Below are positions 1 through 64,000 of a stretch of 64,000 bases of DNA, piece after piece. Numbering within the stretch: the first letter of the stretch is position 1; the number at the start of each line of letters is the position of its first letter. The notes beneath the pieces are model-generated. The model searched no databases, had not been told where the DNA came from, and saw only the letters and a program-made list of their open reading frames with translations. The DNA is from a virus (taxonomy: Duplodnaviria > Heunggongvirae > Uroviricota > Caudoviricetes). Position numbers and translations under genes: made by a program. The stretch lies in the IMG/VR virus record IMGVR_UViG_3300037307_000441; one strand, 5' to 3'.

Positions 1-43
1 GGATTCAAATACCCTCAAATGTTTCATGTAATTATATATTAAA

Positions 44-277
44 TCACACACTCCATTTTCCTTTCGGACAGGCTTCTCGTCCTTTAGGACTATAAATTTT
101 CTTTTGAAGAGGACACCCACAGGCACCACAATAATAGAAATCAGCTATTCCATTTTCAGTTTTTTTCCTATGTTCACATCCATTGCAAATTTCAATTCTT
201 TGATTTGCAATTTCTTCTTGTTTTGGTGTCGGATTCATTGAGATTATCCATGATTTAGCTATTTCTACAAAGTCCAT
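44..277 (-). CDS. hypothetical Cys-rich (CxxC...CxxC) zinc-ribbon protein
   Basis: 77-aa ORF with CNGCEH...CGACGC cysteine pairs; family not recognised. Confidence 0.4.
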   Translation of the reverse strand: MDFVEIAKSWIISMNPTPKQEEIANQRIEICNGCEHRKKTENGIADFYYCGACGCPLQKKIYSPKGREACPKGKWSV

Positions 278-389
278 AAGTTTCTATTTTTTATTTTTAT
301 ATATAATCTTCTTAAAAATGTTGTTAAACAAAATGGTTAGAAGTAAATATAAATTAAACTTCGTCGAATCTTTATTAAAATAAAATCAT

Positions 390-824
390 ATGAACAAATC
401 AGAAATTCAAATCGGTAATTACATTAATTACGAACAAACTACGCACCAAGTTGATGAGTTACATTCAGACAAAGTTATTCATCATTGGTTAAAATCCGGA
501 TCAGATGGATATGTTACATCTTATGAACAAATATCTCCAATTGAGATATCAGATGAAGAACTAACAAAATTTGGATTCGAAAGATTTAAGAAAAAAGATT
601 CGCTGGTTAGTTCAGAATTATTGGACTATTGGGAAAAAAGATATGGGGAAGTTGATGAAATAGGAGTGCGACCAGCATTCATAATATGGACTGATAGAAA
701 GGTAAGTTATTTTTCAATGAAGAGTTTAAATAAACATACAGATAAAAAGTTTAAATATGTGCATGAATTACAACAACTATTTAAACTACACTCCGATAGA
801 GATTTAGTATATGAAGATAAATAA
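390..824 (+). CDS. hypothetical protein
   Basis: 144-aa ATG-started ORF; no recognisable motifs. Confidence 0.4.
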   Translation: MNKSEIQIGNYINYEQTTHQVDELHSDKVIHHWLKSGSDGYVTSYEQISPIEISDEELTKFGFERFKKKDSLVSSELLDYWEKRYGEVDEIGVRPAFIIWTDRKVSYFSMKSLNKHTDKKFKYVHELQQLFKLHSDRDLVYEDK

Positions 825-1506
825 TTATTTTGATAAAATATATGTTCTTAACCTACACAAAAGAACTGATAGGTGGATCGATATTGAAAGAAGGCTAAAA
901 AGATTTGGAATCGAATTTGAAAGATTTGGTGCAACGGATGGGTCCGTCATCAAGCCAATATGGGAAAAATTTCAAAATCAATATTTTACAACACCAAATT
1001 ATTTGGCCTGTGCCATATCTCACTTATCAATATATAAAGATGCTGTTAGTAAAAACTATTCTAGAATTTTAATTATTGAAGATGATGTTTTAATTAATCA
1101 GAATGTTCATCAAATTTTTGATAACACCGAAATTCCAGAATGGGAAGATATTTTTTATATGGGTTATATACCATTATCAGATGATTTAAGTATGTGGACC
1201 TATCAAATTGTAAATGAATATATTTCTGAAAAAATATTCAGGCCGAAAAATCTATGGGGATTATATGCCTATGGGCTAACAAATAATATGATGAAAGAAC
1301 TTTTGGAAGTTTACGATAATCACTTCCCAATGGAAATAGATAGGTATCTTGTTGATCATATACAACCTAGAAAAAAATCAATTGGAATATCCCCGCAATT
1401 ATTTTCTTGTCAAGATATCTATTCAGATAACATGAATGACTTTCAAGTAAATATGTTACAAAGGTCGGTGGATTCAAGATTCGCATTATTAAGTGATTAT
1501 GTATAA
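811..1506 (+). CDS. glycosyltransferase family 25-like (LPS/galactosyltransferase-type)
   Basis: N-terminal IYVLNLHKRTDRW...FERFGATDGS matches the GT25 'IYVINLxxSxDRR...F..AVDG' signature; DD motif downstream. Confidence 0.6.
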   Translation: MKINNYFDKIYVLNLHKRTDRWIDIERRLKRFGIEFERFGATDGSVIKPIWEKFQNQYFTTPNYLACAISHLSIYKDAVSKNYSRILIIEDDVLINQNVHQIFDNTEIPEWEDIFYMGYIPLSDDLSMWTYQIVNEYISEKIFRPKNLWGLYAYGLTNNMMKELLEVYDNHFPMEIDRYLVDHIQPRKKSIGISPQLFSCQDIYSDNMNDFQVNMLQRSVDSRFALLSDYV

Positions 1507-1840
1507 TATAATATTTGGTATTATTTTTGGGATAATAGCGCAAGTTGGAACATTTCTTCAGCTTCAAGGAAATATAAAATATGGATGGTTTGATAAATAC
1601 CCTATTATAATTTTATTAAGTAGCATACCTATTGGATATTTTTATATTAAATCAGTTCAACATTTTGTTATTGGGTTTAGTGGAGAATTGTGGCCAAGTA
1701 GATTAATAGGATTCGTTGTTGGTATTTTTGTTTTTAGTATAATGAGTATAACATTATTTAAAGAGCCAATAACTCTTAAGACCGTTATTTGTTTATTCTT
1801 AGCTATAATAATTTTATTAATTCAATTATTTATGAAATAA
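1499..1840 (+). CDS. small integral membrane protein (3-4 TM helices)
   Basis: hydrophobic segments IIFGIIFGIIAQVG, IIILLSSIPIGYFYI, FVVGIFVFSIMSI; track ORF begins at GTG 1493, first ATG at 1499. Confidence 0.4.
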   Translation: MYNIIFGIIFGIIAQVGTFLQLQGNIKYGWFDKYPIIILLSSIPIGYFYIKSVQHFVIGFSGELWPSRLIGFVVGIFVFSIMSITLFKEPITLKTVICLFLAIIILLIQLFMK

Positions 1841-1883
1841 ACAAATTATTTAATTTTTTATATAAATAAAAAAATATTATAAA

Positions 1884-2306
1884 ATGATACAAAGCGGCAG
1901 TAAAGTAAAGTTAAACTATACCGGAAAATTAGAAAATGGAGAAATATTTGATACTTCTATGGGAGAAGGAAGAAATCCATTAGAATTTACGGTTGGTGCT
2001 GGACAACTAATCAAGGGTTTTGAAGATGGAATCATGGGACTTTCTGTAGGTGATAAAAAGACAATTCATATGACACCAGAAATAGCATATGGATCAGTTA
2101 AAGAAGACCTACTTTTTGAAGTTCCTAAACAAAATTGTCCAGAAGGAGTTTCAGTAGGAAATACACTACAAACAGTTTTACAAACCGGTGCTTTAGCTAC
2201 ATTTACTGTGACTGAGGTAAAAAATGATACCGTCGTAATCGATGGAAATCATCCACTGGCTGGGAAAAATTTAATATTTGATGTAGAAATATTAGAAATC
2301 CATTAA
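1884..2306 (+). CDS. FKBP-type peptidyl-prolyl cis-trans isomerase (SlyD/FkpB-like)
   Basis: VKLNYTGKLENGEIFDTS...PLEFTVGAGQLIKGFEDGIMGLSVGDKKTIHMTPEIAYG is the canonical FKBP domain pattern. Confidence 0.75.
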   Translation: MIQSGSKVKLNYTGKLENGEIFDTSMGEGRNPLEFTVGAGQLIKGFEDGIMGLSVGDKKTIHMTPEIAYGSVKEDLLFEVPKQNCPEGVSVGNTLQTVLQTGALATFTVTEVKNDTVVIDGNHPLAGKNLIFDVEILEIH

Positions 2307-2326
2307 TTCAAGAAAAAAACATAAAA

Positions 2327-2360
2327 AATCCTCCCTTTTGATAAGTGGAGGATTTTTTTT
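2327..2360 (+). terminator. rho-independent terminator
   Basis: AATCCTCC-loop-GGAGGATT stem followed by an 8-T run, directly after the FKBP gene. Confidence 0.6.
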
Positions 2361-2398
2361 ATATATAAAAACTCACAAAAAAAAAATAAAAAGTGCTT

Positions 2399-2875
2399 AT
2401 GAAAAAAATTATTTTAACATTACTACTATCACTTTTTTTCTATTTAGGTTACACTCAATCTTCTTATGATGTAGATTCAGTTAAAGAAAAAAATGAAAAT
2501 TTATGGTCGTTCATGACAGATTGGTTGGGTACAAGATACAAATTTGGCGGAATGACTAAAAGTGGTATTGATTGTTCTGGATTCACAAAAATGCTATATA
2601 GGTATGTCTATAAGGTTGAAATACCAAGAACAGCTCAACTACAATATAAGGCTTCAAATGCAAAAAAAGATAAAAGTGATTTAGAAATGGGAGATTTAGT
2701 TTTCTTTAGAACAAAATCATCTCCAACAACATGGCACGTTGGAGTTTATTTAGAAGATGGATATTTTATACATTCTGGAAGTAGAAGAACAGGTGTTACA
2801 ATAAGTAATTTAGAAAGTCCATCCTATACACGAAGTTATTTTGGAAATGGTAGATTCAGTAAAGATTCTATTTAA
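2399..2875 (+). CDS. secreted NlpC/P60-family peptidoglycan peptidase
   Basis: signal peptide; GGMTKSGIDCSGF (catalytic Cys) and WHVGVYL...H motifs typical of NlpC/P60 (C40); track ORF starts GTG 2393, first ATG 2399. Confidence 0.7.
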   Translation: MKKIILTLLLSLFFYLGYTQSSYDVDSVKEKNENLWSFMTDWLGTRYKFGGMTKSGIDCSGFTKMLYRYVYKVEIPRTAQLQYKASNAKKDKSDLEMGDLVFFRTKSSPTTWHVGVYLEDGYFIHSGSRRTGVTISNLESPSYTRSYFGNGRFSKDSI

Positions 2876-2880
2876 AAATT

Positions 2881-2907
2881 AAACCTCAATTTTTGAGGTT
2901 TTTTTAT
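2881..2907 (+). terminator. rho-independent terminator
   Basis: AAACCTCAA/TTGAGGTTT hairpin plus T-run after the NlpC/P60 gene. Confidence 0.55.
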
Positions 2908-2922
2908 TTCAAATAAATTTAT

Positions 2923-2930
2923 TATCTTTG
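2923..2930 (+). promoter_or_regulatory. Bacteroidetes-type -7 promoter box TATCTTTG
   Basis: TAnnTTTG motif 17 nt upstream of ATG 2948. Confidence 0.4.
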
Positions 2931-2947
2931 TGTAAATTTAATTAGAT

Positions 2948-3457
2948 ATGATAAAATATAGGCAATTTTTTAAATATTTATTATTCACTATTCATCTACT
3001 ATTCCCTATTATATTTACAAAATTGAGTACTGATAAGGGATTCCATTTTGTATTCTTTGTTACACTTATCATTTTATATTTCGCTTATAGTATAATTTTA
3101 CTTGTTGGGTATAATAAGTTTACTTTCAGAAACTATCTTTTGAAACCTAAATTACCCAAAAGAGTTGTTCATGAATCAGGAGAATATTTCATAAAGTATT
3201 TTATAAATGAAAAAAAATATGTAATATACAAGGATAATATATTTAACTTAGAAATGCTTTTTGAACTCGATAATTGGAGGGTTGAAGATTCTAAGACTTT
3301 ACAAAAAGAAGTTAAATCTAAATTAGATGAAATTTATCATGAAAAAATGGCAAAATTAAATTCTATTAACAAACGATTAAAAATTTTAGAAGAATGGGAT
3401 GGATATACTTCAATTCAAAATAAAAGAGACGACAAAATTAAACAAGTGATAAATTAA
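2948..3457 (+). CDS. hypothetical membrane protein
   Basis: 169 aa; two N-terminal hydrophobic helices then a charged coiled region. Confidence 0.4.
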   Translation: MIKYRQFFKYLLFTIHLLFPIIFTKLSTDKGFHFVFFVTLIILYFAYSIILLVGYNKFTFRNYLLKPKLPKRVVHESGEYFIKYFINEKKYVIYKDNIFNLEMLFELDNWRVEDSKTLQKEVKSKLDEIYHEKMAKLNSINKRLKILEEWDGYTSIQNKRDDKIKQVIN

Positions 3458-3467
3458 TTTTTTTTTT

Positions 3468-3779
3468 ATGGATGATGATAGGTTTAATTTGGGAACAAGA
3501 GTAGTTTGTATAAAACCTTATGAAAAATTAAAAATAGGGGGATGTTATTCCATTGGCGGGTGTGGAAATTTAGAATGGAATATGGATAATCGTAGAAAGG
3601 AAAATAAAACTGGATACGGATTTTCGGTCAAATATGAAGATTATGACTGGAAAACTAAAAAGACGGATAGTGAGTTTTATTATTTTACTTATGAAGAAAT
3701 GTCTGAATATTTTATAACAGAAAATGAAGCTTATGATGCTTATATGAGAGATCGTAAAATAGAAGAAATTATAAGATGA
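3468..3779 (+). CDS. hypothetical protein
   Basis: 103-aa ORF. Confidence 0.4.
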   Translation: MDDDRFNLGTRVVCIKPYEKLKIGGCYSIGGCGNLEWNMDNRRKENKTGYGFSVKYEDYDWKTKKTDSEFYYFTYEEMSEYFITENEAYDAYMRDRKIEEIIR

Positions 3780-4359
3780 AAATTTTAACTATTGATTCTG
3801 ATTCTTTGTAATATTCAGACATTTCTATATAAACTGCATTACTTCCTATACCAAGTAGCTTAGATATTCTATTAACTTTATCTTTAACCATAGATACCAT
3901 CTTAATATATTCATCAAAAGAAACCTCTTTCTTAATATCTATTTCTAATTTATCTTCGAGTCTTAAACAAAAATCTACCATATATCCATCATCAATAAAA
4001 TCAATAAATATATCTTCATAAGTTGAAAAACCAACTTTACCAAGATAAGGTTTAATCTCACTATAAATACTAATTATTTCATCTTTAATTTTTTTATCCC
4101 TGAGTGCAATATTATATATTTCTTTTATATAAGATTGTGTTTGAGTATATTCCTCTTTATTTGTGATACAAGTTTCATCTGATGAAAAACTAACCTTACC
4201 TCGTAAATACACATTTATTAGTCTATCAACTTTTTGTGCAATAATTTTAGCATCCTCATCATCAAGTACTGTACAATTTCTAAAATAAATTATATCTACA
4301 ATCATTTCATGAGATAATTCAAGATTTGATTCATTATATGATTTCCATGTTTTAATCAT
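3769..4359 (-). CDS. hypothetical protein
   Basis: 196-aa ORF, N-terminus MIKTWKSYNE resembles the recurrent N-terminal motif of other ORFs. Confidence 0.4.
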   Translation of the reverse strand: MIKTWKSYNESNLELSHEMIVDIIYFRNCTVLDDEDAKIIAQKVDRLINVYLRGKVSFSSDETCITNKEEYTQTQSYIKEIYNIALRDKKIKDEIISIYSEIKPYLGKVGFSTYEDIFIDFIDDGYMVDFCLRLEDKLEIDIKKEVSFDEYIKMVSMVKDKVNRISKLLGIGSNAVYIEMSEYYKESESIVKIFIL

Positions 4360-4428
4360 AAATTATATATTATTTTTTAAGAGAGTATTATTTTTTGATA
4401 TATAGACATAAATAAACTACAATAAGTT

Positions 4429-5331
4429 ATGTCAAGTATTTATCCATATATATCAAATAGAATTTGTAAAGAATGTGGTGGTCAAATTACTATAAAACAA
4501 AAAAGGGATATTGATAATGAATATTGTTCTCGTGAGTGTTATAATAAATTTAGAAGAGTTACTAGACCAATCAAAATAAATTTAAAATCAGGAAACATTT
4601 GTTTAAGATGTAAAAAGACATTTGTTCCCACTAGAAATACATTAGGTATGTATTGTTCTTATGCTTGTTCCAATGGCGCCAAAGAAGTATCATATAAAGT
4701 TAATTGCAAATGTTGTGGTAAGGAATTTATTGTTAAAAACATAGCAGAACTAAAAAGAGGACATTATCAATATTGTTCTAACGAATGTAGGAAAAGAAAG
4801 TATAATATAAACGAATCTTTTTTTGATAATATAAATTCTGATTCAGTATATTGGATGGGTGTTATATGGTCTACAATAAAATCTAATAAATACAATAAAA
4901 TAAATTTATTATCTTCTAAAAAGGAAATATTAGAAGAGTTTAATAAAGCTTTAAATAGTAATTACCCTATTAAAAACTCTAGTAACTCTGCATTTATTTT
5001 AAGAATAACATCCCTTAAATTAATTGAATCATTATCTAAATATGGAATGAGATGTGATTTATATCAAGAATTTCCAGATATACCGAAAAATTATATTAAA
5101 GATTTCATAAGAGGATATTTTGATACCGAAAATGGCTTTTTATTTAAAGACAATAATAAAACAGTCGTTTCGGTGAGAGGAAAAAGTTCAAAGTTAATGA
5201 GATATATGTCTGAATACTTAAATGCTAAATTGGTTCCTGATAAAGGTGAGTGGGTCTTAGTATCTTTCAATTTTAAGGATAAAATTGATGGCGCTCCAAG
5301 GTTGGAAAGTAAATGGGAAAAGATCAATTAA
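4429..5331 (+). CDS. triple CxxC zinc-ribbon protein with LAGLIDADG-like C-terminal region (possible homing-endonuclease relative)
   Basis: three ~40-aa repeats, each CxxC...YCSxxC; C-terminal FIRGYFDTENGF resembles a LAGLIDADG motif; ACATAAATAAACTAC motif 8 nt upstream. Confidence 0.4.
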   Translation: MSSIYPYISNRICKECGGQITIKQKRDIDNEYCSRECYNKFRRVTRPIKINLKSGNICLRCKKTFVPTRNTLGMYCSYACSNGAKEVSYKVNCKCCGKEFIVKNIAELKRGHYQYCSNECRKRKYNINESFFDNINSDSVYWMGVIWSTIKSNKYNKINLLSSKKEILEEFNKALNSNYPIKNSSNSAFILRITSLKLIESLSKYGMRCDLYQEFPDIPKNYIKDFIRGYFDTENGFLFKDNNKTVVSVRGKSSKLMRYMSEYLNAKLVPDKGEWVLVSFNFKDKIDGAPRLESKWEKIN

Positions 5332-5386
5332 ATTTTCAAAATTAAAAGGTTTAAAAAGTAAAAATATGTTTTAATATATATATGAT

Positions 5387-5941
5387 ATGGAATTACTACA
5401 AATAAATCCAAATGTATTTAACGCTTTAATATATTTAGGTATAGGAATAATAATATTTTTAATCATACTTGTAATCTTTTTTGTTAGACAGCAGAAAAGA
5501 TTACAAAAGATTATCGAGGGTCAACCAATAAGAACAATTAGAATGGTTGAAAAAAAAGACCCCAAAAATTCATATAATACTCCGCCATTAGGTAGAATAA
5601 ATTGGTGGCAAGAAATAATATTAACTTTTAGTAACAAGAAGTCGCTATTTTCATCCAAAAAAATAGAAAGATCTGTTGTTTTTATAACATTTTTAGTAAT
5701 AACTATAGTATATTTGGCTAAGAATATACACGAATTAGAAGGATTGGAATTCATAGAAATCGTCGCATTATGGTTAATGTATGGCGGATATAATTCATTA
5801 ATGAATTTAAGGGAGAGAAGAACTTTAGGTGGATTTAATAATTTTAATGATGGATTTAATCCGAATGCCAAATTTGATCCAAATCCAAACGAAGAAATGG
5901 GTGAAATAGATACTCCTTTAGATCCAAATTTACCAAAATAA
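5387..5941 (+). CDS. hypothetical membrane protein
   Basis: TM helices (LIYLGIGIIIFLIILVIFFV; VVFITFLVITIVYLA), N/P/D-rich C-terminus; antisense ORF 5521..5961 judged spurious. Confidence 0.45.
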   Translation: MELLQINPNVFNALIYLGIGIIIFLIILVIFFVRQQKRLQKIIEGQPIRTIRMVEKKDPKNSYNTPPLGRINWWQEIILTFSNKKSLFSSKKIERSVVFITFLVITIVYLAKNIHELEGLEFIEIVALWLMYGGYNSLMNLRERRTLGGFNNFNDGFNPNAKFDPNPNEEMGEIDTPLDPNLPK

Positions 5942-5987
5942 ACAAATAGACATTTTTTCAATATAAATAACGATTAAATATATTTAT

Positions 5988-6080
5988 ATGAAAAAAGAAA
6001 ACATTAAAATAGCAATTGTAGTTCTTTTATTTTTTTCAAGTATAGTTTTAATTTCATTAATTTTAAATGATGTAATATGA
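5988..6080 (+). CDS. small hydrophobic peptide (30 aa, MKKENIKIAIVVLLFFSSIVLISLILNDVI)
   Basis: read manually; single TM helix; below ORF-track threshold. Confidence 0.25.
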   Translation: MKKENIKIAIVVLLFFSSIVLISLILNDVI

Positions 6081-6104
6081 TAAATAATTTAGAATATATA
6101 CTAT

Positions 6105-6200
6105 ATGAAAAAGATAATTAATTTCATTTTTGTGGTATTCTTAGTTTATTTACTTTATAAGAGTGATTATTATTTTTTATCTGAAATTTATCTAAAATGA
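6105..6200 (+). CDS. small hydrophobic peptide (31 aa, MKKIINFIFVVFLVYLLYKSDYY...)
   Basis: read manually; its stop TGA overlaps the ATG of the 6197 gene (ATGA coupling). Confidence 0.3.
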   Translation: MKKIINFIFVVFLVYLLYKSDYYFLSEIYLK

Positions 6201-6487
6201 AAGAGTATATACTATGTTCTGCAATATGGTATCAAGACTACGAATTATATACTGATCAACCTACAAATATAGAAAGTGGATTTGTTGTTTGTGGAAGAAG
6301 ACATCATAATATTATAAACACATTAGGGCAAAAATTTTTCTTTAGAACAGCTGGACATAAGCATATACAAGGTTTTATTACAAATTTAAATAGGTTTGTT
6401 GATAGAAAAGAAGCAGCAGAAATAGCATATAATTCTGGTCAAACTATGAGTAAAAAGAAAGAATTGTATAGTGAGGATTTATATTAA
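6197..6487 (+). CDS. hypothetical protein
   Basis: 96-aa ORF. Confidence 0.45.
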   Translation: MKEYILCSAIWYQDYELYTDQPTNIESGFVVCGRRHHNIINTLGQKFFFRTAGHKHIQGFITNLNRFVDRKEAAEIAYNSGQTMSKKKELYSEDLY

Positions 6488-8331
6488 TCTTCATATACAT
6501 AAGTAAGATCTTCTAATTGATCCAATCTATTCGAAACACTTCGGTATCTAGCATCTACTGCTGATTTTAGGTTTGGATCTGATTCTATCTCATCATCAAA
6601 TAATGTTGATTGATTTTTATTGATGATAGAGGACGCTTTAGATTTTAAAATCTTAAATAGATTTCTCGTCTTATATAATTTGGTATCATAAGAAATCATA
6701 TCAACAATTTTAGTTGATTTTTTGTCTATTCTAACTCCGAGTATATAAGCATCAAGCTCAGTTAAATAATCAATATCATACTCATCTGATAATAACTCAA
6801 ATACATCAATAGATAAATTATCTGGTATCCATTTATTATCACTATATTTAACCAAGCAATCATCTAATATGCCACTAACTGATTCCATTTCATATTGGTT
6901 TATTTGGCATAATTTTTTATACCATATTTCATCGTCATAATTCATAATTCCTAGATAGTTATTATCATTATCATAGACTGAACCAGTTTCTATACTTAAA
7001 TTTTTCCTAATGATTCTAATTACATTAATTGAATCTTCTTCTAAAATATCATATCCATATACTGATGAGAAAATAGAATCATCAGCGTGTATATGATCCC
7101 CAACATATTCATCATATAAAACTTCATCGTGGTCTCTCGGCCACCATCCTCTATGTCTGCGATATCCTCTATTTATTTCAACTGATTGATTAATGTCTAA
7201 ATATGAATCCATCGGAACTGACCATACAGCGGAATCTTCATCTATGTATTCACCATAGTATTCAGACCATTTACCTCCTTGTATTTCAATATATCCCCCA
7301 CCTGTATCCTCTAGAATATAATGACCAGCATAATCGGATTCTTGGTTTGAATCATTATATAGTATGCCAAGATCTGGATCATATCTTCTAAAGGTATCTA
7401 AATATGGATACTTTTTATATCTAAATGATTTTTTATCCTCATCAGCGTGCTTTAATTTAATATTCATTCTGATAGATTTATTCACACCTTTATAAGTAAC
7501 CTCACTTAAATCACTATTATTGTTATATGTTTTATATGCCCAATCATTTTCTTCAGCGTATTTTCTAAATTTAATTACATCACTATCATTTATTGTATAT
7601 TGTCTATCTAAAAAATAAGTAAAATCTAAATTATTTGAACTATTTGAAACCTTCCAAACCAATGCCCTTCCTTTTAATTTATCATTTTCTATTAGAATAA
7701 GCATTCGACAAACTTCAGGATTTTTAGTATAAATATCAAAATATCCAGTTCCTGATTTTCCCCTCATACAAGAATTTCCCAAAGTCCCAGATATTTCATA
7801 ATATCGATTATGGTCATACCAATAATCTATATCATTTCCTTCAACTACTAAAAATCTTTCTTTTGAATTTTCAATAGAAGCTTTAAATTTATTAACAAAT
7901 TCTTCGATGTCTTTATCTTTATATTTATCCGGAAATAGTTTATTAACCAATTTCCCAACTTTAATTAGATTCCTAGATTTTGATGAAATACCATCAGGAT
8001 CATTATCACAAGCACCCCAAACTAACTCAGCTAGCCTTTTATTTGGTTTATCTCTTAATATCGGAGCTATCGAACCTTCTGGCCATTTAGTATCTATAAC
8101 CTTTAACGCATTAGCGGTTGTTATAAAAGATAAATATCCTTCTTTATCCAAATCTATAAAAGTAGTGTCTGGTTTAACTTCAGTGGCCTCTGCGTTGATA
8201 AGTTCTTGTGCAATTTCTGAATCTTTAATGTTCGTCAATACTTTTTTTAAATCCGGAGAATAATATAATATAGCCTCATTTATATGGTCTAAAATTAAAT
8301 TTTCTAAAAAACTATCATATCTTAAAATCAT
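6484..8331 (-). CDS. large hypothetical protein (615 aa) with a ~170-aa domain shared with the 32306..33367 product
   Basis: LGNSCMRGKSGTGYFDIYTKNPEVCRMLILIENDKLKGRALVWKV aligns with LHKSCMSNLFEAMGIYTKNPEQVKLAVIKFDGKIGARSLVWKT; further matches downstream. Confidence 0.55.
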   Translation of the reverse strand: MILRYDSFLENLILDHINEAILYYSPDLKKVLTNIKDSEIAQELINAEATEVKPDTTFIDLDKEGYLSFITTANALKVIDTKWPEGSIAPILRDKPNKRLAELVWGACDNDPDGISSKSRNLIKVGKLVNKLFPDKYKDKDIEEFVNKFKASIENSKERFLVVEGNDIDYWYDHNRYYEISGTLGNSCMRGKSGTGYFDIYTKNPEVCRMLILIENDKLKGRALVWKVSNSSNNLDFTYFLDRQYTINDSDVIKFRKYAEENDWAYKTYNNNSDLSEVTYKGVNKSIRMNIKLKHADEDKKSFRYKKYPYLDTFRRYDPDLGILYNDSNQESDYAGHYILEDTGGGYIEIQGGKWSEYYGEYIDEDSAVWSVPMDSYLDINQSVEINRGYRRHRGWWPRDHDEVLYDEYVGDHIHADDSIFSSVYGYDILEEDSINVIRIIRKNLSIETGSVYDNDNNYLGIMNYDDEIWYKKLCQINQYEMESVSGILDDCLVKYSDNKWIPDNLSIDVFELLSDEYDIDYLTELDAYILGVRIDKKSTKIVDMISYDTKLYKTRNLFKILKSKASSIINKNQSTLFDDEIESDPNLKSAVDARYRSVSNRLDQLEDLTYVYED

Positions 8332-8379
8332 AAAACTATATATTAAATTTAATGGAAGTAATTTATAAAAATATTTACT

Positions 8380-8387
8380 TATCTTTG
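8380..8387 (+). promoter_or_regulatory. -7 promoter box TATCTTTG
   Basis: TAnnTTTG 20 nt upstream of ATG 8408. Confidence 0.35.
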
Positions 8388-8407
8388 AAGAAAATAAACA
8401 AATTATT

Positions 8408-8743
8408 ATGAAATTGAGATTCTACAATAGAGATGGTAGATGGTTTGCAGATGTTCCTGGTTGGATTGAGTCAGGAGGTACTGAGGATGATTGTGAGATG
8501 GTTAGTGGAGCGGATTTGTGGTTAGATCATCTTTCAAATGGAGATAATATTTTTTTAGAATTGTCAGAGGAAAAACATCTGAAAGAAAAATTAGAAAAGA
8601 TAGAAGAAGATGAATTTGGGGCCACATATTTAGCAGAAACCTACAAAGGCTTGTTTTTCGAGCACAAAATGTGGTTATGTCCAGTTACCAAATTTTTATT
8701 TGATAAATATCCAAATACAATATATTATGAAATTAGAAAATAA
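8408..8743 (+). CDS. hypothetical protein
   Basis: 111-aa ORF. Confidence 0.45.
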   Translation: MKLRFYNRDGRWFADVPGWIESGGTEDDCEMVSGADLWLDHLSNGDNIFLELSEEKHLKEKLEKIEEDEFGATYLAETYKGLFFEHKMWLCPVTKFLFDKYPNTIYYEIRK

Positions 8744-9005
8744 TGAATATATAATCGACTTTGAAAGAGTTAATCATTTAACATTTCATCCCATTGATAA
8801 TACACCAGCACCAAATGCTTATGTGACTCCAACATCTTCTTATGGAATTAGCAAATCTATAATTAAAGAATATCTATCATTATATAATGAACATATCTTT
8901 AGAGGTAAGGTTATAAATCCATCTATAATTAAAACTTTGATATGGAATAAGATATTAATAAGCCAATCAGAGTTAAGGGATAAAAGGATAGACGATATAC
9001 TCTAA
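8727..9005 (+). CDS. hypothetical protein
   Basis: track ORF 8700..9005; first sensible ATG (MKLENNEY...) at 8727 overlapping upstream stop. Confidence 0.4.
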   Translation: MKLENNEYIIDFERVNHLTFHPIDNTPAPNAYVTPTSSYGISKSIIKEYLSLYNEHIFRGKVINPSIIKTLIWNKILISQSELRDKRIDDIL

Positions 9006-9016
9006 TATATAGTTAA

Positions 9017-9382
9017 ATGAAATTGCCTATAATAAAATATGGAGAATATTGGATATTAGGAAAGAGTATAATTGGTATCGCAATATTTCCTTTTATATTT
9101 TTAAAAAAGTCTTACTTCGAATCAATGTCATATCAAAAAGAAGAAAGATTGAGTAAAACTATTAATCACGAAAAAATACACATTAAACAACAGATAGAAT
9201 TATTGGTGATACCATTTTATATTTTATATTTTTTATTCTATTTTTTAAACCTTTTTAAAAAGGGCGATGCTTACAGAAATATACCCTTTGAGAAAGAGGC
9301 ATATGCTAATGAATATAACTATGAATATTTGGGAAAAAGGAAGTTATTTAGTTGGGTAAACTACATAAAAAAAGGAGATTGA
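9017..9382 (+). CDS. hypothetical membrane protein
   Basis: two hydrophobic helices (ILGKSIIGIAIFPFIFL; LLVIPFYILYFLFYFL). Confidence 0.4.
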   Translation: MKLPIIKYGEYWILGKSIIGIAIFPFIFLKKSYFESMSYQKEERLSKTINHEKIHIKQQIELLVIPFYILYFLFYFLNLFKKGDAYRNIPFEKEAYANEYNYEYLGKRKLFSWVNYIKKGD

Positions 9383-9390
9383 AATCTCCT
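9373..9390. terminator. hairpin between convergent genes (possible bidirectional terminator)
   Basis: AGGAGATT-GA-AATCTCCT perfect stem between + gene ending 9382 and - gene ending 9394. Confidence 0.35.
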
Positions 9391-9393
9391 TAG

Positions 9394-9663
9394 TTAGTTC
9401 ATATTCGACAGAATATTATATTTAGTGTCTTTAAATAAAGACTCAAGAGTTACCTTCATAGGAGGTTGAACTTCAACAAACATAGATTTCAAAAAACCAA
9501 AATCACCACATTCTTCAAGAATAATCGCGTCTTTTTTACCATCGGCAAATTTTCCTTTACAAACAGATTTTACTGTGTAAATCTGATTAGGGTCAAGTTT
9601 GAATATCTTTTTACCAACTTTGTCTTGCCCACCAATGTATTTAACCAAAGAGTTCTTTTTCAT
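9394..9663 (-). CDS. hypothetical protein
   Basis: 89-aa ORF; antisense ORF 9466..9675 judged spurious. Confidence 0.45.
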   Translation of the reverse strand: MKKNSLVKYIGGQDKVGKKIFKLDPNQIYTVKSVCKGKFADGKKDAIILEECGDFGFLKSMFVEVQPPMKVTLESLFKDTKYNILSNMN

Positions 9664-9704
9664 ATTCTTATTTGATTTATTAATACAAAGATACGAAATA
9701 TATA

Positions 9705-10202
9705 TTAAACTACCAAATTATTTATCTTATTATCTCTAATTTCTTCCTTTGTGGTTAAATCTTTATATCTTAAATTCCAAGTTACTACTAATGTCTTGAC
9801 ATTCAACCACTTAACTATATAGAATATTGCTATAGATCCGTATATAATTTTTTTCTCCATAAATTCCATCAAATCATCATCAGAATTAAATGAAATTGAG
9901 TCACAAGTGTAATCTTCACAAACTAATTGATTGCCCTCAATTTTAATTAGTTGGAATATTGGAGATTTTACAACCATTTTAACTTTTTCTCTGAAAAAAT
10001 CAAAATAATCACCAAACCACAAATCAGGATGGACTGTAGCCATTTGTATATTATTGTTACTTACATTACCAGCTATTATACAGTTATCATATAAAAGTTT
10101 TAATGGGCTTATATCCAATTTATCATTAAAATAAATTTGTGGTTCATTGCTTATTTTGGAAAATATGCTTACATCAAATTTTTGTGAATGTAATAAATTC
10201 AT
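9705..10202 (-). CDS. hypothetical protein
   Basis: 165-aa ORF. Confidence 0.45.
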   Translation of the reverse strand: MNLLHSQKFDVSIFSKISNEPQIYFNDKLDISPLKLLYDNCIIAGNVSNNNIQMATVHPDLWFGDYFDFFREKVKMVVKSPIFQLIKIEGNQLVCEDYTCDSISFNSDDDLMEFMEKKIIYGSIAIFYIVKWLNVKTLVVTWNLRYKDLTTKEEIRDNKINNLVV

Positions 10203-10215
10203 AAATTAAAAATTT

Positions 10216-10617
10216 TTATATTTTAACCCACTTCTGTCTTGAGTCTAAGATAAATGATGATATATATTCTTGGTTCCAAGATGTAGGTTCTATTAGTGAT
10301 AGAAATATTGTTCCGTTTGTTCTTTTGTATAAGTGATAAGTTTCACCAATAACTGGTATGAAATTATACTCAGCAGAATATACCAAATCATTATATTTTA
10401 CTTCTTCTAATAACCTTTCATATTCACTTTTTATCTCATCATATTTTTTGGTAAAGTGTTTATTAACTGTATTTGCTTGATTCTTTTTCCACCCACCAAC
10501 ATCATCTAACTTAATAGAAGGGGCACCTATATTAGACCCATAAGTTAATTCTCTTTGATAGTATCCTTTCTTTTCGTCCCATACTACTAGGTCAGGCTTC
10601 TTTTTCTCTTTTGACAT
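10216..10617 (-). CDS. hypothetical protein
   Basis: 133-aa ORF. Confidence 0.45.
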   Translation of the reverse strand: MSKEKKKPDLVVWDEKKGYYQRELTYGSNIGAPSIKLDDVGGWKKNQANTVNKHFTKKYDEIKSEYERLLEEVKYNDLVYSAEYNFIPVIGETYHLYKRTNGTIFLSLIEPTSWNQEYISSFILDSRQKWVKI

Positions 10618-10653
10618 AAAAAAAGTGAGTATTTTTTATACTCACTTATATTT

Positions 10654-11601
10654 TTACTTTACTTCAAAGTTCTTTTTAATGTATTCAAGATCACTATCTG
10701 TTATATAGTTTGATGTTGTCTGTCTTTTGCCATTCCACCAAGCAGAGGGAATTAAATACATCTTACCATCATACTCTTTTCCTGTTTTGGCGTATTCCTT
10801 ATCATCGTTTAAAGTTTTTAATAAAATATCTTCATACCCGGTGTTTATTGTTCCAGGATCATTAATATTCTGTGTGGCTCTAGATCTATAAAAAATATCA
10901 CCTAAAGCTTTTCCACCACCTCCATAGGGGTTTGGTTTAAATACCCGTTCACCCATCTTTGAATAAGCAGCATACTTATTAACTGATTCCTCTTTATGTC
11001 CGCTAGCAGATAATGTCACCTTAACATATTGTTCTCTTTTAAATTTATCTTGAGCTGGACTTTCACCATATTTATAAGGAGTTGTTCCCATTTTAGTTAA
11101 AGTATCATAAGTTCCCTTAAACATTCCCTTACCCATCAAGCTATCCATATAAGAATCAATTAAATCTTTAGTTTCATCAACTCTTAATTTTGATAATCCT
11201 CCTTTTGGTAATCTCTTACCAGTTTCTTTGTCTATATTTGGAACTAAAGACTCGCTTCCTTCAATAGTTATTTTAATATTAGAACCATTGTATTTTTTAA
11301 CAAAGTCTGCAATTTTAGCTAATTTATCTTGAGTTTCCTTAGCTTTTGACTTATCAAATTTATAAGTACCACTTTCGAATTCATTACCAAAATCAATAGT
11401 TATTGTGGTATCTATTTTTTTACTTTGTGAAACATAATCTTGATTAGATGGTTGATTTAAAATAGTAGACTTTTGTGCCTTTAATCCTCCTGATGATGCT
11501 AAAGCTAATGCTCCAGCAAGTATCCATTCTTTGACTCCTTCATCAACTTTTTCGGATTCTACATCAATGTTCAAATCTTCAAATCTTTTTAAATACTTCA
11601 T
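10654..11601 (-). CDS. hypothetical protein with MKYLKRFEDL N-terminal family motif
   Basis: 315 aa; N-terminus shared with several other ORFs in the window. Confidence 0.5.
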   Translation of the reverse strand: MKYLKRFEDLNIDVESEKVDEGVKEWILAGALALASSGGLKAQKSTILNQPSNQDYVSQSKKIDTTITIDFGNEFESGTYKFDKSKAKETQDKLAKIADFVKKYNGSNIKITIEGSESLVPNIDKETGKRLPKGGLSKLRVDETKDLIDSYMDSLMGKGMFKGTYDTLTKMGTTPYKYGESPAQDKFKREQYVKVTLSASGHKEESVNKYAAYSKMGERVFKPNPYGGGGKALGDIFYRSRATQNINDPGTINTGYEDILLKTLNDDKEYAKTGKEYDGKMYLIPSAWWNGKRQTTSNYITDSDLEYIKKNFEVK

Positions 11602-11662
11602 ATTATTGTTTTGTTTAATAACATATATATTAAAAATATTTTTTTAATTTTAATTTTTAACT

Positions 11663-11670
11663 TATATTTG
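11663..11670 (+). promoter_or_regulatory. -7 promoter box TATATTTG
   Basis: TAnnTTTG ~40 nt upstream of ATG 11712. Confidence 0.3.
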
Positions 11671-11711
11671 ACCAACTAAAATGATTTTTTGAAATAAAAA
11701 AGAAAAAAATT

Positions 11712-11957
11712 ATGGCATATATTGACGTAGACATCGATGAATTTTTAAATTCATGTAGTAGTTGGGACATTAAAGAACTAATAAAAGCTTTAGTTGAAGA
11801 TGGTCATATTCCCGAAGAACAGGTTAAAGAAACAAAAATACGAGCTTCTTTTGTAGAACAAGAACATATAGACGCTTGTAAAAAGCTAATGGATGCTTAT
11901 CATAGATTATCAAATGAAGATACAGATTTAATTAAAAAATTATCAGAAAAAGTATGA
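11712..11957 (+). CDS. hypothetical protein
   Basis: 81-aa ORF. Confidence 0.4.
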   Translation: MAYIDVDIDEFLNSCSSWDIKELIKALVEDGHIPEEQVKETKIRASFVEQEHIDACKKLMDAYHRLSNEDTDLIKKLSEKV

Positions 11958-12274
11958 TAAAAAAATTAGTTAAAGTAAAAAATGATTTTTATTTAATTGA
12001 TGACACCGAACCAACTAAATATACATTTCATAAAAGAAAATTCGAAATTTTAAAAGTTGATGGTGTTGGTGAAATATCGGGTGAAGTATTTCACGAAAAA
12101 GGTTTTTCTTTTAAAGAAGATTGTGCAAATGTTTTGAAAACAACTAATGAAAAAATAATAAATATACCTAAATTAGATAGGGGACAATTATTAGAACTAA
12201 TTGGAAATGACGATTCAAACATTTGGATTGTTGATATAAATGAGAATGATGAAATTGTTAAACTAAAAAAATAA
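11954..12274 (+). CDS. hypothetical protein
   Basis: 106-aa ORF, ATGA overlap with upstream gene. Confidence 0.4.
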   Translation: MIKKLVKVKNDFYLIDDTEPTKYTFHKRKFEILKVDGVGEISGEVFHEKGFSFKEDCANVLKTTNEKIINIPKLDRGQLLELIGNDDSNIWIVDINENDEIVKLKK

Positions 12275-12278
12275 TAAA

Positions 12279-12776
12279 ATGAAAACTATATTACTTTTCT
12301 TTCTTCTTATAGGTCTGAAATCGACCTATCCTCAAGATAAAGTAATCAATACTAATCGATATTTAATGATTAAACATAAAGAAGGTTACAATGTTTATGA
12401 TCTTTATAAAAATAATGATTTGGTTTTAGAATCAAAAAACGATACTCCTTATTTAAAAAATAATAACTCGATTATAAAAGAAGGTTGGGCTAGGTATTAT
12501 GATTATACATTAAAAAAGTTTATACCCAGAGATAATGGAAATAAAAGAATTTATCCATTGAAAAATGTATACACATTTGATGATGATATAATTTATGATT
12601 CAGAGTATTCAAAATTCAAAATAATATCACAAAGAAAGGAAGATGAAACAATTTACTATAGTTGTTTAGACATATCTGAATCGACAAAGGAAAGTGGTCA
12701 AAAATGTGAAATTATAGTTACGGATAACTATATATTTATTCAGTATCAAACACAAACATATATTTATTCTAATTAG
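12279..12776 (+). CDS. hypothetical secreted protein
   Basis: N-terminal signal-like MKTILLFFLLIGLKSTYPQ. Confidence 0.45.
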   Translation: MKTILLFFLLIGLKSTYPQDKVINTNRYLMIKHKEGYNVYDLYKNNDLVLESKNDTPYLKNNNSIIKEGWARYYDYTLKKFIPRDNGNKRIYPLKNVYTFDDDIIYDSEYSKFKIISQRKEDETIYYSCLDISESTKESGQKCEIIVTDNYIFIQYQTQTYIYSN

Positions 12777-12797
12777 ACTTTGAGTAAATGATTTTCT

Positions 12798-12823
12798 TAA
12801 ACCACATTCGTGTGGTTTTTTTA
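12798..12823 (+). terminator. rho-independent terminator
   Basis: TAAACCACA-TTCG-TGTGGTTT(A) hairpin plus T-run. Confidence 0.55.
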
Positions 12824-12902
12824 TTTTATTTTAACTTTTTAGCACTTTTTTAATATAACTAAGTGTCAATTCAAAAAAATAAAAAATAAAAAGCAAACAT
12901 TT

Positions 12903-15900
12903 ATGAAAAAGACAATTATGATGTCACTTCTATCACTTTTAGTGACGTTCACCACGTTTGGTCAGATTACAACATCTACCATATCGGGAGTGGTGAAAAA
13001 TGAGAAAGGTGATGTGTTGGCCGGAGCATCGGTACACGCCCAACATCAACCCACGGGTACCGATTATCGAACGACAACAACCAAGTCCGGTGGTTATACA
13101 ATACCCGCTGTCAGACCAGGTGGTCCGTATCTAATCCACGTTTCATATGTTGGGTACAAAACTAAAGAAGTCACAGAAGTAAATACCTCTTTAGGTTTGA
13201 CAACAAACGTGGATATTGTTTTAGTAGAAGAATCAAAAACATTAGGTGAGGTTACTGTTGTAGGAACCAGAAATAATACCTTTTCTAAAGACAAAACTGG
13301 TGCCTCCCAACAATTTGGTAGAAGAGAGTTGCAGACTATACCTATTGTTGGCGCTAGAACAATTGATGGTATTACTAAATACAACCCATTTGGTGATGGT
13401 AGATCTTTCGGTGCACAAGATTCGAGAATGAATAATTTCACCATTGATGGATCTCAATTTAACAATGGATTTGGTTTGGGTTCTTCAGCACAGGCTGGTG
13501 GTAGAACTGGGTCAACCGCAATATCATTAGATGCTATTGACCAACTACAGCTTAATATTGCGCCATTTGATATTCGCCAAAGTGGATTTACAGGTGCTGG
13601 TATTAATGCAGTAACAAGATCTGGTACAAATAATGTAGAAGGATCTTTTTATAGAACAAATAGAAATAACACTTCTTCTTATGTTGGTGACAAAGCTTAT
13701 AATGTGCCTGTTACTTCTTCAAAATTTGATGAAGAAGTTTGGGGATTCCGCCTAGGAGCACCTATCATTAAAAATAAATTATTTATTTTTGGTAACTACG
13801 AAAGCTTAGTAAGAACAGAGCCAGGAACAACATGGATATCAGATGGTTCACCATTATCAGGTTCACAAATAAGTCGAGTTAAATATTCAGATATGCAAAC
13901 TCTCTCTAATTTTATGAGAGATAAGTTTGGATATGAAACTGGTCCATGGGAAGGATATAGCAATGCTAATGAATCTAAGAAATTCTTAGTTAGAGCAGAC
14001 TGGAATATTAATGAAAAGCATAAGTTAACTGCTAGATATGTTCATCACAATTCATTTGCAGAAATTAACATATCCAATTCACAATCAGCGGGTGCTGGTA
14101 ATAGAACAACACAGTTCAATGCAATGTCTTTCAAAAATAGTGGATATTTAATTGAAGATAATACCCGTTCTGCGGTTCTTGAATTAAATTCTAAATTTTC
14201 AAATACATTACATAATAATTTAATTGTTGGTTATGACAAACAACTTGAGAATAGAGGATATCTTAGTCCAATGTTCCCAACAATTGATATTAGAGAAGGT
14301 TCGGCTACTTATACTTCAGTAGGTTTTGATCCATTCACTCCTAGTAACAAGTTAGATTATGGAACTTTCCATATTACTAACAATATGACTAAGTATTTGA
14401 ATAAACATACTTTAGTATTCGGGGCAAATTTTGAAAGCTTTAAGTCTAATAATCTTTTCTTTCCGGCTTCTAATGGTGTTTATATTTTTAACAGTTTGGC
14501 TGATTTTTATACAGCAGCTAATCAATCATTGGCTAATGGTGGAGCACCATCAGCATTTGCTCCAGCTAGATTTCAATTAAGATATTCGGCATTACCAGGT
14601 GGGGTAGAACCAATGCAAGTTTTAAAATCAAGTAGATTTGATTTTTATGGACAAGATGAATGGAACTTAAATCCTGATTTGAAATTGACATTTGGATTAA
14701 GAGGTTCTATAATTGGTTTTGACAACACAGCTTTGGAAAACCCAACAGTGACAGCAATGACTTTTGCGAATGGTGAAAAATTCAATACAGGAACGCTACC
14801 AAAAACTCAGTTATTGTGGGAGCCTAGATTTGGATTTAACTACGATGTTAAAGGTCAGAAAAAAACACAAATTAGAGGCGGTACCGGTATCTTTACTGGA
14901 AGACCTCCTTATGTGTTTATCTCTAACCAAGTTGGGAATAATGGTGTGTTAACTGGATTCATTGATGTTAGTGGTGCTGCCGCAAATGCTTTTGGATTTA
15001 CAGCAGATCCTAATAAATATTTTATACCATCAACACCCACCCTTCCTTCTACATTTGATTTAGCGTTCACTGACCCTAATTTCAAATTCCCACAAGTTTG
15101 GAAAACAAACATCGCTGTTGACCAAAAATTACCTTTCGGATTTATTGGTTCAATAGAATATTTGTATAACAAAACCTTAAATGGTGTTCATTATTATAAT
15201 GCGAATTTAGACAATCCGATTGGTACATTAAGTGGTGGTGGTCTTAATATAACATCTGTTGATAATAGATGGAGATTTGCAAACAATGATGCTGGGGTTA
15301 GAGTTAATGATAATGTTTCTATGGGTGCGGTATTAACCAATATTGATGGTGCATATCATCAATCATTAACAATGAGACTTGAATATCCTGTTAAAAAAGG
15401 ATTATGGGGGTCAATAGCTTGGACAACTGCTGAATCATTTGATTATATGAGCGCTGGTTCTATCGCAAGTGGTAGCTGGCAAAGTATAAAATCAGTTAAT
15501 GGTAACAATAATGTAAATTTAAGTTTATCCGATAACTTTATTAAAAACAGATTTGTTGGATTATTGGGTTATAGATTTGAATACGGTAAGAAATGGGGTG
15601 GAGCCACTACGGTAACTCTTGGTTATATCGGCACACAAGGTGGAGCATTCTCTTACTTTGTAGCGGGTGACTTAAATGGTGATAGAGTTAGAGATAATGA
15701 ATTGATATTTGTTCCTTTAAAAGGATCAGATGTTAAGTTTCAACCTTTAACTGTGGGAACCACAGTATATACAGAGGCTGATCAGCAAGCAGCATTTGAT
15801 GCATTCATCAACCAGGATCCTTATTTGAAAAATAGAAGAGGTCAATATGCTGAAAGAAATGGTGGAATATTACCTTATCTACACAGATTTGATTTATCAA

Positions 15901-16199
15901 TTGCACAAGATTTCTTTGTTAAAGTAAAAGAACATAAGAACACATTCCAAGTTAGATTTGATATCTTAAACTTTGGCAATATGGTAAATGATAATTGGGG
16001 GGTTTCACAAAGAGCAGCCGCCCCTGCTTTGTTAAACTTTGTTAGTTATAACACAGTAGGCGAACCTACTTACAGATTATCAACTCAAAAATTTGTTGAT
16101 GGTACAACAACACTGGTTAGAGATTCTTACCAAAGAAATTCATCAGTATTTGATGTTTGGTCAGCACAATTAGGTATTAGATATATCTTCGGTAGATAA
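12903..16199 (+). CDS. TonB-dependent outer-membrane receptor-like protein (SusC/CarboxypepD_reg-type N-terminus, plug and beta-barrel)
   Basis: 1098 aa; signal peptide; N-terminal ISGVVKNEKGDVLAGASVH...GGYTI carboxypeptidase-regulatory-like domain typical of Bacteroidota TBDRs; long Gly/aromatic-rich barrel; C-terminal aromatic-rich strand; visibly GC-richer than neighbours. Confidence 0.8.
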   Translation: MKKTIMMSLLSLLVTFTTFGQITTSTISGVVKNEKGDVLAGASVHAQHQPTGTDYRTTTTKSGGYTIPAVRPGGPYLIHVSYVGYKTKEVTEVNTSLGLTTNVDIVLVEESKTLGEVTVVGTRNNTFSKDKTGASQQFGRRELQTIPIVGARTIDGITKYNPFGDGRSFGAQDSRMNNFTIDGSQFNNGFGLGSSAQAGGRTGSTAISLDAIDQLQLNIAPFDIRQSGFTGAGINAVTRSGTNNVEGSFYRTNRNNTSSYVGDKAYNVPVTSSKFDEEVWGFRLGAPIIKNKLFIFGNYESLVRTEPGTTWISDGSPLSGSQISRVKYSDMQTLSNFMRDKFGYETGPWEGYSNANESKKFLVRADWNINEKHKLTARYVHHNSFAEINISNSQSAGAGNRTTQFNAMSFKNSGYLIEDNTRSAVLELNSKFSNTLHNNLIVGYDKQLENRGYLSPMFPTIDIREGSATYTSVGFDPFTPSNKLDYGTFHITNNMTKYLNKHTLVFGANFESFKSNNLFFPASNGVYIFNSLADFYTAANQSLANGGAPSAFAPARFQLRYSALPGGVEPMQVLKSSRFDFYGQDEWNLNPDLKLTFGLRGSIIGFDNTALENPTVTAMTFANGEKFNTGTLPKTQLLWEPRFGFNYDVKGQKKTQIRGGTGIFTGRPPYVFISNQVGNNGVLTGFIDVSGAAANAFGFTADPNKYFIPSTPTLPSTFDLAFTDPNFKFPQVWKTNIAVDQKLPFGFIGSIEYLYNKTLNGVHYYNANLDNPIGTLSGGGLNITSVDNRWRFANNDAGVRVNDNVSMGAVLTNIDGAYHQSLTMRLEYPVKKGLWGSIAWTTAESFDYMSAGSIASGSWQSIKSVNGNNNVNLSLSDNFIKNRFVGLLGYRFEYGKKWGGATTVTLGYIGTQGGAFSYFVAGDLNGDRVRDNELIFVPLKGSDVKFQPLTVGTTVYTEADQQAAFDAFINQDPYLKNRRGQYAERNGGILPYLHRFDLSIAQDFFVKVKEHKNTFQVRFDILNFGNMVNDNWGVSQRAAAPALLNFVSYNTVGEPTYRLSTQKFVDGTTTLVRDSYQRNSSVFDVWSAQLGIRYIFGR

Positions 16200-16217
16200 T
16201 TTAAAAAAAAAATTAAA

Positions 16218-16247
16218 AGAGTCACAAAAACTGTGACTCTTTTTTTT
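16218..16247 (+). terminator. rho-independent terminator
   Basis: AGAGTCACA-AAAAC-TGTGACTCT hairpin followed by a 7-T run right after the receptor gene. Confidence 0.6.
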
Positions 16248-16262
16248 AATATAAAAGGTGAT

Positions 16263-16270
16263 TATATTTG
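16263..16270 (+). promoter_or_regulatory. -7 promoter box TATATTTG
   Basis: TAnnTTTG 22 nt upstream of ATG 16293. Confidence 0.3.
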
Positions 16271-16292
16271 TAAAAATTAAAATATTCTGAGT

Positions 16293-16493
16293 ATGTTTAG
16301 AGATGTTATGTTTAGAGATAGTGGTGGTGACATTGACTACAATTACAAAAGTGACTTACAAGAAAGTAAAGAATTATTATTGAGAGTAATAATGGCAAAG
16401 TGTAAAATATCTGATTCTGATTTACATGATATAAGTATTATAAAAAACAAATTAAGAGAGGAAAACATAAACGAAATTATAAATGAAAAGTAA
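16293..16493 (+). CDS. hypothetical small protein
   Basis: 66-aa ORF. Confidence 0.35.
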   Translation: MFRDVMFRDSGGDIDYNYKSDLQESKELLLRVIMAKCKISDSDLHDISIIKNKLREENINEIINEK

Positions 16494-16908
16494 GCAAGTT
16501 ATAGTCCTACGAAAAGACCTCAATATGAGGAAAGGTAAAATGGTTGCTCAAGGCGCTCATGCTTCAATGAAGGTTATCTTAGATATGATGACTGGTCAGG
16601 GAGGAATTAAATATTTCTCTTCAGGAGGACAAGTAGGTGAGATAACCAAATATTTAAAATTTGAAGGTGGCACCGCTATCAATGATTGGATCACAGGTTT
16701 GTTTACTAAAGTTTGTGTTTCTGTTGATTCAGAAGAAGAATTGATTTCTATCTATGATAAAGCAAAAGAAAAAGGAATACCTTGCTCAATAATTGAAGAT
16801 GCTGGATTAACTGAATTTAATGGTATTCCAACAAAAACTGCGGTTGCTATTGGACCAGCTTGGTCTGAAGAAATCGACGAAATAACAGGGCATTTAAAAT
16901 TATTATAA
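16483..16908 (+). CDS. pth2: peptidyl-tRNA hydrolase, PTH2 family
   Basis: VIVLRKDLNMRKGKMVAQGAHAS...GIPCSIIEDAGLTEF...KTAVAIGPA...ITGHLKLL matches the PTH2 pattern throughout, including the C-terminal TGhLKLL. Confidence 0.75.
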   Translation: MKSKQVIVLRKDLNMRKGKMVAQGAHASMKVILDMMTGQGGIKYFSSGGQVGEITKYLKFEGGTAINDWITGLFTKVCVSVDSEEELISIYDKAKEKGIPCSIIEDAGLTEFNGIPTKTAVAIGPAWSEEIDEITGHLKLL

Positions 16909-16912
16909 TACT

Positions 16913-17431
16913 ATGGGAATTCATGATGGTTTAAGTAAAATAGGAACAGGTCCTGGTAGAAACTTTAAAGATAAATATAAAGGAACTTTAATTTTTGATC
17001 CTTCAAAAAGGAAAAAACCTGTACACACATATATAGGTGACACTGTTTATATAACAGGTTGGTATGTCATTCATGATGGTAAGGAAGTGCCACTTTATTA
17101 TCAAGATGCAGAATATGTTGAAACACACAAATGTATGAATGGAGATTATGCATTTAATGGAATTGAAGTTGAATACACTATAGATAATTGGTGTGAGATG
17201 GGGTTACAAAAAGGCCAAGAACAATATAGTGGTACTTATCAAATGGGATATGGAACAGTAGCGAGGCTAATTCACAAAGAGGTAGTTGAGGAAGAATTAG
17301 AAAGGTGTATTAAATCACCTTATTACTTCGCGACAAACTATTTAATTGTAAATGGAGAAAAATTCTCTACAAGACTAAGTGAAGAAGAATTTAATACTAA
17401 GTTTAACCAAATACTAAATCAATTAAAATGA
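16913..17431 (+). CDS. hypothetical protein
   Basis: 172-aa ORF. Confidence 0.45.
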   Translation: MGIHDGLSKIGTGPGRNFKDKYKGTLIFDPSKRKKPVHTYIGDTVYITGWYVIHDGKEVPLYYQDAEYVETHKCMNGDYAFNGIEVEYTIDNWCEMGLQKGQEQYSGTYQMGYGTVARLIHKEVVEEELERCIKSPYYFATNYLIVNGEKFSTRLSEEEFNTKFNQILNQLK

Positions 17432-17715
17432 AAGAAATTTTTGTAGGAGAAGGATGCTTTGGCCCAATTGTTAGAATAGATGGAGAATCTATGCATCTTG
17501 GAGAATATGATGAGAGAACTGATGAAGACATTGATAAGATGAGAATGGATATTATTCAGGAGCTAATTAATAATAGAAAAAATATTAGTCTTTATGATTG
17601 GTCTCAGATAATTGAGATGATAGCAAATGCATCACATTGGAATCTCGTAAGTGAGTCTAATGATTCTTGTGATCAATGTGGAAATTATAATTGGGATAGA
17701 ACATATGAAAAGTAA
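17428..17715 (+). CDS. hypothetical protein
   Basis: 95-aa ORF, ATGA overlap with upstream gene. Confidence 0.4.
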   Translation: MKEIFVGEGCFGPIVRIDGESMHLGEYDERTDEDIDKMRMDIIQELINNRKNISLYDWSQIIEMIANASHWNLVSESNDSCDQCGNYNWDRTYEK

Positions 17716-17929
17716 TTGTGGCTTTTGTGGTGGTGAAGTAAAAACATCTACAACCACATCAAGTACAACATCGGGAGTATATTTAAAACCAGGTGTTTAT
17801 ATCAATGCTGGTAAATACCGAGGGTGTGGAAACTGTGGAGAAATATCTCCAGTTTGTCAAAATTGTTTAGAAAAAATTCTTTGTTTAAGTTGTTCAAGGT
17901 CTGAAAAAATCGAAGAATGTTTATCGTAA
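17705..17929 (+). CDS. Cys-rich small protein (multiple CxxC)
   Basis: MKSNCGFCGG...CGNCGEISPVCQNCL...CLSC; track ORF starts 17651, first plausible ATG 17705. Confidence 0.4.
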   Translation: MKSNCGFCGGEVKTSTTTSSTTSGVYLKPGVYINAGKYRGCGNCGEISPVCQNCLEKILCLSCSRSEKIEECLS

Positions 17930-18216
17930 TTCACTATACTGAAAAAAGAATAATCTTATTAAAATATTCAACCGACCTTGATGAATCTATAGAATATTTC
18001 ATAAGAAATACCGGATCAGATAGAAAAGAGATTACCAAAAAGATGATTTCTTATGGATACTATGAAAAATCAAACATTTATATATTAGAGACAAATCATA
18101 ATCTTTGGACAAGCCAGACAATTCCTTATTATATAAAGACTCCAAAAATTGAGAATATTACAAATTTTATAAAGTTAGAATTACGAAACATTATGATAGA
18201 TAAAATTATTAAGTAA
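17917..18216 (+). CDS. hypothetical protein
   Basis: 99-aa ORF. Confidence 0.4.
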   Translation: MFIVIHYTEKRIILLKYSTDLDESIEYFIRNTGSDRKEITKKMISYGYYEKSNIYILETNHNLWTSQTIPYYIKTPKIENITNFIKLELRNIMIDKIIK

Positions 18217-18221
18217 GTAAT

Positions 18222-18572
18222 ATGTATGCTATTTCTTCAATTCGTTCCACTGATCACCCATCTTTATTTATAGATATTTATAATCTTAAATTACTATTCT
18301 ACTCAGATAATATAGAAGAGTGTGTTAGATTTTTATCCAAATTGATAAATGTTAAATCGACAAACTTAGATTCTATTTTAAATAATATTCAAAATAATGG
18401 ATATGATAATATATACTCACCCGAATACTTGTACTTTTTTGTAGATTTAAATTTTAAGAATATAGAAGATAATTTAATTAAAATGGCATATTCTAAGATC
18501 AAGGATATAATAAGAGAAAAATCAATCAATGATATAATAAAAAAAGGAGACCGAGGTCTCCTATTTGATTAA
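18222..18572 (+). CDS. hypothetical protein
   Basis: 116-aa ORF; GGAGACC/GGTCTCC hairpin overlaps its last codons. Confidence 0.4.
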   Translation: MYAISSIRSTDHPSLFIDIYNLKLLFYSDNIEECVRFLSKLINVKSTNLDSILNNIQNNGYDNIYSPEYLYFFVDLNFKNIEDNLIKMAYSKIKDIIREKSINDIIKKGDRGLLFD

Positions 18573-18764
18573 AAGTAGATGATGTCTCCAACTTGCCAAT
18601 CTTCTTCTGGCTCATCATTGGTATCTTTCGGGTCTAGGTAGTAGGATTTCATATTTTTTTATTTTTATATATTAATATTTCATTTTTTAACATTTTTTGT
18701 TAAATAATTAAGTGAAAGTATGCCAAAAATTAAACTGAATATTGCTCCTAAAATTAAATCCATG

Positions 18765-18850
18765 TGCCTCAGGCGGGAATCGAACCCGCACTCACGTTTC
18801 GGTGAACAAGATTTTAAGTCTTGCGTGTCTACCTATTCCACCACCAAGGC
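18765..18850 (-). tRNA. tRNA-Leu (anticodon TAA), type II
   Basis: reverse complement GCCTTGG-TG-GTGGAATAGGTAGACAC-GCAAGA CTTAAAA TCTTG-long variable arm-TGCGGG TTCGATT CCCGC-CTGAGGC-A; cloverleaf folds by hand. Confidence 0.75.
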
Positions 18851-18854
18851 GTTG

Positions 18855-18928
18855 TGGACTCTGAGGGACTTGAACCCCCGACCCTCTGATTATGAGTCAG
18901 ACGCTCTAACCAACTGAGCTAAGAGTCC
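18855..18928 (-). tRNA. tRNA-Met/fMet/Ile2 (anticodon CAT)
   Basis: reverse complement GGACTCT-TA-GCTC AGTTGGTTA GAGC-G-TCTGA CTCATAA TCAGA-GGGTC-GGGGG TTCAAGT CCCTC-AGAGTCC-A. Confidence 0.75.
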
Positions 18929-18971
18929 ATTGTAACACAAAGTTACGAAAAATTTTTATAAATCAAAAATT

Positions 18972-19205
18972 CTATTTTCTACATTTCTTTGGTTGAAAGC
19001 AACCTTGGCCAGACCCCTCAATATATCCAATCCTATTATCAATATGTGTACTCATTTTATATGGACTTTCTTTTCCACACATAACACACTTATCGTATGG
19101 GTCAATTGACTTTATAGAATCCCAATATTTTTGTCTAATAATTTGTCCCAAATCTTGATCGTTTGGGTGATTAAGAATTTCAAATTCTGATACTAAAAGG
19201 TTCAT
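18972..19205 (-). CDS. hypothetical protein
   Basis: 77-aa ORF. Confidence 0.4.
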   Translation of the reverse strand: MNLLVSEFEILNHPNDQDLGQIIRQKYWDSIKSIDPYDKCVMCGKESPYKMSTHIDNRIGYIEGSGQGCFQPKKCRK

Positions 19206-19210
19206 AAAGA

Positions 19211-19621
19211 TTATTTTTTCATTTTTTCATAAAAGATTACATAAAAATAGCAAATTTTACCATAGTTGATCATAACATAGGATTCGCCAATGGTTTTATT
19301 CATTGCTAATGTAAACAAACATTTTCTATTATTTTCATCTAAACATTCTGCAGTAATAAATTCAATACTATCCTTTTTTACTTTCGGATATTCTTTAACT
19401 ATTCGGTAAATTGATTTAGCAAAATCATTTGCTTCTATATAAGTATCTCTAAAAGTAAATGTTATGTACTCATAATTATAATTATCTTGGAAGATAAATT
19501 TTTGTGAATATTCACCCCACTCACCAATTACGTTTTTATAAGTAGTTACAGATACTTTATCTTGTGAAAATGAAATTATAGAAAAAAGGAGGAAAGACAG
19601 AGATAATAGAAACTTAGACAT
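19211..19621 (-). CDS. hypothetical secreted protein
   Basis: signal peptide MSKFLLSLSFLLFSIISFSQ. Confidence 0.45.
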   Translation of the reverse strand: MSKFLLSLSFLLFSIISFSQDKVSVTTYKNVIGEWGEYSQKFIFQDNYNYEYITFTFRDTYIEANDFAKSIYRIVKEYPKVKKDSIEFITAECLDENNRKCLFTLAMNKTIGESYVMINYGKICYFYVIFYEKMKK

Positions 19622-19668
19622 AATTGTATTTTTTGTGTTATAGTGATATTTAAATATTTTATAAAAGT

Positions 19669-20025
19669 TTATTTGTTTTTATGGTCAATTTTTTCTAATT
19701 TAACAGAGGTTATACCATATTTAATAAATCCTAATTCTATAGCAGCAGACCTTGATAAATCAATTATTCTTTTATCTGTGCCTATTCTATCATTTACTTT
19801 TACTATAACATTTTTCCCATTTTTAATATTGGTCACTTTTAAATAAGTTCCCAATGGAAAAATATTACAAGCAGCAGTCATTTTACTCTGCCTGAAAATT
19901 TCGCCAGATGCAGTTTTCCTACCATCAAATTTATCATGATAGAAAGAGGCTTTGCCATACCTTGGATCATCTGTAAATGAATTTAGTATAACAAACAAGA
20001 ATAATATTTTAAAAAATCTAAACAT
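19669..20025 (-). CDS. RlpA-like double-psi beta-barrel protein (septal-ring lytic transglycosylase family)
   Basis: GKASFYHDKFDGRKTASGEIF...MTAACNIFPLGTYLKVTNIKNGKNVIVKVNDRI is the classic RlpA/DPBB signature; signal peptide present. Confidence 0.75.
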   Translation of the reverse strand: MFRFFKILFLFVILNSFTDDPRYGKASFYHDKFDGRKTASGEIFRQSKMTAACNIFPLGTYLKVTNIKNGKNVIVKVNDRIGTDKRIIDLSRSAAIELGFIKYGITSVKLEKIDHKNK

Positions 20026-20085
20026 ATTTTTTACAAATTTACAAACATTTTGCGATAATCCAAATAAAAATTAAAAAATGTTTAT

Positions 20086-20322
20086 ATGAAGTTTATAGTT
20101 TTATCCGCTATGTTAGTTTTATTTAGTTGCAAATCAGAAGATAATTTGCCTAAACCATCAAATAAAGTCAGTGTCACTAAACAACCACTTTATGATTCAA
20201 ATGGGGTTGAAATCATCGATGTTAAAAAAGGTAACATACATTATTTAATTTTTAAAAGTACAAAAAATATTCAAGTGGTAAACTATACATCAGATAGCAT
20301 AGAATACGAATTGGTTAAATAA
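20086..20322 (+). CDS. small lipoprotein
   Basis: MKFIVLSAMLVLFSC lipobox-like. Confidence 0.4.
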   Translation: MKFIVLSAMLVLFSCKSEDNLPKPSNKVSVTKQPLYDSNGVEIIDVKKGNIHYLIFKSTKNIQVVNYTSDSIEYELVK

Positions 20323-20340
20323 AATTCATATATTTGTAAC

Positions 20341-20826
20341 ATGACTAGAATATATATTGATATGGATCACACATTTTGTGATTTTGAAGAAGCAAAAGAA
20401 TATTGGATTAAAAGAGCCAAAACTGATATCGAAAAAAGTTGGCCTTGGTCAATGAAAGGATATTTTGAATCGTTACTTCCTATGGAAGGTGCTTTAGAAT
20501 TTTGGGAAAGGTGGAAATCAGATTGTGATGTATGGTTCCTAACTAGGCCATCTATACCGAATAGACACAGTTATACCGAAAAAGCTAATTGGATACATAA
20601 ACATCTTGGAAATGAAGGATTATGTAAATTAATTTTATCACCTAGAAAAGATATACTTAATGGTGATATATTAATTGATGATGATGATAGGGCAGGGCAA
20701 CCACAATTTAATGGTTCTTGGTGGCGATTTGGTAGTGAAAGATACCCTGATTGGAAATCTATAGACGAATCTTTAATAAAATATTTAGAAAATGCTAAAA
20801 ATAGGAGACAAGATACGGTGTATTAA
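20341..20826 (+). CDS. HAD-family 5'(3')-deoxyribonucleotidase-like protein
   Basis: N-terminal IYIDMDHTFCDF (DxDx(T/V) HAD motif I) and overall size and pattern of NT5C-type dNMP nucleotidases. Confidence 0.55.
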   Translation: MTRIYIDMDHTFCDFEEAKEYWIKRAKTDIEKSWPWSMKGYFESLLPMEGALEFWERWKSDCDVWFLTRPSIPNRHSYTEKANWIHKHLGNEGLCKLILSPRKDILNGDILIDDDDRAGQPQFNGSWWRFGSERYPDWKSIDESLIKYLENAKNRRQDTVY

Positions 20827-21028
20827 AGAAGTGGATGATCTCACTATTGGCAAAACTTATGAAGTTATACAAATAAGGGATTTTCCAGAAAAAGACATTT
20901 GTATCAAAAGTAATGATGGTTATAACTGGTGGTTTGGGCAAGTTGGTTCATCACAACCATGGACAATGTTCTTTATAACCGAAACAGAATTTATAAGAAA
21001 TCAAAAAATTGAAAAATTAATATCATGA
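20792..21028 (+). CDS. hypothetical protein
   Basis: 78-aa ORF overlapping upstream gene end by 35 nt. Confidence 0.35.
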   Translation: MLKIGDKIRCIKEVDDLTIGKTYEVIQIRDFPEKDICIKSNDGYNWWFGQVGSSQPWTMFFITETEFIRNQKIEKLIS

Positions 21029-21576
21029 TAGATTATGGAAGGATAGATAGATCAATTAGATTTTATGAATCCTTTGGATTCAACAGAATCGAATCTCCTT
21101 GGACGGTAACAAAGGAGATATCAGGAATTACAAAACCACCAGATAAAATTGATTGGGAGATTAAAGGTAAGAATAAAGTATTGGTTGCGTCTGGCGAACA
21201 AAGTTTTTTATATTTATATTTAAAGGGGTTTTTGCCAAAAGGAAAATATCAAACCATAACCCCTTGCTTTCGTGATGAACCATTTGATAAAACTCATACC
21301 AAATATTTTATTAAAAATGAATTAATAATTACTGATGAAGTAACACCTAAAAAATTAGATTATATCATTGAGGTTTGTAAAGAATTTTTTGAAAATGAAA
21401 TTAATTCAAAAATAGATATTTCAAAAACCGACATTGGATATGACTTAGAAATAAATGGTATAGAATTAGGTTCTTATGGAATAAGAAGTTGTGAATATTT
21501 AGATTGGATATATGGAACAGGATTGGCGGAACCAAGATTTACACTAGTAAAAAATTCTTCTAAAAGGGGTATTTAA
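21025..21576 (+). CDS. class II aminoacyl-tRNA-synthetase-like core fragment (AsnA/AspRS motif-2-like)
   Basis: EQSFLYLYLKGFLPKGKYQTITPCFRDE resembles class II motif 2 (...FRNE/FRDE); only 183 aa, so not a full synthetase. Confidence 0.4.
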   Translation: MIDYGRIDRSIRFYESFGFNRIESPWTVTKEISGITKPPDKIDWEIKGKNKVLVASGEQSFLYLYLKGFLPKGKYQTITPCFRDEPFDKTHTKYFIKNELIITDEVTPKKLDYIIEVCKEFFENEINSKIDISKTDIGYDLEINGIELGSYGIRSCEYLDWIYGTGLAEPRFTLVKNSSKRGI

Positions 21577-21593
21577 AAAATAATAAATATAGT

Positions 21594-22319
21594 ATGAAAA
21601 TATTTTTAATACTCATATCTTTTTTAATAGCATCATGTTCTTCTTATAAAATAGGAACAACCCCAGATGATGTTTACTATTCATACTCTAATTATCAAGA
21701 AGAATACTTATCAGTTAATAATAAAGACAATTATAGATATGATAATACATTAAGACAGGGTGTAAGTGATAGAAGATTTAGAATAATGGAAGATGAAGAT
21801 TGGTACTATTGGAACAGGGTAAATTGGAATTTACAAGTAAACACTTGGAACACTTGGAATCCTTGGACATTTAATACGTGGGCATGGAATAACTCTTTTT
21901 ACTGGAATAATACTTGGTATTGGAATTCTTGGGTAGATACAAGAATATTTAATACATGGTCATGGAGCAATAGCAATTATTGGTATAATAAATGGAGATG
22001 GGAAAACCGATTTTCTTTAGAAAATGGAAATGGAAATACAAGATCTATACCTTCTTATTTTAATACTAATAATACAAAAACAAATGGAATAAAATACTCA
22101 CCACCAGCACTAAATATTGATAGAGGCGGAACGAATAGACCAGCTAGATTTTTTGACAATTCAAGTAACAATACAAAAACTTTTAATAGTGGAACAAATA
22201 TAAATTCATCAGGAAGCAGTAGATATTTTACACCAAGTTCAAGTGGAACAAGTAATTCGGGAGGAACAGGTGGATCAAGTAGAACATCAGGTAGTGGTAC
22301 TAGCAGACGCGGGGGTTAA
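21594..22319 (+). CDS. Trp/Asn-rich repeat lipoprotein with Gly/Ser-rich tail
   Basis: lipobox LIASCSS; repeats NTWNTWNPWTFNTWAWNNSFYWNNTWYWNSW; C-terminal SSGSSRYFTPSSSGTSNSGGTGGSSRTSGSGTSRRGG. Confidence 0.5.
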   Translation: MKIFLILISFLIASCSSYKIGTTPDDVYYSYSNYQEEYLSVNNKDNYRYDNTLRQGVSDRRFRIMEDEDWYYWNRVNWNLQVNTWNTWNPWTFNTWAWNNSFYWNNTWYWNSWVDTRIFNTWSWSNSNYWYNKWRWENRFSLENGNGNTRSIPSYFNTNNTKTNGIKYSPPALNIDRGGTNRPARFFDNSSNNTKTFNSGTNINSSGSSRYFTPSSSGTSNSGGTGGSSRTSGSGTSRRGG

Positions 22320-22324
22320 TAATT

Positions 22325-22576
22325 ATGGGATATCATAATAAGGAAATACCGAGAGGTAAATATGGAGAATTCTCAAAAATAAGGGAAGAATTTTTAGAGG
22401 CAGAAGACGCATTGGAACAAGATAATAAAATAATGACACTTGTTGAAATGTCAGATTTAATAGGAGCAATAGAAGGATATTGCCAGGCTAACTTTAATAT
22501 AAATCTTGATGACCTAATTAAAATGAAAGATGCGACTAAAAAAGCATTTCTCGACGGAACAAGAAATCCTCGTTAG
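22325..22576 (+). CDS. hypothetical protein (weak MazG-like NTP pyrophosphohydrolase resemblance)
   Basis: EEFLEAEDALEQDN...LVEMSDLIGAIEGY; resemblance weak. Confidence 0.35.
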   Translation: MGYHNKEIPRGKYGEFSKIREEFLEAEDALEQDNKIMTLVEMSDLIGAIEGYCQANFNINLDDLIKMKDATKKAFLDGTRNPR

Positions 22577-23064
22577 TTTAATTCAACTGGTGAGTCATAT
22601 TCTACCAGTTCATGCATACCAAATTGTATTAGTTTATCTTTATATAATTCAAATATATCAATTAATTCAGAATAAGATAGTTTTTCATATTCATATCCAG
22701 AAGGATCATCATTTATTTCCCAAAATAAGAAGCAATCATATTCACCAGCAGTTTCAACTTTTATACCAAGTGCAACTGTTTTTCTACCCATTGTTGATTT
22801 TAAAATAAAATATCCTTCATCACCAACTATAGTGTCTATTTTCATTGTTTTTAGTTCTATCCCATCTTCAACTCTGTCTATAAATGCCTTAATGAATGGC
22901 AAATTGAATCTATATATCTTGTGTAATAATTTCGCAATATTTTCATTTTTAATATCCAAAGTGATATGTCCTTTAAAAACTTGCCCTGATAAATAGTCAA
23001 TTTCATTTTCTGATTTTAATTCTTCAGTATCGAATAGTTCATTGATTTTTTTAAGATATTTCAT
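22573..23064 (-). CDS. hypothetical protein, MKYLK N-terminal family
   Basis: MKYLKKINELFDTEEL. Confidence 0.5.
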   Translation of the reverse strand: MKYLKKINELFDTEELKSENEIDYLSGQVFKGHITLDIKNENIAKLLHKIYRFNLPFIKAFIDRVEDGIELKTMKIDTIVGDEGYFILKSTMGRKTVALGIKVETAGEYDCFLFWEINDDPSGYEYEKLSYSELIDIFELYKDKLIQFGMHELVEYDSPVELN

Positions 23065-23756
23065 TTTTTAATTTTAAATTTTTCCATACTTTTAAAAGTA
23101 TCTTCTAAAAACATTTTTAATCCTTTTTTCTTAAATATTTTCCAATTTATATATTCTTTCAATATTTCTTCATTATTAAATAACAATTTAAAGAAGTAGG
23201 ACTCATTTTTAATTTTACATGAAATAGGATGTATTTCAAAATATAACTTATTTACCTTTGTATATTCTTTACTATTTATAGAACTAACTTCATGTAAACT
23301 ATTGAAGGGAGATATTAATTCTGGCATATAATCATCACTTTCAAAAACAATATACTTATAATTGATTGATTCCTCAGTTCTCCACCCTTCTTTTATAAAA
23401 TTTGAATACCATTCATTATCATAGTTATTAATATCAAAGGGGACCTCAATAGAATTCATAGTAGGCTCCCAATATTGCTTAGGTATTGACTCATCATATA
23501 ATTTAAGTTGTTCTAATATTTGAGGTATATTCTTGAAATGAATGTACTCGTATGGTGGTTTTCCTTGCTTATCTTTTTCTTTATCATATCTAGCAATAAC
23601 ATAATTTTCATTATATGAAAATACATAAAAAGAAATACCATCAGCCGCGGTTAAGGAAAATTTAGATATTCCATTATCAACAGGATTATAATCTAGATCA
23701 TTTTCTTCGATAAATTGAATTATTCTTTCCTTTTCATTTTGATTTATTTGAACCAT
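23061..23756 (-). CDS. hypothetical protein
   Basis: 231-aa ORF. Confidence 0.5.
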   Translation of the reverse strand: MVQINQNEKERIIQFIEENDLDYNPVDNGISKFSLTAADGISFYVFSYNENYVIARYDKEKDKQGKPPYEYIHFKNIPQILEQLKLYDESIPKQYWEPTMNSIEVPFDINNYDNEWYSNFIKEGWRTEESINYKYIVFESDDYMPELISPFNSLHEVSSINSKEYTKVNKLYFEIHPISCKIKNESYFFKLLFNNEEILKEYINWKIFKKKGLKMFLEDTFKSMEKFKIKK

Positions 23757-23813
23757 ATTCTATATATAAATTTAAACATATAATAATTATTTTAGTATAA
23801 AAATAAAAAAATT

Positions 23814-24020
23814 ATGGCTACTAATTTTGGAATAATGAGTCCAAGTGACTATAAAGGATTGACTTTAGAAAAAGCTGAAGAAAAAGCTAAAGTGAATGGA
23901 TTTAATACTAGAGTTGTTGAAATAGATGGTAAAGCTCTTATGCTAACAATGGATTACAAAAGTAACCGAATAAACTTTAGAGTAAACAACGGAATTATAT
24001 TAGAAGCTTATACAGGATAA
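23814..24020 (+). CDS. hypothetical small protein
   Basis: 68-aa ORF. Confidence 0.35.
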   Translation: MATNFGIMSPSDYKGLTLEKAEEKAKVNGFNTRVVEIDGKALMLTMDYKSNRINFRVNNGIILEAYTG

Positions 24021-24021
24021 T

Positions 24022-24792
24022 ATGAAAACAATTTATGATATATTAGAAAGAGATTTAATCTTTTTTGACTTAGAAACAACAGGAACGGATTTGAAAAGAG
24101 ACCGAATAGTTGAAATATGTGCAATTAAATATAAGAAAAATCGTGGAAAAGAAATCTTACATAGATATTTGAATCCTGAAACTGAAATTGATCCTGTAGC
24201 AGTGGAAATGCACGGATTAACAAATGAGTTTTTAAAAGATTATCCATCATTATCTGAAGTTGCAGATGAAATATATAATTTTTTTAAAGGATGTGATTTG
24301 GGTGGATATAATTGTATAAATTTTGATATACCATTCTTGTTTGAAGAGTTATCAAGATGTAAAAAGTTTCTAAATGTTTTTAATGTTAATATTATTGATT
24401 CCTACAATCTATTAAATAAATGCGAGCCACGACGATTAAAAGATGTTTATAAAAACTTTTTTGGTGTTGAATTTGATAATCACCATAGTGCAGAAGCAGA
24501 TATTGAAGCAACAGTTAAAGTATTTGAAAAACAAATAGACGCTTATAAACTTGAAGATAAATCAATAAATGATATTTCGTCTATAATAAGAACAAGTGCA
24601 AATGGTGAATTAATGGTTGATATATCAGGTTGGTTCAAAAAGAAAAATGGTACATATCTTTTTGGTAGAGGAAAGCACAAAGACAAACCAGTTAAAGAAA
24701 ATGTATCATATTTGGAATGGCTGGTTAATGAAAGTGACATTGAAAATAATTCTAAAGCTGTGGCAAAAATATTATTAGAAAAGTTAAAATGA
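24022..24792 (+). CDS. DnaQ-like 3'-5' exonuclease (DEDDh family)
   Basis: LIFFDLETTGTD (Exo I), HGLTNEFL (Exo II region), HSAEADIEAT (Exo III, YxxxD/H). Confidence 0.75.
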   Translation: MKTIYDILERDLIFFDLETTGTDLKRDRIVEICAIKYKKNRGKEILHRYLNPETEIDPVAVEMHGLTNEFLKDYPSLSEVADEIYNFFKGCDLGGYNCINFDIPFLFEELSRCKKFLNVFNVNIIDSYNLLNKCEPRRLKDVYKNFFGVEFDNHHSAEADIEATVKVFEKQIDAYKLEDKSINDISSIIRTSANGELMVDISGWFKKKNGTYLFGRGKHKDKPVKENVSYLEWLVNESDIENNSKAVAKILLEKLK

Positions 24793-25709
24793 AATTAAAA
24801 CATATTATTAAAGCTCAACAATTTGATAGAGATTTATTGAATGATATATTCTCTAACTCAAATGAAATGGAATCAGTATTTAAAAATGGGCAATCTAAAT
24901 TATTAAGTGGTAAAATATTAGCCACAGTATTTTATGAACCATCAACAAGGACAAGATTATCATTTGAATCGGCAATGATGAGATTGGGTGGTAGGATAAT
25001 AACTACTGAAAATGCTAAAGAATTCTCATCTGCAGCTAAAGGAGAAAACATAGAAGATACAGTTAGAGTAATGCAATCTTACGCAGATGCCATCGTTATA
25101 AGACATCATGAATCTGGGACCGCAGAAAGGGCTAGCATGTTTTCAAATGTTCCAATCATAAATGCTGGAGATGGACCTGGACAACACCCAACACAGTCTC
25201 TAACCGATTTATATACAATACAAAAAGAATTAGGACAAGTTGATGATATTTCAATTGCTATGGTTGGTGACCTAGCAAATGGTAGAACAGTTCGTTCTCT
25301 TTGTTATCTATTATCAAAATATAAAAATGTTAAAATATTCTTTGTATCACCTGACGTTGTTAAAATGAAAGATGATATCAAACAATTTTTAACAAAGAAT
25401 AATGTTTCATTTGTAGAGGAAACTGATTTGAAAAAAGTGGCTCAAGTAGTTGATGTCATTTATCAAACCAGAATACAGAAAGAAAGATTTGGAGATAGAA
25501 TGGACGAATACTATATGGCTTCGGGTAAGTATATTATCAATGATGAAATATTATCTGTGATGAAAGAAAAATCTATTATCATGCACCCATTGCCAAGATT
25601 AGATGAAATATCCAATTCAGTTGATAGTGATCCAAGAGCAGCTTATTTTAGACAAGCACAAAATGCGGTATATGTTAGAGCAGCATTATTAAAACATTTA
25701 TTAGTATGA
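24789..25709 (+). CDS. pyrB: aspartate carbamoyltransferase catalytic subunit
   Basis: FYEPSTRTRLSFESA (STRTR carbamoyl-phosphate motif), GDGPGQHPTQSL, MHPLPR; ATCase-like loops; no pyrI nearby. Confidence 0.85.
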   Translation: MKLKHIIKAQQFDRDLLNDIFSNSNEMESVFKNGQSKLLSGKILATVFYEPSTRTRLSFESAMMRLGGRIITTENAKEFSSAAKGENIEDTVRVMQSYADAIVIRHHESGTAERASMFSNVPIINAGDGPGQHPTQSLTDLYTIQKELGQVDDISIAMVGDLANGRTVRSLCYLLSKYKNVKIFFVSPDVVKMKDDIKQFLTKNNVSFVEETDLKKVAQVVDVIYQTRIQKERFGDRMDEYYMASGKYIINDEILSVMKEKSIIMHPLPRLDEISNSVDSDPRAAYFRQAQNAVYVRAALLKHLLV

Positions 25710-25741
25710 AAAGAATAAAGAATTTTTTTAAAGTCATAAAA

Positions 25742-25858
25742 ATGAAGTATTTTTGTAAACACAACATGAATTTTGTTAAAGATAGTCCATATTATATTCA
25801 TCTCAAATGTGAAAAGTGTGGATATGAATTTGGGGTTGGGAATATAAAAACAAATTAA
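25742..25858 (+). CDS. small CxxC zinc-ribbon peptide (38 aa, MKYFCKHNMNF...KCEKCGYEF)
   Basis: read manually; below ORF-track threshold. Confidence 0.25.
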   Translation: MKYFCKHNMNFVKDSPYYIHLKCEKCGYEFGVGNIKTN

Positions 25859-25881
25859 AAAATTAATATATAATAATACAT

Positions 25882-26049
25882 TGTAGGGTGATGAAACTGG
25901 CAGACATATCCGCTCGTCTCGCGGATGGGGAGTTCGGGATAAACGTATAATAGAGCCGACGTTACTTTTGGTAAGGCCGACCAGGGTTGACCACTAATCT
26001 TTGTTGTATGGCTAACTGCCCCATGAAGGTTCGAATCCTTCTCCTACAG
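25882..26049 (+). ncRNA. aberrant tRNA-like gene with ~98-nt insertion at the variable-arm position
   Basis: acceptor TGTAGGG/TCCTACA; D-arm ATG-AAACTGGCAGA-CAT; 5-bp stem TCCGC/GCGGA with 7-nt loop TCGTCTC where the anticodon arm belongs; insertion closed by helix TGGGG/CCCCA; T-arm GAAGG TTCGAAT CCTTC; discriminator G; terminator follows. Confidence 0.35.
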
Positions 26050-26054
26050 CAACT

Positions 26055-26082
26055 AAAGTGTTGAGAAATCAACACTTTTTTA
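26055..26082 (+). terminator. rho-independent terminator
   Basis: AAAGTGTTGA-GAAA-TCAACACTTT hairpin plus T-run directly after the tRNA-like gene. Confidence 0.55.
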
Positions 26083-26109
26083 TTTAAATATATTTCGTAT
26101 ATTTGTAGT

Positions 26110-26448
26110 ATGAAATATTCTACATTTGAAGGTAAAGTTATTGATACTAAGGAAATTGGTCATCAACACATAAGTAATATATATTGGTTTCAAAAAATTT
26201 TCCATGGTCAAGTGCATTCTATTATTATGGATAGAATTAATAATGAATTTAATGGTGAAATATTACCTTATAAACCACATCCAAAATTTACAGAAGAAAT
26301 AAATTATCTTGAAAATAGGGGAATGTTGATATGGAAAGAATCAAATGGAATTAGATGTGCGGATATAATATGGAATGGTCATGTTATTGGAGAGGCTAGA
26401 CATATTGAAGATGTGAGAGAAGATATTATAAATCAATTAGTTAAATAA
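26110..26448 (+). CDS. hypothetical protein
   Basis: 112-aa ORF. Confidence 0.45.
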   Translation: MKYSTFEGKVIDTKEIGHQHISNIYWFQKIFHGQVHSIIMDRINNEFNGEILPYKPHPKFTEEINYLENRGMLIWKESNGIRCADIIWNGHVIGEARHIEDVREDIINQLVK

Positions 26449-26475
26449 AAATTTGGTGATGTCATTTTTTATTCG

Positions 26476-26483
26476 TATCTTTG
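26476..26483 (+). promoter_or_regulatory. -7 promoter box (TTCGTATCTTTGT)
   Basis: extended cGTATCTTTGt motif 16 nt upstream of ATG 26500. Confidence 0.45.
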
Positions 26484-26499
26484 TAGATTAAATATAAGT

Positions 26500-26952
26500 A
26501 TGCCTATGCGAATACGAATGACAAGACCAGTATCAAGAAAAATTATATCAGAATTAGCGTTATTATATGGTGTTAGATTACATTTTGAGAAAACAAGAAA
26601 ACAACATGGGGAGGCGAGATATTGGATCAATTCAATATCAGTTAACCTAAATCAATCAGGTATTAGTATGTTATCAACTTTTTTCCATGAAATTGGCCAT
26701 GTTTATTGTTATCAAAAAGGAATTTGGAAATCATTTCATATAAATAAACCATTAGAAGATCTCACTAACTCTGAAAGAAAAAAATATATTGCCACTGCTT
26801 TAAAAGCAGAAAGATGGGTGGATAGGTGGGCAGAAAAAGAAATGAAAAAACACTTTCCAAGATTGAAATATATGGAAACATATTTATCGGAAGAAAATGG
26901 TAAAAATTTCTCTGACTCAATCAAAAAAATGTTAAATTATGAAAAAAGATAG
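26500..26952 (+). CDS. SprT-like HExxH zinc metallopeptidase-like protein
   Basis: FFHEIGHVYCYQKGIW; paralogous to the 52692 gene (IHELTHHVQYEQGI). Confidence 0.5.
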   Translation: MPMRIRMTRPVSRKIISELALLYGVRLHFEKTRKQHGEARYWINSISVNLNQSGISMLSTFFHEIGHVYCYQKGIWKSFHINKPLEDLTNSERKKYIATALKAERWVDRWAEKEMKKHFPRLKYMETYLSEENGKNFSDSIKKMLNYEKR

Positions 26953-27313
26953 TATATATGTATTTTTAACAAGAGGTGAAATACACATACATGATGAAAG
27001 GTCTTTATCTATACATTTAAGACCTGATGATAAAAGGATGAAGAAAGTATCAAGGTACGTTGGTAAAGACCTTAATTTTGTCGTTATTAATCCCAAATTA
27101 ATGGAATACATGGCAACAACTAAAAAGTTTTCTAAAGAAAATTGGTATTTAATACCTTCAGTTTCTTATAATGGTTCCGCTGACCATAGTGGTTATACAC
27201 ACTTTTCATTTAGTTACAAACTTGAAAAAAATTATCCATGGGAAAAGGGTGTTCCTGTTAGAACTTTAACCTCTGATGAAATCACAAAATTTAAGAAGGA
27301 GCAAACTATATGA
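26939..27313 (+). CDS. hypothetical protein
   Basis: 124-aa ORF. Confidence 0.4.
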   Translation: MKKDSIYVFLTRGEIHIHDERSLSIHLRPDDKRMKKVSRYVGKDLNFVVINPKLMEYMATTKKFSKENWYLIPSVSYNGSADHSGYTHFSFSYKLEKNYPWEKGVPVRTLTSDEITKFKKEQTI

Positions 27314-27783
27314 AAAATTATATTATCATATTTTTATTACTTATTAGTAATATATCATTTAGTCAAAAGATTTTTTATTTTGGATATGGTATAGACAAAA
27401 CTGAAAAAACATTTCTTGATATAACATTGCAAAATAAATATAAAAGTGGAGTTATACTATCCTTTTCTTTTATACCATATTTAAAAACAAATACTGATAT
27501 AAGTAGAGATTCAAGAGGAGCTAGTTTAAATGTAGAAGGTGGATATGAATTTGGATCTGGAGAATTTTTAGCTGTCCAATTTACAGGTGGAGTAGGATAT
27601 ACTTTGATATCAGACCAATATAATTATTATAATGCTAATACAAACCTAAGAGTTAGGTTTTTTAAATACTTTTTCGTAAATGGGGGAATGGTATACCCCT
27701 TTGATTCTAGAACACATGATATAAATTATGATGATTCATATTTTATATACCAACTTTCAGGAGGAATAAATTATAATTTTTAA
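27310..27783 (+). CDS. putative outer-membrane beta-barrel protein
   Basis: signal peptide, alternating hydrophobic beta-strand pattern, C-terminal aromatic (…GGINYNF). Confidence 0.4.
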   Translation: MKNYIIIFLLLISNISFSQKIFYFGYGIDKTEKTFLDITLQNKYKSGVILSFSFIPYLKTNTDISRDSRGASLNVEGGYEFGSGEFLAVQFTGGVGYTLISDQYNYYNANTNLRVRFFKYFFVNGGMVYPFDSRTHDINYDDSYFIYQLSGGINYNF

Positions 27784-27786
27784 AAT

Positions 27787-28188
27787 ATGACAAAACATTT
27801 TTCAACATCATCATTCTTTGTCTTTTCAAAAGACTTGAATTATGGCGAGACACTTTTTGGAGGTAAACTTTTAGCCGAAATAGACTGTGAAGCTGCTAAA
27901 GTAGCAAGATCATTAGTTTATGATACCGGAGCAGATAATGCTGTTACTGCTTCTTTTGATAGAGTAGATTTTAAAGCTCCTGCTAAAAAAGGAGATTTAA
28001 TTGTTATGGAAGCAGATATTGTAGACGTAGGAAGAACATCTATTAAAATTGATGTTGGTGTATGGATTAAAAAAGGCCCTGATAAAAATGACTGGATTCT
28101 TATTTGCAATGCACATACAACATTTGTAGCATTGAAGGACGGAAGACCTTATCCGCACAAGAAAACAATGAAAGATATTAACATATAA
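27787..28188 (+). CDS. hotdog-fold acyl-CoA thioesterase (YciA/YbgC-like)
   Basis: GETLFGGKLLAEIDCEAAKVA...VTASFDRVDFKAPAKKGDL...VGRTSIKIDVGV pattern of acyl-CoA hydrolases. Confidence 0.65.
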   Translation: MTKHFSTSSFFVFSKDLNYGETLFGGKLLAEIDCEAAKVARSLVYDTGADNAVTASFDRVDFKAPAKKGDLIVMEADIVDVGRTSIKIDVGVWIKKGPDKNDWILICNAHTTFVALKDGRPYPHKKTMKDINI

Positions 28189-28199
28189 TAATTAGCAAT

Positions 28200-28502
28200 A
28201 TGAGACAAAGAACATACCCACAACTTTTTACATTTAATGAGAAGTATGGTGATAGATATATCATGGTACATTCACCCGAAGGTGAAGAAAAAATGTTTCT
28301 AAAAATTTTAAAAGAACGTAATCAAGAAGGATGGTATTATTGGATGAAAGATTATAAAGATGATAAAATCAAAAGTGATTGGAATAAAATTCAAAACGCA
28401 ATTCAGGAAAATGATGGTAAGTTGGCTCGTCATTTAATTGATGCTTTCAGAAATAATGAATATGAAGGTTATGAGAGAGTTGATTTTGAAAATATTATGT
28501 GA
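28200..28502 (+). CDS. hypothetical protein
   Basis: 100-aa ORF. Confidence 0.4.
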   Translation: MRQRTYPQLFTFNEKYGDRYIMVHSPEGEEKMFLKILKERNQEGWYYWMKDYKDDKIKSDWNKIQNAIQENDGKLARHLIDAFRNNEYEGYERVDFENIM

Positions 28503-28508
28503 GGGTTT

Positions 28509-28589
28509 GCCCCGATGGTGTAACGGTAGCCACGGTAGCCTTAGGAGCTACTATCTTCGGATGTGTCGGTTCGAATCCGACTTGGGGCA
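28509..28589 (+). tRNA. tRNA-Leu (anticodon TAG), type II
   Basis: GCCCCGA-TG-GTG TAACGGTAGC CAC-G-GTAGC CTTAGGA GCTAC-variable hairpin ATCTTCGGAT-GTCGG TTCGAAT CCGAC-TTGGGGC-A. Confidence 0.7.
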
Positions 28590-28604
28590 CAAAAAAAATA
28601 AACT

Positions 28605-29198
28605 ATGAAAGTATTAAATATAATAGGCCACCCTTCTAAAAAAAGTTTCAATCATGCCATTTATGAAACGATAAATGATTTCTGCTTTCGGAATAGAATT
28701 GAGGTAAAAAATATTGACTTATATAAAGATAATTTTGATCCGGTAATTCGTGAGGATGAATCTGAAAAAAATAAAAGTCTAATAGAAAAGTATAAAGAAA
28801 TGATTAAATGGAGTGATGTAATTGTAATAACATCACCTGTTTGGTGGTTTCGTTGTACTACGATGATTGAGGGTTTTTTTGATAAAGTTTTTGTACCAGG
28901 ATTCGCTTATAAATTTAAATCAATTACAAAGAAATACGGTTATCCTGTTCCTCTACTAAAAGATAAAAAGGTAATCACATTTTTAACACATGGTGCGCCA
29001 GCTCTTCCTGTTAAAACTATTTATGTAAACTCTGTTAAGTTAAGAATATTATTGGGTGTTTATTCATTCTGTTTTGGATGGTTTAAACAAAGTATTTATC
29101 AATTTTGGTCTGTGCCATTTATAGAACATAATGATAGAATTATGTATTTAGAAAAAGTTAAAATGATAATGTTAAACATTTATCAAAAAGTAAAATAA
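28605..29198 (+). CDS. flavodoxin-like NAD(P)H dehydrogenase (quinone)-like protein
   Basis: MKVLNIIGHPSKKSFNHAI...SDVIVITSPVWWF pattern of NQO/Flavodoxin_2 family. Confidence 0.6.
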   Translation: MKVLNIIGHPSKKSFNHAIYETINDFCFRNRIEVKNIDLYKDNFDPVIREDESEKNKSLIEKYKEMIKWSDVIVITSPVWWFRCTTMIEGFFDKVFVPGFAYKFKSITKKYGYPVPLLKDKKVITFLTHGAPALPVKTIYVNSVKLRILLGVYSFCFGWFKQSIYQFWSVPFIEHNDRIMYLEKVKMIMLNIYQKVK

Positions 29199-29803
29199 TG
29201 ACAAAAGTATTTCCACACGATTTTGAACCAGTTTATTCACGCTATAAGGAATTTAATGTCAGATTTGTTCCGAACGTAATAAACGACCGAGATATCGGAA
29301 ATTCGATAGTTATCGCCTATAAAAATTATAAATCAGCTATTACCGCCATACGGAGCACACCTACATGGCAGGGAAGAAAAAGTCTCGTATATCTTTCATA
29401 TGCAATAGTCAACCCATTTGATTCATTTAATTCATATCTACACGATACTATTTCTGTTATTAGATATGGGAAAAATACACTTGATAAGTTGTCATCCTTT
29501 TTTAATAGAGATATTAATCCATTTGATTTAAGTTCAGAAGTTTCATTTCTATTTAAATTAAAACAAGAAAATGGAATGACTTTTTTTGAAATTGATCAAG
29601 TTATAGAATCAAAACATAATAAAATTTATGATGAATTTCATCCAGGTAAAAATGATAAAGAAGTAATTGCAAAATTTTTACAAAACCGAGATAAACATAT
29701 AGAAATATTGGCATTACAATTATCCGATGATGAGTATAAACCTGAGGTAATGGAAACATACAAAAGTATAATAAGAGGTTATAAAATAGGTCAATTAATA
29801 TGA
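29198..29803 (+). CDS. hypothetical protein
   Basis: 201-aa ORF. Confidence 0.45.
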   Translation: MTKVFPHDFEPVYSRYKEFNVRFVPNVINDRDIGNSIVIAYKNYKSAITAIRSTPTWQGRKSLVYLSYAIVNPFDSFNSYLHDTISVIRYGKNTLDKLSSFFNRDINPFDLSSEVSFLFKLKQENGMTFFEIDQVIESKHNKIYDEFHPGKNDKEVIAKFLQNRDKHIEILALQLSDDEYKPEVMETYKSIIRGYKIGQLI

Positions 29804-30162
29804 AATATACAGTTAGATTATACAAAAGTAGTTGGAATGTAGCTTATTTATTCGAACCAAAAAAAGAAGTGATACATGAATCTGTTATTGAAATTGATGA
29901 AAGTCCTACAATTGGAAATATAAGAGATTTTTTTAAAAAGGAATTTGGATTCACAATTGATGATTATGGTTCAAGGGAGATTGAATTAGCGATAGAAGGT
30001 GTTTGTAGATTGAGTCCGATAAAAATGACTAATGAATCAAATATTGATAAAGACACATATCCAGAAAATAAAAATGTAATAAATATCTATTTGAGAGAAG
30101 AAGAATATAAAAATTGGAAATCTTTTAATAGAGATAGAAATATAAATAAAATAATAAATTAA
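29800..30162 (+). CDS. hypothetical protein
   Basis: 120-aa ORF. Confidence 0.4.
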   Translation: MKYTVRLYKSSWNVAYLFEPKKEVIHESVIEIDESPTIGNIRDFFKKEFGFTIDDYGSREIELAIEGVCRLSPIKMTNESNIDKDTYPENKNVINIYLREEEYKNWKSFNRDRNINKIIN

Positions 30163-30167
30163 AATAT

Positions 30168-31247
30168 ATGAAAAGTAAAAGTAAAAAATTTTTGAAGGAT
30201 TATTTAAATGCATATGCTCCTGTATCTCAGGAATTTGAGGGACAAAGGGTTTGGATAGATTACATAAAAGAATATGTAGACGAAATGCATCAAGATACTT
30301 ATGGCACTGTGTGGGGAGTTATTAAAGGAAAGTATAAGAAAGGTGATGTCCCATATAAAGTTGCTATCGAAGCCCACTGTGATGAAATATCATGGATAGT
30401 TTCACATATCTCTGACGATGGTAAACTGAGTGTTAATCGTTTTGGTGGTTCTGATGTTCAGATTGCACCTTCAAAAAAAGTGGTAGTTCATACTAGAAAA
30501 AATGGAAGAGTACCAGGTGTTTTCGGATGGACAGCAATTCATCTTAGGAGGGGGAAAGATACTACTCCAGAATTAAAAAATCTCTTTATTGATCTTGGAT
30601 ATGATAGTAAAGAAAAAGTTAAGAATTTGGGGATAGAAGTTGGTAATATTGTTACCTTCTCAGACGAATTCGAAATTATGGGTGATTACTATGTTGGTAA
30701 ATCAGTAGATAATAAAATAGGTGGATTTGTTATAGCTGAAGTTGCACGAAAAATAAAAGAGAATAACATTGAGCTTCCTTTTGATCTTTATATAATCAAT
30801 GCTGTACAAGAAGAAGTCGGACTACATGGTGCGAAAATGGTAGCCCAAAATATTAAACCTGATGTAGCACTTATTACTGATGTTTGTCATAACACAGACA
30901 CCCCAGGAATTGATAAAAAACAAGAGTGTGATATTAGGGGTGGTAAAGGTGCGGTATTTGAGCATACAGCACAAAATCATAGAATGTTATTAGAGTTAAT
31001 GAGAGAAGTCGCAGACAAAGAAGAGATTCCATATCAACTAGAAGTCGGCTCTTATGGAAATGATACTATGGGATTCTTCTTAGCAAATGGAGGTACTCCA
31101 ACCGCCATTATTGCTACACCATTAAAATACATGCATACAACCGTTGAAATGGCTCATAAGGATGATGTTAAATCTGTAATTGATATTTTTTATCATACTT
31201 TACAAAATATTAAAAATGGTCAAAAATTCACTTATCATGAACTTTAA
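30168..31247 (+). CDS. M42-family glutamyl aminopeptidase / FrvX-like peptidase
   Basis: AHCDEISWIVSHISDDGKLSVNRFGG, VGKSVDNKIG, GAKM, metal-binding D/E/H pattern and ~360-aa size typical of M42. Confidence 0.7.
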   Translation: MKSKSKKFLKDYLNAYAPVSQEFEGQRVWIDYIKEYVDEMHQDTYGTVWGVIKGKYKKGDVPYKVAIEAHCDEISWIVSHISDDGKLSVNRFGGSDVQIAPSKKVVVHTRKNGRVPGVFGWTAIHLRRGKDTTPELKNLFIDLGYDSKEKVKNLGIEVGNIVTFSDEFEIMGDYYVGKSVDNKIGGFVIAEVARKIKENNIELPFDLYIINAVQEEVGLHGAKMVAQNIKPDVALITDVCHNTDTPGIDKKQECDIRGGKGAVFEHTAQNHRMLLELMREVADKEEIPYQLEVGSYGNDTMGFFLANGGTPTAIIATPLKYMHTTVEMAHKDDVKSVIDIFYHTLQNIKNGQKFTYHEL

Positions 31248-31399
31248 TGGGACTTTTTTTATTCATATTACTAATGATATTTTGTATAGTAATACATTTG
31301 TGGACACACAGAAATATGGATGATCATATGTAGGATTTTTTATTGAAGTTTAAACTTTTTAATATTTCATTTATATAAATTGTATAAAACCCGTAACTA

Positions 31400-32011
31400 A
31401 TGAAAAAATTAATCCTTTCAGCAATTATCATGCTGACAGCATTTTTATCGAATGCTCAACAATCATGCCATAGTGATGTAAAACGAAACAATGGTAACAA
31501 CTGTACCACAGGTGGTACAGGAGGTGGAATTGAGATAGAGTTTTTAACTAAACCTAACGATCTTCTACAAATTGATTTAATCGAATCAGGATTAGGAGAA
31601 GCTACCGTATTACACAATACTAAAGTAGTAACCCAGAGATCTGGGAAATGGTATGTTAACTGGTGCTTTGAAACTGATAATCTTGGGCCAGTATCGCAAG
31701 GAAATGTCGCTATTACATTTTTTATCGACTCTGATTCAAATGGAACAATAAATGGAGATGAAAAACCATTCATATGTTCTCAAGTAATTCTCCCTATTAG
31801 ATTTAAAAGTATCTCTACACGAAGAATGGATGCTAATACAATTAGAGTAATTTTCGAATCCGAAGAAGATAATAGTATTAAACATTATAACATCCGAGTT
31901 AGCTTCGATGGAAGAATATGGAAAACTTACGATGTTGTTTTTCCTGGTGGAGTTCAAGGAAGCAAGCGTTATCAAGTTGATTTAAAAAATGTTACTAACA
32001 AAAATAAATAA
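31400..32011 (+). CDS. hypothetical secreted protein
   Basis: signal peptide MKKLILSAIIMLTAFLSNAQ. Confidence 0.45.
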   Translation: MKKLILSAIIMLTAFLSNAQQSCHSDVKRNNGNNCTTGGTGGGIEIEFLTKPNDLLQIDLIESGLGEATVLHNTKVVTQRSGKWYVNWCFETDNLGPVSQGNVAITFFIDSDSNGTINGDEKPFICSQVILPIRFKSISTRRMDANTIRVIFESEEDNSIKHYNIRVSFDGRIWKTYDVVFPGGVQGSKRYQVDLKNVTNKNK

Positions 32012-32019
32012 TTAAAAAT

Positions 32020-32181
32020 ATGAAAAAGATTTTAGCAATTATAGTTTTATCAGTGATTTTCACATCTTGCCAAAAAGAAAACATTGAATTATCTACAACA
32101 CAAGAAGAAGTTTATATTCAGGTAGAGGCAGTTCATGATGATGGAAGTAGTGTTTATTCTAACATTTCTATGGTTAGATAA
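32020..32181 (+). CDS. small lipoprotein (53 aa)
   Basis: MKKILAIIVLSVIFTSCQ; read manually; terminator follows. Confidence 0.3.
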   Translation: MKKILAIIVLSVIFTSCQKENIELSTTQEEVYIQVEAVHDDGSSVYSNISMVR

Positions 32182-32202
32182 CTATATGAATATCAAATAT
32201 TT

Positions 32203-32229
32203 AAGTCCCGAAAAATCGGGACTTTTTTT
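32203..32229 (+). terminator. rho-independent terminator
   Basis: AAGTCCCGA-AAAA-TCGGGACTT plus T-run. Confidence 0.55.
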
Positions 32230-32305
32230 ATTTGTATGAATCAAAAATTATTTGTATCTTTACATAAATTCCATTAAAAATAATAATTCATAAAAATTTA
32301 AACGT

Positions 32306-33367
32306 ATGCGTAAAATCGGCGTCTATTCTTATTCTTCGGGTGATATGGTAACTTGTAAGATTAAAAATTATCGTATCAGTGGTAGAATTTACTTTAATGA
32401 TAATTATGAAGCAAATAGATTTTGGATATGCCATGATAATCCAGAATGTGCTGGAGACCGTTCTCCTAATAGATTTGAATATGAATTTTCTTGGACATTC
32501 TATGTAGGAGAAAATGGAGACACACATGATGATGTTAGTGAATTAGCACCTGCAATATCAGGAATTTCTTTAAAGCAAGAAGTATCAATCGATGACAATC
32601 TTCGTTGTTTTATAAATATAGTTCCAAATTATAATTTACTTTCACTTTTCAATGCCAAACCTGGTATATTTGATGACTATGTAAATTATTATACATCAAA
32701 TGTAGAAGGAAATATTATCATAGAAACCAAACCTAGGGATATTTTCAAAGCTAAAAAAGTTGAGATTAAATTGTCTAGATTTATTAGGCAAATTACTAAT
32801 AAAATTGCAGACAAATCAACAAACTTTGTTAACTTATCTGATAAAGAAGTTGAAGATATTTACAATAAATTTGTTTCTTATCAAAATGGTAGTATTGCAC
32901 AAATAGAATATCTTGTGGGTGAGAATATAACAGAGGGATATAACTCCGATAATTACCTTATGGGTAATTCAACACTGCACAAATCTTGTATGAGCAATTT
33001 ATTCGAAGCTATGGGTATTTATACAAAAAATCCAGAGCAAGTAAAATTAGCAGTTATAAAATTCGATGGTAAAATAGGAGCTAGGTCTTTAGTTTGGAAA
33101 ACTATTGATGGTGGGGTTTATCATGATAGAATATATTATGCACAAGATTGGATGAAATCATTGATGCAATCAATTTTAAATAGAAATGGAATAACGCATA
33201 TTAAAAATGAAAATTTTAAAGTCGTTCAATTAAAGGAATGGAAATTCAAACAAAATCCATATATTGATAATTTCTATAATTTAGATGGAAAAACTGGTCA
33301 ATTGATATATATCGGTGGTGAATTAAAAACTCTTCGTGGAGCAGGACACATAATTAATTGGGATTAA
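32306..33367 (+). CDS. hypothetical protein sharing a domain with the 6484..8331 product
   Basis: see alignment under 6484..8331. Confidence 0.55.
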   Translation: MRKIGVYSYSSGDMVTCKIKNYRISGRIYFNDNYEANRFWICHDNPECAGDRSPNRFEYEFSWTFYVGENGDTHDDVSELAPAISGISLKQEVSIDDNLRCFINIVPNYNLLSLFNAKPGIFDDYVNYYTSNVEGNIIIETKPRDIFKAKKVEIKLSRFIRQITNKIADKSTNFVNLSDKEVEDIYNKFVSYQNGSIAQIEYLVGENITEGYNSDNYLMGNSTLHKSCMSNLFEAMGIYTKNPEQVKLAVIKFDGKIGARSLVWKTIDGGVYHDRIYYAQDWMKSLMQSILNRNGITHIKNENFKVVQLKEWKFKQNPYIDNFYNLDGKTGQLIYIGGELKTLRGAGHIINWD

Positions 33368-33371
33368 CTTT

Positions 33372-33800
33372 ATGGAAAAAATTATTTTTGTATTATCAAT
33401 TTTAGCGGTTCTTCAATTTTTGTCTAATTTAAAATTACTTTCTATTATATCATCATTAAAAAAGAAAATTTCTAAATTAGAAGAAGAAGTTGAAGAATTT
33501 GATGAAATTATACCCGGTGATAAGGTTACATTCAATACTGGCCTAACTTGGAAGGGCAGGGTTAGTTTTGATGTTACATATGAGGCATTAGTAACAGATG
33601 TTACAGAAAAGTCAGTTAAAGTCGATGCTTATGATGTGACATTCATAAGCGGGATACCATCAGAAGTATCTTCAACTCCCAACTATAAAAATTCTATTTT
33701 AGGTTTTATGACGGATAAGTGGGTAGATAGGAAAGAGGTATCACTAATTTTAGATAAGCAAATAATTAGAAATAAAAAGCTATCAAAAATACTAAATTAA
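33372..33800 (+). CDS. hypothetical protein with N-terminal TM helix
   Basis: 142-aa ORF. Confidence 0.45.
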   Translation: MEKIIFVLSILAVLQFLSNLKLLSIISSLKKKISKLEEEVEEFDEIIPGDKVTFNTGLTWKGRVSFDVTYEALVTDVTEKSVKVDAYDVTFISGIPSEVSSTPNYKNSILGFMTDKWVDRKEVSLILDKQIIRNKKLSKILN

Positions 33801-33929
33801 TGGATTAATATATAGAATATGGAAAGGAAAGAAGCAAAGGCATTTTTAATAGGTGTAATTTTGGGTGTCATCTTCACAATCCTGATGGTAATATTTAAAT
33901 TTTCTTAGGTAAAAAATATCTTAATTAAT

Positions 33930-34106
33930 ATGTCGAAGATTTATAAACATCAAAGTATTGGGAATCTGGTAGTAATTGTTGAGCAGAGTTTAGAATCAGC
34001 AAAAAATATCATCAGAGAATTATTGGATGAAATGGGGTTAACAAATGAAGAACTCAATGTAGAAGAAGTAAACAAACCACTCATTTTAGAAAATAATTAT
34101 CAATGA
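33930..34106 (+). CDS. small hypothetical protein (58 aa)
   Basis: read manually; stop overlaps ATG of rmlC (ATGA). Confidence 0.3.
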   Translation: MSKIYKHQSIGNLVVIVEQSLESAKNIIRELLDEMGLTNEELNVEEVNKPLILENNYQ

Positions 34107-34657
34107 AGATATTAAAAACAGATTTCGAAGGATTATTTATAATTGAACCGAACATCTTCTCGGATAAGAGGGGGTGTTTTTTTGAATCATATTCCGAAAA
34201 GGCATTTAGAGAAAATGGTATAATATACAATTGGATTCAAGATAATCAATCTGAGTCGTGTTACGGAACAATAAGAGGATTGCATTTTCAAAAAGGCGAA
34301 TGGGCTCAAGCTAAGCTAGTTAGGTGTGTGTATGGTAAAGTATTGGATGTTGCGGTTGATATAAGAGAAGGATCACCGACTTACGGAAAATATTTTTCAA
34401 TTGAACTCTCTGGTGAAAATAAAAAAATAGCTTTGATACCAAGAGGATTTGCACATGGATTCTCGACCTTATCCGACTACGCAATCTTTCAATATAAATG
34501 TGATAATTTTTATAACAAAGAATCCGAGGGTGGAATTCTATACAACGATAAAACATTAAATATCAACTGGAAGGTAGAATATCCTATTGTATCTGAAAAA
34601 GATAAATTAAATATGAGTTTCAACGACTATGATTTATTTTCAAGACATATTATTTAG
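34103..34657 (+). CDS. rfbC: dTDP-4-dehydrorhamnose 3,5-epimerase
   Basis: LKTDFEGLFIIEPNIFSDKRGCFFESY...GTIRGLHFQ...QAKLVRCVYGKVLDVAVDIR...SPTYGKYFSIELS...RGFAHGF canonical RmlC cupin motifs. Confidence 0.85.
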   Translation: MKILKTDFEGLFIIEPNIFSDKRGCFFESYSEKAFRENGIIYNWIQDNQSESCYGTIRGLHFQKGEWAQAKLVRCVYGKVLDVAVDIREGSPTYGKYFSIELSGENKKIALIPRGFAHGFSTLSDYAIFQYKCDNFYNKESEGGILYNDKTLNINWKVEYPIVSEKDKLNMSFNDYDLFSRHII

Positions 34658-34663
34658 TAATCA

Positions 34664-34960
34664 ATGAAATATTTTCCTATTCAAAAATCAAATTTTTATA
34701 AAGCATACAACAAACTAAAGGACTTAAAAAGCTACGCCTTAGATTGTTATGACTTTTCTACAGCTTCGTCATTGAGGGAAATGGAAAGGGATTTATTTTT
34801 AAAATTTGATGATTTTCATGAGAAGTGGGAATTTGATGATTCTAAAGAAATTTTTTTTGATTTAAAATCATTTGAAACCGAGATAAAAGAAATTACAGAA
34901 GCATCAACTTGCACTGCTTTTAGAAGATTTTATAATTTAAATAATTTGCTATATGAATAA
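34664..34960 (+). CDS. hypothetical protein
   Basis: 98-aa ORF. Confidence 0.4.
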   Translation: MKYFPIQKSNFYKAYNKLKDLKSYALDCYDFSTASSLREMERDLFLKFDDFHEKWEFDDSKEIFFDLKSFETEIKEITEASTCTAFRRFYNLNNLLYE

Positions 34961-35606
34961 GATAAAAGAAAAATTAGACAATTATTTAGAGTTTGATTCC
35001 TCTAAATTGTTTATTGACAAATTGGTTAGAGTATTTGGTGGTGCTATCAGGGATATTATCGCAGATATGCCTATTAATGATGTTGATATTTTGGTTGGTG
35101 CGAAAAGCCTTAAAATGATAGAATCGATTTTGATATCCAACGGATACATATATAGTGATTATTTATGTGGCAAAGATTTGAATCTCATCTATACTAATAT
35201 GAAGGTTATACATGAACCAAGAACTTTTATAAAAGGAAATAAAATAGTTCAACTCATACGACCAGCAATAAAAACAGACCATAGGTTTATGACATATACC
35301 ACATACGAAAAAGGATTTCAAGAACTTCTGTCGAATGTAGATTTAACTTGTTGTGGTGTGAGTTATGATGGTAGTAATCTTTATGAAAATACAGATGGCG
35401 GTATTCTATCTTGCTTAACTAAAACATTTCAAACAAATCTCGGAACTATGTATAATCATGATAGAATCATACATAGAAAAGTTAAATTACAAGATAGAGG
35501 CTGGAGGGAAATATACTCTACGTCTGATATTCGTGATATTAAAATCGAATCATTTTTATCAGAAAAAAATATTGAATATACAAAAGAATATGTTATATTA
35601 AATTAA
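34953..35606 (+). CDS. nucleotidyltransferase with poly(A) polymerase/CCA-adding head domain
   Basis: LVRVFGGAIRDIIADMPINDVDILVGA matches the class II tRNA-NTase head motif (vGGaVRDlLLg.p.kDiDi); short at 217 aa. Confidence 0.5.
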   Translation: MNKIKEKLDNYLEFDSSKLFIDKLVRVFGGAIRDIIADMPINDVDILVGAKSLKMIESILISNGYIYSDYLCGKDLNLIYTNMKVIHEPRTFIKGNKIVQLIRPAIKTDHRFMTYTTYEKGFQELLSNVDLTCCGVSYDGSNLYENTDGGILSCLTKTFQTNLGTMYNHDRIIHRKVKLQDRGWREIYSTSDIRDIKIESFLSEKNIEYTKEYVILN

Positions 35607-35616
35607 TATATAAGTA

Positions 35617-35805
35617 ATGAAAATGTTATTAGCTTTATTTTTCACTATTTCTTTATACTCTTGCTCAACAAAAAAATATATTCTCATAGGAGAAAAATAT
35701 GAATTAGGTTGTGATAAAGGATTCGTTACATACAAATATCTATATTCTGATACTTTAAAAAAAGGTGATACAATTACCATTATGAAAAAGATAAGAACTA
35801 AATGA
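35617..35805 (+). CDS. small lipoprotein
   Basis: MKMLLALFFTISLYSCS lipobox. Confidence 0.35.
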   Translation: MKMLLALFFTISLYSCSTKKYILIGEKYELGCDKGFVTYKYLYSDTLKKGDTITIMKKIRTK

Positions 35806-36305
35806 AAATATTAAAATTCAATGAAAAAAAATGGTGGGAATCAGATCCGTGGAAAATGGATTCAGAAGAGGTAATGGATTATCTAATAGAATTTATAGAT
35901 GATGATGAACAATTTGAAATTGAAACAAATGATTTAATCTATACACAAACCGAATTAGCACAAGCTTATAAAAGTCCAGGATATGTTCATCCTATATATG
36001 TTCAAAGTAAACCAATAGATAGATTTGAAAGTCCTGATGTTGACTTTGATGAAACTAAAGATGGTGTAACTTATCTACTAATTAAGCTTTACCACCCCAA
36101 GGGTAGAATTAAAGGAAATTTAGATTTAGATGGATATACAAGAAGTATGTTAAAACATTACTTTAAAAAATTTGTTAGAATGTCTGAAGTTCCAGTTAAT
36201 ATATTAATAAAAATTATTGATTCAAATTTATATAATGAACCACTTTCTCGATCAATAGTGAGAATCGAATTTTTAAATGAACTGGGTGGCGTAGGCCACA
36301 CTTAG
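35802..36305 (+). CDS. hypothetical protein
   Basis: 167-aa ORF. Confidence 0.45.
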   Translation: MKILKFNEKKWWESDPWKMDSEEVMDYLIEFIDDDEQFEIETNDLIYTQTELAQAYKSPGYVHPIYVQSKPIDRFESPDVDFDETKDGVTYLLIKLYHPKGRIKGNLDLDGYTRSMLKHYFKKFVRMSEVPVNILIKIIDSNLYNEPLSRSIVRIEFLNELGGVGHT

Positions 36306-36330
36306 GACCAGTATAGTTTCGGACTATAGA

Positions 36331-36366
36331 AAATGAGGGATTCGCTACCCCTCATTTTCATTTTTG
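36331..36366 (+). terminator. rho-independent terminator
   Basis: 10-bp stem AAAATGAGGG/CCCTCATTTT with 9-nt loop plus T-run; a second small hairpin TATAGT-TTCGG-ACTATA lies just upstream. Confidence 0.6.
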
Positions 36367-36386
36367 GCAATACCCAATTAAATTTG

Positions 36387-36394
36387 TATCTTTG
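36387..36394 (+). promoter_or_regulatory. -7 promoter box (TTTGTATCTTTGT)
   Basis: 17 nt upstream of ATG 36411. Confidence 0.45.
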
Positions 36395-36410
36395 TCGTTA
36401 AAACAGGAGT

Positions 36411-37013
36411 ATGCCATTCAATAGAAATAGACATCATAATACAAATTCTTTAAAAAATAAAGAATTAAACATAATCAGATCAATTGAATCTTCTATATAT
36501 AGTGATAATATTGAAGCTGTTATGCAGAAGTATCCGGGACTTCCCGCGAATACTGACCGAAACAAACTTTTTAAATTTGCTTTAACAAGTTTGGCGAATC
36601 AGTCTGCCCGATATTTATACAATAATTTAAAATTACCAGAGGGACCAAATATAACAGTGGTTGCTAACCCGATCAACCCTCAATTAGCATTTATTGTTTT
36701 AAAAGAATGTAAATTTGAAAAAATACAAGAATGTCATTCTTTAATAAATGAGTTAAATGGTGGTGAAATATTCATTGAAGCCGAATTGCCTATCATTAAA
36801 AAAGGTTTGATAAAAAGATTTATTAATCCTGAAAAGGTAGAAGCAAATAGAGAAAGGATATCATCATTATTCAATCATATTGAATCAGGATATTTTAATA
36901 TTGATAATGTTATTGAGGCTATTGAAGAAACTTATAAAAATAAAGAACACTTGAGACATTTGGTTGTCTCACCTTTTAGAGAATTCAAATTAAATAAATT
37001 ATTATATGAGTAA
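36411..37013 (+). CDS. hypothetical protein
   Basis: 200-aa ORF. Confidence 0.45.
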   Translation: MPFNRNRHHNTNSLKNKELNIIRSIESSIYSDNIEAVMQKYPGLPANTDRNKLFKFALTSLANQSARYLYNNLKLPEGPNITVVANPINPQLAFIVLKECKFEKIQECHSLINELNGGEIFIEAELPIIKKGLIKRFINPEKVEANRERISSLFNHIESGYFNIDNVIEAIEETYKNKEHLRHLVVSPFREFKLNKLLYE

Positions 37014-37203
37014 AAATTTGACCGAAAAACCCAATGTCAAAGATTATGAACTTGAAAAAATAGAGTTCGCAAAAATGCACGTTAGAGAAGCATTAAAAAG
37101 AGCGAGTCAATTAAAAACATATGGTATGATGGTGGTTCCTCTTTTTAGCGAATATCAAATAGAGGCAATACTTAACTGTTATCCTGATAATTTAATAAAA
37201 TAA
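37006..37203 (+). CDS. hypothetical small protein
   Basis: 65-aa ORF. Confidence 0.35.
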   Translation: MSKNLTEKPNVKDYELEKIEFAKMHVREALKRASQLKTYGMMVVPLFSEYQIEAILNCYPDNLIK

Positions 37204-37208
37204 TAATT

Positions 37209-37403
37209 ATGATATACATACAATCAAATTCTGAAAGAACAATGCCGCATCACTTTGACTGTGCAACAGCTTTGTATGGTGCAATAGATAATTGCCAAGA
37301 TTTTAGACTAACATCATTTGAAGAAGTCAATAGTGGTAAATTCGACCTACTAATCAAAAACAAATTATTTGTAGGATCGACCGAATTCAGGAGCAATGGA
37401 TGA
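37209..37403 (+). CDS. hypothetical small protein
   Basis: 64-aa ORF; 3' end overlaps a convergent ORF. Confidence 0.3.
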   Translation: MIYIQSNSERTMPHHFDCATALYGAIDNCQDFRLTSFEEVNSGKFDLLIKNKLFVGSTEFRSNG

Positions 37404-37571
37404 ATCGACCTTGGAATAGACAACTATACTGGTAGCAGGATGAATATCAGAATGTGCACCTTTTCTAAATAAATATTCAGGGAATTCTTTTTGTAATAAT
37501 TTCTCTAACTTATCAGCATCTTTAAATTCTTCCTTATTTTTCGTCGCTACTAACCACATATGATTTGCCAT
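37365..37571 (-). CDS. hypothetical small protein
   Basis: 68-aa ORF with protein-like composition. Confidence 0.3.
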   Translation of the reverse strand: MANHMWLVATKNKEEFKDADKLEKLLQKEFPEYLFRKGAHSDIHPATSIVVYSKVDSSIAPEFGRSYK

Positions 37572-37609
37572 ATACTATATATTATTTTTAGTATTTTATA
37601 TATAAAATT

Positions 37610-37948
37610 ATGAAAGAATATTTATTTGTCTATGGCGTATTTAGAGATGCTTCTAGGCCACTCTTAGGTGATTATGTTTACTGTGGCAGAGCTTCTGTAT
37701 ATGGAAGGATATATAGAGTCAATGAGTTTTATCCAGGATATGTTGAAACCACAGATGGTAACTTAGTAAACGGAGATATCTATTTAATAGATCCGATTGT
37801 TTTTCCGGAATTAGATGAATTTGAGGGGAATGAATATATTCGAAAGAAAATAAAAACAACTAATGATATAGAATGTTGGATATATGTTTACCAATATAAT
37901 ATCAGTCACTTTAAAGAAATAAAAAGTGGAGATTGGATGTTAAGATAA
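37610..37948 (+). CDS. gamma-glutamylcyclotransferase (GGCT/AIG2-like)
   Basis: YLFVYGVFRD...YPGYVE...NGDIYLIDP...LDEFEGNEYIRKKI...CWIYVY fits the GGCT pattern (YGTL..G, catalytic E in EG..Y). Confidence 0.75.
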   Translation: MKEYLFVYGVFRDASRPLLGDYVYCGRASVYGRIYRVNEFYPGYVETTDGNLVNGDIYLIDPIVFPELDEFEGNEYIRKKIKTTNDIECWIYVYQYNISHFKEIKSGDWMLR

Positions 37949-37953
37949 TTTCA

Positions 37954-37961
37954 TATCTTTG
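37954..37961 (+). promoter_or_regulatory. -7 promoter box TATCTTTG
   Basis: lies just after GGCT stop, 4 nt before ATG 37966. Confidence 0.4.
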
Positions 37962-37965
37962 CAAA

Positions 37966-38301
37966 ATGTTTAATAATGAAACATATAACAAATTTAATAC
38001 ACCTGAAATCGGGGATATCTTTATCTTTAAAAAAGTTAAAGGTCAGATAAAACCATGCAAATATCAAGGTAAAAGGTTCAAAATAAAAAAGATATCGAAA
38101 TATGGAGGTACTATTTATTATGACGACCTAAGAACTAATATTAAATGTAAATGTTCTAATTGTAGACCTATTATAACAAACTATAAAAAAAGTGAAAATA
38201 AACATATTGAAAGAGAAGTGCCTTTCTCACAAATAGAAATCGTAGAAAAAAGAGATCAATATCAAAGAAACCTTAAACTTAAATTATTGAATATAATTTA
38301 A
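37966..38301 (+). CDS. small Cys-containing protein
   Basis: track ORF 37933 starts upstream of the promoter box; ATG 37966 (MFNNETYNKF) preferred. Confidence 0.4.
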   Translation: MFNNETYNKFNTPEIGDIFIFKKVKGQIKPCKYQGKRFKIKKISKYGGTIYYDDLRTNIKCKCSNCRPIITNYKKSENKHIEREVPFSQIEIVEKRDQYQRNLKLKLLNII

Positions 38302-38313
38302 TATATACTTGTA

Positions 38314-39159
38314 ATGATAAAGACATTTGAAGAATATAAAGAAAAATTGTGGAAGCAAGTATCAATAGGTGAGTACCTATCTACACGAAAAGATAAAAAA
38401 GATTTAGATGATTACGACAAAGTGTTTAATCTAGTTGAAGATTATTTTGATCCCTATCAATATACGGGGGATGATAATGATATTGATATTCGAGGAAATA
38501 TTGTTAATGAATATAAATTCAATTATAGTAAAAGTGGTACAAAAAATGGATTATTTGTTTTTCTTAAAAAGAAAAAAGTAGACATAGAAATTAATGTTCT
38601 AAATGATGAATGGTATGCCACTACATACTCCGAATATGAAGATTATACCGATAACGAATATTATAAAACATTCTACTATATTTGTGATGGGTTTGATGGA
38701 TTAAAGGAATGGTTTGAATATCAATTTGGAGAATTGAATGAATCAGTAGAATACCATCCAAGTTATCATGAAATAACTTTAGAAGAATATCGTAGTTATT
38801 ATAGTGGTGGTTATAAATTTGAAAATATTACCGAAAAGGAACTATCATTAGTTAAATCATTTCTATCTGAAATCAATAGTAATGATGTTGCAATCATTGA
38901 AATGTATCCGATAGTTGATGAAATGAGAAATTGTATAAATATTTATAATGGCAATGTTAATAAAAAACAAAGAAGTAGAATTGATAATAGAGCAGTTAAT
39001 ATTGATAAATTAAAAGATGAGTGGTATATTCTTATAATAGAAGATGCTTGGCCAATACATGATATGAAAGATAGGGCATATAAATGTGATCAGATTGATG
39101 GGTTAATAGAATGTTTGAAAATTATATATAGTGAATTAAATAAGAGATTGGAACTATGA
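38314..39159 (+). CDS. hypothetical protein, MIKTFEEY / KCDQ-motif paralog family
   Basis: N-terminus MIKTFEEYKEK; C-terminus YKCDQIDGLIECLKIIY shared with ORFs 43186, 48625, 49491. Confidence 0.5.
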   Translation: MIKTFEEYKEKLWKQVSIGEYLSTRKDKKDLDDYDKVFNLVEDYFDPYQYTGDDNDIDIRGNIVNEYKFNYSKSGTKNGLFVFLKKKKVDIEINVLNDEWYATTYSEYEDYTDNEYYKTFYYICDGFDGLKEWFEYQFGELNESVEYHPSYHEITLEEYRSYYSGGYKFENITEKELSLVKSFLSEINSNDVAIIEMYPIVDEMRNCINIYNGNVNKKQRSRIDNRAVNIDKLKDEWYILIIEDAWPIHDMKDRAYKCDQIDGLIECLKIIYSELNKRLEL

Positions 39160-40028
39160 ATAAAATAAATGAAAAAATTAGTTGGAGTAATCTCCTATTA
39201 GCATTAGGAATAGGATACCTAAGTGTGGCTAAATGGAAAGATTATAAAACAATTAAGGGAATATATGATGTTGTAAATTCAAGTTCTTCTATACCAAATA
39301 AAAAAGAAAGTGAATATATTGAAAAAATTAGGTCCGAGGTAATCAGTAAAGTAAAGGAATCTAATCTATTTAAAAAATTCAATAAACAATATATAATTGA
39401 CTCTCTTTCTACTATACAATTTAAAGTGGTAGATTCAACTATAGTTTTTAGTAAAGACGCAAAAGCAAGTTATGTTTATATAAAGCCACTAAAGGGTCGA
39501 TATAAATATTTATTATCAAACGTGCCGGAGGGTGAAAATTTTATTATCATCAATAGAAAAGATATGAATAATTCCGATTATTCATCAACCATTGTACATG
39601 AAATCTATCACTATTTTGATAGATTAATAACTAATGATGATGAAAGATATTCTGAGGTGGTTGATATTTCAAAATACGTTGATAATAACGTCTCAAATGA
39701 AAGATATACTAAGAAAAAAATAATGCTATTAATGCTCTTTTCTAATACATCGGGTGAAATTGAAAATCAAATTGTAGATGGAATCTATGATAATTATATA
39801 TCAAATAAAAAATATTATAACTCAAACTCTGAATTATTTGCTAGATATAAGTCTCTAAAACATGATATGTTAAATAGTGATATCATTCAAAGTATAAATC
39901 AAACTCCGACTATTGAAAATTTAGCAGAGTATTTATTTAGTATTAATGGGTTGAAAAGACTTGAGCATCTATATGTTTTATTATCACTTGACATTACAAA
40001 ATTAAAAGAATTGGATAATCTATTATAA
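39156..40028 (+). CDS. hypothetical protein with HExxH motif (possible metallopeptidase)
   Basis: SSTIVHEIYHYFD. Confidence 0.45.
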   Translation: MNKINEKISWSNLLLALGIGYLSVAKWKDYKTIKGIYDVVNSSSSIPNKKESEYIEKIRSEVISKVKESNLFKKFNKQYIIDSLSTIQFKVVDSTIVFSKDAKASYVYIKPLKGRYKYLLSNVPEGENFIIINRKDMNNSDYSSTIVHEIYHYFDRLITNDDERYSEVVDISKYVDNNVSNERYTKKKIMLLMLFSNTSGEIENQIVDGIYDNYISNKKYYNSNSELFARYKSLKHDMLNSDIIQSINQTPTIENLAEYLFSINGLKRLEHLYVLLSLDITKLKELDNLL

Positions 40029-40033
40029 TTTTA

Positions 40034-40041
40034 TATCTTTG
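40034..40041 (+). promoter_or_regulatory. -7 promoter box TATCTTTG
   Basis: 15 nt upstream of ATG 40057. Confidence 0.4.
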
Positions 40042-40056
40042 TAAAAATTTTATTCG

Positions 40057-40644
40057 ATGTTATTTTTTTATATCTTATCAAGTATATCATTTATTGGTGT
40101 TATTTATTTATTTATTAAATACAATAAAAAAAATGATGTTGAAAAAGATCCACAAAAGGAATTTGAAGGCATTTATCTAAAACCGATACCAGCGAGAATC
40201 GAATCATCGGATGTTGATCCAAATTATGAATTACTTTTAGATGTTATTAATACTGCTAAAATAGAATCATGGAAATCAAAGATAGAGATTGATTTTTTTA
40301 TGAGTAGAGTCTATCAAGTAGAAATTGAAAGTCCAAATAAAGATATTAAAATCATTTGTAGAGTAAGAATGGAAGAAATGTATATTAAAAAAATTAAAAA
40401 AAGTATACCTATCATAACTGGATTTCATATTTTTGCTGGACCTAATAGTGGTGCTATTTCCTACAATAGTGAAGATGCCAAAACAATAACTTTAGACTTT
40501 GTATGGAATAATCATATTATACCTTACCATGAAAAAGAAAATTCAGAATCATTATCTATCTATACTGATTTAAAAAAAGATATCGAAAATAAATTAGTAT
40601 CTCTTAAACGAAAAAGAGGTCTTGATAAAATCTTTGAAGAATGA
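40057..40644 (+). CDS. hypothetical protein with N-terminal TM helix
   Basis: 195-aa ORF. Confidence 0.45.
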   Translation: MLFFYILSSISFIGVIYLFIKYNKKNDVEKDPQKEFEGIYLKPIPARIESSDVDPNYELLLDVINTAKIESWKSKIEIDFFMSRVYQVEIESPNKDIKIICRVRMEEMYIKKIKKSIPIITGFHIFAGPNSGAISYNSEDAKTITLDFVWNNHIIPYHEKENSESLSIYTDLKKDIENKLVSLKRKRGLDKIFEE

Positions 40645-40844
40645 AGAACATTATTTACATATTAATATTCTTCACTATAAGTTGTGTAATTGCATGGTTG
40701 ATTAATAACATATCTGGTTGGTTTTTTATTTTATGGTTAATGATGCTAGGTATGTCAAATTACAGATTAGAAAAAGAAGTCAAATACGAAGAAACAAAAG
40801 AAGGAATTAGAAATTACAAAATCAATAAAATATTCAAAAAATGA
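40641..40844 (+). CDS. small membrane protein
   Basis: two hydrophobic helices. Confidence 0.35.
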   Translation: MKNIIYILIFFTISCVIAWLINNISGWFFILWLMMLGMSNYRLEKEVKYEETKEGIRNYKINKIFKK

Positions 40845-41284
40845 AAATAAGTCTTTACGAAAATAATACACCAGATATAATCACAGAAGAACGCAGAGAG
40901 GTTATATTGAAGATTGTAGACGATATTCTAAAAATGATCTCACCTTATTACTCAAAAAATGAAATCACTTCTATGAAGATTGAACAATCAGATTTTCATA
41001 AATACAATGTGACCAATATGAGAATCACAATTGAAACAAAGTATAAAGAAACTGATGATGTTATTGAAGTATATAAAAGAAAGTTAAATCAGATACCTGA
41101 AACAACTGAAGGTCTTAATTATATTTCTATTTATAAGGAATCACTTAGTAATATGTTAATGGCCTCCTTAGTTCCTGAAAGAGACAGAGTTAAGGGGTTT
41201 ACAGAATTAATTTTTGATTATCATCTGAATGATGAAGAATTCAAATTGTGGAATGGCAAATTCAAAACATATATGGAAATATGA
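40841..41284 (+). CDS. hypothetical protein
   Basis: 147-aa ORF. Confidence 0.45.
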   Translation: MKISLYENNTPDIITEERREVILKIVDDILKMISPYYSKNEITSMKIEQSDFHKYNVTNMRITIETKYKETDDVIEVYKRKLNQIPETTEGLNYISIYKESLSNMLMASLVPERDRVKGFTELIFDYHLNDEEFKLWNGKFKTYMEI

Positions 41285-41619
41285 TAAATGTTTTTATAAA
41301 ATATAAATCTGATTATTATAGCAATACTCAAATACTTTGTGTACATGAGGATGTATCTGAGAAGTGTGATAAGTGTATGGGTGAATCCTACCAAGTTTGG
41401 AGAAAAGAGGTTTCAGAAGAAATAATTAATCATAATAGTGTTTTAATTAAATTTGATCCTATGCGTGAAAATATTCTATGCATACATTTCACACATGCAA
41501 TTTGTACAAATTGTAATTTAGGATGGAATGATGGTTATCGAGTGGCGGAATATGAACTCTTCTTTAATAAAAGTTTAAAAACTAAACGAGATTTAAAGAT
41601 TAGAGATATATTAACTTAG
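41281..41619 (+). CDS. Cys/His-rich small protein
   Basis: CVHEDVSEKCDKCMGE...CIHFTHAICTNCN; start moved to ATG 41281 (ATGA overlap) from track start 41248. Confidence 0.4.
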   Translation: MINVFIKYKSDYYSNTQILCVHEDVSEKCDKCMGESYQVWRKEVSEEIINHNSVLIKFDPMRENILCIHFTHAICTNCNLGWNDGYRVAEYELFFNKSLKTKRDLKIRDILT

Positions 41620-41642
41620 CCGCGTGTATATCTATATTATTA

Positions 41643-41682
41643 TCATGATGTTACATGAATTTTCATGATGTTATATGAATTT
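41643..41682. repeat. tandem direct repeat 2 x 20 bp (TCATGATGTTAYATGAATTT)
   Basis: two adjacent copies differing at one base, at the junction of convergent genes. Confidence 0.5.
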
Positions 41683-42187
41683 TAAATACGACTTTAATAG
41701 ATTCTTTATTTAATTCATTATTAAGTGAGTCTCTATTTGAATTTATATGTAAAATTTCAAAATTAATATTTGCCCTTTTAAATCTTCTTTCGATTTCTAA
41801 TAGTGATGATGATAAATCACTTAAACTATTATAAAATATAGTTGCGGATACTTCATTAACCGATCGTTTGAATTCTATCCGTATATCAGAATCTCCTTCT
41901 ATTAAATCCAAGAAATAGTCTTCCACGCTTTCCAATTTATCAGCTTCTTTCTTTTTCTTTTCATAGAAATTTAATAACCTTCTCATTTCATCATACCCGA
42001 TTGTATAATCAGGATTATCTCCATACATTTTTTCAATAAACGGAATTGTATATTTAATTTCAGTATATCCAAATTTGCCTAAAAAATTAATAATATCAAG
42101 ATATTTTTCTTTGGTTATACCAAATCCATCTAATACATCAAGTGTTCTTTTATCAAAAGACTCATTTAATCTTTTTAAATATTTCAT
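41663..42187 (-). CDS. hypothetical protein, MKYLK N-terminal family
   Basis: MKYLKRLNESFDKRTL. Confidence 0.5.
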   Translation of the reverse strand: MKYLKRLNESFDKRTLDVLDGFGITKEKYLDIINFLGKFGYTEIKYTIPFIEKMYGDNPDYTIGYDEMRRLLNFYEKKKKEADKLESVEDYFLDLIEGDSDIRIEFKRSVNEVSATIFYNSLSDLSSSLLEIERRFKRANINFEILHINSNRDSLNNELNKESIKVVFKIHITS

Positions 42188-42193
42188 TTCATT

Positions 42194-42610
42194 TTAATTT
42201 TTTTCGCATTTAGACCATGCAATCCATCCAAATAATCTAACGAAAAGGTATCTTAAATAATTGTCTAATTTATTATCACAAATGATATTAGTCCATAATA
42301 ACATCTCTTTATCTACCTCTTTTCTCGTCATCCCATGTTGTTTATGTGTATCATATAATTTATCGTGAAGTAAATATCCAAATAAACCATCATTGGCGGG
42401 TGGAACGATGCCCCATAAAACTTGTGGAGATGAAGACATATCATAGTTATATCCTCTTTCTATTTTAATAGTTATATCTTTAGAAATTAATTTAATTTCA
42501 AGTGGTCTTAATATTTTCCAAAACTTGGAAGATTTATAAGAATAGATGTATGACTGTTGTATCAATTCATCAGTTGCTAATTCTTGTATAATATTATCTT
42601 TTGTTATCAT
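42194..42610 (-). CDS. hypothetical protein
   Basis: 138-aa ORF. Confidence 0.45.
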   Translation of the reverse strand: MITKDNIIQELATDELIQQSYIYSYKSSKFWKILRPLEIKLISKDITIKIERGYNYDMSSSPQVLWGIVPPANDGLFGYLLHDKLYDTHKQHGMTRKEVDKEMLLWTNIICDNKLDNYLRYLFVRLFGWIAWSKCEKN

Positions 42611-42619
42611 ATTTATTAA

Positions 42620-43081
42620 TTATTTTTCTAAAAAATCTATTCGAAACCAATCCGATTCCGATACTAATGTAATTGCTATATTATATTTGTGTGATAATTT
42701 ATTTTTTACTGAATCTATATAACTCATGACTTTTAAAAATAAATCAGCATCCTCTCCATAGTATGATGAAGATGACGATTGACTAAATGGTGAATAGCCT
42801 TTTAATTTGATTGAAAATAAAAATCTTAAAACAATTTTAGAATTTATTGAAATTAATTGATTAAGTACTTCCTTATTACCTTCTATCTTACCACTTTTAG
42901 TATCAAGATAGCAACCATAAGATATATTTCCATTGGAACTTCTAAATCCTGCTTGATAGGCAAAATCGGATATATTTGAATTCATATCATCATGTATATC
43001 TACAAATGCATCATACATCAAAAATAAATCATCTTCCCATCCACGAACATTATTACCAAAAGATTCAAATTTCTTTATCAT
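42620..43081 (-). CDS. hypothetical protein (MIKKFESF N-terminus)
   Basis: 153-aa ORF. Confidence 0.45.
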   Translation of the reverse strand: MIKKFESFGNNVRGWEDDLFLMYDAFVDIHDDMNSNISDFAYQAGFRSSNGNISYGCYLDTKSGKIEGNKEVLNQLISINSKIVLRFLFSIKLKGYSPFSQSSSSSYYGEDADLFLKVMSYIDSVKNKLSHKYNIAITLVSESDWFRIDFLEK

Positions 43082-43185
43082 ACAGTTATATATTATTTTT
43101 TATATATAAGATATGATTTATCTAAGAGAGTATAAATGAATATAAATATTATAAAATAATAACTTCTAGTGAATTTTATAATGAG

Positions 43186-43524
43186 TTGGTAGAAACAGAT
43201 AATATCACAAAATATTACAATAAAATATTTCGGTGGTTATTAGATAATAAAGGGAGATTTAAAGTAGAAGTTGAAAAAATTGTAACAATTAAATCAGAAG
43301 AATTCTTACGAATTGAACTTAAAAATGTTTTTTGGGTAAGAATTTTAATAGGAATAGATAAAGAGGAGTGGGTTTATGTAAAAATAGAAGATGAAATAGC
43401 AATAGAAGATGATGGTCCAATCGATTATTACAAGTGTGATCAATTAGAAGGATTTTTTCAATTAATAAAAGATAAATTTTTTTTGTTAGTGTCAATATTT
43501 CGCAATAACTTTGTGTCAAAATAA
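43186..43524 (+). CDS. KCDQ-motif family member lacking any Met (TTG start); possible decayed paralog
   Basis: C-terminal YYKCDQLEGFFQLIKDKF family motif; translation contains no methionine; only TTG/GTG starts available. Confidence 0.3.
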   Translation: MVETDNITKYYNKIFRWLLDNKGRFKVEVEKIVTIKSEEFLRIELKNVFWVRILIGIDKEEWVYVKIEDEIAIEDDGPIDYYKCDQLEGFFQLIKDKFFLLVSIFRNNFVSK

Positions 43525-43533
43525 ACACAAATT

Positions 43534-44355
43534 ATGAAAAGAACCATCGTATTCGCAGGACTCGTGATGTCCCTTATCACAATGACAAGTTGCCACAGTG
43601 TCGCTCCTAATGGTGACCAAGAAGCAGTATTAGTAATGAAACCTTGGATTTTTGGACACGGAGGTGTTCACAAAGATGCGGTTTCATCTGGACGAGCATG
43701 GTTGGCTCTATCAACCGATTATGTGAAATTCACAATCACACCAACAACCTACACTGAAAGTTTTGATGATATGATGACTGATGACAACACACCCGTTGAC
43801 TTCGCGGCTTATCTGAAACTACAAATCAAAAAAGGTGAGACACCTGTTCTCCTAGAAAAATTTGGTGAAAAATGGTATGAGAACTCAGTAGCTCCTACTT
43901 TCCGAACTATGGTTCGTGACAAAGCCTCTATGTTTAAAATGTTTTCTCTTACTAGCGACCGTGAAGTTCTTGCTAGTATTCAAAAAGAAGTAAAAGATAA
44001 AATCACTGACTATTGTAATAAGATTGGTCTTCCTGTAACTGTCATGGAAGTTACTATTGGTAAAGTAACACCTCCAGAAGAAGTTCTAGAAGAAACACGT
44101 CGAACTGCCGCACAAAACCAAAGCAAATTGACACAAGACGCTCGTGCTGCCGCTGAAATATCACGTAAACAAGCTGAAATTAATAAGGCTATAGCGGATA
44201 AGGCATATCAAACGCAAATGAATATGACTACATTTGAGTACCTTGAACTTCGTAAACTTGAAATTGAGAAAGAAAAAGTTGAATTGGTTCGTGATAAACA
44301 AAATGTCACAATCGTAATGGGCCAAGGTCTACAACCAACTATTCCAATTAAATAA
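43534..44355 (+). CDS. SPFH/band-7 family lipoprotein
   Basis: lipobox LITMTSC; central region with the SPFH pattern and a C-terminal coiled AQNQSKLTQDARAAAEISRKQAEINKA; GC-richer. Confidence 0.65.
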   Translation: MKRTIVFAGLVMSLITMTSCHSVAPNGDQEAVLVMKPWIFGHGGVHKDAVSSGRAWLALSTDYVKFTITPTTYTESFDDMMTDDNTPVDFAAYLKLQIKKGETPVLLEKFGEKWYENSVAPTFRTMVRDKASMFKMFSLTSDREVLASIQKEVKDKITDYCNKIGLPVTVMEVTIGKVTPPEEVLEETRRTAAQNQSKLTQDARAAAEISRKQAEINKAIADKAYQTQMNMTTFEYLELRKLEIEKEKVELVRDKQNVTIVMGQGLQPTIPIK

Positions 44356-44376
44356 TAAAGTCTTTAAGGAAAAATA

Positions 44377-44403
44377 AAAAGGGGGAAGAAATTCCCCCTT
44401 TTA
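44377..44403. terminator. bidirectional rho-independent terminator
   Basis: AAAAGGGGGAA-GAA-ATTCCCCCTTTT between convergent genes. Confidence 0.6.
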
Positions 44404-45147
44404 TATTAATTTTTTAAAATTTTCTATTTCTGTTCTGAAATCTTTTAGATTAATTGCTTCATAAGTTATTCCCAATTCTGGACTTTCACTTTTAACTAAA
44501 GTAACAAAATCATGATATTTTTGATAGTCAAGTGGTATCATACCCACCTCTGATAAATGTATATGTGATATAAAGGATTTATACTTTAAAAAAGAATCAT
44601 TAAGTGGCTCTTCTTCGACAAATAAGTTATGAGTATCTATCATAGTTCGAATATTATTATATTGATTTACAAAATCAACAATCTCTTTCATCTTAATAAA
44701 AAACTCTCCTTTATAAATTCTACAATTAGGCTCTATACATATTGTAATACCCTTTCCTTGCAAATACGGGTCTAAATAATCGAAAATCTTTCTCAAAGAG
44801 TATTGTGTATCAGGATTATTTTTACGAAGACCAGGAGACCCAAAAACCAATATTTTAACACCCAAAATTTCTGAGTATTCAATTAACTTTTTGAAATGTT
44901 CTATAACCTTATCTACTTCATTTAAACTTTTTATGTCAGTCCCATAGAATAATGATTGCATTGAATAAACATCAATCCCAAATTGATTTATCTTATCCTT
45001 ATAAGATATAATTGTCTTATTATTTAAATTATCCCACGAATCTATTTTAGTAGGAGCACATTCTATTTTAGAAATGCCCAACTCATTTAAAATACTGAGT
45101 GCTTCATTTTCATTACTCCAAGTTAAATTACTTATTATGATATTCAT
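44401..45147 (-). CDS. sugar-phosphate isomerase/epimerase (xylose-isomerase-like TIM barrel)
   Basis: 248 aa; GISKIECAP..., ILVFGSPG, TMIDTHN, consistent with AP-endonuclease-2/xylose-isomerase-like TIM fold. Confidence 0.5.
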   Translation of the reverse strand: MNIIISNLTWSNENEALSILNELGISKIECAPTKIDSWDNLNNKTIISYKDKINQFGIDVYSMQSLFYGTDIKSLNEVDKVIEHFKKLIEYSEILGVKILVFGSPGLRKNNPDTQYSLRKIFDYLDPYLQGKGITICIEPNCRIYKGEFFIKMKEIVDFVNQYNNIRTMIDTHNLFVEEEPLNDSFLKYKSFISHIHLSEVGMIPLDYQKYHDFVTLVKSESPELGITYEAINLKDFRTEIENFKKLI

Positions 45148-45886
45148 AGATTAATTTTTTTATTTCTTCTAAAACAGATTCCTTTGATTGTATATAACCA
45201 TTTTCTGTTAATTTAGTTTTATAGTTATAAGAAAAACGATTACCAAAAAAGCCAACTTCAAAATCAAATAGTTTAGCAATTTCAATAGTTTCTAAAGGCT
45301 CAGTGAATAAATTATATACCTTTTGATTTGTATATTTATCAGAATAGAATTTTATATCTTTAGATAGGTTATCTAAATTATACCATTGATAAGATGAATT
45401 TAGATTAATTTTCTCAACATTATTTAGATTCAATAAATCATAAATAACATTCTTTTTTATATGTCGATTAAATAATCCCGGCAATCGGAATATTTTTAAA
45501 TCTTCATATTTTAATAAATCACTTACTAACAATTCAAATAAATATCTATTCGTTCCGTAATGTAACTTAGAAAAATTAATCGGATAGTCCTCATTTACCT
45601 CATTTGGAGAATCTAAATAAATATCAATCGTAGATATTAGTGTTATTTTAGAGTAATCTCGTTGTTTAAGAATGTTGATAATATTAAATAGATTTTCAAC
45701 ATCTTTTTTAATATCTTGATTTATTAGCCATTTCGTCGATGGAAGACAAGATAAAAATAATTCATCACCACCATGTGATATATCAGGTAGTTGATGAATA
45801 TTTTTTGAATTAAATTCGTAGTCAAATTTTTCTTTTTCTAAAATTGTTTTTCCTACTAACCCAGTGTTACCAATTATTAATTTCAT
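45128..45886 (-). CDS. NAD-dependent epimerase/dehydratase-like protein (RmlD-like size)
   Basis: N-terminal MKLIIGNTGLVGKTIL Rossmann GxxGxxG; 252 aa. Confidence 0.45.
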   Translation of the reverse strand: MKLIIGNTGLVGKTILEKEKFDYEFNSKNIHQLPDISHGGDELFLSCLPSTKWLINQDIKKDVENLFNIINILKQRDYSKITLISTIDIYLDSPNEVNEDYPINFSKLHYGTNRYLFELLVSDLLKYEDLKIFRLPGLFNRHIKKNVIYDLLNLNNVEKINLNSSYQWYNLDNLSKDIKFYSDKYTNQKVYNLFTEPLETIEIAKLFDFEVGFFGNRFSYNYKTKLTENGYIQSKESVLEEIKKLIYEYHNK

Positions 45887-46850
45887 TTCTAATGTAATTT
45901 TCTATTATATAAATTCCTTGTATTTTTCCAGTGAAGCCATTTATGATATTACCATCTCTTTTAAATAAAGGATATCTGCTATCAGATTCGGATATTATTT
46001 TTGATTTAGTAGATAGAAAATATCCACTATATTCAAAATAGGTATTAAATTCAGGAAAAAATTTTTTTATTTTTTCTTCCATTAAATTTCTTTTATTAGG
46101 AATTATTTTCTCAATTTCTCCACTCTCTTTATAGGTGTCCATATTTTCTGAATTATTAAAAATTTTTATTGGGGTATGCTCAACATCGGTTAGTGTAAAT
46201 AATTCATTTTTGTAAGGAAAAAGAGAAAACAATTGACCATCTACAAATGTTAAAGATCCAAAATCTGTTTCTTTTACCTTATTGTAAATTAAAGATATTG
46301 TTAACTCATAAAAATAATTATCAAATGGATTAAGATGATTATTAGTGGCATTAATTACCAAATCATATTTTTTAGACAAATCTTTTAGATCATTGATCTT
46401 TTCAAATACAATATTATTAGATAATTTTTGCCAAAAAAAGTCATGTGCTTTTTCAAAATCAATATATCTCTCTCCAACAGATATACTACCTTCAACATTA
46501 TTTAATAAATTAGATGTGGTTATTAGATATTCATAATTTCTAAATATGTCAATATAAGTTTCATAATCGATTAAAGAATCTGACTTTGGAATACAATATA
46601 GTCCATTCTTGATATCAGAAGTTAAAAATCCATAATCATTTAAAAATAAACCAAACGTCTCCCGACACAAGTTTCTAGTTTTTGAATTTCTGGCATAGTG
46701 AAATCCTAAGTGTAATCTGTTTTGGTTGTTATAAGAAGTTTCTTTAAAGATATCACTATTCTTCTCATATACAACTATATCGTGTTGTTCTTTTAACTTA
46801 TGTGCTAAATGACATCCAACCCATCCTGATCCTACTATTGCAATTTTCAT
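45867..46850 (-). CDS. FAD/NAD(P)-binding Rossmann-fold oxidoreductase
   Basis: N-terminal MKIAIVGSGWVGCHLAHKL...VVYEKN dinucleotide-binding motif. Confidence 0.5.
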   Translation of the reverse strand: MKIAIVGSGWVGCHLAHKLKEQHDIVVYEKNSDIFKETSYNNQNRLHLGFHYARNSKTRNLCRETFGLFLNDYGFLTSDIKNGLYCIPKSDSLIDYETYIDIFRNYEYLITTSNLLNNVEGSISVGERYIDFEKAHDFFWQKLSNNIVFEKINDLKDLSKKYDLVINATNNHLNPFDNYFYELTISLIYNKVKETDFGSLTFVDGQLFSLFPYKNELFTLTDVEHTPIKIFNNSENMDTYKESGEIEKIIPNKRNLMEEKIKKFFPEFNTYFEYSGYFLSTKSKIISESDSRYPLFKRDGNIINGFTGKIQGIYIIENYIRNEINNW

Positions 46851-46902
46851 AATTTAATATTATATGCTATAAACTATTTATAGTTTTTATAATATTATCT
46901 AC

Positions 46903-47775
46903 ATGACAATAGTTAATTTGATAGAAGTTATACATGGTAGAGGTTATAAACCATTAGATTTAAATGAAAAAGAAAAAAATAATATGCATGGTCTATGCAA
47001 TCAATTATTTCAAATAATCAATCGAATGGCTATATCAGAGTATGATAAACCTTTTATTGATATGATATATGATACTTATATTGGACCATTTTCATTAGAC
47101 ATAAATGAAGGTGATTTAATATTACCATCTGAGATTTTAGATTTAGAAGAAATGAATAAATATGGATATCATTTTAAAGATGTTAAAGATTTTACCCCAT
47201 TTGAAAATTTTGTAAAATTTTATAGTTTTGATTCCCCACTTATTGAGTATTTTAAAGCTCCACATATTTTTGCAGATAAATGTAAACACATCGTTTTTAG
47301 CAAAAAGTTTGATAATATCGTAAAAGAAATAATTAAAGAAAAAGGTTTAGATAACCGCCAAGTAAATTTAGCACATTTAAAAATAGAGCCAATAGCAAAG
47401 GAATGGTGTATTCAGAATAATTGCTTAAATCTTTTCGAAGAATCATTAGTTAAATATAAAGATGCAATTTATTCATTAGATAAAGAAATACCACTTTGTT
47501 TATTGGTAGAAGAAAAAAATCATCCTTTAGTGTCAGAAATATCTAAAGATTATAACACTTATTTTATTGATAAAGAATTAGACCTTTATCCGAGATTAGA
47601 AGAAAAGTATGTTAATAAAAGTGACATACGGGCTTTATCTGATATTTTGTTTGCTAAAAATTTAAATGTAAAAACATTCATCGGTAAATATGAAAATAGT
47701 AGTGTTTATGGTGTAAGTACATTTAGTCTATTTCTACATTTTTATTTAAACCACGAAAATTCAATATCGGTATAA
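46903..47775 (+). CDS. hypothetical protein
   Basis: 290-aa ORF. Confidence 0.45.
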   Translation: MTIVNLIEVIHGRGYKPLDLNEKEKNNMHGLCNQLFQIINRMAISEYDKPFIDMIYDTYIGPFSLDINEGDLILPSEILDLEEMNKYGYHFKDVKDFTPFENFVKFYSFDSPLIEYFKAPHIFADKCKHIVFSKKFDNIVKEIIKEKGLDNRQVNLAHLKIEPIAKEWCIQNNCLNLFEESLVKYKDAIYSLDKEIPLCLLVEEKNHPLVSEISKDYNTYFIDKELDLYPRLEEKYVNKSDIRALSDILFAKNLNVKTFIGKYENSSVYGVSTFSLFLHFYLNHENSISV

Positions 47776-47796
47776 TTTTTTGTTTCAAAAAAATTG

Positions 47797-47804
47797 TATA
47801 TTTG
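47797..47804 (+). promoter_or_regulatory. -7 promoter box TATATTTG
   Basis: 18 nt upstream of ATG 47822. Confidence 0.3.
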
Positions 47805-47821
47805 TGGTAAAATCATTCATT

Positions 47822-48160
47822 ATGAAAAATTTTAAAACGGCTTTGCTTGTATCAGCCTCTTTCGGATTGTTAGCATTCCTGTTATTTGATGGTGTAGAAT
47901 GGCTCGCAAAAAATATTAGTATGCAAATATCCTTTTTGATGCTAATACTAATATTTTCCACAATCTTTATTCTTTTTGTAATCAAGATGTATCAATCAAT
48001 TAAGTGGTGGAAAGAATCCGCTAAATACCGTGAAACTTTGAAAGAAGGGGATGAAGTCTTAATTCATGGGCCCAATACACAATATAAAGCGACCGTAGTT
48101 GAAATTAACGACATTAAAGTAGTTGTCAAAGTTCATAAAAATTCAATTTATAAACCGTAA
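47822..48160 (+). CDS. hypothetical membrane protein
   Basis: start moved to ATG 47822 (MKNFKTALL...); two TM helices. Confidence 0.4.
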   Translation: MKNFKTALLVSASFGLLAFLLFDGVEWLAKNISMQISFLMLILIFSTIFILFVIKMYQSIKWWKESAKYRETLKEGDEVLIHGPNTQYKATVVEINDIKVVVKVHKNSIYKP

Positions 48161-48426
48161 TGTATACCATACCAGAAGAAATAAAAAAAATTGGAATAAA
48201 TCGAGAAATGATAGATTACCATTTCTCGAAGACGAAAATGAAAGATTTCGAAATAGAACAAATTGAATTTGTTAAAATAATGAATGATGCCTCTGTGCTA
48301 ATTAGATTAAAAATTTTTAATCCGAATTCACCTTACAATAGCCGCAGTAAATTTAGAAATATTGTAATACAAATATCTAAAGGAAAAATTAGGGATAATA
48401 AAATCAATAAGCTATTAAACGAATAA
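48160..48426 (+). CDS. hypothetical protein
   Basis: 88-aa ORF. Confidence 0.4.
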   Translation: MYTIPEEIKKIGINREMIDYHFSKTKMKDFEIEQIEFVKIMNDASVLIRLKIFNPNSPYNSRSKFRNIVIQISKGKIRDNKINKLLNE

Positions 48427-48428
48427 AT

Positions 48429-48632
48429 ATGATTACGATACCTTCAATATTTTTACCTGGAATTATTGTCTTAGTAGTTTGGGCAATACAATCATCTTTG
48501 AATTCACTTTTTAAGAATCCTGTAGTGGATGAAATATCTAAAAAAATTGCAAAATGGACAACATGGTGTTGCCTTGTTATTTATTTTTTTATGATGGTTA
48601 TTTGGATAACCAATCATGTTCAATTTAAGTAA
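48429..48632 (+). CDS. small membrane protein
   Basis: two hydrophobic helices. Confidence 0.35.
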   Translation: MITIPSIFLPGIIVLVVWAIQSSLNSLFKNPVVDEISKKIAKWTTWCCLVIYFFMMVIWITNHVQFK

Positions 48633-48996
48633 ATTTGATTTTTCCACTACTTAAATCTTCTATAAATTTAAATAAACCATCCTTTTGATCACATAAATAA
48701 TATCTATTAATAAAATAAATTCTACCAATTACTACTTTAATTAAATAATATTCATCTTCATATTTTTTTATATAAAAATGAGATTTAAAAGTAGGATTTG
48801 TAACTTTTTTTGATATTAGTATCTGATTAAATTCTTCGGAATAAAAACAATTAAAATTTTTTGAATAGATTTTATCCTTAATTGCATCATAAACAGAATA
48901 TTCAATCTTTACTTCTTTCTTAAATTTGTTAAATTCTTTTTCTTCTATTTGGCGATAGTAATTTTCAAAATCCTCATATATTTTCAAATATCTCAT
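48625..48996 (-). CDS. hypothetical protein, MRYLKIYEDF / KCDQ-motif paralog family
   Basis: N-terminus MRYLKIYEDFENY; C-terminus YYLCDQKDGLFKFIEDL. Confidence 0.5.
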   Translation of the reverse strand: MRYLKIYEDFENYYRQIEEKEFNKFKKEVKIEYSVYDAIKDKIYSKNFNCFYSEEFNQILISKKVTNPTFKSHFYIKKYEDEYYLIKVVIGRIYFINRYYLCDQKDGLFKFIEDLSSGKIKFT

Positions 48997-49039
48997 TTAA
49001 TATATATTAAATCTCAAATAAAATAATTACCTTCGTAAA

Positions 49040-49204
49040 ATGAAATTTGATAAATCTGACATACCGCTTATTTTAAATGGATTTGTTGTTACATTATTGC
49101 TATTATCAACAAATTTTTCTATAGGTAATCTTACCTTATACGCATTTGCTGCAATCACAATTTTATGGTACGGTAACGAAATTAAAAAAAATGGATCTAA
49201 ATAA
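49040..49204 (+). CDS. small membrane peptide (54 aa)
   Basis: MKFDKSDIPLILNGFVVTLLLLSTNFSIGNLTLYAFAAITILWYG; read manually. Confidence 0.25.
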   Translation: MKFDKSDIPLILNGFVVTLLLLSTNFSIGNLTLYAFAAITILWYGNEIKKNGSK

Positions 49205-49505
49205 AATCGAAAAATGTTTTAATCCGATTAATAGCAAACACCATAATAATCTTTATGAGTGGTTTATAAATCGTGATCATATACCATTTGACATTTCTTC
49301 AGATGCTCATGGTATCTATTATACAATGTATCAGGAATTCTTAAAAGACCTATTGGAATTTTATAATAAAACACATTGTAGGTATTATTGGATATATAAA
49401 GGCATTTTATATAGTGATGAAGGTAAAAATGAAATTAGTGGTGATTCAATTAAAGTAGATGAAGTTAAAATCAGAGAATTTAAATTAGATTTAATTCTTA
49501 ATTGA
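49191..49505 (+). CDS. hypothetical protein
   Basis: track ORF begins at TTG 49146; first ATG (MDLNKIEK...) at 49191. Confidence 0.4.
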   Translation: MDLNKIEKCFNPINSKHHNNLYEWFINRDHIPFDISSDAHGIYYTMYQEFLKDLLEFYNKTHCRYYWIYKGILYSDEGKNEISGDSIKVDEVKIREFKLDLILN

Positions 49506-49862
49506 TATCCAATTCTTTCCAATAACATTATCTTTAATACACTTTACTACACCATGTAATTGATCACATTTCCAAGATATTTTAGATGGATGATTTATCC
49601 AATTAACCATAAACCATTCATCTGACATTTTAAATAAGCATAAAGAATTTAAATATGAATCATCAAAATGAATATCTAAAGAATAAAGAAGGTTTTTGTC
49701 AGGAACAATATTAACATTAGTAGATATTGAATTAAGTTCCTTTTGAAGGTAGTCTAAATCAGATTGATTCAAATTTTCTGGGTTAGGAAGATAATCACCT
49801 GGTATCCAACCTGAAACAACTTTATATCCTCTGAAATCTTCAAATAATTTTAGATAATTCAT
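49491..49862 (-). CDS. hypothetical protein, MNYLKLFEDF / KCDQ-motif paralog family
   Basis: N-terminus MNYLKLFEDFRGY; C-terminus WKCDQLHGVVKCIKDNV. Confidence 0.5.
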   Translation of the reverse strand: MNYLKLFEDFRGYKVVSGWIPGDYLPNPENLNQSDLDYLQKELNSISTNVNIVPDKNLLYSLDIHFDDSYLNSLCLFKMSDEWFMVNWINHPSKISWKCDQLHGVVKCIKDNVIGKNWISIKN

Positions 49863-49923
49863 ATTAATATATATAAAATATTTTAACTATATTTACCAAA
49901 CTCAGAAAGGAAGAGAACAACAG

Positions 49924-50364
49924 ATGAAATGGATTTTTTTAATGATTATATTCACATTCGTAGATGCACCATTTAAGGCTAGATTTATAACAGTGGATAA
50001 AATACCTATTGTAAAAGGTAAAATAAATGGTAAAGACGCATTTTTTATCATAGATAGCGGATCTTCAATTTCAATTATTGATGCACTGCAAATAGATTAT
50101 TATGGTATAAAAGAAAACAATGATACTACTAATATCACTGCTATATATGGGTCTAATATTTATCCGAAGACATTAAGTGATGTTAATGTCACTGTTGAAG
50201 GTGTTAAATTTGAAGGTGAATATATGTCACAAAATATATCTAATGTTGTACAAGTAATTTATTATAATTCTGGTAAAAAGGTTAGTGGAATTATTGGTTC
50301 TAATATAATGAGAAAAATGAAAATAATAATAGATTATAGTGATAAGTCAATTTATATAAAATAA
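49924..50364 (+). CDS. retropepsin-like aspartic protease (clan AA) with signal peptide
   Basis: AFFIIDSGSSISIID (DSG active-site motif) and GIIGSNIM flap-like region. Confidence 0.55.
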   Translation: MKWIFLMIIFTFVDAPFKARFITVDKIPIVKGKINGKDAFFIIDSGSSISIIDALQIDYYGIKENNDTTNITAIYGSNIYPKTLSDVNVTVEGVKFEGEYMSQNISNVVQVIYYNSGKKVSGIIGSNIMRKMKIIIDYSDKSIYIK

Positions 50365-50389
50365 ATTTTGATTATTATAGAAACTTACT

Positions 50390-50397
50390 TATCTTTG
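50390..50397 (+). promoter_or_regulatory. -7 promoter box (TTATCTTTGT) for tRNA cluster
   Basis: 37 nt upstream of tRNA-Asn. Confidence 0.45.
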
Positions 50398-50434
50398 TAA
50401 AACATTTAAATCAAGTATAAGTATAAATAAAAAT

Positions 50435-50508
50435 TCCTCCTTAGCTCAGTTGGTTAGAGCATCTGACTGTTAATCAGAGGGTCGTAGGTTCAAGTCCTAC
50501 AGGGGGAG
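50435..50508 (+). tRNA. tRNA-Asn (anticodon GTT)
   Basis: TCCTCCT-TA-GCTC AGTTGGTTA GAGC-A-TCTGA CTGTTAA TCAGA-GGGTC-GTAGG TTCAAGT CCTAC-AGGGGGA-G. Confidence 0.85.
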
Positions 50509-50511
50509 CAA

Positions 50512-50583
50512 GGTTCCATAGTTCAATGGATAGAACGGGTGACTTCTAATCTCCAGATCCAAGTTCGATTCTTGGTGGGACTA
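50512..50583 (+). tRNA. tRNA-Arg (anticodon TCT)
   Basis: GGTTCCA-TA-GTTC AATGGATA GAAC-G-GGTGA CTTCTAA TCTCC-AGAT-CCAAG TTCGATT CTTGG-TGGGACT-A; one T:T mismatch in anticodon stem, two G:U in acceptor. Confidence 0.7.
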
Positions 50584-50620
50584 CAAAACAAAAATGGTTT
50601 ATTTGTATATAAGTTAAATC

Positions 50621-50706
50621 GCCCTGGTGGTGGAACTGGTAGACACGCGGGACTTAAAATCCCGTTCGCCGAAACGCGAGTGCGGGTTCGATTCCCGCCT
50701 GGGGCA
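50621..50706 (+). tRNA. tRNA-Leu (anticodon TAA), type II
   Basis: GCCCTGG-TG-GTGGAACTGGTAGACAC-GCGGGA CTTAAAA TCCCG-long variable arm-TGCGGG TTCGATT CCCGC-CTGGGGC-A; a divergent second copy of the Leu-TAA gene at 18765. Confidence 0.8.
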
Positions 50707-50721
50707 CTTAAATTAATATTC

Positions 50722-50955
50722 ATGAAAGAAAAAGTAATCAATATGCTTCGCAAAGATGCTGAGGCTCAAAAAGCAAAAGCACTCTTAACACTTGAACTTA
50801 TGACAGAACACGCTGTTGGTATTGGAGATCACTCTACTGGAGATTTTTACAAAAATGCAGAAGAAGCACTTCAAATGTTGGTAGATGCAGATGATAAATT
50901 GGAAGCACTTGATAAATATTTCAGTAAGGCGGATATACCATCAGGTGGACTTTAA
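50722..50955 (+). CDS. small hypothetical protein wedged between tRNA genes
   Basis: track ORF 50539..50955 overlaps tRNA-Arg/Leu at its 5' end; in-frame ATG at 50722 (MKEKVINMLRKDAEAQ...) starts just after tRNA-Leu. Confidence 0.4.
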   Translation: MKEKVINMLRKDAEAQKAKALLTLELMTEHAVGIGDHSTGDFYKNAEEALQMLVDADDKLEALDKYFSKADIPSGGL

Positions 50956-50961
50956 TATATT

Positions 50962-51048
50962 GGAGAGTTGGCAGAGCGGTTGAATGCATCGGTCTTGAAA
51001 ACCGACATACTCGAAAGGGTATCTGGGGTTCGAATCCCTGACTCTCCG
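50962..51048 (+). tRNA. tRNA-Ser (anticodon TGA), type II
   Basis: GGAGAGT-TG-GCAG AGCGGTTGAATGC-ATCGG TCTTGAAA ACCGA-variable arm-TGGGG TTCGAAT CCCTG-ACTCTCC-G. Confidence 0.8.
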
Positions 51049-51116
51049 CAAATTTTTTTAAATAAAATTTGTTTATTTAGAATTATCTTTTTATATTTAC
51101 ACAAAAATTAATTTAT

Positions 51117-52607
51117 ATGAAAAAAATTTTAATCTTAGTAACGATTCTTGTTACTCTATTTTCATGCCGCAAATCGGATACAATAGTTATTCCGGATCAA
51201 CCAACGCAACCACAACCCTCTAAACGAACAGTTTCGGGAGTAGTACAAAAGGGACCTTTCTTAAAAGGAACACGAATTGATATGACAGAACTAGATTCTT
51301 CTTTGAATCAAACAGGAAGAAGTTTCAATACTGAAATTTTGAATGATGTCGGATCTTTTTCAATTGATAGTATAATACTTTCTTCTACTTATGCGAGATT
51401 TACTGCAAATGGATTCTATTTTAATGAATTTAATGGATTCACTTCAAATTCACAGCTTTCTCTACAAGCTATTAGTAATGTAACATCACCCTCAATTAAC
51501 ATTAATGTGCTCACACACTTGGAAAGACCAAGGGTAGAACATCTTGTAAAAACACAAGGATTTTCTTTTGTCAATGCTAAAAAGCAAGCTCAACGAGAAA
51601 TTTTAAACGCCTTTAATTTTATTGAAGATACACTTTTAACAAATTCTGAAAATCTGAACATTATTACTAACTCCAATGACAATGCTATTTTATTAGCCAT
51701 TTCCTTAATTATTCAAGGAGATAGAGGAGTGGGTGACTTCACCGCACTGTTGGGTGGCCTACAAGGAGACCTACAAACAACAGGTAAGATTAGCTCAACA
51801 TTGCAAGATAGTCTTCGTAGAACATCTAGAATTTTAAACCTATTTAATATTCGTCAAAATCTAGTTAGCAAATATACCTCGTTGGGAGTTAATGCTCAGA
51901 TTCCTAGCTTTGAAACTTATGTGACTAAATATATTAGAAGCATTTCAACTATTGATACAAATGGTGGTCCCACAAATGGATTAACAGCTTTTTGGTCATT
52001 TAATGGTAATGTTCGTGATGGTAGTGGAAATGGTTATGATGGTAGTGTAAACGGGGCAACACTTGCAAAAGACAGGTTTGACTCTAGTAATAAAGCTTAT
52101 TATTTTAATGGATATGCTGGGACAAAAATATCTACAACTTACTCCGGAATTGTTTCCAATAATTCTAGAAGCATTTCTTTTTGGACAAAACATGGTAGTA
52201 TAGGAAATTCCGAACATATTATAACTTGGGGAGATTTAACAAATCCACTAAAGTCTTTTTCAATTTTCTTTAGCCGGTCTCAACAAAACTTACCAATGAT
52301 AGGAATAGATTTTGGTGGATCAGTTATCGGAACAATGACAAATTCAGTAATTGATAATCAATGGCATCACTATACTGTTATGTTTAGCGATAGTGTTTAT
52401 ATTTATGTAGATGGAGTTAATTATCCCACTAATGTGTTTTATAATGTAAATAGCAATATCAACACATCAATGGGTCAAAATGTAACAATTGGTGAATATA
52501 ATTCATCAACCAATGATTGGAGGAACTTCAAAGGATATATTGATGATGTTCGTATTTATAATAGAATTTTAAATACACAGGAGATAATCCAATTATCATC
52601 TAACTAA
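51117..52607 (+). CDS. lipoprotein with C-terminal LamG/concanavalin-A-like lectin domain
   Basis: lipobox LVTLFSC; C-terminal WSFNGNVRDGSGNGYDGSVNGATLAKDRF...WHHYTVMF...DDVRIYNRILNTQEI typical of Laminin_G_3; GC-richer. Confidence 0.6.
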   Translation: MKKILILVTILVTLFSCRKSDTIVIPDQPTQPQPSKRTVSGVVQKGPFLKGTRIDMTELDSSLNQTGRSFNTEILNDVGSFSIDSIILSSTYARFTANGFYFNEFNGFTSNSQLSLQAISNVTSPSININVLTHLERPRVEHLVKTQGFSFVNAKKQAQREILNAFNFIEDTLLTNSENLNIITNSNDNAILLAISLIIQGDRGVGDFTALLGGLQGDLQTTGKISSTLQDSLRRTSRILNLFNIRQNLVSKYTSLGVNAQIPSFETYVTKYIRSISTIDTNGGPTNGLTAFWSFNGNVRDGSGNGYDGSVNGATLAKDRFDSSNKAYYFNGYAGTKISTTYSGIVSNNSRSISFWTKHGSIGNSEHIITWGDLTNPLKSFSIFFSRSQQNLPMIGIDFGGSVIGTMTNSVIDNQWHHYTVMFSDSVYIYVDGVNYPTNVFYNVNSNINTSMGQNVTIGEYNSSTNDWRNFKGYIDDVRIYNRILNTQEIIQLSSN

Positions 52608-52635
52608 TTAAGAAAACACATCGATCCGCGCAAAA

Positions 52636-52668
52636 AAAAAAAGGAGAAACTTAGGTTTCTCCTTTTTG
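52636..52668 (+). terminator. rho-independent terminator
   Basis: AAAAAGGAGAAAC-TTAG-GTTTCTCCTTTTT. Confidence 0.6.
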
Positions 52669-52679
52669 ACATTTTTCCG

Positions 52680-52687
52680 TATCTTTG
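52680..52687 (+). promoter_or_regulatory. -7 promoter box (CCGTATCTTTGT)
   Basis: only 4 nt before ATG 52692, implying a leaderless or very short-leader mRNA. Confidence 0.45.
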
Positions 52688-52691
52688 TAAT

Positions 52692-53129
52692 ATGGAAAGA
52701 AATATCACTATTAGAAAATCAGTTAGAAAAGACTTAACAATATCTATTCCACACTTAGTTGAAAAAATACTCACTTGGATGAAAACTAAATATCCTGAGG
52801 TAAATTTCGACAAGGTAGAATATATCTTTTCATCAAGCTATAACCGTTCACGAAATAACAGCGGTGGTAAATATCAAAATCCCACCGCGTGCATCTCAAC
52901 CCGCTCTGAATTAATACTCTATGACAAAAAAAGCTTAGGCATCAAAAAAACTAATATTTTTGTTGGGTGCCAAATACAAATGATATGTGCTTTGATACAC
53001 GAACTAACACATCATGTTCAATATGAACAAGGTATCAGAATTGGAAATGAATTAGATACCACTAGAAATGAATTACTTTATCTGAAAGAAAATCATTTAC
53101 AATATTACAATAAAATAACCTCTAAATAA
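52692..53129 (+). CDS. SprT-like HExxH zinc metallopeptidase-like protein
   Basis: ALIHELTHHVQYEQGIRIG; paralog of the 26500 gene. Confidence 0.5.
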   Translation: MERNITIRKSVRKDLTISIPHLVEKILTWMKTKYPEVNFDKVEYIFSSSYNRSRNNSGGKYQNPTACISTRSELILYDKKSLGIKKTNIFVGCQIQMICALIHELTHHVQYEQGIRIGNELDTTRNELLYLKENHLQYYNKITSK

Positions 53130-53817
53130 GTAATTTAAAATACCATTTTGCACTATCATTATAATCTTTTCTATCTAAGAACTCAAATGGCACTTTAATC
53201 ACTCTTCTCAATTCTTCTATTATTTGTTCCTTATATTCCAAATTTTTATTTAAATCAAAATAAAAATAAAAGTTCATATCCTTATCTTGTTGTAAATGAC
53301 ACTGAATAGTATAAGTACTCCGGGTACCACCAATAAAATCTGGTCTTTTTCTATTTATTTTATTATATAGATTTATCCTATAATGATTATACCCAATTCG
53401 TCTATAAAGACTAAAATAATTTATTATCTCAGTCGGAACCTCTTGTTTAATTATAAATTGTGTTTGTTGCGGACCTCCCCCACCAGGTTTATTTCCTATT
53501 GCAATTAATTTAAATTCAAAGTCTAATTTCCATCGACGACAAATTGAAGATAAAGAATTGATTAACTTAATAAATTCATCAAATTTTTCTAAACTATTTA
53601 TGCTATTAAATTTTCTATTTAATTCCCAATAAGTAGATAGTTTATTATCGATGATTTGACTGCCTGTATCATTCCATTCTTGCTCAATACCACTATGATA
53701 ATATTTTAAATCCCCATTATCAATATGTTGAATGAAAAAATCTTCCATTTCTTCAACCGATAATCGATTGTGAACTTTACCACTATTCGACCCATTAAAT
53801 CTATTTAAACGAACCAT
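53122..53817 (-). CDS. hypothetical protein
   Basis: 231-aa ORF. Confidence 0.5.
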   Translation of the reverse strand: MVRLNRFNGSNSGKVHNRLSVEEMEDFFIQHIDNGDLKYYHSGIEQEWNDTGSQIIDNKLSTYWELNRKFNSINSLEKFDEFIKLINSLSSICRRWKLDFEFKLIAIGNKPGGGGPQQTQFIIKQEVPTEIINYFSLYRRIGYNHYRINLYNKINRKRPDFIGGTRSTYTIQCHLQQDKDMNFYFYFDLNKNLEYKEQIIEELRRVIKVPFEFLDRKDYNDSAKWYFKLLI

Positions 53818-53860
53818 AGAGTATATATTAATATTATTTTCAAAATTGTCTTTTTTTTAT

Positions 53861-53868
53861 TATATTTG
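53861..53868 (+). promoter_or_regulatory. -7 promoter box TATATTTG
   Basis: 4 nt before ATG 53873. Confidence 0.35.
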
Positions 53869-53872
53869 TAGT

Positions 53873-54220
53873 ATGACGCCAATTAATACACAAGAATGGA
53901 ATGAAAAAATAAAAAAACTCGGACGGGATAAATTTACCCAACGGGAAAAAGATTTCCTTGATTCCTACTTCCCAGATATACAACGGAGTCCAGTATCAGC
54001 ACATATTAAATTGGCCAATAACAAGAAGAATGATAATTCCATTAACCTATCAAAACTAAATGATGATTGGTTTTTAATGGCAATATCATATAAATCTTCA
54101 TTTTCAATATGTCTTAATTCAGAAGAAAACTTTATAGTGGTAGATGGATATAGTGGATTATTCTTGATTGACCAATTTGATGAATTTATTGATTTTATCA
54201 AATCAAATCACATAAACTAA
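53873..54220 (+). CDS. hypothetical protein
   Basis: track ORF starts TTG 53846; ATG 53873 (MTPINTQEW...) preferred; C-terminal LIDQFDEFIDFIK loosely resembles the KCDQ family tail. Confidence 0.4.
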   Translation: MTPINTQEWNEKIKKLGRDKFTQREKDFLDSYFPDIQRSPVSAHIKLANNKKNDNSINLSKLNDDWFLMAISYKSSFSICLNSEENFIVVDGYSGLFLIDQFDEFIDFIKSNHIN

Positions 54221-54225
54221 AAATT

Positions 54226-54429
54226 ATGAAGGCTTATTGTTATAAATCATATAATTGGGATATTAAACCATTTTTTGAATATAAAGAAGGTGAGTGGTAT
54301 AAAATATCCCAGACCATATTGGCATATAAATTTAATGATGGTGGTGCTTCAATAAGTGAAGATATATTTAAAAAACACTTTTTAACACAAGAAGAATTTA
54401 GAGAAATACAATTAGATAAAATTTTATGA
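54226..54429 (+). CDS. hypothetical small protein (tandem paralog 1)
   Basis: C-terminus FLTQEEFREIQLDKIL. Confidence 0.4.
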   Translation: MKAYCYKSYNWDIKPFFEYKEGEWYKISQTILAYKFNDGGASISEDIFKKHFLTQEEFREIQLDKIL

Positions 54430-54692
54430 TAGTAAATATATATTGTCATACAGGGATGTATTGGAACTTAACTAAACCCTACTTTCGTTATGAAACGGGT
54501 AAAACATATCAAGTTAAAATATATAATAATGCTTTCAACTACCTTTTTAATAAAAAAACACACCCGGCTCACCAAGAAAAAACAGTCTACTCATTCGCAG
54601 ATTGTGATATGATATTAGGCGAAGACGACTTTAGAAAATATTTCTATACTATAGAAGAATTTAGAGAAAAACAAATTAATGAGATTTTATGA
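54426..54692 (+). CDS. hypothetical small protein (tandem paralog 2)
   Basis: C-terminus FYTIEEFREKQINEIL; ATGA overlaps on both sides. Confidence 0.4.
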   Translation: MIVNIYCHTGMYWNLTKPYFRYETGKTYQVKIYNNAFNYLFNKKTHPAHQEKTVYSFADCDMILGEDDFRKYFYTIEEFREKQINEIL

Positions 54693-55012
54693 AAATATTT
54701 GTAGCGGGTCCTTTTAACCACCCCGATGAATCCATAAAAGAGTCACGACTCAACAAAATAACTGAATATTGCACACAACTATTCCTAAATGGAATGTCTC
54801 CTATTTCACCACTACTAATAGGTTTAAATATGGCAAAATTTGCTAATCTTCCTACCGATACCGAAACATGGAAAGTATATTCACAAACACTATTAAAAGG
54901 TTGTGATGAACTACACATACTAATGTTAGATGGATGGGAGAAATCCAAAGGAGTAGAATATGAAATTGAAGCAGCTAAAAAAATGAACATTACAATAAAA
55001 TGGATAAAGTAG
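54689..55012 (+). CDS. DUF4406 / nucleoside 2-deoxyribosyltransferase-like protein
   Basis: MKIFVAGPFNHPDE...LMLDGWEKSKGVEYEIEAAKKMNITI fits the DUF4406 pattern (MKIYIAGP...GWe.S.Ga.lE...A). Confidence 0.5.
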   Translation: MKIFVAGPFNHPDESIKESRLNKITEYCTQLFLNGMSPISPLLIGLNMAKFANLPTDTETWKVYSQTLLKGCDELHILMLDGWEKSKGVEYEIEAAKKMNITIKWIK

Positions 55013-55287
55013 AAATACCAATTTTAAAAATAGAATTTCCGGAAAGAGATAATAAATCTATAGTATCTATTAAATTTAGTAGTAGCAAACAATTGTCTGA
55101 CTTTATTGGAAATAACAAAAGATTATTCAAATCATGGATGCCTATTTGGCGGAATATCGCAACAATCTCCTATGAATATACCATGTATGAAGTAAACAAA
55201 ATAATTAAAATCAAACAAAAAGAAATTATCGCAGAAGTTAGTCAAATAACATTAAGAGATAGAAATCTTGATATAATATTAAATTAA
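55000..55287 (+). CDS. hypothetical protein
   Basis: 95-aa ORF. Confidence 0.4.
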   Translation: MDKVEIPILKIEFPERDNKSIVSIKFSSSKQLSDFIGNNKRLFKSWMPIWRNIATISYEYTMYEVNKIIKIKQKEIIAEVSQITLRDRNLDIILN

Positions 55288-55288
55288 T

Positions 55289-55320
55289 TTTGGTGGTCTC
55301 AGAACTTTGTCGTATCTTTG
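55289..55320 (+). promoter_or_regulatory. complete Bacteroidetes-type promoter TTTG-N20-TATCTTTG (extended consensus TTTGGTGGTCTCAGAA...CGTATCTTTG)
   Basis: -33 TTTG at 55289-92, 20-nt spacer, -7 box 55313-20; near-identical copies at 55817, 61296, 62106, 62188, 62311. Confidence 0.55.
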
Positions 55321-55342
55321 TATTCATCAATCAAATATCACT

Positions 55343-55582
55343 ATGCGTAATATCCGTTTTGAAATTGACTACACTATGGAAGGCAATCAAAGGTTCCCAT
55401 TTATATGGGACTACTCTACTGATACCGAAGAAGGTTGTTATATTTCCAAATTGACTATGAATATGCTCTACGAACAACTTGAAGATTTCCAAGGTGTTAG
55501 TGATTTTACCTATCTGAATCGCAATCAATCTCTGTTGGAGTCACTTTATAATATGGGTAATATTGAATATCTTGAAGCATAA
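55343..55582 (+). CDS. hypothetical protein
   Basis: track ORF from TTG 55307 overlaps the promoter; ATG 55343 (MRNIRFEIDY...) preferred. Confidence 0.4.
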   Translation: MRNIRFEIDYTMEGNQRFPFIWDYSTDTEEGCYISKLTMNMLYEQLEDFQGVSDFTYLNRNQSLLESLYNMGNIEYLEA

Positions 55583-55602
55583 AATCACCTTAAATATTTT
55601 CT

Positions 55603-55815
55603 ATGTATAAGATTGTTATTAGTAAAAATGGATTGGGTTACAAAGCAGTTCTGTGGAAAAAATGCTACTTATTTTTTTGGCTACCTGATACCATACATCA
55701 AACCAAATTTGGTTATGAAACCAATCTGGAAGAAACTGTAAACACATGGGTAAAGGAATTTAATATTCCTATAGACATGGTTAAATCTCCTATCGGCAAA
55801 TTTATCCACCAATAA
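55603..55815 (+). CDS. hypothetical small protein
   Basis: 70-aa ORF. Confidence 0.4.
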   Translation: MYKIVISKNGLGYKAVLWKKCYLFFWLPDTIHQTKFGYETNLEETVNTWVKEFNIPIDMVKSPIGKFIHQ

Positions 55816-55816
55816 A

Positions 55817-55848
55817 TTTGGTGGTTTCAGAAATTATTCGTATCTTTG
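55817..55848 (+). promoter_or_regulatory. complete promoter TTTGGTGGTTTCAGAAATTATTCGTATCTTTG
   Basis: TTTG-N20-TATCTTTG. Confidence 0.55.
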
Positions 55849-55850
55849 TG

Positions 55851-55913
55851 TTCACAAAGTAGGCAGACCTGTCCTATTAAGAGTAGGGGGTTTTAGAACT
55901 GCCTACTTTGTGA
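55851..55913 (+). promoter_or_regulatory. 14-bp perfect inverted repeat forming a large leader stem-loop
   Basis: CACAAAGTAGGCAG ...31 nt... CTGCCTACTTTGTG immediately after the -7 box; an inner hairpin CCTA-TTAAGAG-TAGG sits in the loop. Confidence 0.5.
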
Positions 55914-55942
55914 AATTTTTTTTTCAATCAAATTTTTATACT

Positions 55943-56452
55943 ATGAATGTACTCTTCACAAAAAATTGTCTCTCCATTGGTTTATCACGTTTTCAAGATG
56001 ATAGTATTCAACTAATTATTAGTTCCGACTATTCAGAAAGCAGCAGAAAAAGCCGACTTTGGGTAGATGGTAAACATATCGCACCCTATCTCGAAACCGC
56101 ATGGCGTTCTATACGAACCCGAAAATTGAAAGACCTGAAACTATTCTTCGACGAAATCGATTATTACGATAATATGACTGATATATACGAAACACCCGTA
56201 ATCTCTATGGGACGCGGTCAACGTAAAGCACGAATTGGTTCACATGAACACGGTTCAATTCCTAAAGACTGGAGTATCAATTTAGTCGCTACATTCGAAG
56301 ATACACGCACAAAAACACCCATCATCGAAGTAATCAAACAAGTTCTGGGTTATAAATTCACACCCGAAATGGAAAAGAAACTCAATAAAGACATAGTTCC
56401 ATTCCTTCAGAAAAAAGTAAAATATTGCTCAGTATATAACGACAATGACTAA
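55943..56452 (+). CDS. hypothetical protein
   Basis: track ORF starts GTG 55910 inside the 3' arm of the leader hairpin; first ATG 55943 (MNVLFTKN...). Confidence 0.4.
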   Translation: MNVLFTKNCLSIGLSRFQDDSIQLIISSDYSESSRKSRLWVDGKHIAPYLETAWRSIRTRKLKDLKLFFDEIDYYDNMTDIYETPVISMGRGQRKARIGSHEHGSIPKDWSINLVATFEDTRTKTPIIEVIKQVLGYKFTPEMEKKLNKDIVPFLQKKVKYCSVYNDND

Positions 56453-56579
56453 TCAATGCTTATATAGTCTCCTCTTTAGAAGAAGAAATATTAGACATTA
56501 AAAAAATTCTATCTAGATTTAAAAACAAAATAAGAGAAAAAAAATTAAATGATATTCTCTCAACCTAAAATTAATAACT

Positions 56580-56948
56580 ATGTTTAAAGATATAAAAGTA
56601 GGTGATTTAGTGATTTTTAACAACCCTTTTCTCGGCGAAGATGTTACTGTATGTAGTTCAATCACCGACTCATATAAATACCCAATTAACTCCAACGGTC
56701 GTTTCTTTTATATGAAAGACCGTAAACCTATTTACGCTGATGAAGTAGGTGAAACAGGAACGGAAATGATTAAAGAATATCACTTCATGTCAAGCCAATC
56801 CGGAGACTATACCTTCCGTGAAGATGATGTAGATGGACCCACCAATTGGAATATGAAAAAAATTGATAAAACACATCCTAAATGGGACGATTCACTCTCT
56901 GAAAGTGGCAAACAATTTAACTCAATGCTATCAATGTTTTTAAATTAA
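56580..56948 (+). CDS. hypothetical protein
   Basis: 122-aa ORF. Confidence 0.45.
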   Translation: MFKDIKVGDLVIFNNPFLGEDVTVCSSITDSYKYPINSNGRFFYMKDRKPIYADEVGETGTEMIKEYHFMSSQSGDYTFREDDVDGPTNWNMKKIDKTHPKWDDSLSESGKQFNSMLSMFLN

Positions 56949-56954
56949 TAAATT

Positions 56955-57455
56955 ATGATAAAGGATATTAAAAAAGAAATCAATAAATCAGAACCCGACT
57001 GGCTACTGGTCGCGGACATGGCCAAAAAAATATACCTAACACAACAACAAAGCGGCCCCTTCGGATTTAAAAAAGGCATTATTAATCTTATCCGACTATC
57101 AGAATATAATATCGATACAATCACAAAAGAATTTAAAGAATATAACTTCAATATCATCGTTGATAGAGGCCGCCGATTCTATAAAGAAAAATTACCCACC
57201 ATAAATTATAAAGATAATTATACAATTATCCTCTCCGACTCAGATACAATCATGGGTAAATTAAGAGAATTAAATATACCCTTTAACCTATTCCGACTAA
57301 CCGTTCGTAATAAATATGACTATTCACCTAACCGAAAACCAGTCATGTTCTATCTGAATAACGAAAATGGCCAAAAAATAAAATTCGCCAAAGGAGAATC
57401 TAAACGCGAAATGCGAGATACCTCACTCGAAAACCTATTAGCTGAATTTAACTAA
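56955..57455 (+). CDS. hypothetical protein
   Basis: 166-aa ORF. Confidence 0.45.
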   Translation: MIKDIKKEINKSEPDWLLVADMAKKIYLTQQQSGPFGFKKGIINLIRLSEYNIDTITKEFKEYNFNIIVDRGRRFYKEKLPTINYKDNYTIILSDSDTIMGKLRELNIPFNLFRLTVRNKYDYSPNRKPVMFYLNNENGQKIKFAKGESKREMRDTSLENLLAEFN

Positions 57456-57466
57456 AACATAAAAAC

Positions 57467-57946
57467 ATGATTAAAAATTTTAAACAATTCAACTCAGACC
57501 TTCAAATCAATGAAGTTACCGGAGGCGGACAATACGATATGATCGGATGCTTCAAAGAACCAGATAAATATTGTGTTATGGGAACAAAAGACTTCATTAA
57601 ATATGAAGGAGATAACAAAGGATATTATAACGCAGAACTGGACTTTGAAATACTGATCAGTACCAAAGAAGAACTAGATTCAATCTATCAACAAATTAAA
57701 GATTATCTTTATCATAATCCTGACTTCGATCAATCAGTTGTTTTTGGTATCTTCTATAACAATGATAAATCATGTCTGATTGTTAGTGACGATGATTATT
57801 CTTTTGAAGGAACTCTACTAAAAACAGTAACACAATCATTTAAAGGAGAATATATCCAAGTAACTCACGCTAATAAAGATTCTATCCAAAGAGAATCAGA
57901 AAATGTTTATCAAATTATTAAACCTTTCTTACATAATAAATGGTAA
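57467..57946 (+). CDS. hypothetical protein (MIKNFKQF N-terminus)
   Basis: 159-aa ORF. Confidence 0.45.
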   Translation: MIKNFKQFNSDLQINEVTGGGQYDMIGCFKEPDKYCVMGTKDFIKYEGDNKGYYNAELDFEILISTKEELDSIYQQIKDYLYHNPDFDQSVVFGIFYNNDKSCLIVSDDDYSFEGTLLKTVTQSFKGEYIQVTHANKDSIQRESENVYQIIKPFLHNKW

Positions 57947-57951
57947 TAAAT

Positions 57952-58311
57952 ATGAAATGGAATACAGAAAAAATCATAAATGATCTTAAAGACATACTTA
58001 AAGATGTTAAAATTACTACCAATGATTATCCCGAAGGAGGACACTATTGCCGAGATATCTATGTTAGTAAATCTGATGATGATGACGACGATGCTATCTC
58101 TATCGTTGGATTTATCGATGATGGAGATCTCTCTGATGTAGATACACCCAATGAAAATATTGAACTAGTTGAAGTCCGAAACATAGATTCAGATAGCGAT
58201 GGGGGCCTACAAACAAAAGATAAACAACTTCGCAATATCTATCATACAATATGCGATTACTTCGACGATAACGATTGTGAAGTAGTTAGAAATTTACGAG
58301 ATTATTTTTAA
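57952..58311 (+). CDS. acidic hypothetical protein
   Basis: start moved to ATG 57952 (MKWNTEKI...); SKSDDDDDDAIS acidic stretch. Confidence 0.4.
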   Translation: MKWNTEKIINDLKDILKDVKITTNDYPEGGHYCRDIYVSKSDDDDDDAISIVGFIDDGDLSDVDTPNENIELVEVRNIDSDSDGGLQTKDKQLRNIYHTICDYFDDNDCEVVRNLRDYF

Positions 58312-58323
58312 AATAATAAAACT

Positions 58324-58551
58324 ATGAGAAAATCAATACTAATATTCATAGGCATAATATCACTAAATGCTTGCAACAGAAAATGCAAAGTACCATTAAG
58401 ATACAAAAATGGCGATATCGTATACCTAAAACCAGACTCAAATAAAGCAGTAATTACCAAAGCATCAGAATGCTATACCTATAGAATAAGCTATAAACTA
58501 CCTAATGGAGACTATACAGAAACCACCGTTTTTGATTATCAAATATTCTGA
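58324..58551 (+). CDS. small lipoprotein
   Basis: MRKSILIFIGIISLNAC. Confidence 0.4.
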   Translation: MRKSILIFIGIISLNACNRKCKVPLRYKNGDIVYLKPDSNKAVITKASECYTYRISYKLPNGDYTETTVFDYQIF

Positions 58552-58581
58552 ACATAAATAAACTACCTAACGTGTAGCATG
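58552..58581. repeat. 30-bp intergenic repeat copy 1 (ACATAAATAAACTACCTAACGTGTAGCATG)
   Basis: begins immediately after stop TGA of the upstream gene; 19 nt before next ATG. Confidence 0.6.
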
Positions 58582-58599
58582 ACACTAAAATAAAAAATT

Positions 58600-58938
58600 A
58601 TGATAAAACACTTCTTTTCACTCGAATTCTTTAAAGAACTTAAAGTTCTTTTTTTACTAGAATCAATTATATTGCTACTCGGTTACGCATTGATTAATAC
58701 ACCAAATGTTCAACAAGTAATTCAACAAAATAACCTATCACCCTTCAATTTATTTGCACTATTACTTAGCTTATTCATATGGTCACTATCTTGCTTATTA
58801 GACCCCAAAAAATATTTTAACCTAGCAACACTAATCGCAACAGGATTCATTACTTACCTTGCCTTTTGGTTCACCTTTGAAATTATGTTTAAAGTCCCAA
58901 ACTTCGCCTTAGAAGCCAATCAAATCATCGGAATCTAA
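58600..58938 (+). CDS. hypothetical membrane protein
   Basis: several TM helices. Confidence 0.4.
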   Translation: MIKHFFSLEFFKELKVLFLLESIILLLGYALINTPNVQQVIQQNNLSPFNLFALLLSLFIWSLSCLLDPKKYFNLATLIATGFITYLAFWFTFEIMFKVPNFALEANQIIGI

Positions 58939-58952
58939 TAAAAAAATAAATT

Positions 58953-59150
58953 ATGAAAATCATCATCGGAATCATTTTAATGTATATTATACTAGTAATT
59001 AGCTCCGCTTCATTATGGAAATATATCTGGAAAGGCCACCGACTCGAAGATACATGGATGAAATCAATAAAAATATTTAGCATAGGATATTTTATCGTAG
59101 GGATAATTCTAATAATGTTTTTTTTAATTATTCATTACATCTCAACATAA
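58953..59150 (+). CDS. small membrane protein
   Basis: two TM helices. Confidence 0.35.
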   Translation: MKIIIGIILMYIILVISSASLWKYIWKGHRLEDTWMKSIKIFSIGYFIVGIILIMFFLIIHYIST

Positions 59151-59174
59151 ATAAACTACCTATCGTGTAGCATG
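59145..59174. repeat. 30-bp intergenic repeat copy 2 (ACATAAATAAACTACCTATCGTGTAGCATG)
   Basis: one mismatch to copy 1; overlaps last codons of upstream gene. Confidence 0.6.
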
Positions 59175-59199
59175 GTGTTAATTGTAAATTTTTATTAAA

Positions 59200-59517
59200 A
59201 TGATATGGATATTTAAAATAAATGAAGTGTTTTGGAATAATAAACCAAAAATTAATAACTATTATAGTTTCGATACCGATGATATCAACTTCGATATAAC
59301 TAATTATGATATCAGTTTACACTTCCCCACAGCCGATTATTTCATAGTTAACGAATCTAACTTAAAAAAAATCTATAAACTAGAACCACGATTCGTATCT
59401 ATCGGAGAAGGCAATCCTTTTAGAATACCATCAAATAATCAAAATATAAAAAACCTTATTATCGAATTCTTCCAAGAACAACGAGATAATAAAATAAATA
59501 AAATAATTTCTGACTAA
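59200..59517 (+). CDS. hypothetical protein
   Basis: 105-aa ORF. Confidence 0.4.
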   Translation: MIWIFKINEVFWNNKPKINNYYSFDTDDINFDITNYDISLHFPTADYFIVNESNLKKIYKLEPRFVSIGEGNPFRIPSNNQNIKNLIIEFFQEQRDNKINKIISD

Positions 59518-59547
59518 ACATAAATAAACTACCTATCGTGTAGCATG
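59518..59547. repeat. 30-bp intergenic repeat copy 3
   Basis: identical to copy 2. Confidence 0.6.
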
Positions 59548-59564
59548 ATATAAATAATAAAATT

Positions 59565-59858
59565 ATGATTGATATTATACAAATAAATCTTCTTCGTGAT
59601 GGCGGAACTAGTGTGTGGGTATCCACAGAAGATATCAAAGGAATAGATATGAATGATATGATTAGTATATGGAATATTATAAAATCTGATTGCAATAAAT
59701 ATCATATAGATTATCGTATTGGTTCCAAAACAAAAGGAGAATTATTTGATAGATATCCTAGCGACGAAGGAGCTCAAATATTAGATAAATCCCAATTTAA
59801 CTTCGTCACTAAAGAACAAATATTAAGAGATAATAAAATTAATAATATTGTCAAATGA
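59565..59858 (+). CDS. hypothetical protein
   Basis: 97-aa ORF. Confidence 0.4.
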   Translation: MIDIIQINLLRDGGTSVWVSTEDIKGIDMNDMISIWNIIKSDCNKYHIDYRIGSKTKGELFDRYPSDEGAQILDKSQFNFVTKEQILRDNKINNIVK

Positions 59859-60109
59859 GTAAAAAAGCAACATGGAGTTCATGGGTAGAAGCACCCAAAT
59901 CTATGGATATGGAAAACGCAATCCGCAAATATTGCATGGAATCAGGAGTAACTATACATAGCCTTTATTCTAAAGAAGTAACCCGCGATAGAATCGATAA
60001 AATACTAGGAATCAACCGCGAAACTATCTACTTTAAACTAGAAGGAAATTATAATATCCTTAGACACCTACAATCACAACTAGCTAAACAAACAGAAGAT
60101 GAAGAATAA
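59855..60109 (+). CDS. hypothetical protein
   Basis: 84-aa ORF. Confidence 0.4.
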   Translation: MSKKATWSSWVEAPKSMDMENAIRKYCMESGVTIHSLYSKEVTRDRIDKILGINRETIYFKLEGNYNILRHLQSQLAKQTEDEE

Positions 60110-60114
60110 GTTGA

Positions 60115-60144
60115 ACATAAATAAACTACCTAACGTGTAGCATG
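60115..60144. repeat. 30-bp intergenic repeat copy 4
   Basis: identical to copy 1; followed by GTGTTA as in copy 2. Confidence 0.6.
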
Positions 60145-60174
60145 GTGTTATGTAAAAAAAATAATATATAATAT

Positions 60175-60540
60175 ATGGAAAAGATAGATATACAAATATT
60201 GATAAATGATTTAATGCATGATGAAGATTTTAAATCAGCATGTGAACATGAGAGTGTTAAATGGGCAATGGCTTTGTATTTAGGTGATGCTGAATATGAT
60301 GTTAAAGATTTCCCAGTAGGTAATCAATTTGAATTAGTTGATGCTTACAGTGAAAAGGGAGATGGGTATCAAGAAGAAACAACTTATGGTATTTTTAAAA
60401 GGAAGTCTGATAGTAAATATTTTAAGATATGGGTACATGATGCAGGTATGATTGGTTCATCAACTCTAACACTGTGTCAATATATGGAGGAGGTTCAACC
60501 TAAACAAAAAAAGATAACTACTTGGGAAAATTTTAAATAA
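60175..60540 (+). CDS. hypothetical protein
   Basis: 121-aa ORF. Confidence 0.4.
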   Translation: MEKIDIQILINDLMHDEDFKSACEHESVKWAMALYLGDAEYDVKDFPVGNQFELVDAYSEKGDGYQEETTYGIFKRKSDSKYFKIWVHDAGMIGSSTLTLCQYMEEVQPKQKKITTWENFK

Positions 60541-60548
60541 ATAATAAT

Positions 60549-60929
60549 ATGAAAACGTGGGCAATTTTTAGTGTGTATGATTATAAGGGTGGTGAATTGA
60601 GATCCAATTGTAATTTAACTTATGATCGTTTTATTAATTCATTAGCAGAGATGTTTGAGAATGTCAGGATAGATTTATCTGAAGTTCGTGATATTAAGAT
60701 TAAAAGGGTTTTGGATGAGCCGACTGATACAGAATTGAATTTTCTGATTGATAAGTTAAAGAAGGCATTGAATGATGAAGATTTCTTTTCTATTTATGCT
60801 GGGGGAGATGGATTTTGTGGAGAGATATTTGAGGTAGAGGATGGTAGAATGAAAGAGGTGAATATTGAGGATTACTTAGAAGATGTAGCTAAGAAGATAT
60901 ATAATTACCGTGTAAGATTAAAATATTAA
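60549..60929 (+). CDS. hypothetical protein
   Basis: 126-aa ORF. Confidence 0.4.
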   Translation: MKTWAIFSVYDYKGGELRSNCNLTYDRFINSLAEMFENVRIDLSEVRDIKIKRVLDEPTDTELNFLIDKLKKALNDEDFFSIYAGGDGFCGEIFEVEDGRMKEVNIEDYLEDVAKKIYNYRVRLKY

Positions 60930-60934
60930 TTAAT

Positions 60935-61294
60935 ATGAATAGAATATTAACAATAGTTCCGGAAAGTCTTGATGGTGGATATCTTGGTGGATATTCGCAG
61001 CGTGATGTTGTTAGGGCATCCTTTTCATATTTACATGGAGATTTAGAGTCGATGGTTGGGTATGATATTTTTTCTATATTGAAGTTTGATTTATTGGATA
61101 ATGAGATTGATGATAGGTGGGTATCAGAGGGATTGAAGGAAGGTATTTATCAGGGTCGTTGTTTAGGTAAGGAGGTGACTTATTTTCGATGGAAGAATGG
61201 TCGTCGGTCCAGTGGGTTGGTAGTTTTGAATACTGATAAGGAGTCGTATCAAGATGCCTTGAAGAAGTATAAAGAGAAGGCTGATTTTATTTAA
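60935..61294 (+). CDS. hypothetical protein
   Basis: 119-aa ORF. Confidence 0.4.
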   Translation: MNRILTIVPESLDGGYLGGYSQRDVVRASFSYLHGDLESMVGYDIFSILKFDLLDNEIDDRWVSEGLKEGIYQGRCLGKEVTYFRWKNGRRSSGLVVLNTDKESYQDALKKYKEKADFI

Positions 61295-61295
61295 A

Positions 61296-61327
61296 TTTGG
61301 TAGTATCAATTATTTGTTGTATCTTTG
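61296..61327 (+). promoter_or_regulatory. complete promoter TTTGGTAGTATCAATTATTTGTTGTATCTTTG
   Basis: TTTG-N20-TATCTTTG; followed by palindrome TGATTCATCAATCA. Confidence 0.55.
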
Positions 61328-61348
61328 TGATTCATCAATCACAATTTT

Positions 61349-61909
61349 ATGCCTAATACAGTTAAAGTACCTCGTAAAGTATTTGTCAATAAGACAATGA
61401 TTCAATCTGAATTTAATGGAGTTCCTGATAAGGTTATTCCTCGTAAAGAATCATTGGTAAAGGGTAGTGAAGTTAAATTCCATATATTTGATGGATGGGT
61501 AGATTATCCGATTTATTTTACTTTGGATGAATTGGATAAGACTAACTATAAGAATTATAATCGTAAGAAGTATCTTTATATTTATTTTCCTGAACATAGT
61601 GGTTCAGATGCTAAGGGTATTCTTAAATATGAAGTAGTAGGTGTAACTAAGAGGAAATCTACTAAGGATATTCTATTCATTGTTAAGGAAAAAGATTTTC
61701 GTGGGAATGACTATCATCAATATTATCGTATTGATGGTGAGAATATTATCAGTCATGGTCCAGTTTTTACTAACACATTGGATGGTTTTAATAAGTCGGA
61801 TGTGGGTGATGAATATAAAGGATATCGTAATGCTAAGTGGATTAAGTTAGACTTGGATGAATATAGTGATAAGTTGGGTAAGGTGTATCAATATCAAAAA
61901 AGCCTGTAA
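61349..61909 (+). CDS. hypothetical protein
   Basis: 186-aa ORF. Confidence 0.45.
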   Translation: MPNTVKVPRKVFVNKTMIQSEFNGVPDKVIPRKESLVKGSEVKFHIFDGWVDYPIYFTLDELDKTNYKNYNRKKYLYIYFPEHSGSDAKGILKYEVVGVTKRKSTKDILFIVKEKDFRGNDYHQYYRIDGENIISHGPVFTNTLDGFNKSDVGDEYKGYRNAKWIKLDLDEYSDKLGKVYQYQKSL

Positions 61910-61927
61910 AATGAAAGGAGATAAATA

Positions 61928-62103
61928 ATGAATAAGGACTGGATAGATAAGCATTTTGAGTTAAAAGAAAAGATTCTGTTAGTAATGGAAAGGAATCTTG
62001 AGTCTAGGGAAAAGTTATTTGACCGAATTCATAATTTGACGGATGAAAGGTTAAAAGAGAAGAAGAAAAAGAAAAATTTACTACAAAGGTTATTGAAAAA
62101 ATA
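61928..62103 (+). CDS. small basic coiled-coil protein (58 aa)
   Basis: MNKDWIDKHFELKEK...ERLKEKKKKKNLLQRLLKK; read manually. Confidence 0.3.
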
Positions 62104-62105
62104 AA

Positions 62106-62137
62106 TTTGGTGGTTTCAAAATAAAGGCGTATCTTTG
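62106..62137 (+). promoter_or_regulatory. complete promoter TTTGGTGGTTTCAAAATAAAGGCGTATCTTTG
   Basis: TTTG-N20-TATCTTTG; no ORF downstream. Confidence 0.5.
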
Positions 62138-62145
62138 TATTGTGA

Positions 62146-62172
62146 TTGGGAGGTGAGCTAACTAGCACCCAC
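62146..62172 (+). ncRNA. promoter-proximal 27-nt element TTGGGAGGTGAGCTAACTAGCACCCAC (copy 1), candidate tiny sRNA/leader hairpin
   Basis: starts ~9 nt after the -7 box; GTGAG...CTCAC stem; no coding potential. Confidence 0.35.
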
Positions 62173-62187
62173 TCACAGAAAAAAAGA

Positions 62188-62219
62188 TTTGGTAGATTAG
62201 AAAATGTATCGTATCTTTG
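62188..62219 (+). promoter_or_regulatory. complete promoter TTTGGTAGATTAGAAAATGTATCGTATCTTTG
   Basis: TTTG-N20-TATCTTTG. Confidence 0.5.
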
Positions 62220-62232
62220 TGTAACAAAACGG

Positions 62233-62259
62233 TTGGGAAGTGAGCTAACTAGCACCCAC
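62233..62259 (+). ncRNA. promoter-proximal 27-nt element copy 2 (TTGGGAAGTGAGCTAACTAGCACCCAC)
   Basis: one mismatch to copy 1; followed by T-rich TTGTTTTGT. Confidence 0.35.
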
Positions 62260-62310
62260 CTTGTTTTGTAGATTAGTTCTTTGATTGATGATTTATAAAT
62301 GTTTCACGTT

Positions 62311-62342
62311 TTTGGTGATTTGAAAATTTCTCTTTATCTTTG
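62311..62342 (+). promoter_or_regulatory. complete promoter TTTGGTGATTTGAAAATTTCTCTTTATCTTTG
   Basis: TTTG-N20-TATCTTTG; bracketed by inverted repeat ATGTTTCAC (62299) / GTGAAACAT (62342). Confidence 0.5.
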
Positions 62343-62515
62343 TGAAACATTAGACGGTTCGGTTCTTTGTCCTATGAGGACCAACGTCTTTTAAGATGCG
62401 TGCGGCATCAGATAATGTCAGGTGGCCCTGATGGGTACCCTTTACGTGGTTGACTACGAAACCACATTCTGTAACAATCTGACTAACGTGGTAATGGCCG
62501 CCCATCTTTTTTTTT
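62343..62515 (+). ncRNA. candidate ~170-nt non-coding RNA bounded by promoter and terminator
   Basis: no ORF; GC-richer; internal hairpins (GATGC-GTGCG-GCATC); ends in ATGG-CCGC-CCAT hairpin plus a 9-T run. Confidence 0.35.
62494..62515 (+). terminator. rho-independent terminator (short GC stem plus T9)
   Basis: ATGGCCGCCCAT followed by TCTTTTTTTTT. Confidence 0.4.
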
Positions 62516-62648
62516 GAACTATTGAAACTTGTTATAGATTGGAACTTAGTAAATTTGTCAGGGTGATAAATTTTTGCCTAACTTGGGAAACTATTGGATA
62601 TTAATGGCGTCTGGGTTCTTTTTTTATGTAAAGTTCTTTTAAATATTT

Positions 62649-62811
62649 GGTCTGTTCGTCTAGCGGTGGTTAAAGTGTTATCTAATCACATCTTATGCTG
62701 AAATTGATGTGCTGTAGGGGAGCCAATCCCCAATAAGATGATGGTGACATTTATCCTTAGGATGACTTACTTTTCGGTAAGGGGACAGTGGTTCGAATCC
62801 ACTACAGGCTA
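62649..62811 (+). ncRNA. second aberrant tRNA-like gene (~160 nt) with internal insertion
   Basis: acceptor GGTCTGT pairs with ACAGGCT (two G:U); D-loop-like AGCGGTGG; T-arm AGTGG TTCGAAT CCACT; variable-arm-like hairpin CTTAC-TTTTCG-GTAAG (also in the 25882 element); possible anticodon loop ATCTAAT (CTA) weakly supported. Confidence 0.3.
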
Positions 62812-63273
62812 CAAAAGTGTGTTGTTCCTTAAATGGAATAGATATTGAGCTGACGAAGGCCACACCACCTGGCGTGCTATATGCGAAGTGACCAGGAACG
62901 GTAGAAGCTTACAATCCAATGTAATGTAAGATGGCTGTACCTAAATGTATCTTAGGGTAGGTTCAACTGATACACAACACATAAAGTTAAAGACTTCGAG
63001 TAAAAGGAATACGCAATTAGTGGGGATAGTATTCTGAAAGAATCCACTAATCAAAGAAGTTCTTTGAAATTTTGGGAGTTTAGGTTTAGAAAACGTATGC
63101 TGGTCACACCGTTATATAATCGGTCGTTGTCTAGTTGCAGTAGTTAAAAGCTACAAGTGGTTGGAATAACATTTCGAGACCTTTTTGTGATGTGTATATT
63201 AAGGGTGCCGATTCCCTTTCTAAACTCCTTATTTTTTCTGATTATTTCAACGGTGACGTTGTTAAATTAATAT

Positions 63274-63362
63274 CGCGGATTAGAGTAGAGGTCAAACTCG
63301 TCGGGCTCATAACCCGAAGTCCTAAACACTGGGCACGTCTGGTTCGATTCCAGCATCCGCTA
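63274..63362 (+). ncRNA. non-canonical tRNA-like gene (CAT anticodon loop, 21-nt variable region)
   Basis: CGCGGAT-TA-GAGT AGAGGTCAA ACTC-G-TCGGG CTCATAA CCCGA-21 nt-(T)CTGG TTCGATT CCAG(C)-ATCCGCT-A; C1:T72 mismatch; 4-bp T-stem; terminator follows. Confidence 0.35.
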
Positions 63363-63372
63363 CTAATGAATG

Positions 63373-63400
63373 AATCCCTTTGACAAAAAGGGATTTTTTT
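63373..63400 (+). terminator. rho-independent terminator
   Basis: AATCCCTTT-GACA-AAAGGGATT plus T-run. Confidence 0.55.
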
Positions 63401-63417
63401 ATATCAAAAATATTCCG

Positions 63418-63425
63418 TATCTTTG
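63418..63425 (+). promoter_or_regulatory. -7 promoter box (TATTCCGTATCTTTGT)
   Basis: 18 nt upstream of ATG 63444. Confidence 0.4.
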
Positions 63426-63443
63426 TATTCTAAATCAATCAAG

Positions 63444-63644
63444 ATGACAAAAGAAAGAAACTATGGGGTAATTAAGGTTGACAATGATAGGGTCAAGCTT
63501 TATAATTCTCAGACCAGTTATATTACTATTAACGTGGGTTCTCCCGTTAATGAAGCTCGATGGGTAGGTGATAAGTTGCTGGTCACTATGGAAAATGGTA
63601 AGGTTCGTCAGTATACAAGTCAGACAAGTTATACAGCAATCTAA
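63444..63644 (+). CDS. hypothetical small protein
   Basis: track ORF starts TTG 63423 inside the promoter box; ATG 63444 (MTKERNYGVIKVDNDR...) preferred; internal repeat LYNSQTSYITI / QYTSQTSYTAI. Confidence 0.4.
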   Translation: MTKERNYGVIKVDNDRVKLYNSQTSYITINVGSPVNEARWVGDKLLVTMENGKVRQYTSQTSYTAI

Positions 63645-63839
63645 TTTTATTAACTAAAAAGTCAACGGAAACTATATTCTGTGTTGTTATAGATAGTTTA
63701 ATATAATCTTCAGCCTTGCTAGCATGAAGAAGCGGTGTTAGTGGTTCGAGTCCACACATCTTTAAAAAGGATGTAACGATTAAATTATTTGACAAAATCA
63801 GCATGGTACGATAAATTAATAATATATTTAAAAAACTAT

Positions 63840-63925
63840 GGGTGAGTTCCTGAGTGGTCAAAGGGGCTTGTGCAGTAACACAGGTGGCTACGGTCTTCGG
63901 AGGTTCGAATCCCACCCTATCTACA
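63840..63925 (+). ncRNA. tRNA-Tyr-like element with non-canonical anticodon and T arms
   Basis: GGGTGAG-TT-CCT GAGTGGTCAAA GGG mirrors the bacterial tRNA-Tyr D-arm; anticodon region GCAGTAAC (GTA) folds only with 6- or 8-nt loop; TTCGAAT T-loop present but T-stem poorly paired. Confidence 0.25.
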
Positions 63926-64000
63926 TGAGAGACAATCGAATTAAAATACTTACATTTTTATTGGTATTAATATTCTTTTCAGGAATATTTATACGGTAAA

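Follow-up and report, generated by a model that had tools for sequence, protein, structure and literature searches.

The plus-strand, ATG-initiated ORF at 16483..16908 of the 64-kb stretch of DNA analysed here (the window) raises the question of whether it encodes a true peptidyl-tRNA hydrolase of the Pth2 family, and of what such an enzyme would do for a phage. Its product (141 aa plus stop) is matched by the Pfam profile PF01981 (PTH2) over positions 2-115 of 115, with an E-value of 1.2e-33 and 116.2 bits (cutoff 23). An earlier note on this DNA had called a PTH2-type peptidyl-tRNA hydrolase at this site and had proposed such an HMM search, which thus brings no refutation. The product also scores above the cutoff of 82 for TIGR00283 (arch_pth2; 106.4 bits), and with 113.8 bits it lies under the strict cutoff of 126 for the NCBIfam Pth2 equivalog NF003314, a shortfall that is attributed to a 27-residue insertion that splits the alignment and affects automatic naming alone. 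The best solved relative in a PDB sequence search is M. jannaschii Pth2 (2zv3, E 1e-28), and a Pfam search to E ≤ 1 gave no match to Pth1 (PF01195). The first β-strand, conserved in the family, is matched by residues 4-13 (KQVIVLRKDL), and the JGI call, which starts at Met15 (P0002, 127 aa), removes this strand. Since residues 4-13 form the conserved strand and include the invariant R10, D12 and L13, the 141-aa start is, as judged from the alignment, the correct one. Exact matches to the protein or to its Met15-truncated form occur only on contigs of 1-2.7 kb.

The AlphaFold2 monomer model of the product (mean pLDDT 95.8, pTM 0.87) contains the Pth2 α/β fold of a four-stranded sheet and four helices, with TM-scores of 0.83-0.90 (Foldseek, normalised to target) to Pth2 crystal structures. 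The top 14 Foldseek matches in the PDB are all Pth2 (E 1.6e-12 to 2e-6) and the next match lies at E 0.5, such that the structure prediction and search, which had also been proposed, return significant neighbours of this family only. The sole departure from archaeal Pth2 is the insertion (residues 36-62), which lies on the surface, is variable and poorly conserved, and supplies the extra elements of the model, two short strands and a short helix. Across 155 viral, bacterial and archaeal sequences, R10, D12, K19, H26, D106, G108, T110, T117 and T119 are invariant. K19 and D106 align to K18 and D86 of S. solfataricus Pth2, which Fromant et al. in 2005 reportedly assigned as essential, and on the basis of that assignment we take K19/D106 to be the predicted catalytic pair. 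The PTH2-type call is therefore borne out by sequence, fold and active-site residues, and both sequence and model indicate that the product is truly a peptidyl-tRNA hydrolase of the Pth2 type, and apparently an active one.

The virus-like context that had been claimed for the gene also holds. The GC content of the window is 0.289 overall (0.25-0.37 across 2-kb windows), its ORFs are mostly short orphans without a Pfam family, and 27 PHROG families are matched at E ≤ 1e-6, including a DNA polymerase exonuclease subunit, tail and virion proteins, an HNH endonuclease and a 5'-3' deoxyribonucleotidase. Homing endonucleases are present and Shine-Dalgarno sequences are not used; neither a capsid nor a terminase gene was seen within the 64 kb. 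The nearest Pth2 relatives are encoded on viral contigs from IMG/VR, the longest of which measures 508 kb. The window is thus a phage-like context, and the host of the phage is probably a member of the Bacteroidota. An origin in a giant eukaryotic virus was rejected on the basis of the compact bacterial-style genes, the PHROG matches, the bacterial-type tRNAs and the location of the nearest relatives on phage contigs. Other host-like genes on the phage encode an outer-membrane barrel, a carbamoyltransferase and an M42 peptidase.

Locally, pth2 is the second gene of a tightly packed plus-strand cluster of small ORFs (16293..18572; 66 aa, pth2, 172, 95, 99 and 116 aa) that overlap or abut, and the cluster is probably a single transcription unit. 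An alternative overlapping 92-aa ORF also lies within it. A bidirectional terminator-like hairpin at 16215..16243 (12-13 bp stem, T-runs on both strands; consensus scan only) separates the cluster from the upstream outer-membrane barrel gene, and a further terminator-like hairpin from the consensus scan lies at 18545-18562. A sigma-70 promoter scan gave 17 matches against 19.7 in shuffled sequence, i.e. no excess, as is expected for a Bacteroidota-type system. An independent Logan contig (L001) carries pth2 together with all five other genes of the cluster, called in identical order. Searches of Pfam, PHROG and PADLOC assigned no family to the cluster neighbours scanned, and PADLOC gave no match for pth2, its five neighbours, or the nucleotidyltransferase and aaRS-like protein described below. 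As PADLOC is empty for pth2 and its neighbours, we rejected the reading of pth2 as part of a defence or toxin-antitoxin system.

The earlier note had further placed pth2 in a translation/tRNA-maintenance module together with at least seven tRNAs, a CCA-type nucleotidyltransferase and an aaRS-like fragment. ARAGORN finds eight tRNAs in the window, and Rfam the identical eight. tRNA-Leu (UAA) and tRNA-Met (CAU) at 18764..18928 (RF00005, 58-74 bits) are the nearest to pth2, 1.9 kb downstream on the opposite, minus strand. The other six, all on the plus strand, lie 12-47 kb away: tRNA-Leu (UAG) at 28509..28590, a cluster of Asn (GUU), Arg (UCU), Leu (UAA) and Ser (UGA) at 50435..51049, and a second copy of tRNA-Met (CAU) at 63275..63361. 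The aaRS-like gene (21025..21576, plus strand) encodes a class II-like protein of 183 aa that matches phrog_4806 over its full length (E 8.4e-39) and Pfam tRNA-synt_2/2d weakly (E 3e-4); its phage family, of ∼190 aa, is annotated 'histidyl tRNA synthetase', and a single-sequence PDB search gave nothing significant. The predicted Pol-β nucleotidyltransferase (34953..35606, plus strand, 217 aa) bears a GGxxRD...DxD motif, a weak match to the PolyA_pol head and a match to the tRNA nucleotidyltransferase family phrog_2244 (E 2e-4); its homologues carry PF26128 and a few also PF01743. PDB searches by sequence and profile returned nothing significant for it (E ∼0.05 to CCA enzymes), whereas a Foldseek search of the PDB with its AlphaFold2 model (pLDDT 88.3) gave class II tRNA nucleotidyltransferases or poly(A) polymerases for every one of the top 41 matches, the best at E 1.6e-5. 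The identity of this protein was resolved by the structure search alone. With the fold of the head and neck only of a class II CCA-adding enzyme, it is about half the length of the full enzyme. The components named in the earlier note are hence all present, but they are spread over ∼50 kb and on both strands; the gene set stands, whereas a compact module does not.

It is in the relatives, not in the window, that pth2 is linked to tRNAs. Among 72 viral pth2 loci, 42 have tRNAs within 10 kb of the gene (37 of 65 after dereplication) and 20 have one within 500 bp (18 of 65); in the remaining 28 of the 65 non-redundant loci there is no tRNA within 10 kb. The viral loci contain 0.365 tRNA per kb, compared with at most ∼0.11 per kb for jumbo genomes of at least 200 kb with a mean of 4.5-22 tRNAs each (PMC7824862), a baseline that is taken from the literature and from other contigs than the loci. 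The tRNAs share the strand of pth2 in 441 of 466 cases, and tmRNA genes occur in four of the loci. This linkage, and that to repair genes described below, supports a role for viral Pth2 in tRNA recycling and repair.

We consider it likely that the ORF is a catalytically competent Pth2 of a large, probably Bacteroidota-infecting phage that supplements the peptidyl-tRNA recycling of its host. Its enzymatic activity, substrate range and biological trigger would be as follows. Homology to archaeal and human Pth2 suggests that, off the ribosome, the enzyme would bind peptidyl-tRNA or N-acyl-aminoacyl-tRNA at the acceptor end, and its action would free the tRNA for recharging. It may supplement the host enzyme when peptidyl-tRNA accumulates, as would result from heavy phage translation or from host defences that damage or deplete tRNAs, and so may keep the tRNAs of host and phage alike in circulation. 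Its putative partners are the tRNAs of the phage, the mini CCA-type nucleotidyltransferase and the aaRS-like protein and, in close relatives, may also include a tRNA-repair pair of RNA ligase and PNKP.

A narrower version of this explanation, which we hold only tentatively, makes Pth2 the third member of PNKP/RNA-ligase repair. Here, the enzyme would free stalled or cleaved peptidyl-tRNA of its peptide or amino acid, after which the tRNA body would be healed, sealed and reused; the benefit would be confined to hosts with anticodon nucleases. In the closest clade, RNA ligase, Pth2 and PNKP are encoded in this order on one strand within ∼3 kb (L159/L160, with 72% identity, and L007/L008); in L012 and L004 the three lie within 5-9 kb, and on a 354-kb contig PNKP, RNA ligase and TyrRS genes are found near it. 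The same role has been put forward for jumbo-phage PTH2, as ribosome rescue after tRNA cleavage, and an RNA-repair theme has been described for these phages (PMC7824862). Such proposals match the counter-defence function suggested in the earlier note, which is plausible. However, two-round profiles built from the relatives detect no homologue of RNA ligase or PNKP in the 64-kb window, so the repair context is borrowed from the relatives, and among the 72 viral loci only four have a ligase and five a PNKP within 10 kb of pth2. The mycobacteriophage and Sinorhizobium phage homologues lie in tRNA arrays instead, and the action of Pth2 on cleaved tRNAs is itself a supposition. In the searchable literature we found no enzymatic or genetic test of a phage Pth2 and no link of it to anti-defence. 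A more specialised form of this idea, about which we are doubtful, is that long-form viral Pth2 is more than a spare housekeeping enzyme, being a specialised third component of RNA ligase-Pth2-PNKP repair, and that its variable insertion suits substrates that host Pth1 handles poorly. These could be peptidyl- or aminoacyl-tRNAs nicked by anticodon nucleases, aminoacyl-tRNAs N-acylated by toxins, or phage-encoded or suppressor tRNAs; were this so, a phage that lost pth2 would become more sensitive to particular defences that target tRNAs.

It is improbable that the gene serves as an antidote to GNAT toxins (TacT/AtaT/ItaT type) released on infection, whereby Pth2 would hydrolyse the N-acetyl-aminoacyl-tRNAs and restore the aminoacyl-tRNA pool, as host Pth1 reverses TacT. 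N-blocked aminoacyl-tRNA is the standard Pth substrate (PMC11202043) and the active site of the product is intact, but host Pth1 already has the activity, no GNAT toxin or antitoxin was found around pth2 in the window or in the relatives, PADLOC is empty, and our literature search found no paper tying phage Pth2 to GNAT toxins.

The history of the gene bears on whether it has a function in the phage at all. The dN/dS of pth2 against its relatives is 0.15-0.22, and the gene is thus under purifying selection; its GC3 of 0.23 matches the AT-rich genome and is fully ameliorated. In a neighbour-joining tree of the core columns, 13 of the 14 sequences nearest to the product are from viral contigs, and its core identity reaches 77% to viral relatives compared with a median of 61% for genomes. 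Gene order around pth2 is kept in a relative of 79% identity. Beyond pth2, the window has almost no genes in common with 152 related loci, the one exception being the 508-kb viral contig L009, with two more ORFs in common at 26-27% identity; megablast of positions 10-30 kb of the window found nothing similar among 50,697 phage records. That pth2 is a recent capture from a Bacteroidota chromosome with no phage-specific role, or a decayed inactive copy, is scarcely credible: long-form Pth2 genes (47-55% identity) are indeed syntenic on Chitinophaga, Bacteroides/Phocaeicola and Kofleriaceae chromosomes and the phage has the other host-like genes listed above, but the product nests among viral and not bacterial sequences, every catalytic position is intact, and the base composition, selection, core identity and conserved synteny all speak against it. 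Supplementation of host peptidyl-tRNA recycling by an active phage Pth2 remains our preferred explanation.

Taken alone, pth2 adds one more divergent Pth2, with at most 57% identity to that of any sequenced phage, to a class already catalogued from jumbo phages, mycobacteriophages and giant viruses. The RNA ligase-Pth2-PNKP arrangement that recurs in the nearest relatives and the strong embedding of viral pth2 in tRNA arrays provide genomic support for the published idea of tRNA repair and ribosome rescue. The members of PHROG family 1866 are plainly Pth2, yet the family carries the label 'unknown function', and phage annotation pipelines miss Pth2 for this reason. The earlier note held that bacteria normally use Pth, which is true; yet long-form Pth2 is also chromosomal in bacteria including Bacteroidota and Myxococcota, which weakens the textbook view of Pth2 as archaeal and eukaryotic only.

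The closest characterised systems are archaeal Pth2 (MJ0051, 2zv3; S. solfataricus, 1xty; P. horikoshii, 1wn2) and human PTRH2/Bit1 (1q7s), with which the product shares its family, the α/β fold, the Lys/Asp catalytic pair and a C-terminal TGxLKLL motif; over the core it is 58% identical to the M. jannaschii enzyme and 45% to that of S. solfataricus. The archaeal and human enzymes are homodimers. The product is longer (141 aa versus 115-121 aa), the linker from helix 1 to a conserved Trp spans 34 residues versus 15 in S. solfataricus, and, unlike these enzymes, it comes from a phage that infects a bacterium. Bacterial Pth1 (PF01195) catalyses the same reaction (EC 3.1.1.29) and likewise recycles peptidyl-tRNA, but is unrelated in sequence and fold, having 186-194 aa, seven strands and six helices (PMC11202043). 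In comparison with T4-type tRNA repair, in which PNKP and RNA ligase act against anticodon nucleases, the closest relatives have pth2 between genes for an RNA ligase (PF09414) and a kinase-HAD phosphatase PNKP, whereas neither enzyme is found in the 64-kb window; T4 itself is not known to have a Pth2.

Phage Pth2 itself is not new: descriptions exist from jumbo phages and from mycobacteriophages, and the same points were already made by Iyer et al. 2021. Homologues of pth2 occur in 34 GenBank phages and many are already annotated, among them RsoM2USA (Ralstonia), XacN1 and Xoo-sp13 (Xanthomonas), Atu_ph07 (Agrobacterium), SCTP-2 (Salicola), the Sinorhizobium phiM12 group, mycobacteriophages Myrna and Baka, and Klebsiella phage RaK2. 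These proteins are 29-57% identical to the product over their full length and are predicted to have the same fold (BFVD), and they occur in large or jumbo phages with many tRNAs and tRNA-processing genes; in cluster C mycobacteriophages, a PTH2-like gene is found in ∼96% of the tRNA arrays (PMC5966550). They differ in that their phages infect Proteobacteria or Actinobacteria, whereas the host here is probably a member of the Bacteroidota, and in that the mycobacteriophage, Sinorhizobium phage and Atu_ph07 proteins are of a short form (∼113-115 aa).

The chromosomal long-form Pth2 of Chitinophaga, Bacteroides/Phocaeicola, Kofleriaceae/Haliangiales and Steroidobacter, 47-55% identical to the product, has the same invariant residues and a linker of 17-31 residues that is similarly elongated. 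Because such genes are chromosomal in Chitinophaga, Bacteroides/Phocaeicola and Kofleriaceae, the likely host phylum may already own a Pth2. Within a lineage, the chromosomal loci keep their synteny from species to species, as befits resident cellular genes, whereas the pth2 product groups with the viral sequences.

The ATG-started ORF at 16483..16908 (+) has exactly these ends, and its 141 residues match the Pfam PTH2 profile (PF01981) over positions 2-115 of 115 (E 1.2e-33, 116 bits, cutoff 23). The product also scores 106.4 bits against TIGR00283 (arch_pth2), above the cutoff of 82, and 113.8 bits against the stricter NF003314 equivalog, slightly under the cutoff of 126. The closest solved structure by sequence is Pth2 of Methanocaldococcus jannaschii (2zv3, E 1e-28), followed by the enzymes of Pyrococcus, Sulfolobus, Archaeoglobus, Thermoplasma and human (Bit1); judged as sequence evidence, these profile and structure-sequence matches are well outside chance. 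An AlphaFold2 model from an alignment of 118 homologues (mean pLDDT 95.8, pTM 0.87) gives TM 0.83-0.90, normalised to target, against Pth2 crystal structures, and the best 14 Foldseek matches in the PDB are all Pth2 (E 1.6e-12 to 2e-6), the 15th lying at E 0.5. Thus, the strong PTH2 match that an earlier note had reported at 16483-16908 is borne out by PF01981, TIGR00283 and 2zv3, and both refutation tests named there agree with it, the HMM search with a full-profile PF01981 match and the structure prediction with only Pth2 structures as significant PDB matches. The active site is intact: a HMMER alignment pairs K19 and D106 with K18 and D86 of S. solfataricus Pth2 (1xty), residues that Fromant et al. 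are said to have shown in 2005 to be essential, and R10, D12, K19, H26, D106, G108, T110, T117 and T119 are invariant across 155 aligned sequences (72 viral loci, 80 genome loci, the query, 1 further metagenome locus and the Sulfolobus enzyme).

The JGI call of the identical gene (P0002, on loci L002 and L003) begins at Met15 and yields 127 aa, losing window 16483..16524 and with it the first beta-strand that carries R10 and D12. The correct start codon is the one at 16483: residues 4-13 match the conserved first strand and contain the invariant R10, D12 and L13; the 141-aa form is the one to use in expression work. The protein also matches phrog_1866 end to end (E 1.2e-33). This family, labelled 'unknown function', is evidently Pth2, and PHROG-based phage annotation therefore overlooks the enzyme.

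Canonical Pth2 folds into four strands and four helices over 116-120 aa (PMC11202043), whereas the query is longer at 141 aa. The linker from helix 1 to the conserved Trp69 comprises 34 residues as opposed to 15 in Sulfolobus Pth2, and is modelled with confidence as two extra short strands (E37-40 and E54-57) and a short helix (H42-46). In the 155-sequence alignment viral relatives have a linker of 8-42 residues and cellular relatives one of 17-31; among the 118 nearest proteins it is 21-39 residues, with a majority-residue frequency of 0.26 versus 0.79 for the core. Given this variability in length and residues, the linker resembles a surface elaboration that the protein tolerates; it may have a specific function, though the data give no sign of one.

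The gene belongs to a viral lineage. A large protein database holds 5,338 proteins matching at E <= 1e-5, the best 120 of which, 127-167 aa in length, all have PF01981, and in IMG/VR at least 72 viral contigs, many of 100-508 kb, encode relatives at 38-66% identity. Among GenBank phages, 34 of 50,697 records contain a homologue (29-57% identity), many already labelled 'peptidyl-tRNA hydrolase'; carriers include Ralstonia RsoM2USA, Xanthomonas XacN1 and Xoo-sp13, Agrobacterium Atu_ph07, Salicola SCTP-2, the Sinorhizobium phiM12 group, mycobacteriophages Myrna and Baka, and huge metagenomic phages. BFVD adds Pth2 in RaK2, CcrBL9, VH7D, Klosneuvirus, Hyperionvirus, Yasminevirus, Pithovirus and fowlpox virus. 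In a crude NJ tree of core columns, 13 of the 14 nearest neighbours of the query are viral. Over the core the query shares up to 77% identity with viral sequences, a median of 61% with those of cellular bacteria, 58% with M. jannaschii and 45% with Sulfolobus. A 37.7-kb Promethearchaeota MAG contig (JAFGOA010000025.1) encodes a long-form Pth2 of phage-like type (51% identity) and, 4 kb downstream, an RNA ligase of the same family as in pth2 relatives; it is either a virus of that Asgard archaeon or a mis-binned phage. A 4.1-kb Leptospirales MAG contig that shares a second window ORF (27787..28185, 42% identity) looks like a mis-binned phage fragment.

The designation of PTH2 as the archaeal/eukaryotic type has to be qualified. 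A one-genome-per-species scan finds 161 loci with long-form Pth2 (47-55% identity), in many Chitinophaga species, Bacteroides/Phocaeicola, Kofleriaceae/Haliangiales/Myxococcota, Steroidobacter and others. Different species within each lineage have the flanking genes in common, and these are therefore resident chromosomal genes, not prophage cargo. The probable host phylum of this phage may thus possess a Pth2 of its own.

As to the surrounding translation genes, the window contains eight tRNAs, Leu-UAA and Met-CAU each being duplicated, in agreement with the earlier count of at least seven. The aaRS-like fragment noted before is real: 21025..21576 (+) encodes a 183-aa class II aaRS-like protein that matches phrog_4806 ('histidyl tRNA synthetase', family ~190 aa) over its full length (E 8e-39), with further weak class II Pfam matches, and is much too short for a complete synthetase. 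The CCA-type nucleotidyltransferase corresponds to a 217-aa product at 34953..35606 (+), for which sequence support is weak (PolyA_pol head E 0.004, phrog_2244 E 2e-4, profile versus PDB E 0.05). It belongs to a large metagenomic PF26128 family of 363 relatives, some on contigs >200 kb, and a few longer homologues carry PF01743 too. The best 41 PDB neighbours of its model (pLDDT 88.3) are class II CCA-adding enzymes, tRNA nucleotidyltransferases and poly(A) polymerases (best E 1.6e-5). The protein covers only about half of these 370-450 aa enzymes, head and neck, and is therefore a mini class II protein that resembles tRNA nucleotidyltransferases. The gene set of the proposed translation/tRNA-maintenance module is present, yet it is not compact, pth2, the two other genes and the tRNAs being scattered over 16-63 kb on both strands.

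Linkage to tRNAs is pronounced in the relatives. ARAGORN scans of pth2 plus or minus 10 kb detect tRNAs in 42 of 72 viral loci (within 500 bp in 20), often as arrays of 20-39 that enclose pth2, and 441 of 466 such tRNAs lie on the pth2 strand. When near-identical loci are collapsed, tRNAs occur in 37 of 65 (within 500 bp in 18) at 0.365 tRNA per kb. For whole jumbo-phage genomes, the published means are 4.5-22 tRNAs, at most ~0.11 tRNA per kb by our arithmetic for genomes of >=200 kb; the enrichment is therefore roughly threefold or greater against this literature baseline from other contigs. Four loci (L028, L046, L050 and L051) also have tmRNA genes near pth2. CUA-anticodon tRNAs (amber suppressors, ARAGORN 'Pyl') lie within 10 kb of pth2 in eight viral contigs (L017, L020, L027, L028, L029, L032, L036 and L076), which suggests stop-codon-recoding phages.

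An inferred role for the phage enzyme is to supplement host Pth. Pth2 would cleave the ester bond of peptidyl-tRNA or N-acyl-aminoacyl-tRNA off the ribosome, releasing tRNA for recharging, when such species build up in the infected cell; they may do so through heavy translation of AT-rich phage mRNAs with phage tRNAs, or through stalling and drop-off once host defences cut, modify or deplete tRNAs. A narrower version, tentative at best, has Pth2 devoted to working with PNKP and RNA ligase to counter anticodon nucleases, as proposed in PMC7824862. In the query's clade pth2 is flanked by an RNA ligase (PF09414) and a kinase-HAD phosphatase PNKP (AAA_33 + HAD_PNKP) in a one-strand cassette of ~3 kb in L159 (7363..10341) and L160 (8777..11730), both at 72% identity, and in L007 (739..3658) and L008 (884..3803), and L012 and L004 have both repair genes within 5-9 kb of pth2; against this, neither gene is present in the 64-kb window. 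An antidote to tRNA-acetylating GNAT toxins is less probable still: Pth reverses TacT action (PMC9241777), but no gene context here supports it. A passenger or decayed gene is scarcely credible given the invariant catalytic positions, the nesting among viral sequences, dN/dS (Nei-Gojobori) of 0.15 and ~0.21 versus the 79%- and 72%-identical relatives, and a GC3 of 0.23 fully in line with the AT-rich genome; these last values show that pth2 evolves under purifying selection and was not imported recently.

The virus-like context is supported by a GC of 0.25-0.37 per 2-kb window (0.289 overall), mostly short ORFs, many of those scanned being without a Pfam family, the viral relatives, and 27 phage families (E <= 1e-6) in a PHROG scan of 97 ORFs. 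These include a DNA polymerase exonuclease subunit, tail and virion structural proteins, an HNH endonuclease, 5'-3' deoxyribonucleotidase and nucleoside 2-deoxyribosyltransferase; capsid and terminase genes are absent from the 64 kb. Homing-endonuclease-like matches are a weak LAGLIDADG_3 hit at 4429..5331 (+) and, among the 97 ORFs, the HNH endonuclease phrog_1271 (E 2.5e-11). The second gene of a tight + strand small-ORF cluster (16293..18572) is pth2; terminator-like hairpins (16215-16243 and 18545-18562) flank the cluster, and its scanned neighbours match no Pfam, PHROG or PADLOC family. Immediately upstream, 12903..16199 (+) encodes a 1098-aa product that combines a predicted signal sequence, CarboxypepD_reg and a large outer-membrane beta-barrel, resembling a TonB-dependent receptor. 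The 79%-identical relative L157 has the same order (DUF2452, barrel, small ORFs, PTH2) with a 1090-aa counterpart at 5239..8511. The barrel gene is unusual phage cargo: of 50,697 phage records, only one has any match to it, a 6-kb fragment that lacks annotation. Other cargo comprises a full-length aspartate/ornithine carbamoyltransferase (24789..25709, +; OTCace_N E 1.6e-46, OTCace E 8.9e-32) adjoining an RNase_T-type exonuclease (24022..24792) with an additional hit to a DNA polymerase exonuclease PHROG, and host-like M42 glutamyl aminopeptidase (30168..31247, +; E 2e-74), dTDP-4-dehydrorhamnose 3,5-epimerase (34103..34657, +; E 5e-66), flavodoxin-fold NAD(P)H oxidoreductase (28605..29198, +), SPFH/Band 7 protein (43534..44355, +) and family 25 glycosyltransferase (811..1506, +). 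A Shine-Dalgarno-like core precedes 3 of 97 ORFs (3%), under the 7% background, and positions -13 to -11 are 62-63% A. Few such motifs with A-rich upstream positions are typical of Bacteroidota, as is the CarboxypepD_reg and beta-barrel architecture, and the initiation signature hints at such a host. With the PHROG matches, the barrel gene and the relatives, this indirect evidence indicates that the window probably comes from a large phage infecting Bacteroidota.

Phage Pth2 is already known. Iyer et al. 2021 (PMC7824862) record PTH2 throughout groups 2 and 3 of the jumbo phages, stress its archaeo-eukaryotic rather than host type and propose a role in ribosome rescue; according to Morgado and Vicente 2018, ~96% of the tRNA arrays of cluster C mycobacteriophages contain a PTH2-like gene; and the RaK2 (2013), XacN1 (2018) and AP-J-162 (2024) genome papers also mention it. 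In the literature consulted, we came across neither an experiment on any phage Pth2 nor an explicit mention of the RNA ligase-Pth2-PNKP cassette. The present gene is thus a correctly identified, fairly divergent further member of a known group, to which this analysis adds the recognition of phrog_1866 as Pth2, the cassette in the nearest clade, numbers for the tRNA-array linkage, and the bacterial lineages with a chromosomal long-form Pth2.

Follow-up and report, generated by a model that had tools for sequence, protein, structure and literature searches.

What kind of gene lies at positions 25882-26049 (+ strand) of the window, as we call the whole 64,000-nt stretch of phage DNA that was analysed, where a 168-nt element has the shape of a tRNA, with 99 nt separating its anticodon arm from its T arm? 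Read off the window sequence and numbered from 1 to 168, with all its parts on the + strand, the element opens with an acceptor stem (1-7/161-167) in which UGUAGGG (25882-25888) faces UCCUACA (26042-26048) with six Watson-Crick pairs and a G7.U pair, and continues with U8 and G9. The D arm (25891-25907) has the stem AUG/CAU (10-12/24-26) plus A13.A23 and the loop AACUGGCAG, and is of the class II, tRNA-Leu-like type. The anticodon arm (25909-25925) consists of the stem UCCGC/GCGGA (28-32/40-44) and the 7-nt loop UCGUCUC (25914-25920), where the anticodon GUC is accompanied by C33, U37 and C38, and the T arm (26025-26041) reads GAAGG-UUCGAAU-CCUUC. The 99 nt between these two arms (element positions 45-143) are closed by a GGGG/CCCC helix. 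At the 3′ end, the acceptor strand is followed by G73 (26049) and C74 (26050), the CCA not being encoded, and then by an intrinsic-terminator-like 10-bp hairpin (26055-26078) with a T run (to 26084), one having been found against 0.2 expected. The original prediction had described a tRNA-like gene with all its arms, an insertion of about 98 nt at the variable arm, a loop (TCGTCTC) lacking both U33 and a purine at position 37, and a terminator of its own, and in each of these respects the sequence is as described; family homology and compensatory changes, presented below, bear out the arms as well.

ARAGORN and Rfam recover eight ordinary tRNAs in the window and miss the element, and an Rfam search of 500 nt around it at E up to 10 returned no family, including no group I or other intron model. 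Nor is its folding energy beyond that of shuffles, either for the whole element (z = -0.64) or for the variable arm alone (z = -0.32), and the minimum-free-energy fold of the isolated arm gives the helices P1, P1b and P2 described below. Since the finders miss the element and its stability is not above that of shuffles, the case for it rests on comparative evidence. Failure of covariance models to find a tRNA-like fold had been named in advance as what would speak against the original prediction; the Rfam tRNA model does fail on the element, as does ARAGORN, yet the fold is tRNA-like, and such a test would have misled.

Homologues were sought with a single 5′ pattern made of the D arm and the anticodon loop, which matched contigs both from metagenomes of marine, soil, freshwater and sediment samples (at least 120) and from genomes (at least 120). 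The named genomes among the matches listed are all Bacteroidota (Chitinophagales, Saprospirales, Cytophagales, Flavobacteriales and Sphingobacteriales), and viral copies occur on more than 30 contigs, 32 being found by a second pattern that leaves the anticodon loop free. Because most homologues were gathered with patterns fixing parts of the D arm and the anticodon loop, those positions are biased, and the loop could be assessed free of pattern bias in 46 copies only (the 32 viral ones and 14 found by the covariance model). Among the 301 pattern matches listed, 286 are complete elements of 108-208 nt, all with a long variable arm that carries conserved GAUAAAC and GCUAA strands; the other 15 run off the end of a contig or locus or (L249, where the long arm is present) failed the extraction filter, and none of the 301 is an arm-less homologue. 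ARAGORN called none of about 200 untrimmed copies, and after in-silico removal of the arm it called tRNA-Asp(gtc) in 234 of 234, the window copy included. An Rfam search of seven family-bearing bacterial loci (E up to 0.1) gave no family of any kind. The family is overlooked by tRNA finders and by Rfam, and no description of it was found in Rfam 15 or in a full-text search of the literature, subscription journals lying outside that search.

A covariance model, R1, was built from an alignment of 77 sequences. It matches the window copy, itself one of the 77 seeds, with 132.4 bits over exactly 25882-26049 (model positions 1-145), inside the range of complete bacterial copies (99-153 bits); the ordinary tRNAs of the window score at most 45 bits. 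The best matches outside the family are tRNA-Leu genes (44-46 bits), from which we take the D arm to be of the Leu-like type. When both unusual elements of the window (the second, at 62649-62811, is taken up at the end) were compared by blastn with GenBank phages, homologues appeared in megaphage LR756504.1 only, a 636-kb genome in which the counterpart of the 25882-26049 element sits inside a tRNA cluster and shows compensatory changes in the anticodon stem and in the insert-closing helix. The window copy is 67% identical to this one and 77-82% identical to Chitinophagaceae copies, keeps all 37 family-invariant positions, and has U1-A72, G2-C71, G73-C74, the anticodon GUC followed by U37 and C38, and GAUAAAC/GCUAA between P1b and P2. 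It is shown by these features to be a bona fide family member under purifying selection, and the broader conclusion that the element is a phage-borne member of a conserved RNA family of Bacteroidota and their phages is well supported. A looser DNA pattern (GACCAC...GCTAAC...GGTTCRA) gave 84 matches on viral contigs, mostly by chance but with a few true family copies among them.

The shared structure was assessed by covariation in 77 representatives with a pairwise identity of at most ~84%. Across the cloverleaf, P1, P1b, P2 and the small hairpin of the arm, 92.0% of cells form a standard pair against 78.5% when shuffled, 32 of the 39 pairs have changes on both sides, and the covariation score is 0.398 against 0.159 for shuffles and at most 0.158 for controls with slid partners; the observed values were attained in none of 500 shuffles. 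The acceptor stem is paired in 99.6% of cells, with pairs 3 to 7 covarying and pairs 1 and 2 never varying, the D-stem pairs covary in two variants (L210 and L022), and the T arm is paired in 100% of cells, with three covarying pairs and a UUCGANN loop in nearly all members. In its anticodon stem the window copy departs from the consensus CCCUC/GGGGG at pairs 1, 3 and 4 without loss of pairing at any of them.

The structured variable arm occupies 96 nt in the window copy (25927-26022). Its parts follow one another as P1 (4 bp; 25927-25930/26019-26022), a bulge of about 4 nt (exactly 4 in the window), P1b (3 bp; 25935-25937/26016-26018), the conserved strands GAUAAAC (25938-25944) and GCUAA (26011-26015), and P2 (5-12 bp; 25944-25955/25999-26010). 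P1 is paired in 99.7% of cells and has compensatory changes in three of its four pairs, alternating between G-C, A-U and U-A, while all pairs of P1b (88.7% paired; variants CGG/CCG, CAG/CUG, UCU/AGA and AGC/GCU) and of P2 (71.5% paired) show such changes. Long forms, of which 62 representatives have this architecture in common, add a junction bearing hairpins that are optional, together with one, GG-UNGA-CC(A)C, that is conserved; in the window these are a lineage-variable hairpin region (25956-25982), with GUUAC-UUUUG-GUAAG in this optional part of the arm, and the hairpin GG-UUGA-CC(A)C (25983-25995). Across the family the arm ranges from 36 to ~140 nt, the shortest member being 108 nt overall with an arm of ~36 nt, and its base is the most conserved part of the insert. 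The arrangement of the GAUAAAC and GCUAA strands may correspond to an internal loop of the UAA/GAN type; by inspection, neither a K-turn nor an 11-nt tetraloop receptor fits. It could also be that AGACA in the D arm pairs with UGUCU in the anticodon loop, as an alternative fold or a pseudoknot. We note that AGAC is general to class II D arms and that the connecting loops of such a pairing would be too short.

That the supposed 98-nt insertion is an elaborated, structured variable arm and not an intron is well supported by this pattern of conservation, and of the options left by the original prediction it is the tRNA-derived structured RNA that is supported, a full cloverleaf with a conserved, covarying arm being common to hundreds of homologues. 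An intron or other mobile insertion would instead be removed to yield a tRNA of ~75 nt, and tRNA genes with inserts of 79-114 nt are in fact known from huge phages of Bacteroidota, the 'enigmatic introns' of Lak megaphages, given as ~80-115 nt and without Rfam match (Devoto et al. 2019, PMC6784885). Like these, the element is a tRNA-like phage gene with a large insert that Rfam does not match, and when trimmed it leaves a good cloverleaf. The Lak inserts (Table S6 sequences), however, lie after position 37, where a small hairpin and AAAUUAAA precede a nested acceptor/T-arm minihelix that has a T loop itself, and on account of this position and of the nested minihelix we regard them as a different phenomenon; the window insert is in the variable region and not in the anticodon loop at position 37/38, has no nested T loop and is shared with bacterial chromosomes. 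The absence of any intron model match in the Rfam search and of insert-free homologues among the 301 matches listed weighs further against excision, as does the base of the insert, whose conservation and covariation carry on from the tRNA body. Where the insert meets the tRNA core, inspection shows a plain 4-bp helix and not a bulge-helix-bulge (two 3-nt bulges flanking a 4-bp helix), and excision would still leave U37 and, in the window copy, C33, so that the intron reading is very improbable and close to refuted. Even harder to credit is a degenerate tRNA pseudogene or the remnant of a phage attachment site, with no function of its own: tRNA genes do often serve for integration and the element escapes tRNA finders, but the whole gene is present with its own terminator, the 37 invariant positions are kept, the R1 score falls within the bacterial range, and the three of five anticodon-stem pairs that differ from the consensus all still pair.

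The identity features of the family point in more than one direction. All of 236 copies have U1-A72, G2-C71 and G73, C74 follows in 241 of 242 unique copies, and none has G at position -1. In the copies whose loop was not constrained by the search the anticodon is GUC in 45 of 46, namely in all 32 viral copies and in 13 of the 14 found by the model only (GUCUC), the remaining one (L250) having GUUUC and thus the anticodon GUU; U37 is present in 31 of the 32 and in all of the 14. U33 is replaced in ~10% of copies, window included, while the nucleotides of the tertiary interactions are present (U8, A14, G18 G19 and the T loop UUCGA). Canonical tRNA-Asp genes, with A37, were found on the same contigs at three loci (L090, L116 and L192). 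C38 is a feature of tRNA-Asp. The major aspartate determinants are G34, U35 and C36 together with G73, with G2-C71 as a minor one; G1-C72 is strictly conserved in bacterial tRNA-Asp, and U1-A72 is the mark read by amidotransferases on tRNA-Asn and tRNA-Gln (Giege & Eriani 2023, PMC9976931). The family is therefore a hybrid, combining aspartate determinants with U1-A72 instead of G1-C72, and charging by AspRS is for the same reason not assured. This mixed identity, with an Asp anticodon, a first pair of the Asn/Gln type and no purine at position 37, points to a job outside ordinary decoding.

Comparison with known RNAs leads to a similar picture. G73, G2-C71 and a long arm are serine-type features as well, occurring in tRNA-Ser, tRNA-Sec and allo-tRNAs. 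Class II tRNAs (tRNA-Leu, tRNA-Ser, bacterial tRNA-Tyr, tRNA-Sec and the allo-tRNAs of Mukai et al. 2017, PMC5389517) likewise have a helix between the anticodon and T arms, and also share with the family a 3-bp D stem and a D loop of the GG...AGAC type; their helix is however a simple 10-20-nt hairpin and their anticodons are those of Leu, Ser, Tyr or Sec, whereas the family has a GUC (Asp) anticodon followed by U37, and an arm of 36 to ~140 nt in which the helices branch and an internal loop is conserved. Its acceptor stem has 7 bp and its T stem 5, as opposed to 8/4 or 9/3. With canonical elongator tRNAs the element has in common the cloverleaf with its 7-bp acceptor, but it fails on detection from the native sequence and on U33 and purine 37, and its 99-nt variable region compares with one of ~4-24 nt. 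The likeness to bacterial tRNA-Asp lies in the anticodon loop (YUGUC-C), C38, G73 and G2-C71, and the differences lie in U1-A72 for G1-C72, U37 for purine 37, the class II D arm and the giant variable arm. YrlA has a closed acceptor-like stem and pairs its 5′ and 3′ ends into the Ro-binding stem, while the ends of the present family, which has no Rfam match, form a normal open acceptor stem with a discriminator. YrlA and other bacterial Y RNAs (Chen et al. 2014, PMC4201824) nonetheless offer a parallel, as they join a tRNA-like module (T arm GGUUCGAAUCC, D-loop GG) to a protein-binding module and are found in phages. A tmRNA was also considered and rejected: ARAGORN makes no tmRNA call in the window, and pair 3-70 is U-A and not G3.U70.

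In bacterial genomes the RNA has a recognisable setting. The divergent upstream neighbour is a gene for an AsnC-like regulator in 74 of the 119 genome loci listed, across orders; the protein matches NCBIfam AsnC end to end with 157 bits (E = 4e-46), below the curated cut-off of 227, and Lrp with 50 bits only. The intergenic region between this gene and the RNA measures ~135-155 nt and contains Bacteroidota TAnnTTTG promoter boxes, which in bacterial copies usually lie tens of nucleotides upstream of the RNA and so imply a leader, and a terminator hairpin commonly follows. Tandem arrays of 2-5 copies are frequent (132 model matches in the 100 loci listed, with five in Persicobacter). Downstream genes vary (TrmB, acyl-CoA ligase and others), and no conserved partner protein was seen beside the RNA in bacterial or phage loci. 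On viral contigs the element's neighbours are ordinary phage genes (e.g., terminase and helicase) with the same orientation. The window copy is flanked by pyrB and a small ORF on one side and by the promoter of the next gene on the other, and since no TAnnTTTG box of its own was seen upstream, it may be read through from upstream and released by processing. A synteny search with the neighbouring PyrB protein gave two unrelated loci and no element. The window phage is AT-rich (~28% GC), with weak DNA similarity to huge uncultured phages only; it encodes a SusC/TonB-receptor-like protein, and TAnnTTTG-like boxes recur in the window (e.g., at 26099-26106 and in the 62097-63429 repeats), both of which are consistent with a Bacteroidota host. 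Among bacterial versions, the window copy is closest to those of Chitinophagaceae.

What, then, could such an RNA do? The reading that we favour, which may well be right and may equally well be wrong, is that of a tRNA-processed, probably aspartylated, non-decoding paralogue of tRNA-Asp whose arm would serve to dock a partner. It would be transcribed with a short leader and a terminator, in the window perhaps by read-through from upstream pyrB, and would mature as tRNAs do, with RNase P cleaving at U1, trimming of the 3′ end and completion of CCA after G73-C74; the open acceptor stem, the lack of G at -1, the conserved G73-C74 and the leader all suggest this. Recognition would proceed through the aspartate-type determinants G34 U35 C36, C38, G73 and G2-C71, by virtue of which the RNA is probably charged, or at least bound, by AspRS. 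An ordinary role in decoding seems improbable given U37 almost everywhere, a dispensable U33 and the very large arm, although a very long variable arm alone does not exclude ribosomal use. The invariant base of the arm would be the docking site for a dedicated partner, so that the RNA could act as a specialised aminoacyl carrier or as a regulator of Asp/Asn-linked metabolism. Its bacterial expression would probably respond to amino acids through the divergent AsnC-type regulator, as synteny suggests, and the phage copy may keep or bias that function during infection.

Two alternatives keep the RNA closer to translation or to the conflict between phages and hosts. It could be a decoding-competent, specialised tRNA-Asp isoacceptor whose arm and U37 evade a tRNA-Asp-targeting nuclease or a modification-dependent toxin or, in another form of the same idea, mark the RNA for a dedicated factor, as in tRNA-Sec; phages would then carry a copy to keep translating Asp codons. 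The complete cloverleaf with its tertiary-interaction nucleotides, the near-invariance of GUC in copies free of search bias and the position of the LR756504 gene within a tRNA cluster all fit such a role, ribosomes tolerate the long variable arms of class II tRNAs, and one contig (L183) also has a tRNA(GUC) of canonical size with the same U37 loop. To our knowledge, however, a pyrimidine at position 37 is essentially without precedent in elongator tRNAs, U33 is lost in about a tenth of the copies, the window's too, canonical tRNA-Asp genes stand on the same contigs, and arms of up to ~140 nt with branched helices would likely clash with neighbouring tRNAs on the ribosome, so that we regard this explanation as unlikely, if worth keeping in mind.

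The decoy of the original prediction is a doubtful explanation too, and slightly more so. An uncharged or non-functional mimic of tRNA-Asp would here act as a sponge, titrating an anticodon nuclease, a toxin, AspRS or a modification enzyme, and the retention of GUC and C38 in an anticodon arm that has lost features needed for decoding is what one would expect of it, as are the copies on more than 30 viral contigs, the canonical tRNA-Asp that lies 0.4-1.2 kb from the element on some phage contigs (an arrangement of replacement plus decoy) and the bacterial tandem arrays, which suggest high dosage. The phage tRNAs that counter anticodon nucleases (e.g., those of phage T5) are of canonical size and decode; the present RNA resembles them as a phage-encoded, tRNA-shaped molecule with an anticodon loop off the host norm, but differs in its extra conserved domain and in belonging to a mainly chromosomal family. 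A decoy leaves the conserved acceptor end (U1-A72, G73, C74) and the conserved arm motif unexplained, no tRNA-Asp-specific nuclease is known and none was seen nearby, and most of the family resides on bacterial chromosomes, next to a housekeeping regulator and in several orders. Being mainly chromosomal in Bacteroidota, the family is not in origin a counter-defence device of phages.

Returning to the non-decoding tRNA-Asp paralogue, a more specific version can be formulated, which we offer as a long shot. The RNA would be a dedicated aminoacyl-carrier tRNA that never decodes, charged with Asp via GUC, C38 and G73, with the U1-A72 end, and expressed under the control of an AsnC-type regulator that senses asparagine; the giant arm and U37 would keep it off the ribosome. 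If this were true, the carrier would serve, as an RNA cofactor, a tRNA-dependent step in the Asp/Asn metabolism or signalling of Bacteroidota that has so far gone unrecognised, and very AT-rich phages, presumably rich in Asn codons, would carry a copy to sustain that step. The U1-A72 pair also prompts the idea of a GatCAB substrate carrying Asp on its way to Asn, and this is weakened by the absence of gatCAB from 12 of 14 surveyed Bacteroidetes genomes (PMC3927822); a GatCAB-type variant would need another enzyme and has a low probability. The GUU-anticodon member (L250) is in keeping with an Asp/Asn theme.

If the family is indeed undescribed, as Rfam 15 and the literature suggest, a widespread RNA gene of Bacteroidota, repeatedly captured by phages, has been overlooked by annotation. 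It would show that the body of a tRNA can bear a conserved extra domain of ~100 nt in its variable arm and, for phage biology, would represent translation-related cargo of a new kind that might also serve as a host marker. Since the carriers include culturable organisms (Chitinophaga, Cyclobacterium, Persicobacter and Marinoscillum), the family is directly testable.

The second element of the window, at 62649-62811, had been thought to share the architecture of the first together with a CTTAC-TTTTYG-GTAAG hairpin. It is not a member of the 25882-26049 family: R1 matches its T loop only, with 8.5 bits, and it is instead a gene resembling tRNA-Glu(UUC) whose D loop holds an insert of ~95 nt. The hairpin does not unite the two either, since CUUAC-UUUUCGG-GUAAG is the anticodon arm of the second element, while in the first the similar sequence belongs to a variable, peripheral hairpin region that is present in some family members only and differs in sequence between them. 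In viral contigs this second type was found in the LR756504 lineage only. When trimmed, the window element is called by ARAGORN as a tRNA with an ambiguous Lys/Glu anticodon and its LR756504 homologue, which is placed after a normal tRNA-Glu, as tRNA-Glu. It is nearer in spirit to the Lak cases than the 25882-26049 element is, although the position and the sequence of its insert still differ from theirs.

The near-identical anticodon arms of two RNAs carried by a single contig (L183; Ga0306866_1002231) suggest that the GUC/U37 loop functions as a module of its own, separate from the giant arm. A tRNA(GUC) of canonical size, 74 nt, lies at 78-151 (-) on this contig and a giant-armed family member at 2040-2194 (-), and the arm that reads CCCGA-CUGUCUC-UCGGG in one has UCGGA in the other, with U37 in both. 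A family copy in a Cryomorphaceae MAG (contig L250, 1973-2086 (+), 107 bits) has the anticodon loop CUGUUUC, with GUU (Asn) as its anticodon; its D arm has U in place of C (AGAUA), and a normal GUC copy neighbours it at 227-343.

In the window, the Asp-type tRNA-like RNA is preceded on the same strand by an aspartate carbamoyltransferase (PyrB) gene at 24789-25709 (+) and, immediately upstream, by a 50-aa Cys-rich ORF at 25706-25858 (+). Since no TAnnTTTG promoter box, the Bacteroidota type, was seen between these genes and the element, co-transcription with both of them is possible. In L003, a contig resembling the 636-kb megaphage LR756504.1, the ORF that ends directly 5' of the LR756504-type element (297-830 (+)) encodes 177 aa and has a CxxCH...H motif of HNH-like type, so the two phages carry the RNA in differing contexts.

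The tRNA-Glu(UUC)-like gene at window 62649-62811 has an insert of ~95 nt within the D loop and retains an intact acceptor, T arm, anticodon arm (CUUAC-UUUUCGG-GUAAG) and 5-nt variable loop; in a scan of viral contigs its sole matches were in the LR756504.1 megaphage lineage, where the homologue (~472-666 in the extracted locus L002) lies immediately 3' of a normal tRNA-Glu. Long base-paired variable arms are found on an 89-nt tRNA-Met(CAU) at window 63274-63362 and, as hairpins, on the tRNA-Asn(GUU) and tRNA-Thr(UGU) of L003 (88 nt each, at 73-160 and 166-253), and class II-style arms on isoacceptors that usually do without them appear to be a habit of the window/LR756504 phage lineage. T-arm motifs (GGAGGUUCGAAUCCCACC and GUGGUUCGAGUCCAC) also occur in two further sequences, at window 63838-63925 and ~63700-63770, which received no tRNA call from ARAGORN or Rfam. 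The one at 63838-63925 resembles a tRNA whose T stem is irregular and whose anticodon loop has 6 or 8 nt, and it scored only 9.9 bits with R1, the covariance model of the giant-armed family.

Long ORFs are nearly absent from the ~1.5 kb at window 61910-63420, where GC is raised. Repeated Bacteroidota-type promoter units containing CGTATCTTTGT lie at 62097-62141, 62179-62223 and 63385-63429, and two near-identical 27-nt hairpin units, TTGGGAGGTGAGCTAACTAGCACCCAC, at 62146-62172 and 62233-62259. The GC-rich stretches at ~62360-62510 and ~62820-63230 look like additional small structured RNAs, though Rfam gave no match. GC is likewise elevated (0.34-0.38) around a 1098-aa ORF at window 12903-16199 (+), which, from its CarboxypepD_reg and outer-membrane beta-barrel domains, is SusC/TonB-dependent-receptor-like; phages do not usually carry such a gene, and it marks the host as one of the Bacteroidota.

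Follow-up and report, generated by a model that had tools for sequence, protein, structure and literature searches.

What is the role of a 30-nt sequence that recurs almost unchanged in the short gaps between small genes of a phage? In the window, that is, the whole 64,000-nt stretch of phage DNA analyzed here, ACATAAATAAACTACCTAWCGTGTAGCATG is present in four exact copies that start at positions 58552, 59145, 59518 and 60115, all on the plus strand, with 0 expected by chance (mean of 0.00 across 100 dinucleotide-preserving shuffles). These copies are confined to 1.6 kb, with start-to-start distances of 593, 373 and 597 nt and protein-coding genes in between, and lie between same-strand ORFs, as described in the earlier note, in gaps that measure 47-65 nt. 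That note had also proposed a motif scan and a check of placement relative to genes. The scan of all 64,000 nt detected no additional copies at up to 3 mismatches. All four copies in the window, and all three in the one relative that carries the repeat, are intergenic and share the orientation of the flanking genes; across these seven copies, the repeat begins 0-17 nt past a stop codon and ends 3-30 nt ahead of a start codon.

Placement and leaders of the copies

The first copy (R1, 58552-58581, A at position 19) begins with the first base after the TGA of ORF 58324-58551 and is located 18 nt before the ATG at 58600. R2 (59145-59174, T at position 19) contributes its own TAA as the end of ORF 58953-59150 and precedes the ATG at 59200 by 25 nt; R3 (59518-59547, T at position 19) begins directly after the TAA of ORF 59200-59517, 17 nt before the ATG at 59565; and R4 (60115-60144, A at position 19) starts 5 nt past the TAA of ORF 59855-60109 and 30 nt before the ATG at 60175. 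The description of the repeat as always starting at the upstream stop codon is thus only approximate: it applies to R1 and R3, but R2 overlaps the end of the ORF, R4 starts 5 nt later, and the offsets in the relative are 5, 5 and 17 nt.

The sequences between the repeat and the downstream start codon, all on the plus strand, fall into a few types. The A-rich leader of R1 (58582-58599) is of the type 'ACAC...' and resembles the leaders of two copies in the relative; those of R2 (59175-59199) and R4 (60145-60174) are of a common type, 'GTGTTA...'; and that of R3 (59548-59564), ATATAAATAATAAAATT, is identical in the relative. The conserved unit is a little longer than 30 nt (YTNA-ACAYAAATAAACTACCTAWYGTGTAGCATG-RYR), and similarity between pairs of copies also extends through the leader up to the start codon. 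The repeat contains stop codons in all three frames (TAA, TAA and TAG, as read from the sequence), and its positions 28-30 form a conserved ATG that opens mini-ORFs of 2-9 codons ending 1-13 nt before the main start; in the L004 copy, this ATG is in frame with the main ORF. A possible internal fragment of the repeat, ATAAACTACCTAATG (58493-58507, plus strand), within ORF 58324-58551 and 45 nt 5' of R1, equals positions 7-21 of a variant found in the relative (L003:1858), with uncertain significance (nhmmer E = 0.5).

Conservation and distribution of the repeat

The repeat was found only in this phage and in one close metagenomic relative (L003/L004). Across the seven copies, only positions 4, 19 and 20 of the 30 vary. 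Between orthologous genes of the two phages, nucleotide identity is 70-91%, and the canonical promoters in the orthologous neighboring region are about 81% identical; the repeat is better conserved than both. R3 is orthologous to the copy at L003:1858, and repeat and leader together are identical at 45 of 47 positions in this pair, whereas the gene that follows shows 73% nucleotide identity and 55% protein identity, and the 47 nt on the 5' side are unrelated (18 of 47 identical). Two L003 copies have about 60 nt of repeat and leader in common, with unrelated genes behind, and in both genomes the repeat precedes unrelated genes.

No near match of the repeat is present among 50,697 phage records, and IMG/VR contains neither the full motif nor either half of it, the 35 half-motif matches failing to extend. 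The single match in GTDB and one unrelated match in metagenomes (L007 and L005) were both rejected as GC-rich chance matches. IMG/VR scans with two flanking proteins found nothing, and the search for homologs of protein 57467 retrieved two relatives only. A 58%-identity relative of gene 59565 (L067) shows a doubtful, degenerate upstream resemblance, AAACT...GTAG...ATATAAATAA, on a contig that ends 49 nt upstream. The repeat is missing entirely from more distant relatives that have the flanking genes in common with the window; it is therefore a young or fast-evolving signal rather than a deeply conserved one.

This distribution bears on the least probable of the explanations considered, namely, that recent local duplications copied an intergenic junction (e.g., the 5' terminus of a gene since lost) and left the repeat as a functionless remnant, with gene conversion keeping the copies identical. 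The clustering of the copies within 1.6 kb and the absence from more distant relatives would fit such an origin, as would the similarity of the 5' half of the repeat to the generic stop-plus-initiation junction of this genome. However, the near-identity of the repeat between phages with 70-91% identical genes, exceeding the conservation of both coding sequences and canonical promoters, and the unrelated genes behind it in both genomes make this explanation highly improbable.

Promoters in the window and the gaps that hold the repeat

The window encompasses 17 TATCTTTG boxes, 16 of them intergenic, which belong to the canonical Bacteroidota-type TTTG-N20-TAnnTTTG promoter family. No such box is present between 55841 and 61320, the stretch that contains all four repeats. 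The repeat itself includes no TTTG or TAnnTTTG box, in agreement with the earlier placement of this element outside the canonical class. A host-type promoter hidden in the repeat or the leader was likewise rejected: there is no TAnnTTTG box, and the sigma-70 and sigma-54 patterns do not fit.

The layout of the gaps is like that of the gaps with canonical promoters. The upstream stop codon is likewise the starting point of the canonical TATCTTTG promoters (TAA-ATTTGG...), such that the link to the stop codon, which had been singled out as a property of the repeat, is not special to it. In five cases, the distance from the stop codon to the -7 box of a canonical promoter is 25 nt; the gaps occupied by the canonical promoters span 51-55 nt, compared to 47-65 nt for the repeat. 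Furthermore, a canonical promoter, ATTGG-N19-TAACTTTG, is present ahead of the gene 59565 homolog in L018, a more distant relative; it is located 17 nt before the ATG, in the position that is occupied by repeat and leader in the window and in L003. Four candidate roles had been listed for the repeat, with no preference among them: second promoter class, RNA-processing site, translation-coupling element and operator. The first of these is best supported, by the gap layout, by the joint movement of repeat and leader, and by the replacement in L018, whereas the roles that depend on the palindrome are weakened (see below). The interpretation that we tentatively favor is a portable promoter and leader cassette of a non-host class, analogous to the PeSL (promoter-early stem-loop) cassettes of T4-type phages (Arbiol et al. 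2010, PMC2839356; Comeau et al. 2014, PMC4122927) and outside the PeSL family.

Several observations weigh against promoter activity. The spacer is invariant, although a two-box sigma promoter needs no invariant spacer; and 64 kb plus 5.8 kb contain only 4 copies, clustered within 1.6 kb, where a temporal promoter class would be expected to have more. Neither a sigma factor nor a phage RNA polymerase was found in the window, which covers only part of the genome.

Promoters recognized by ECF-type sigma factors combine AAC at -35 with CGT at -10, 16-17 nt apart. In the repeat, an invariant AAC opens the conserved block and is followed 17 nt later by CGT in six of the seven copies (AAC-N17-CGT), a layout found in 0.2% of the window 34-mers; this match emerged post hoc, once several alternative promoter models had been found not to fit. 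In the copy at L003:1858, CGT is replaced by TGT, which weakens the ECF-like interpretation. A phmmer search of the window with RpoE and SigW query sequences detected no ECF sigma factor, and no other convincing members of an AAC-N16/17-CGT or AAACTAC class were identified upstream of window genes. Late promoters of T4-type phages are gp55-dependent and carry TATAAATA at -10 upstream of late genes. The repeat includes CATAAATA, a match at 7 of 8 positions. YATAAATA is of low complexity in this genome with 29% GC and is found ahead of only a handful of genes, at variable distances.

Palindrome, RNA structure and read-through transcription

The imperfect palindrome CTAC...GTAG pointed out in the earlier note is present, with a 4-bp stem, but is not meaningful: a perfect inverted repeat of at least 4 bp is found in 51% of the real 30-mers of the window. 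The predicted fold of the repeat is similarly weak (MFE of about -2 kcal/mol, z-scores of -0.5 to -0.9). With the palindrome at chance level, the roles of structured RNA site and dimeric operator lose their main argument. An intrinsic terminator was rejected given the weak, non-significant fold, the lack of a T-run or GC-rich hairpin, and the lack of a terminator-like site at any copy. A structured RNA was rejected as well, considering the same non-significant fold and the lack of Rfam matches: the covariance models of Rfam 15 yielded no match at the gathering threshold, and none at E<=1 over 58300-63500.

A role as operator, with CTAC-N7-GTAG as the core bound by a DNA-binding regulator of the phage, appears quite unlikely. 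Such a regulator could repress or activate read-through transcription, or could be of the nucleoid or partition type. The half-sites are centered 11 bp apart, the dyad center is the sole variable position within the dyad (W19), and the extreme conservation would fit a surface of protein-DNA contact. However, each arm comprises only 4 bp, a chance-level symmetry; the invariant 12 nt at the 5' end and the CATG at the 3' end lie outside any symmetry; an operator is normally found together with a promoter, but these gaps contain no canonical one; and a symmetric operator would not need to be strictly co-oriented with the genes.

Somewhat unlikely, in our assessment, is a function at the RNA level, with the repeat serving as an intercistronic element in one long transcript from the promoter at 55841. 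In one version, an endoribonuclease or RNA-binding protein would recognize the single-stranded repeat and thereby control processing or stability; in the other, the repeat would be a ribosome-loading module, and the conserved AUG at its end would open a tiny upstream ORF that terminates beside the real start codon. Consistent with this possibility, all copies are on the sense strand, within a 5.4-kb stretch without a canonical promoter; the 5' half of the repeat is similar to A-rich pre-start sequences of the genome (...AATAAACTATG at 28605 and 58324); mini-ORFs lead from the conserved ATG to the vicinity of the main start; and a 15-mer is shared with the leader of an endonuclease gene, 8 nt from its ATG. 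However, the repeat has no stable or conserved RNA structure and no Rfam match at E<=1, and an AT-rich leader would be expected to contain an in-frame stop within 17-30 nt by chance. Moreover, the downstream genes already possess typical A-rich initiation regions, the CGTGTAGC located just 5' of the repeat's ATG is unlike the initiation regions of the genome, and the equivalent gap of L018 contains a promoter, not an RNA site.

Gene shuffling around the repeats and the half-copy ahead of an endonuclease gene

Between the anchor genes 57467 and 60175, genes are reordered, replaced and duplicated in L003/L004. Three homology breakpoints, at 57947 (L003:48), 59517 (L003:1857) and 60148 (L003:3702), are each located within 5 nt of a repeat edge. 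At the position of R4, the repeat is absent from L003, where homology to the window begins at 60148; the block consisting of gene 59855 and R4, which ends 3 nt beyond the 3' end of R4, is an indel relative to L003. Several other rearrangement breakpoints are at gene boundaries without a repeat, and recombination at the repeats, therefore, cannot explain all the shuffling. The flanking genes are small and mostly without homologs, and, with the exception of gene 59565, the repeat is kept consistently by neither the upstream nor the downstream gene. That repeats mark edges of the reshuffled gene region in the relative had not been recorded previously.

The partial copy reported 8 nt upstream of the ATG at 4429 is exact: the 15-nt half-copy ACATAAATAAACTAC occupies 4406-4420, within a conserved block (4397-4428, plus strand) upstream of a LAGLIDADG-like endonuclease gene (4429-5331). 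The half-copy has GAC in place of AAC and lacks the CGT. The 4397-4428 block also precedes homologous endonuclease genes in two other phage lineages, with different upstream neighbors. This conservation of the block ahead of a mobile endonuclease gene in three lineages is an observation additional to those of the earlier note. The possibility that the endonuclease gene splits a repeat was considered and rejected because the right half of the repeat was not found downstream of the gene; intact repeats and the endonuclease gene are present together in one genome.

These arrangements could also reflect a DNA-level site of recombination or mobility, either a crossover site that delimits integron-like or mini-element cassettes or a landing or target sequence connected with the LAGLIDADG-like homing endonuclease. 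Several features would be accounted for by such a site: the direct repeats flank blocks of 1-4 genes, the content of which is wholly different between two close relatives; three homology breakpoints are located within 5 nt of repeat edges; gene 59855 and R4 form an indel; the repeat has an exact 15-mer in common with the block that accompanies a mobile endonuclease gene in each of three lineages; the repeat has stops in all three frames; and its restriction to one lineage is as expected of a young selfish element. Nevertheless, we regard this explanation as unlikely. No integrase or recombinase was detected among the best 25 of 40 Pfam and the best 25 of 30 PHROG families matched by the 90 window proteins; the 30-nt repeat, with only a 4-bp inverted repeat and no conserved R''/R' boxes, lacks an attC-like architecture; the right half of the repeat is missing 3' of the endonuclease gene, alongside which intact repeats persist in the same genome; and, apart from gene 59565, there is no consistent pairing of gene and repeat. 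Furthermore, plain homologous recombination at any conserved promoter would be expected to produce the same pattern.

In a very unlikely scenario, the 30-mer and the 15-nt core shared with the 5' flank of the endonuclease gene could be the recognition sequence of dedicated phage-encoded machinery that makes small genes portable cassettes. This machinery could be a non-canonical polymerase or sigma factor with a second function as a signal for the targeting of recombination, or else a nuclease or recombinase that is site-specific. Large phages with promoters of the Bacteroidota type would then have an integron-like form of gene capture, based on a non-palindromic site of 30 bp.

A possible portable 5' regulatory cassette

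Under the favored promoter and leader interpretation, the 30-nt repeat would form the core of a portable 5' regulatory cassette some 50-65 nt long. Beginning at the stop codon of the preceding gene, the cassette would comprise the repeat and a short, A-rich leader and extend to the next start codon. The genes that it would front are small accessory ones, located in a hyper-variable part of the genome of an uncultured phage that is AT-rich and has Bacteroidota-type promoters. The cassette most likely would include a second-class promoter that is not recognized by the primary sigma factor of the host. Essentially the whole element would be recognized in a sequence-specific manner by a phage-encoded or alternative-sigma form of RNA polymerase, with transcription predicted to start near the 3' end of the repeat, around ...GCATG-R. 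Because identical copies are directly oriented between genes, the repeats probably also provide patches of homology for the insertion, deletion and swapping of genes, as do the PeSL cassettes in T4-type phages.

The repeat is most likely a portable "start-here" signal in an often-shuffled region, a useful and fairly ordinary kind of phage element. If it is a promoter, the large, AT-rich phages of this uncultured lineage, which have Bacteroidota-type promoters, would possess a second class of transcription, and a phage-encoded or hijacked alternative polymerase specificity would be implied. In practical terms, the 30-mer is a precise tag for recovering variant gene arrangements from read data and for designing reporter and EMSA experiments.

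Comparison with known systems

CRISPR arrays consist of 23-47-nt repeats separated by non-coding spacers of similar length. The spacing of the copies described here (593, 373 and 597 nt), with protein-coding genes as the intervals, excludes such an array. REP/BIME elements are similarly short repeats, of about 30-40 nt, that follow stop codons within operons. REPs are strong imperfect palindromes found in both orientations, whereas the dyad of the repeat, at 4 bp, does not exceed chance level and all copies point the same way, so this class was rejected.

With integrons, the region shares promoter-less small genes in the same orientation, a repeated site after each stop codon, and cassette content that varies between relatives. 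The attC sites of integrons are 57-141 bp long, form an extended imperfect dyad (R''-L''/L'-R') with a GTTRRRY core, and require the IntI integrase. The repeat (30-33 nt, with only a 4-bp dyad) was rejected as an attC site, GTTRRRY being present beside one copy only; no IntI-type tyrosine recombinase was detected among the same best-matching Pfam and PHROG families.

Promoters of the T7/T3/SP6 class are about 23 bp long, and the N4 virion RNA polymerase uses hairpin-type promoters (5-7-bp stem, 3-nt loop), of which the early ones are few and clustered. The repeat resembles these promoters in that it is represented by a few near-identical copies of 20-30 bp without a variable spacer, directly upstream of and co-oriented with genes, in one narrow phage lineage. 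It differs in the lack of sequence similarity to these promoters and of an N4-type hairpin, and neither a single-subunit RNA polymerase gene nor one for a virion polymerase was detected in the window. Transcription from ECF-type promoters starts 6-8 nt after the CGT. The similarity of the repeat to promoters of these group 4 sigma factors thus includes not only the AAC at the 5' edge and the CGT 17 nt on but also the end of conservation about 8 nt past the CGT. The differences are the invariant spacer, the one copy with TGT, and the failure to find, in the window, an ECF sigma gene or other convincing class members upstream of genes.

PeSLs are defined by the combination of a host sigma-70-consensus promoter, a strong stem-loop terminator and a Shine-Dalgarno site (PMC2839356, PMC4122927). 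The repeat lacks a host-type (-33 TTTG / -7 TAnnTTTG) promoter, a sigma-70 hexamer pair, a significant hairpin and a Shine-Dalgarno site, and, unlike PeSLs, is invariant over its full length. The canonical TATCTTTG family, an element separate from the repeat, is the closer PeSL analog in the window. In genome organization, however, the two have much in common: both are conserved composite intergenic motifs that extend from the upstream stop codon to the next start codon, and both are directly repeated and concentrated in hyperplastic regions of small ORFan genes. In the case of PeSLs, indels and replacements that separate close relatives map to the motif, and mini-circles form. For the repeat, the 47-65-nt gaps are fully occupied, and the small-gene region is reshuffled in the relative, with three breakpoints within 5 nt of repeat edges and others at repeat-less gene boundaries. 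If the repeat is a promoter, the PeSL idea, that regulatory cassettes are the joints of accessory-gene shuffling, would extend beyond T4-type phages and host-consensus promoters.

Copies, extent and conservation of the intergenic repeat

Scanning the window for the 30-mer ACATAAATAAACTACCTAWCGTGTAGCATG recovered four exact copies, all on the + strand (R1, 58552-58581; R2, 59145-59174; R3, 59518-59547; R4, 60115-60144), no further copies at up to 3 mismatches, and 0 matches in shuffled sequence. The repeat is real and non-random, and the earlier note's description of four copies between small same-strand genes stands; the gaps measure 47-65 nt (47-49 nt; 65 nt for R4). The same note had every copy starting at the upstream stop codon, which is only approximately so: the offsets are 0, -6, 0 and +5 nt for R1-R4, and at the -6 copy the upstream ORF terminates on a TAA belonging to the repeat. 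Alignment of the copies extends the unit slightly, to YTNA + 30-mer + RYR, and the leader, an A-rich stretch up to the next start codon, is partly common to pairs of copies. A 15-nt stretch, ATAAACTACCTAATG, within ORF 58324-58551 (58493-58507, ending 45 nt before R1) is identical to positions 7-21 of the repeat variant in the related contig L003 (nhmmer E = 0.5), and may be a slipped partial duplication or a chance match.

We tentatively propose, as the most likely function, that repeat and leader would together serve as a portable promoter cassette, of a class other than the host's, the same cassette doubling as a homology joint for gene shuffling.

Genuine copies were found in two places only: in separately assembled contigs of this phage (L001 and L002, both matching the window at 100% identity, L002 beginning at the first base of R4) and in one related phage from metagenome JACCDP01 (L003/L004), which has three. 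The repeat was not found in phage records (megablast, 50,697 records), IMG/VR held neither the whole motif nor a half that extends, and the single matches in GTDB genomes (L007) and, unrelated, in JGI metagenomes (L005) were rejected as GC-rich chance matches. More distant relatives with shared flanking genes (L006, L008-L017, L018, L019, L021-L024) lack it. The seven non-redundant copies vary only at positions 4 (T/C), 19 (A/T) and 20 (C/T).

The copy at L003:1858 is the ortholog of R3, as each precedes a homolog of gene 59565 (genes are named by ORF start). All 30 nt are, by this comparison, either under tighter constraint than the coding sequence and ordinary two-box promoters, or continually homogenised, since repeat plus leader are identical at 45/47 positions, whereas the gene itself retains 73% nucleotide (55% protein) identity and canonical promoters in the neighbouring orthologous region only about 81%. 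The 47 nt upstream are unrelated (18/47). Set against these figures, a functionless duplication seems highly improbable. Two L003 copies have about 60 nt of repeat and leader in common before unrelated downstream genes; therefore, the transferable unit is the repeat with its leader. Micro-diversity is seen at the repeat-leader junction within the JACCDP01 metagenome: a 22-nt deletion in the leader, directly after the repeat (L003:83-107 versus L004:1918-1920), puts the ATG of the repeat into the reading frame of the ORF that follows.

Gene shuffling around the repeats

Gene order in the window is 57467, 57940, 58324, R1, 58600, 58953, R2, 59200, R3, 59565, 59855, R4, 60175. In the JACCDP01 phage, the 57467 homolog is followed by a repeat, new gene A, homologs of 59200 and 57940, new gene B, a second repeat, new gene C, a third repeat, the 59565 homolog, three new genes, two more 59565 paralogs and the 60175 homolog. 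Three homology breakpoints fall at repeats: 57947 = L003:48 (L003 repeat beginning at 53), 59517 = L003:1857 (repeats beginning at 59518/1858) and 60148 = L003:3702 (R4 ending at 60144). The remaining breakpoints lie at plain gene boundaries without a repeat, and thus the repeats mark several of the joints in this hyper-variable array of genes but do not mark them all. A dedicated recombination or mobility site, to which the three breakpoints at repeats would point, is an unlikely explanation.

Structure of the repeat

The imperfect palindrome CTAC...GTAG pointed out in the earlier note is present, but is not meaningful: the arms of the dyad pair over 4 bp around a 7-nt loop, folding as RNA gives -2 kcal/mol (z-scores -0.5 to -0.9), and inverted repeats that are perfect over 4 bp or more occur in 51% of actual window 30-mers. 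Longer contexts around the repeat fold no better than shuffles. An operator, that is, a protein-binding site for which such a dyad might be invoked, appears improbable. No terminator-like site was found at any of the four copies, and the repeat has no Rfam match at the gathering threshold or at E<=1.

Canonical promoters and the repeat

The window contains a strong promoter family of about 41 nt, AAATTTGG-N20-TATCTTTGT, which matches the Bacteroidota primary-sigma layout (-33 TTTG / -7 TAnnTTTG). Of the 17 TATCTTTG boxes, 16 are intergenic; an ATG typically follows 15-22 nt later. As the earlier note held, the repeat lies outside this class, with no TAnnTTTG box in the repeat or its leaders. 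Linkage to the stop codon is not specific to the repeat: in five TATCTTTG promoters, ATTTGG directly abuts the TAA of the upstream gene, with 25 nt from stop to -7 box and gaps of 51-55 nt. No TATCTTTG box occurs between 55841 and 61320, the stretch holding all four repeats. In L018, a more distant relative, a canonical promoter, ATTGG-N19-TAACTTTG, occupies the gap ahead of the 59565 homolog and ends 17 nt before the ATG, at the position taken by repeat and leader in the window and L003. Of the individual arguments that the repeat may supply promoter function, this replacement at the same position is the strongest.

The canonical family (55283-55323, 55811-55851, 61290-61330, 62100-62140, 26446-26486 and others) stands out for its length and good conservation, is regularly joined directly to the TAA of the upstream gene, and occurs in every related contig. 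Four TATCTTTG promoters (62130, 62212, 62335, 63418) have no ORF behind them, and a 27-nt repeat, TTGGGAGGTGAGCTAACTAGCACCCAC (62146, 62233), follows two of these. The region 62100-63450 (also L001 2220-3600, L003 5750-6900, L008 11110-11800) is conserved in relatives and contains tRNA-like T-arm sequences, GGTTCGAATCC, with a single tRNA called (Met, 63275) and no Rfam match at E<=1. These promoters probably drive small RNAs or unusual tRNA-like genes.

Possible recognition of the repeat, and the half-copy

The conserved block has an invariant AAC at its start and CGT 17 nt later, with conservation ending about 8 nt past CGT. Such spacing is the geometry of ECF-type sigma promoters, and AAC-N16/17-CGT occurs in only 0.2% of window 34-mers. 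An ECF-type reading is only a lead, because the match was noticed post hoc, the invariant spacer is more in keeping with an enzyme that reads the entire element, for example a T7-like polymerase, TGT replaces CGT in one copy, no ECF sigma was detected within the window, and no further convincing members precede genes there.

The partial copy reported 8 nt upstream of ATG 4429 is indeed an exact match to the 15-nt left half of the repeat (4406-4420), its one additional occurrence. The product of gene 4429-5331 is an endonuclease (PHROG 4645 'endonuclease', 6e-23; PHROG 1271 'HNH endonuclease', 2.5e-11) scoring just under the LAGLIDADG_3 cut-off, a domain found in several distant homologs; this LAGLIDADG-like protein has N-terminal CxxC repeats. 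Homologs at 86% (L060) and 59% (L061-L066) identity have different upstream genes, yet all keep the block (GA)TATATA(GA)CATAAATAAACTACAATA(A/C)GT immediately before the start codon. Across at least three phage lineages, neighbours differ and the same roughly 30-nt upstream block (4397-4428 in the window) is always present. The gene appears to be mobile and free-standing. Because the block is kept beside differing neighbours, the 15-mer predates the 30-mer, is more widely distributed and travels as part of the mobile gene's 5' control region. Downstream of the endonuclease gene the repeat's right half was not found, and the gene therefore does not interrupt a repeat. The core that the repeat and this block have in common suggests one reader for both (polymerase, ribosome or RNase). 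It fits an intercistronic element acting at the RNA level, which we consider possible if rather unlikely, and the promoter-plus-leader reading alike, favouring neither.

Genomic context and host

The window (29% GC) is crowded with small ORFs; the + strand carries 97 of the 123 ORFs, and eight tRNA genes are present. Identifiable genes are phage-like (minor tail and tail proteins, DNA polymerase exonuclease subunit) or auxiliary, the latter bacterial-type (12903-16199, 24789-25709, 30168-31247 and others) and including pyrB, an M42 aminopeptidase, a SusC/TonB-receptor-like outer-membrane barrel (1098 aa), dTDP-sugar epimerase, PTH2 and FKBP. The best phage match of the aspartate carbamoyltransferase is in a 595-kb uncultured phage; the auxiliary gene content fits a very large phage genome. 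Judging from the canonical promoters, which match the Bacteroidota primary-sigma layout, we regard the window as part of a large uncultured phage that probably has a Bacteroidota host.

A C-terminal motif, R-[DE]-x-K-[IL]-[ND]-x-[IL]-[IL], lies within 6 residues of the C-terminus in 18 of 123 predicted proteins (about 15%), otherwise unrelated to one another (for example, 59200-59517, 59565-59858, 48160-48426, 9705-10202 on the minus strand, 3468-3779, 54426-54692 and 29800-30162). Elsewhere it matches only twice in 17,273 positions, a roughly 180-fold enrichment, and relatives L003, L006 and L018 have the same tail (REEKINQIL, RDRKINKIING). The motif might serve these proteins as a common tag for targeting, packaging or interaction, or reflect a 3' recombination patch that their genes share, and is possibly of greater interest than the 30-nt repeat. 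An 82-nt direct repeat (72% identity; 54353-54434 and 54616-54697) at the 3' ends of two adjoining small genes takes in this motif and the next start codon, suggesting local tandem gene duplication.

Comparison with known systems

Hyperplastic regions are already familiar from large phages, as are conserved upstream motifs specific to one lineage; the repeat itself, as far as the searched collections go, occurs only in two uncultured genomes that are closely related. Among the closest known systems are the promoter-early stem-loop (PeSL) cassettes of T4-type phages (PMC2839356, PMC4122927), and the repeat would work in a PeSL-like way. However, it has neither the host-consensus promoter nor the terminator stem-loop that define PeSL, and for these two reasons falls outside that family. 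Within the window, the canonical promoter family is the closer analogue of T4-type PeSL.
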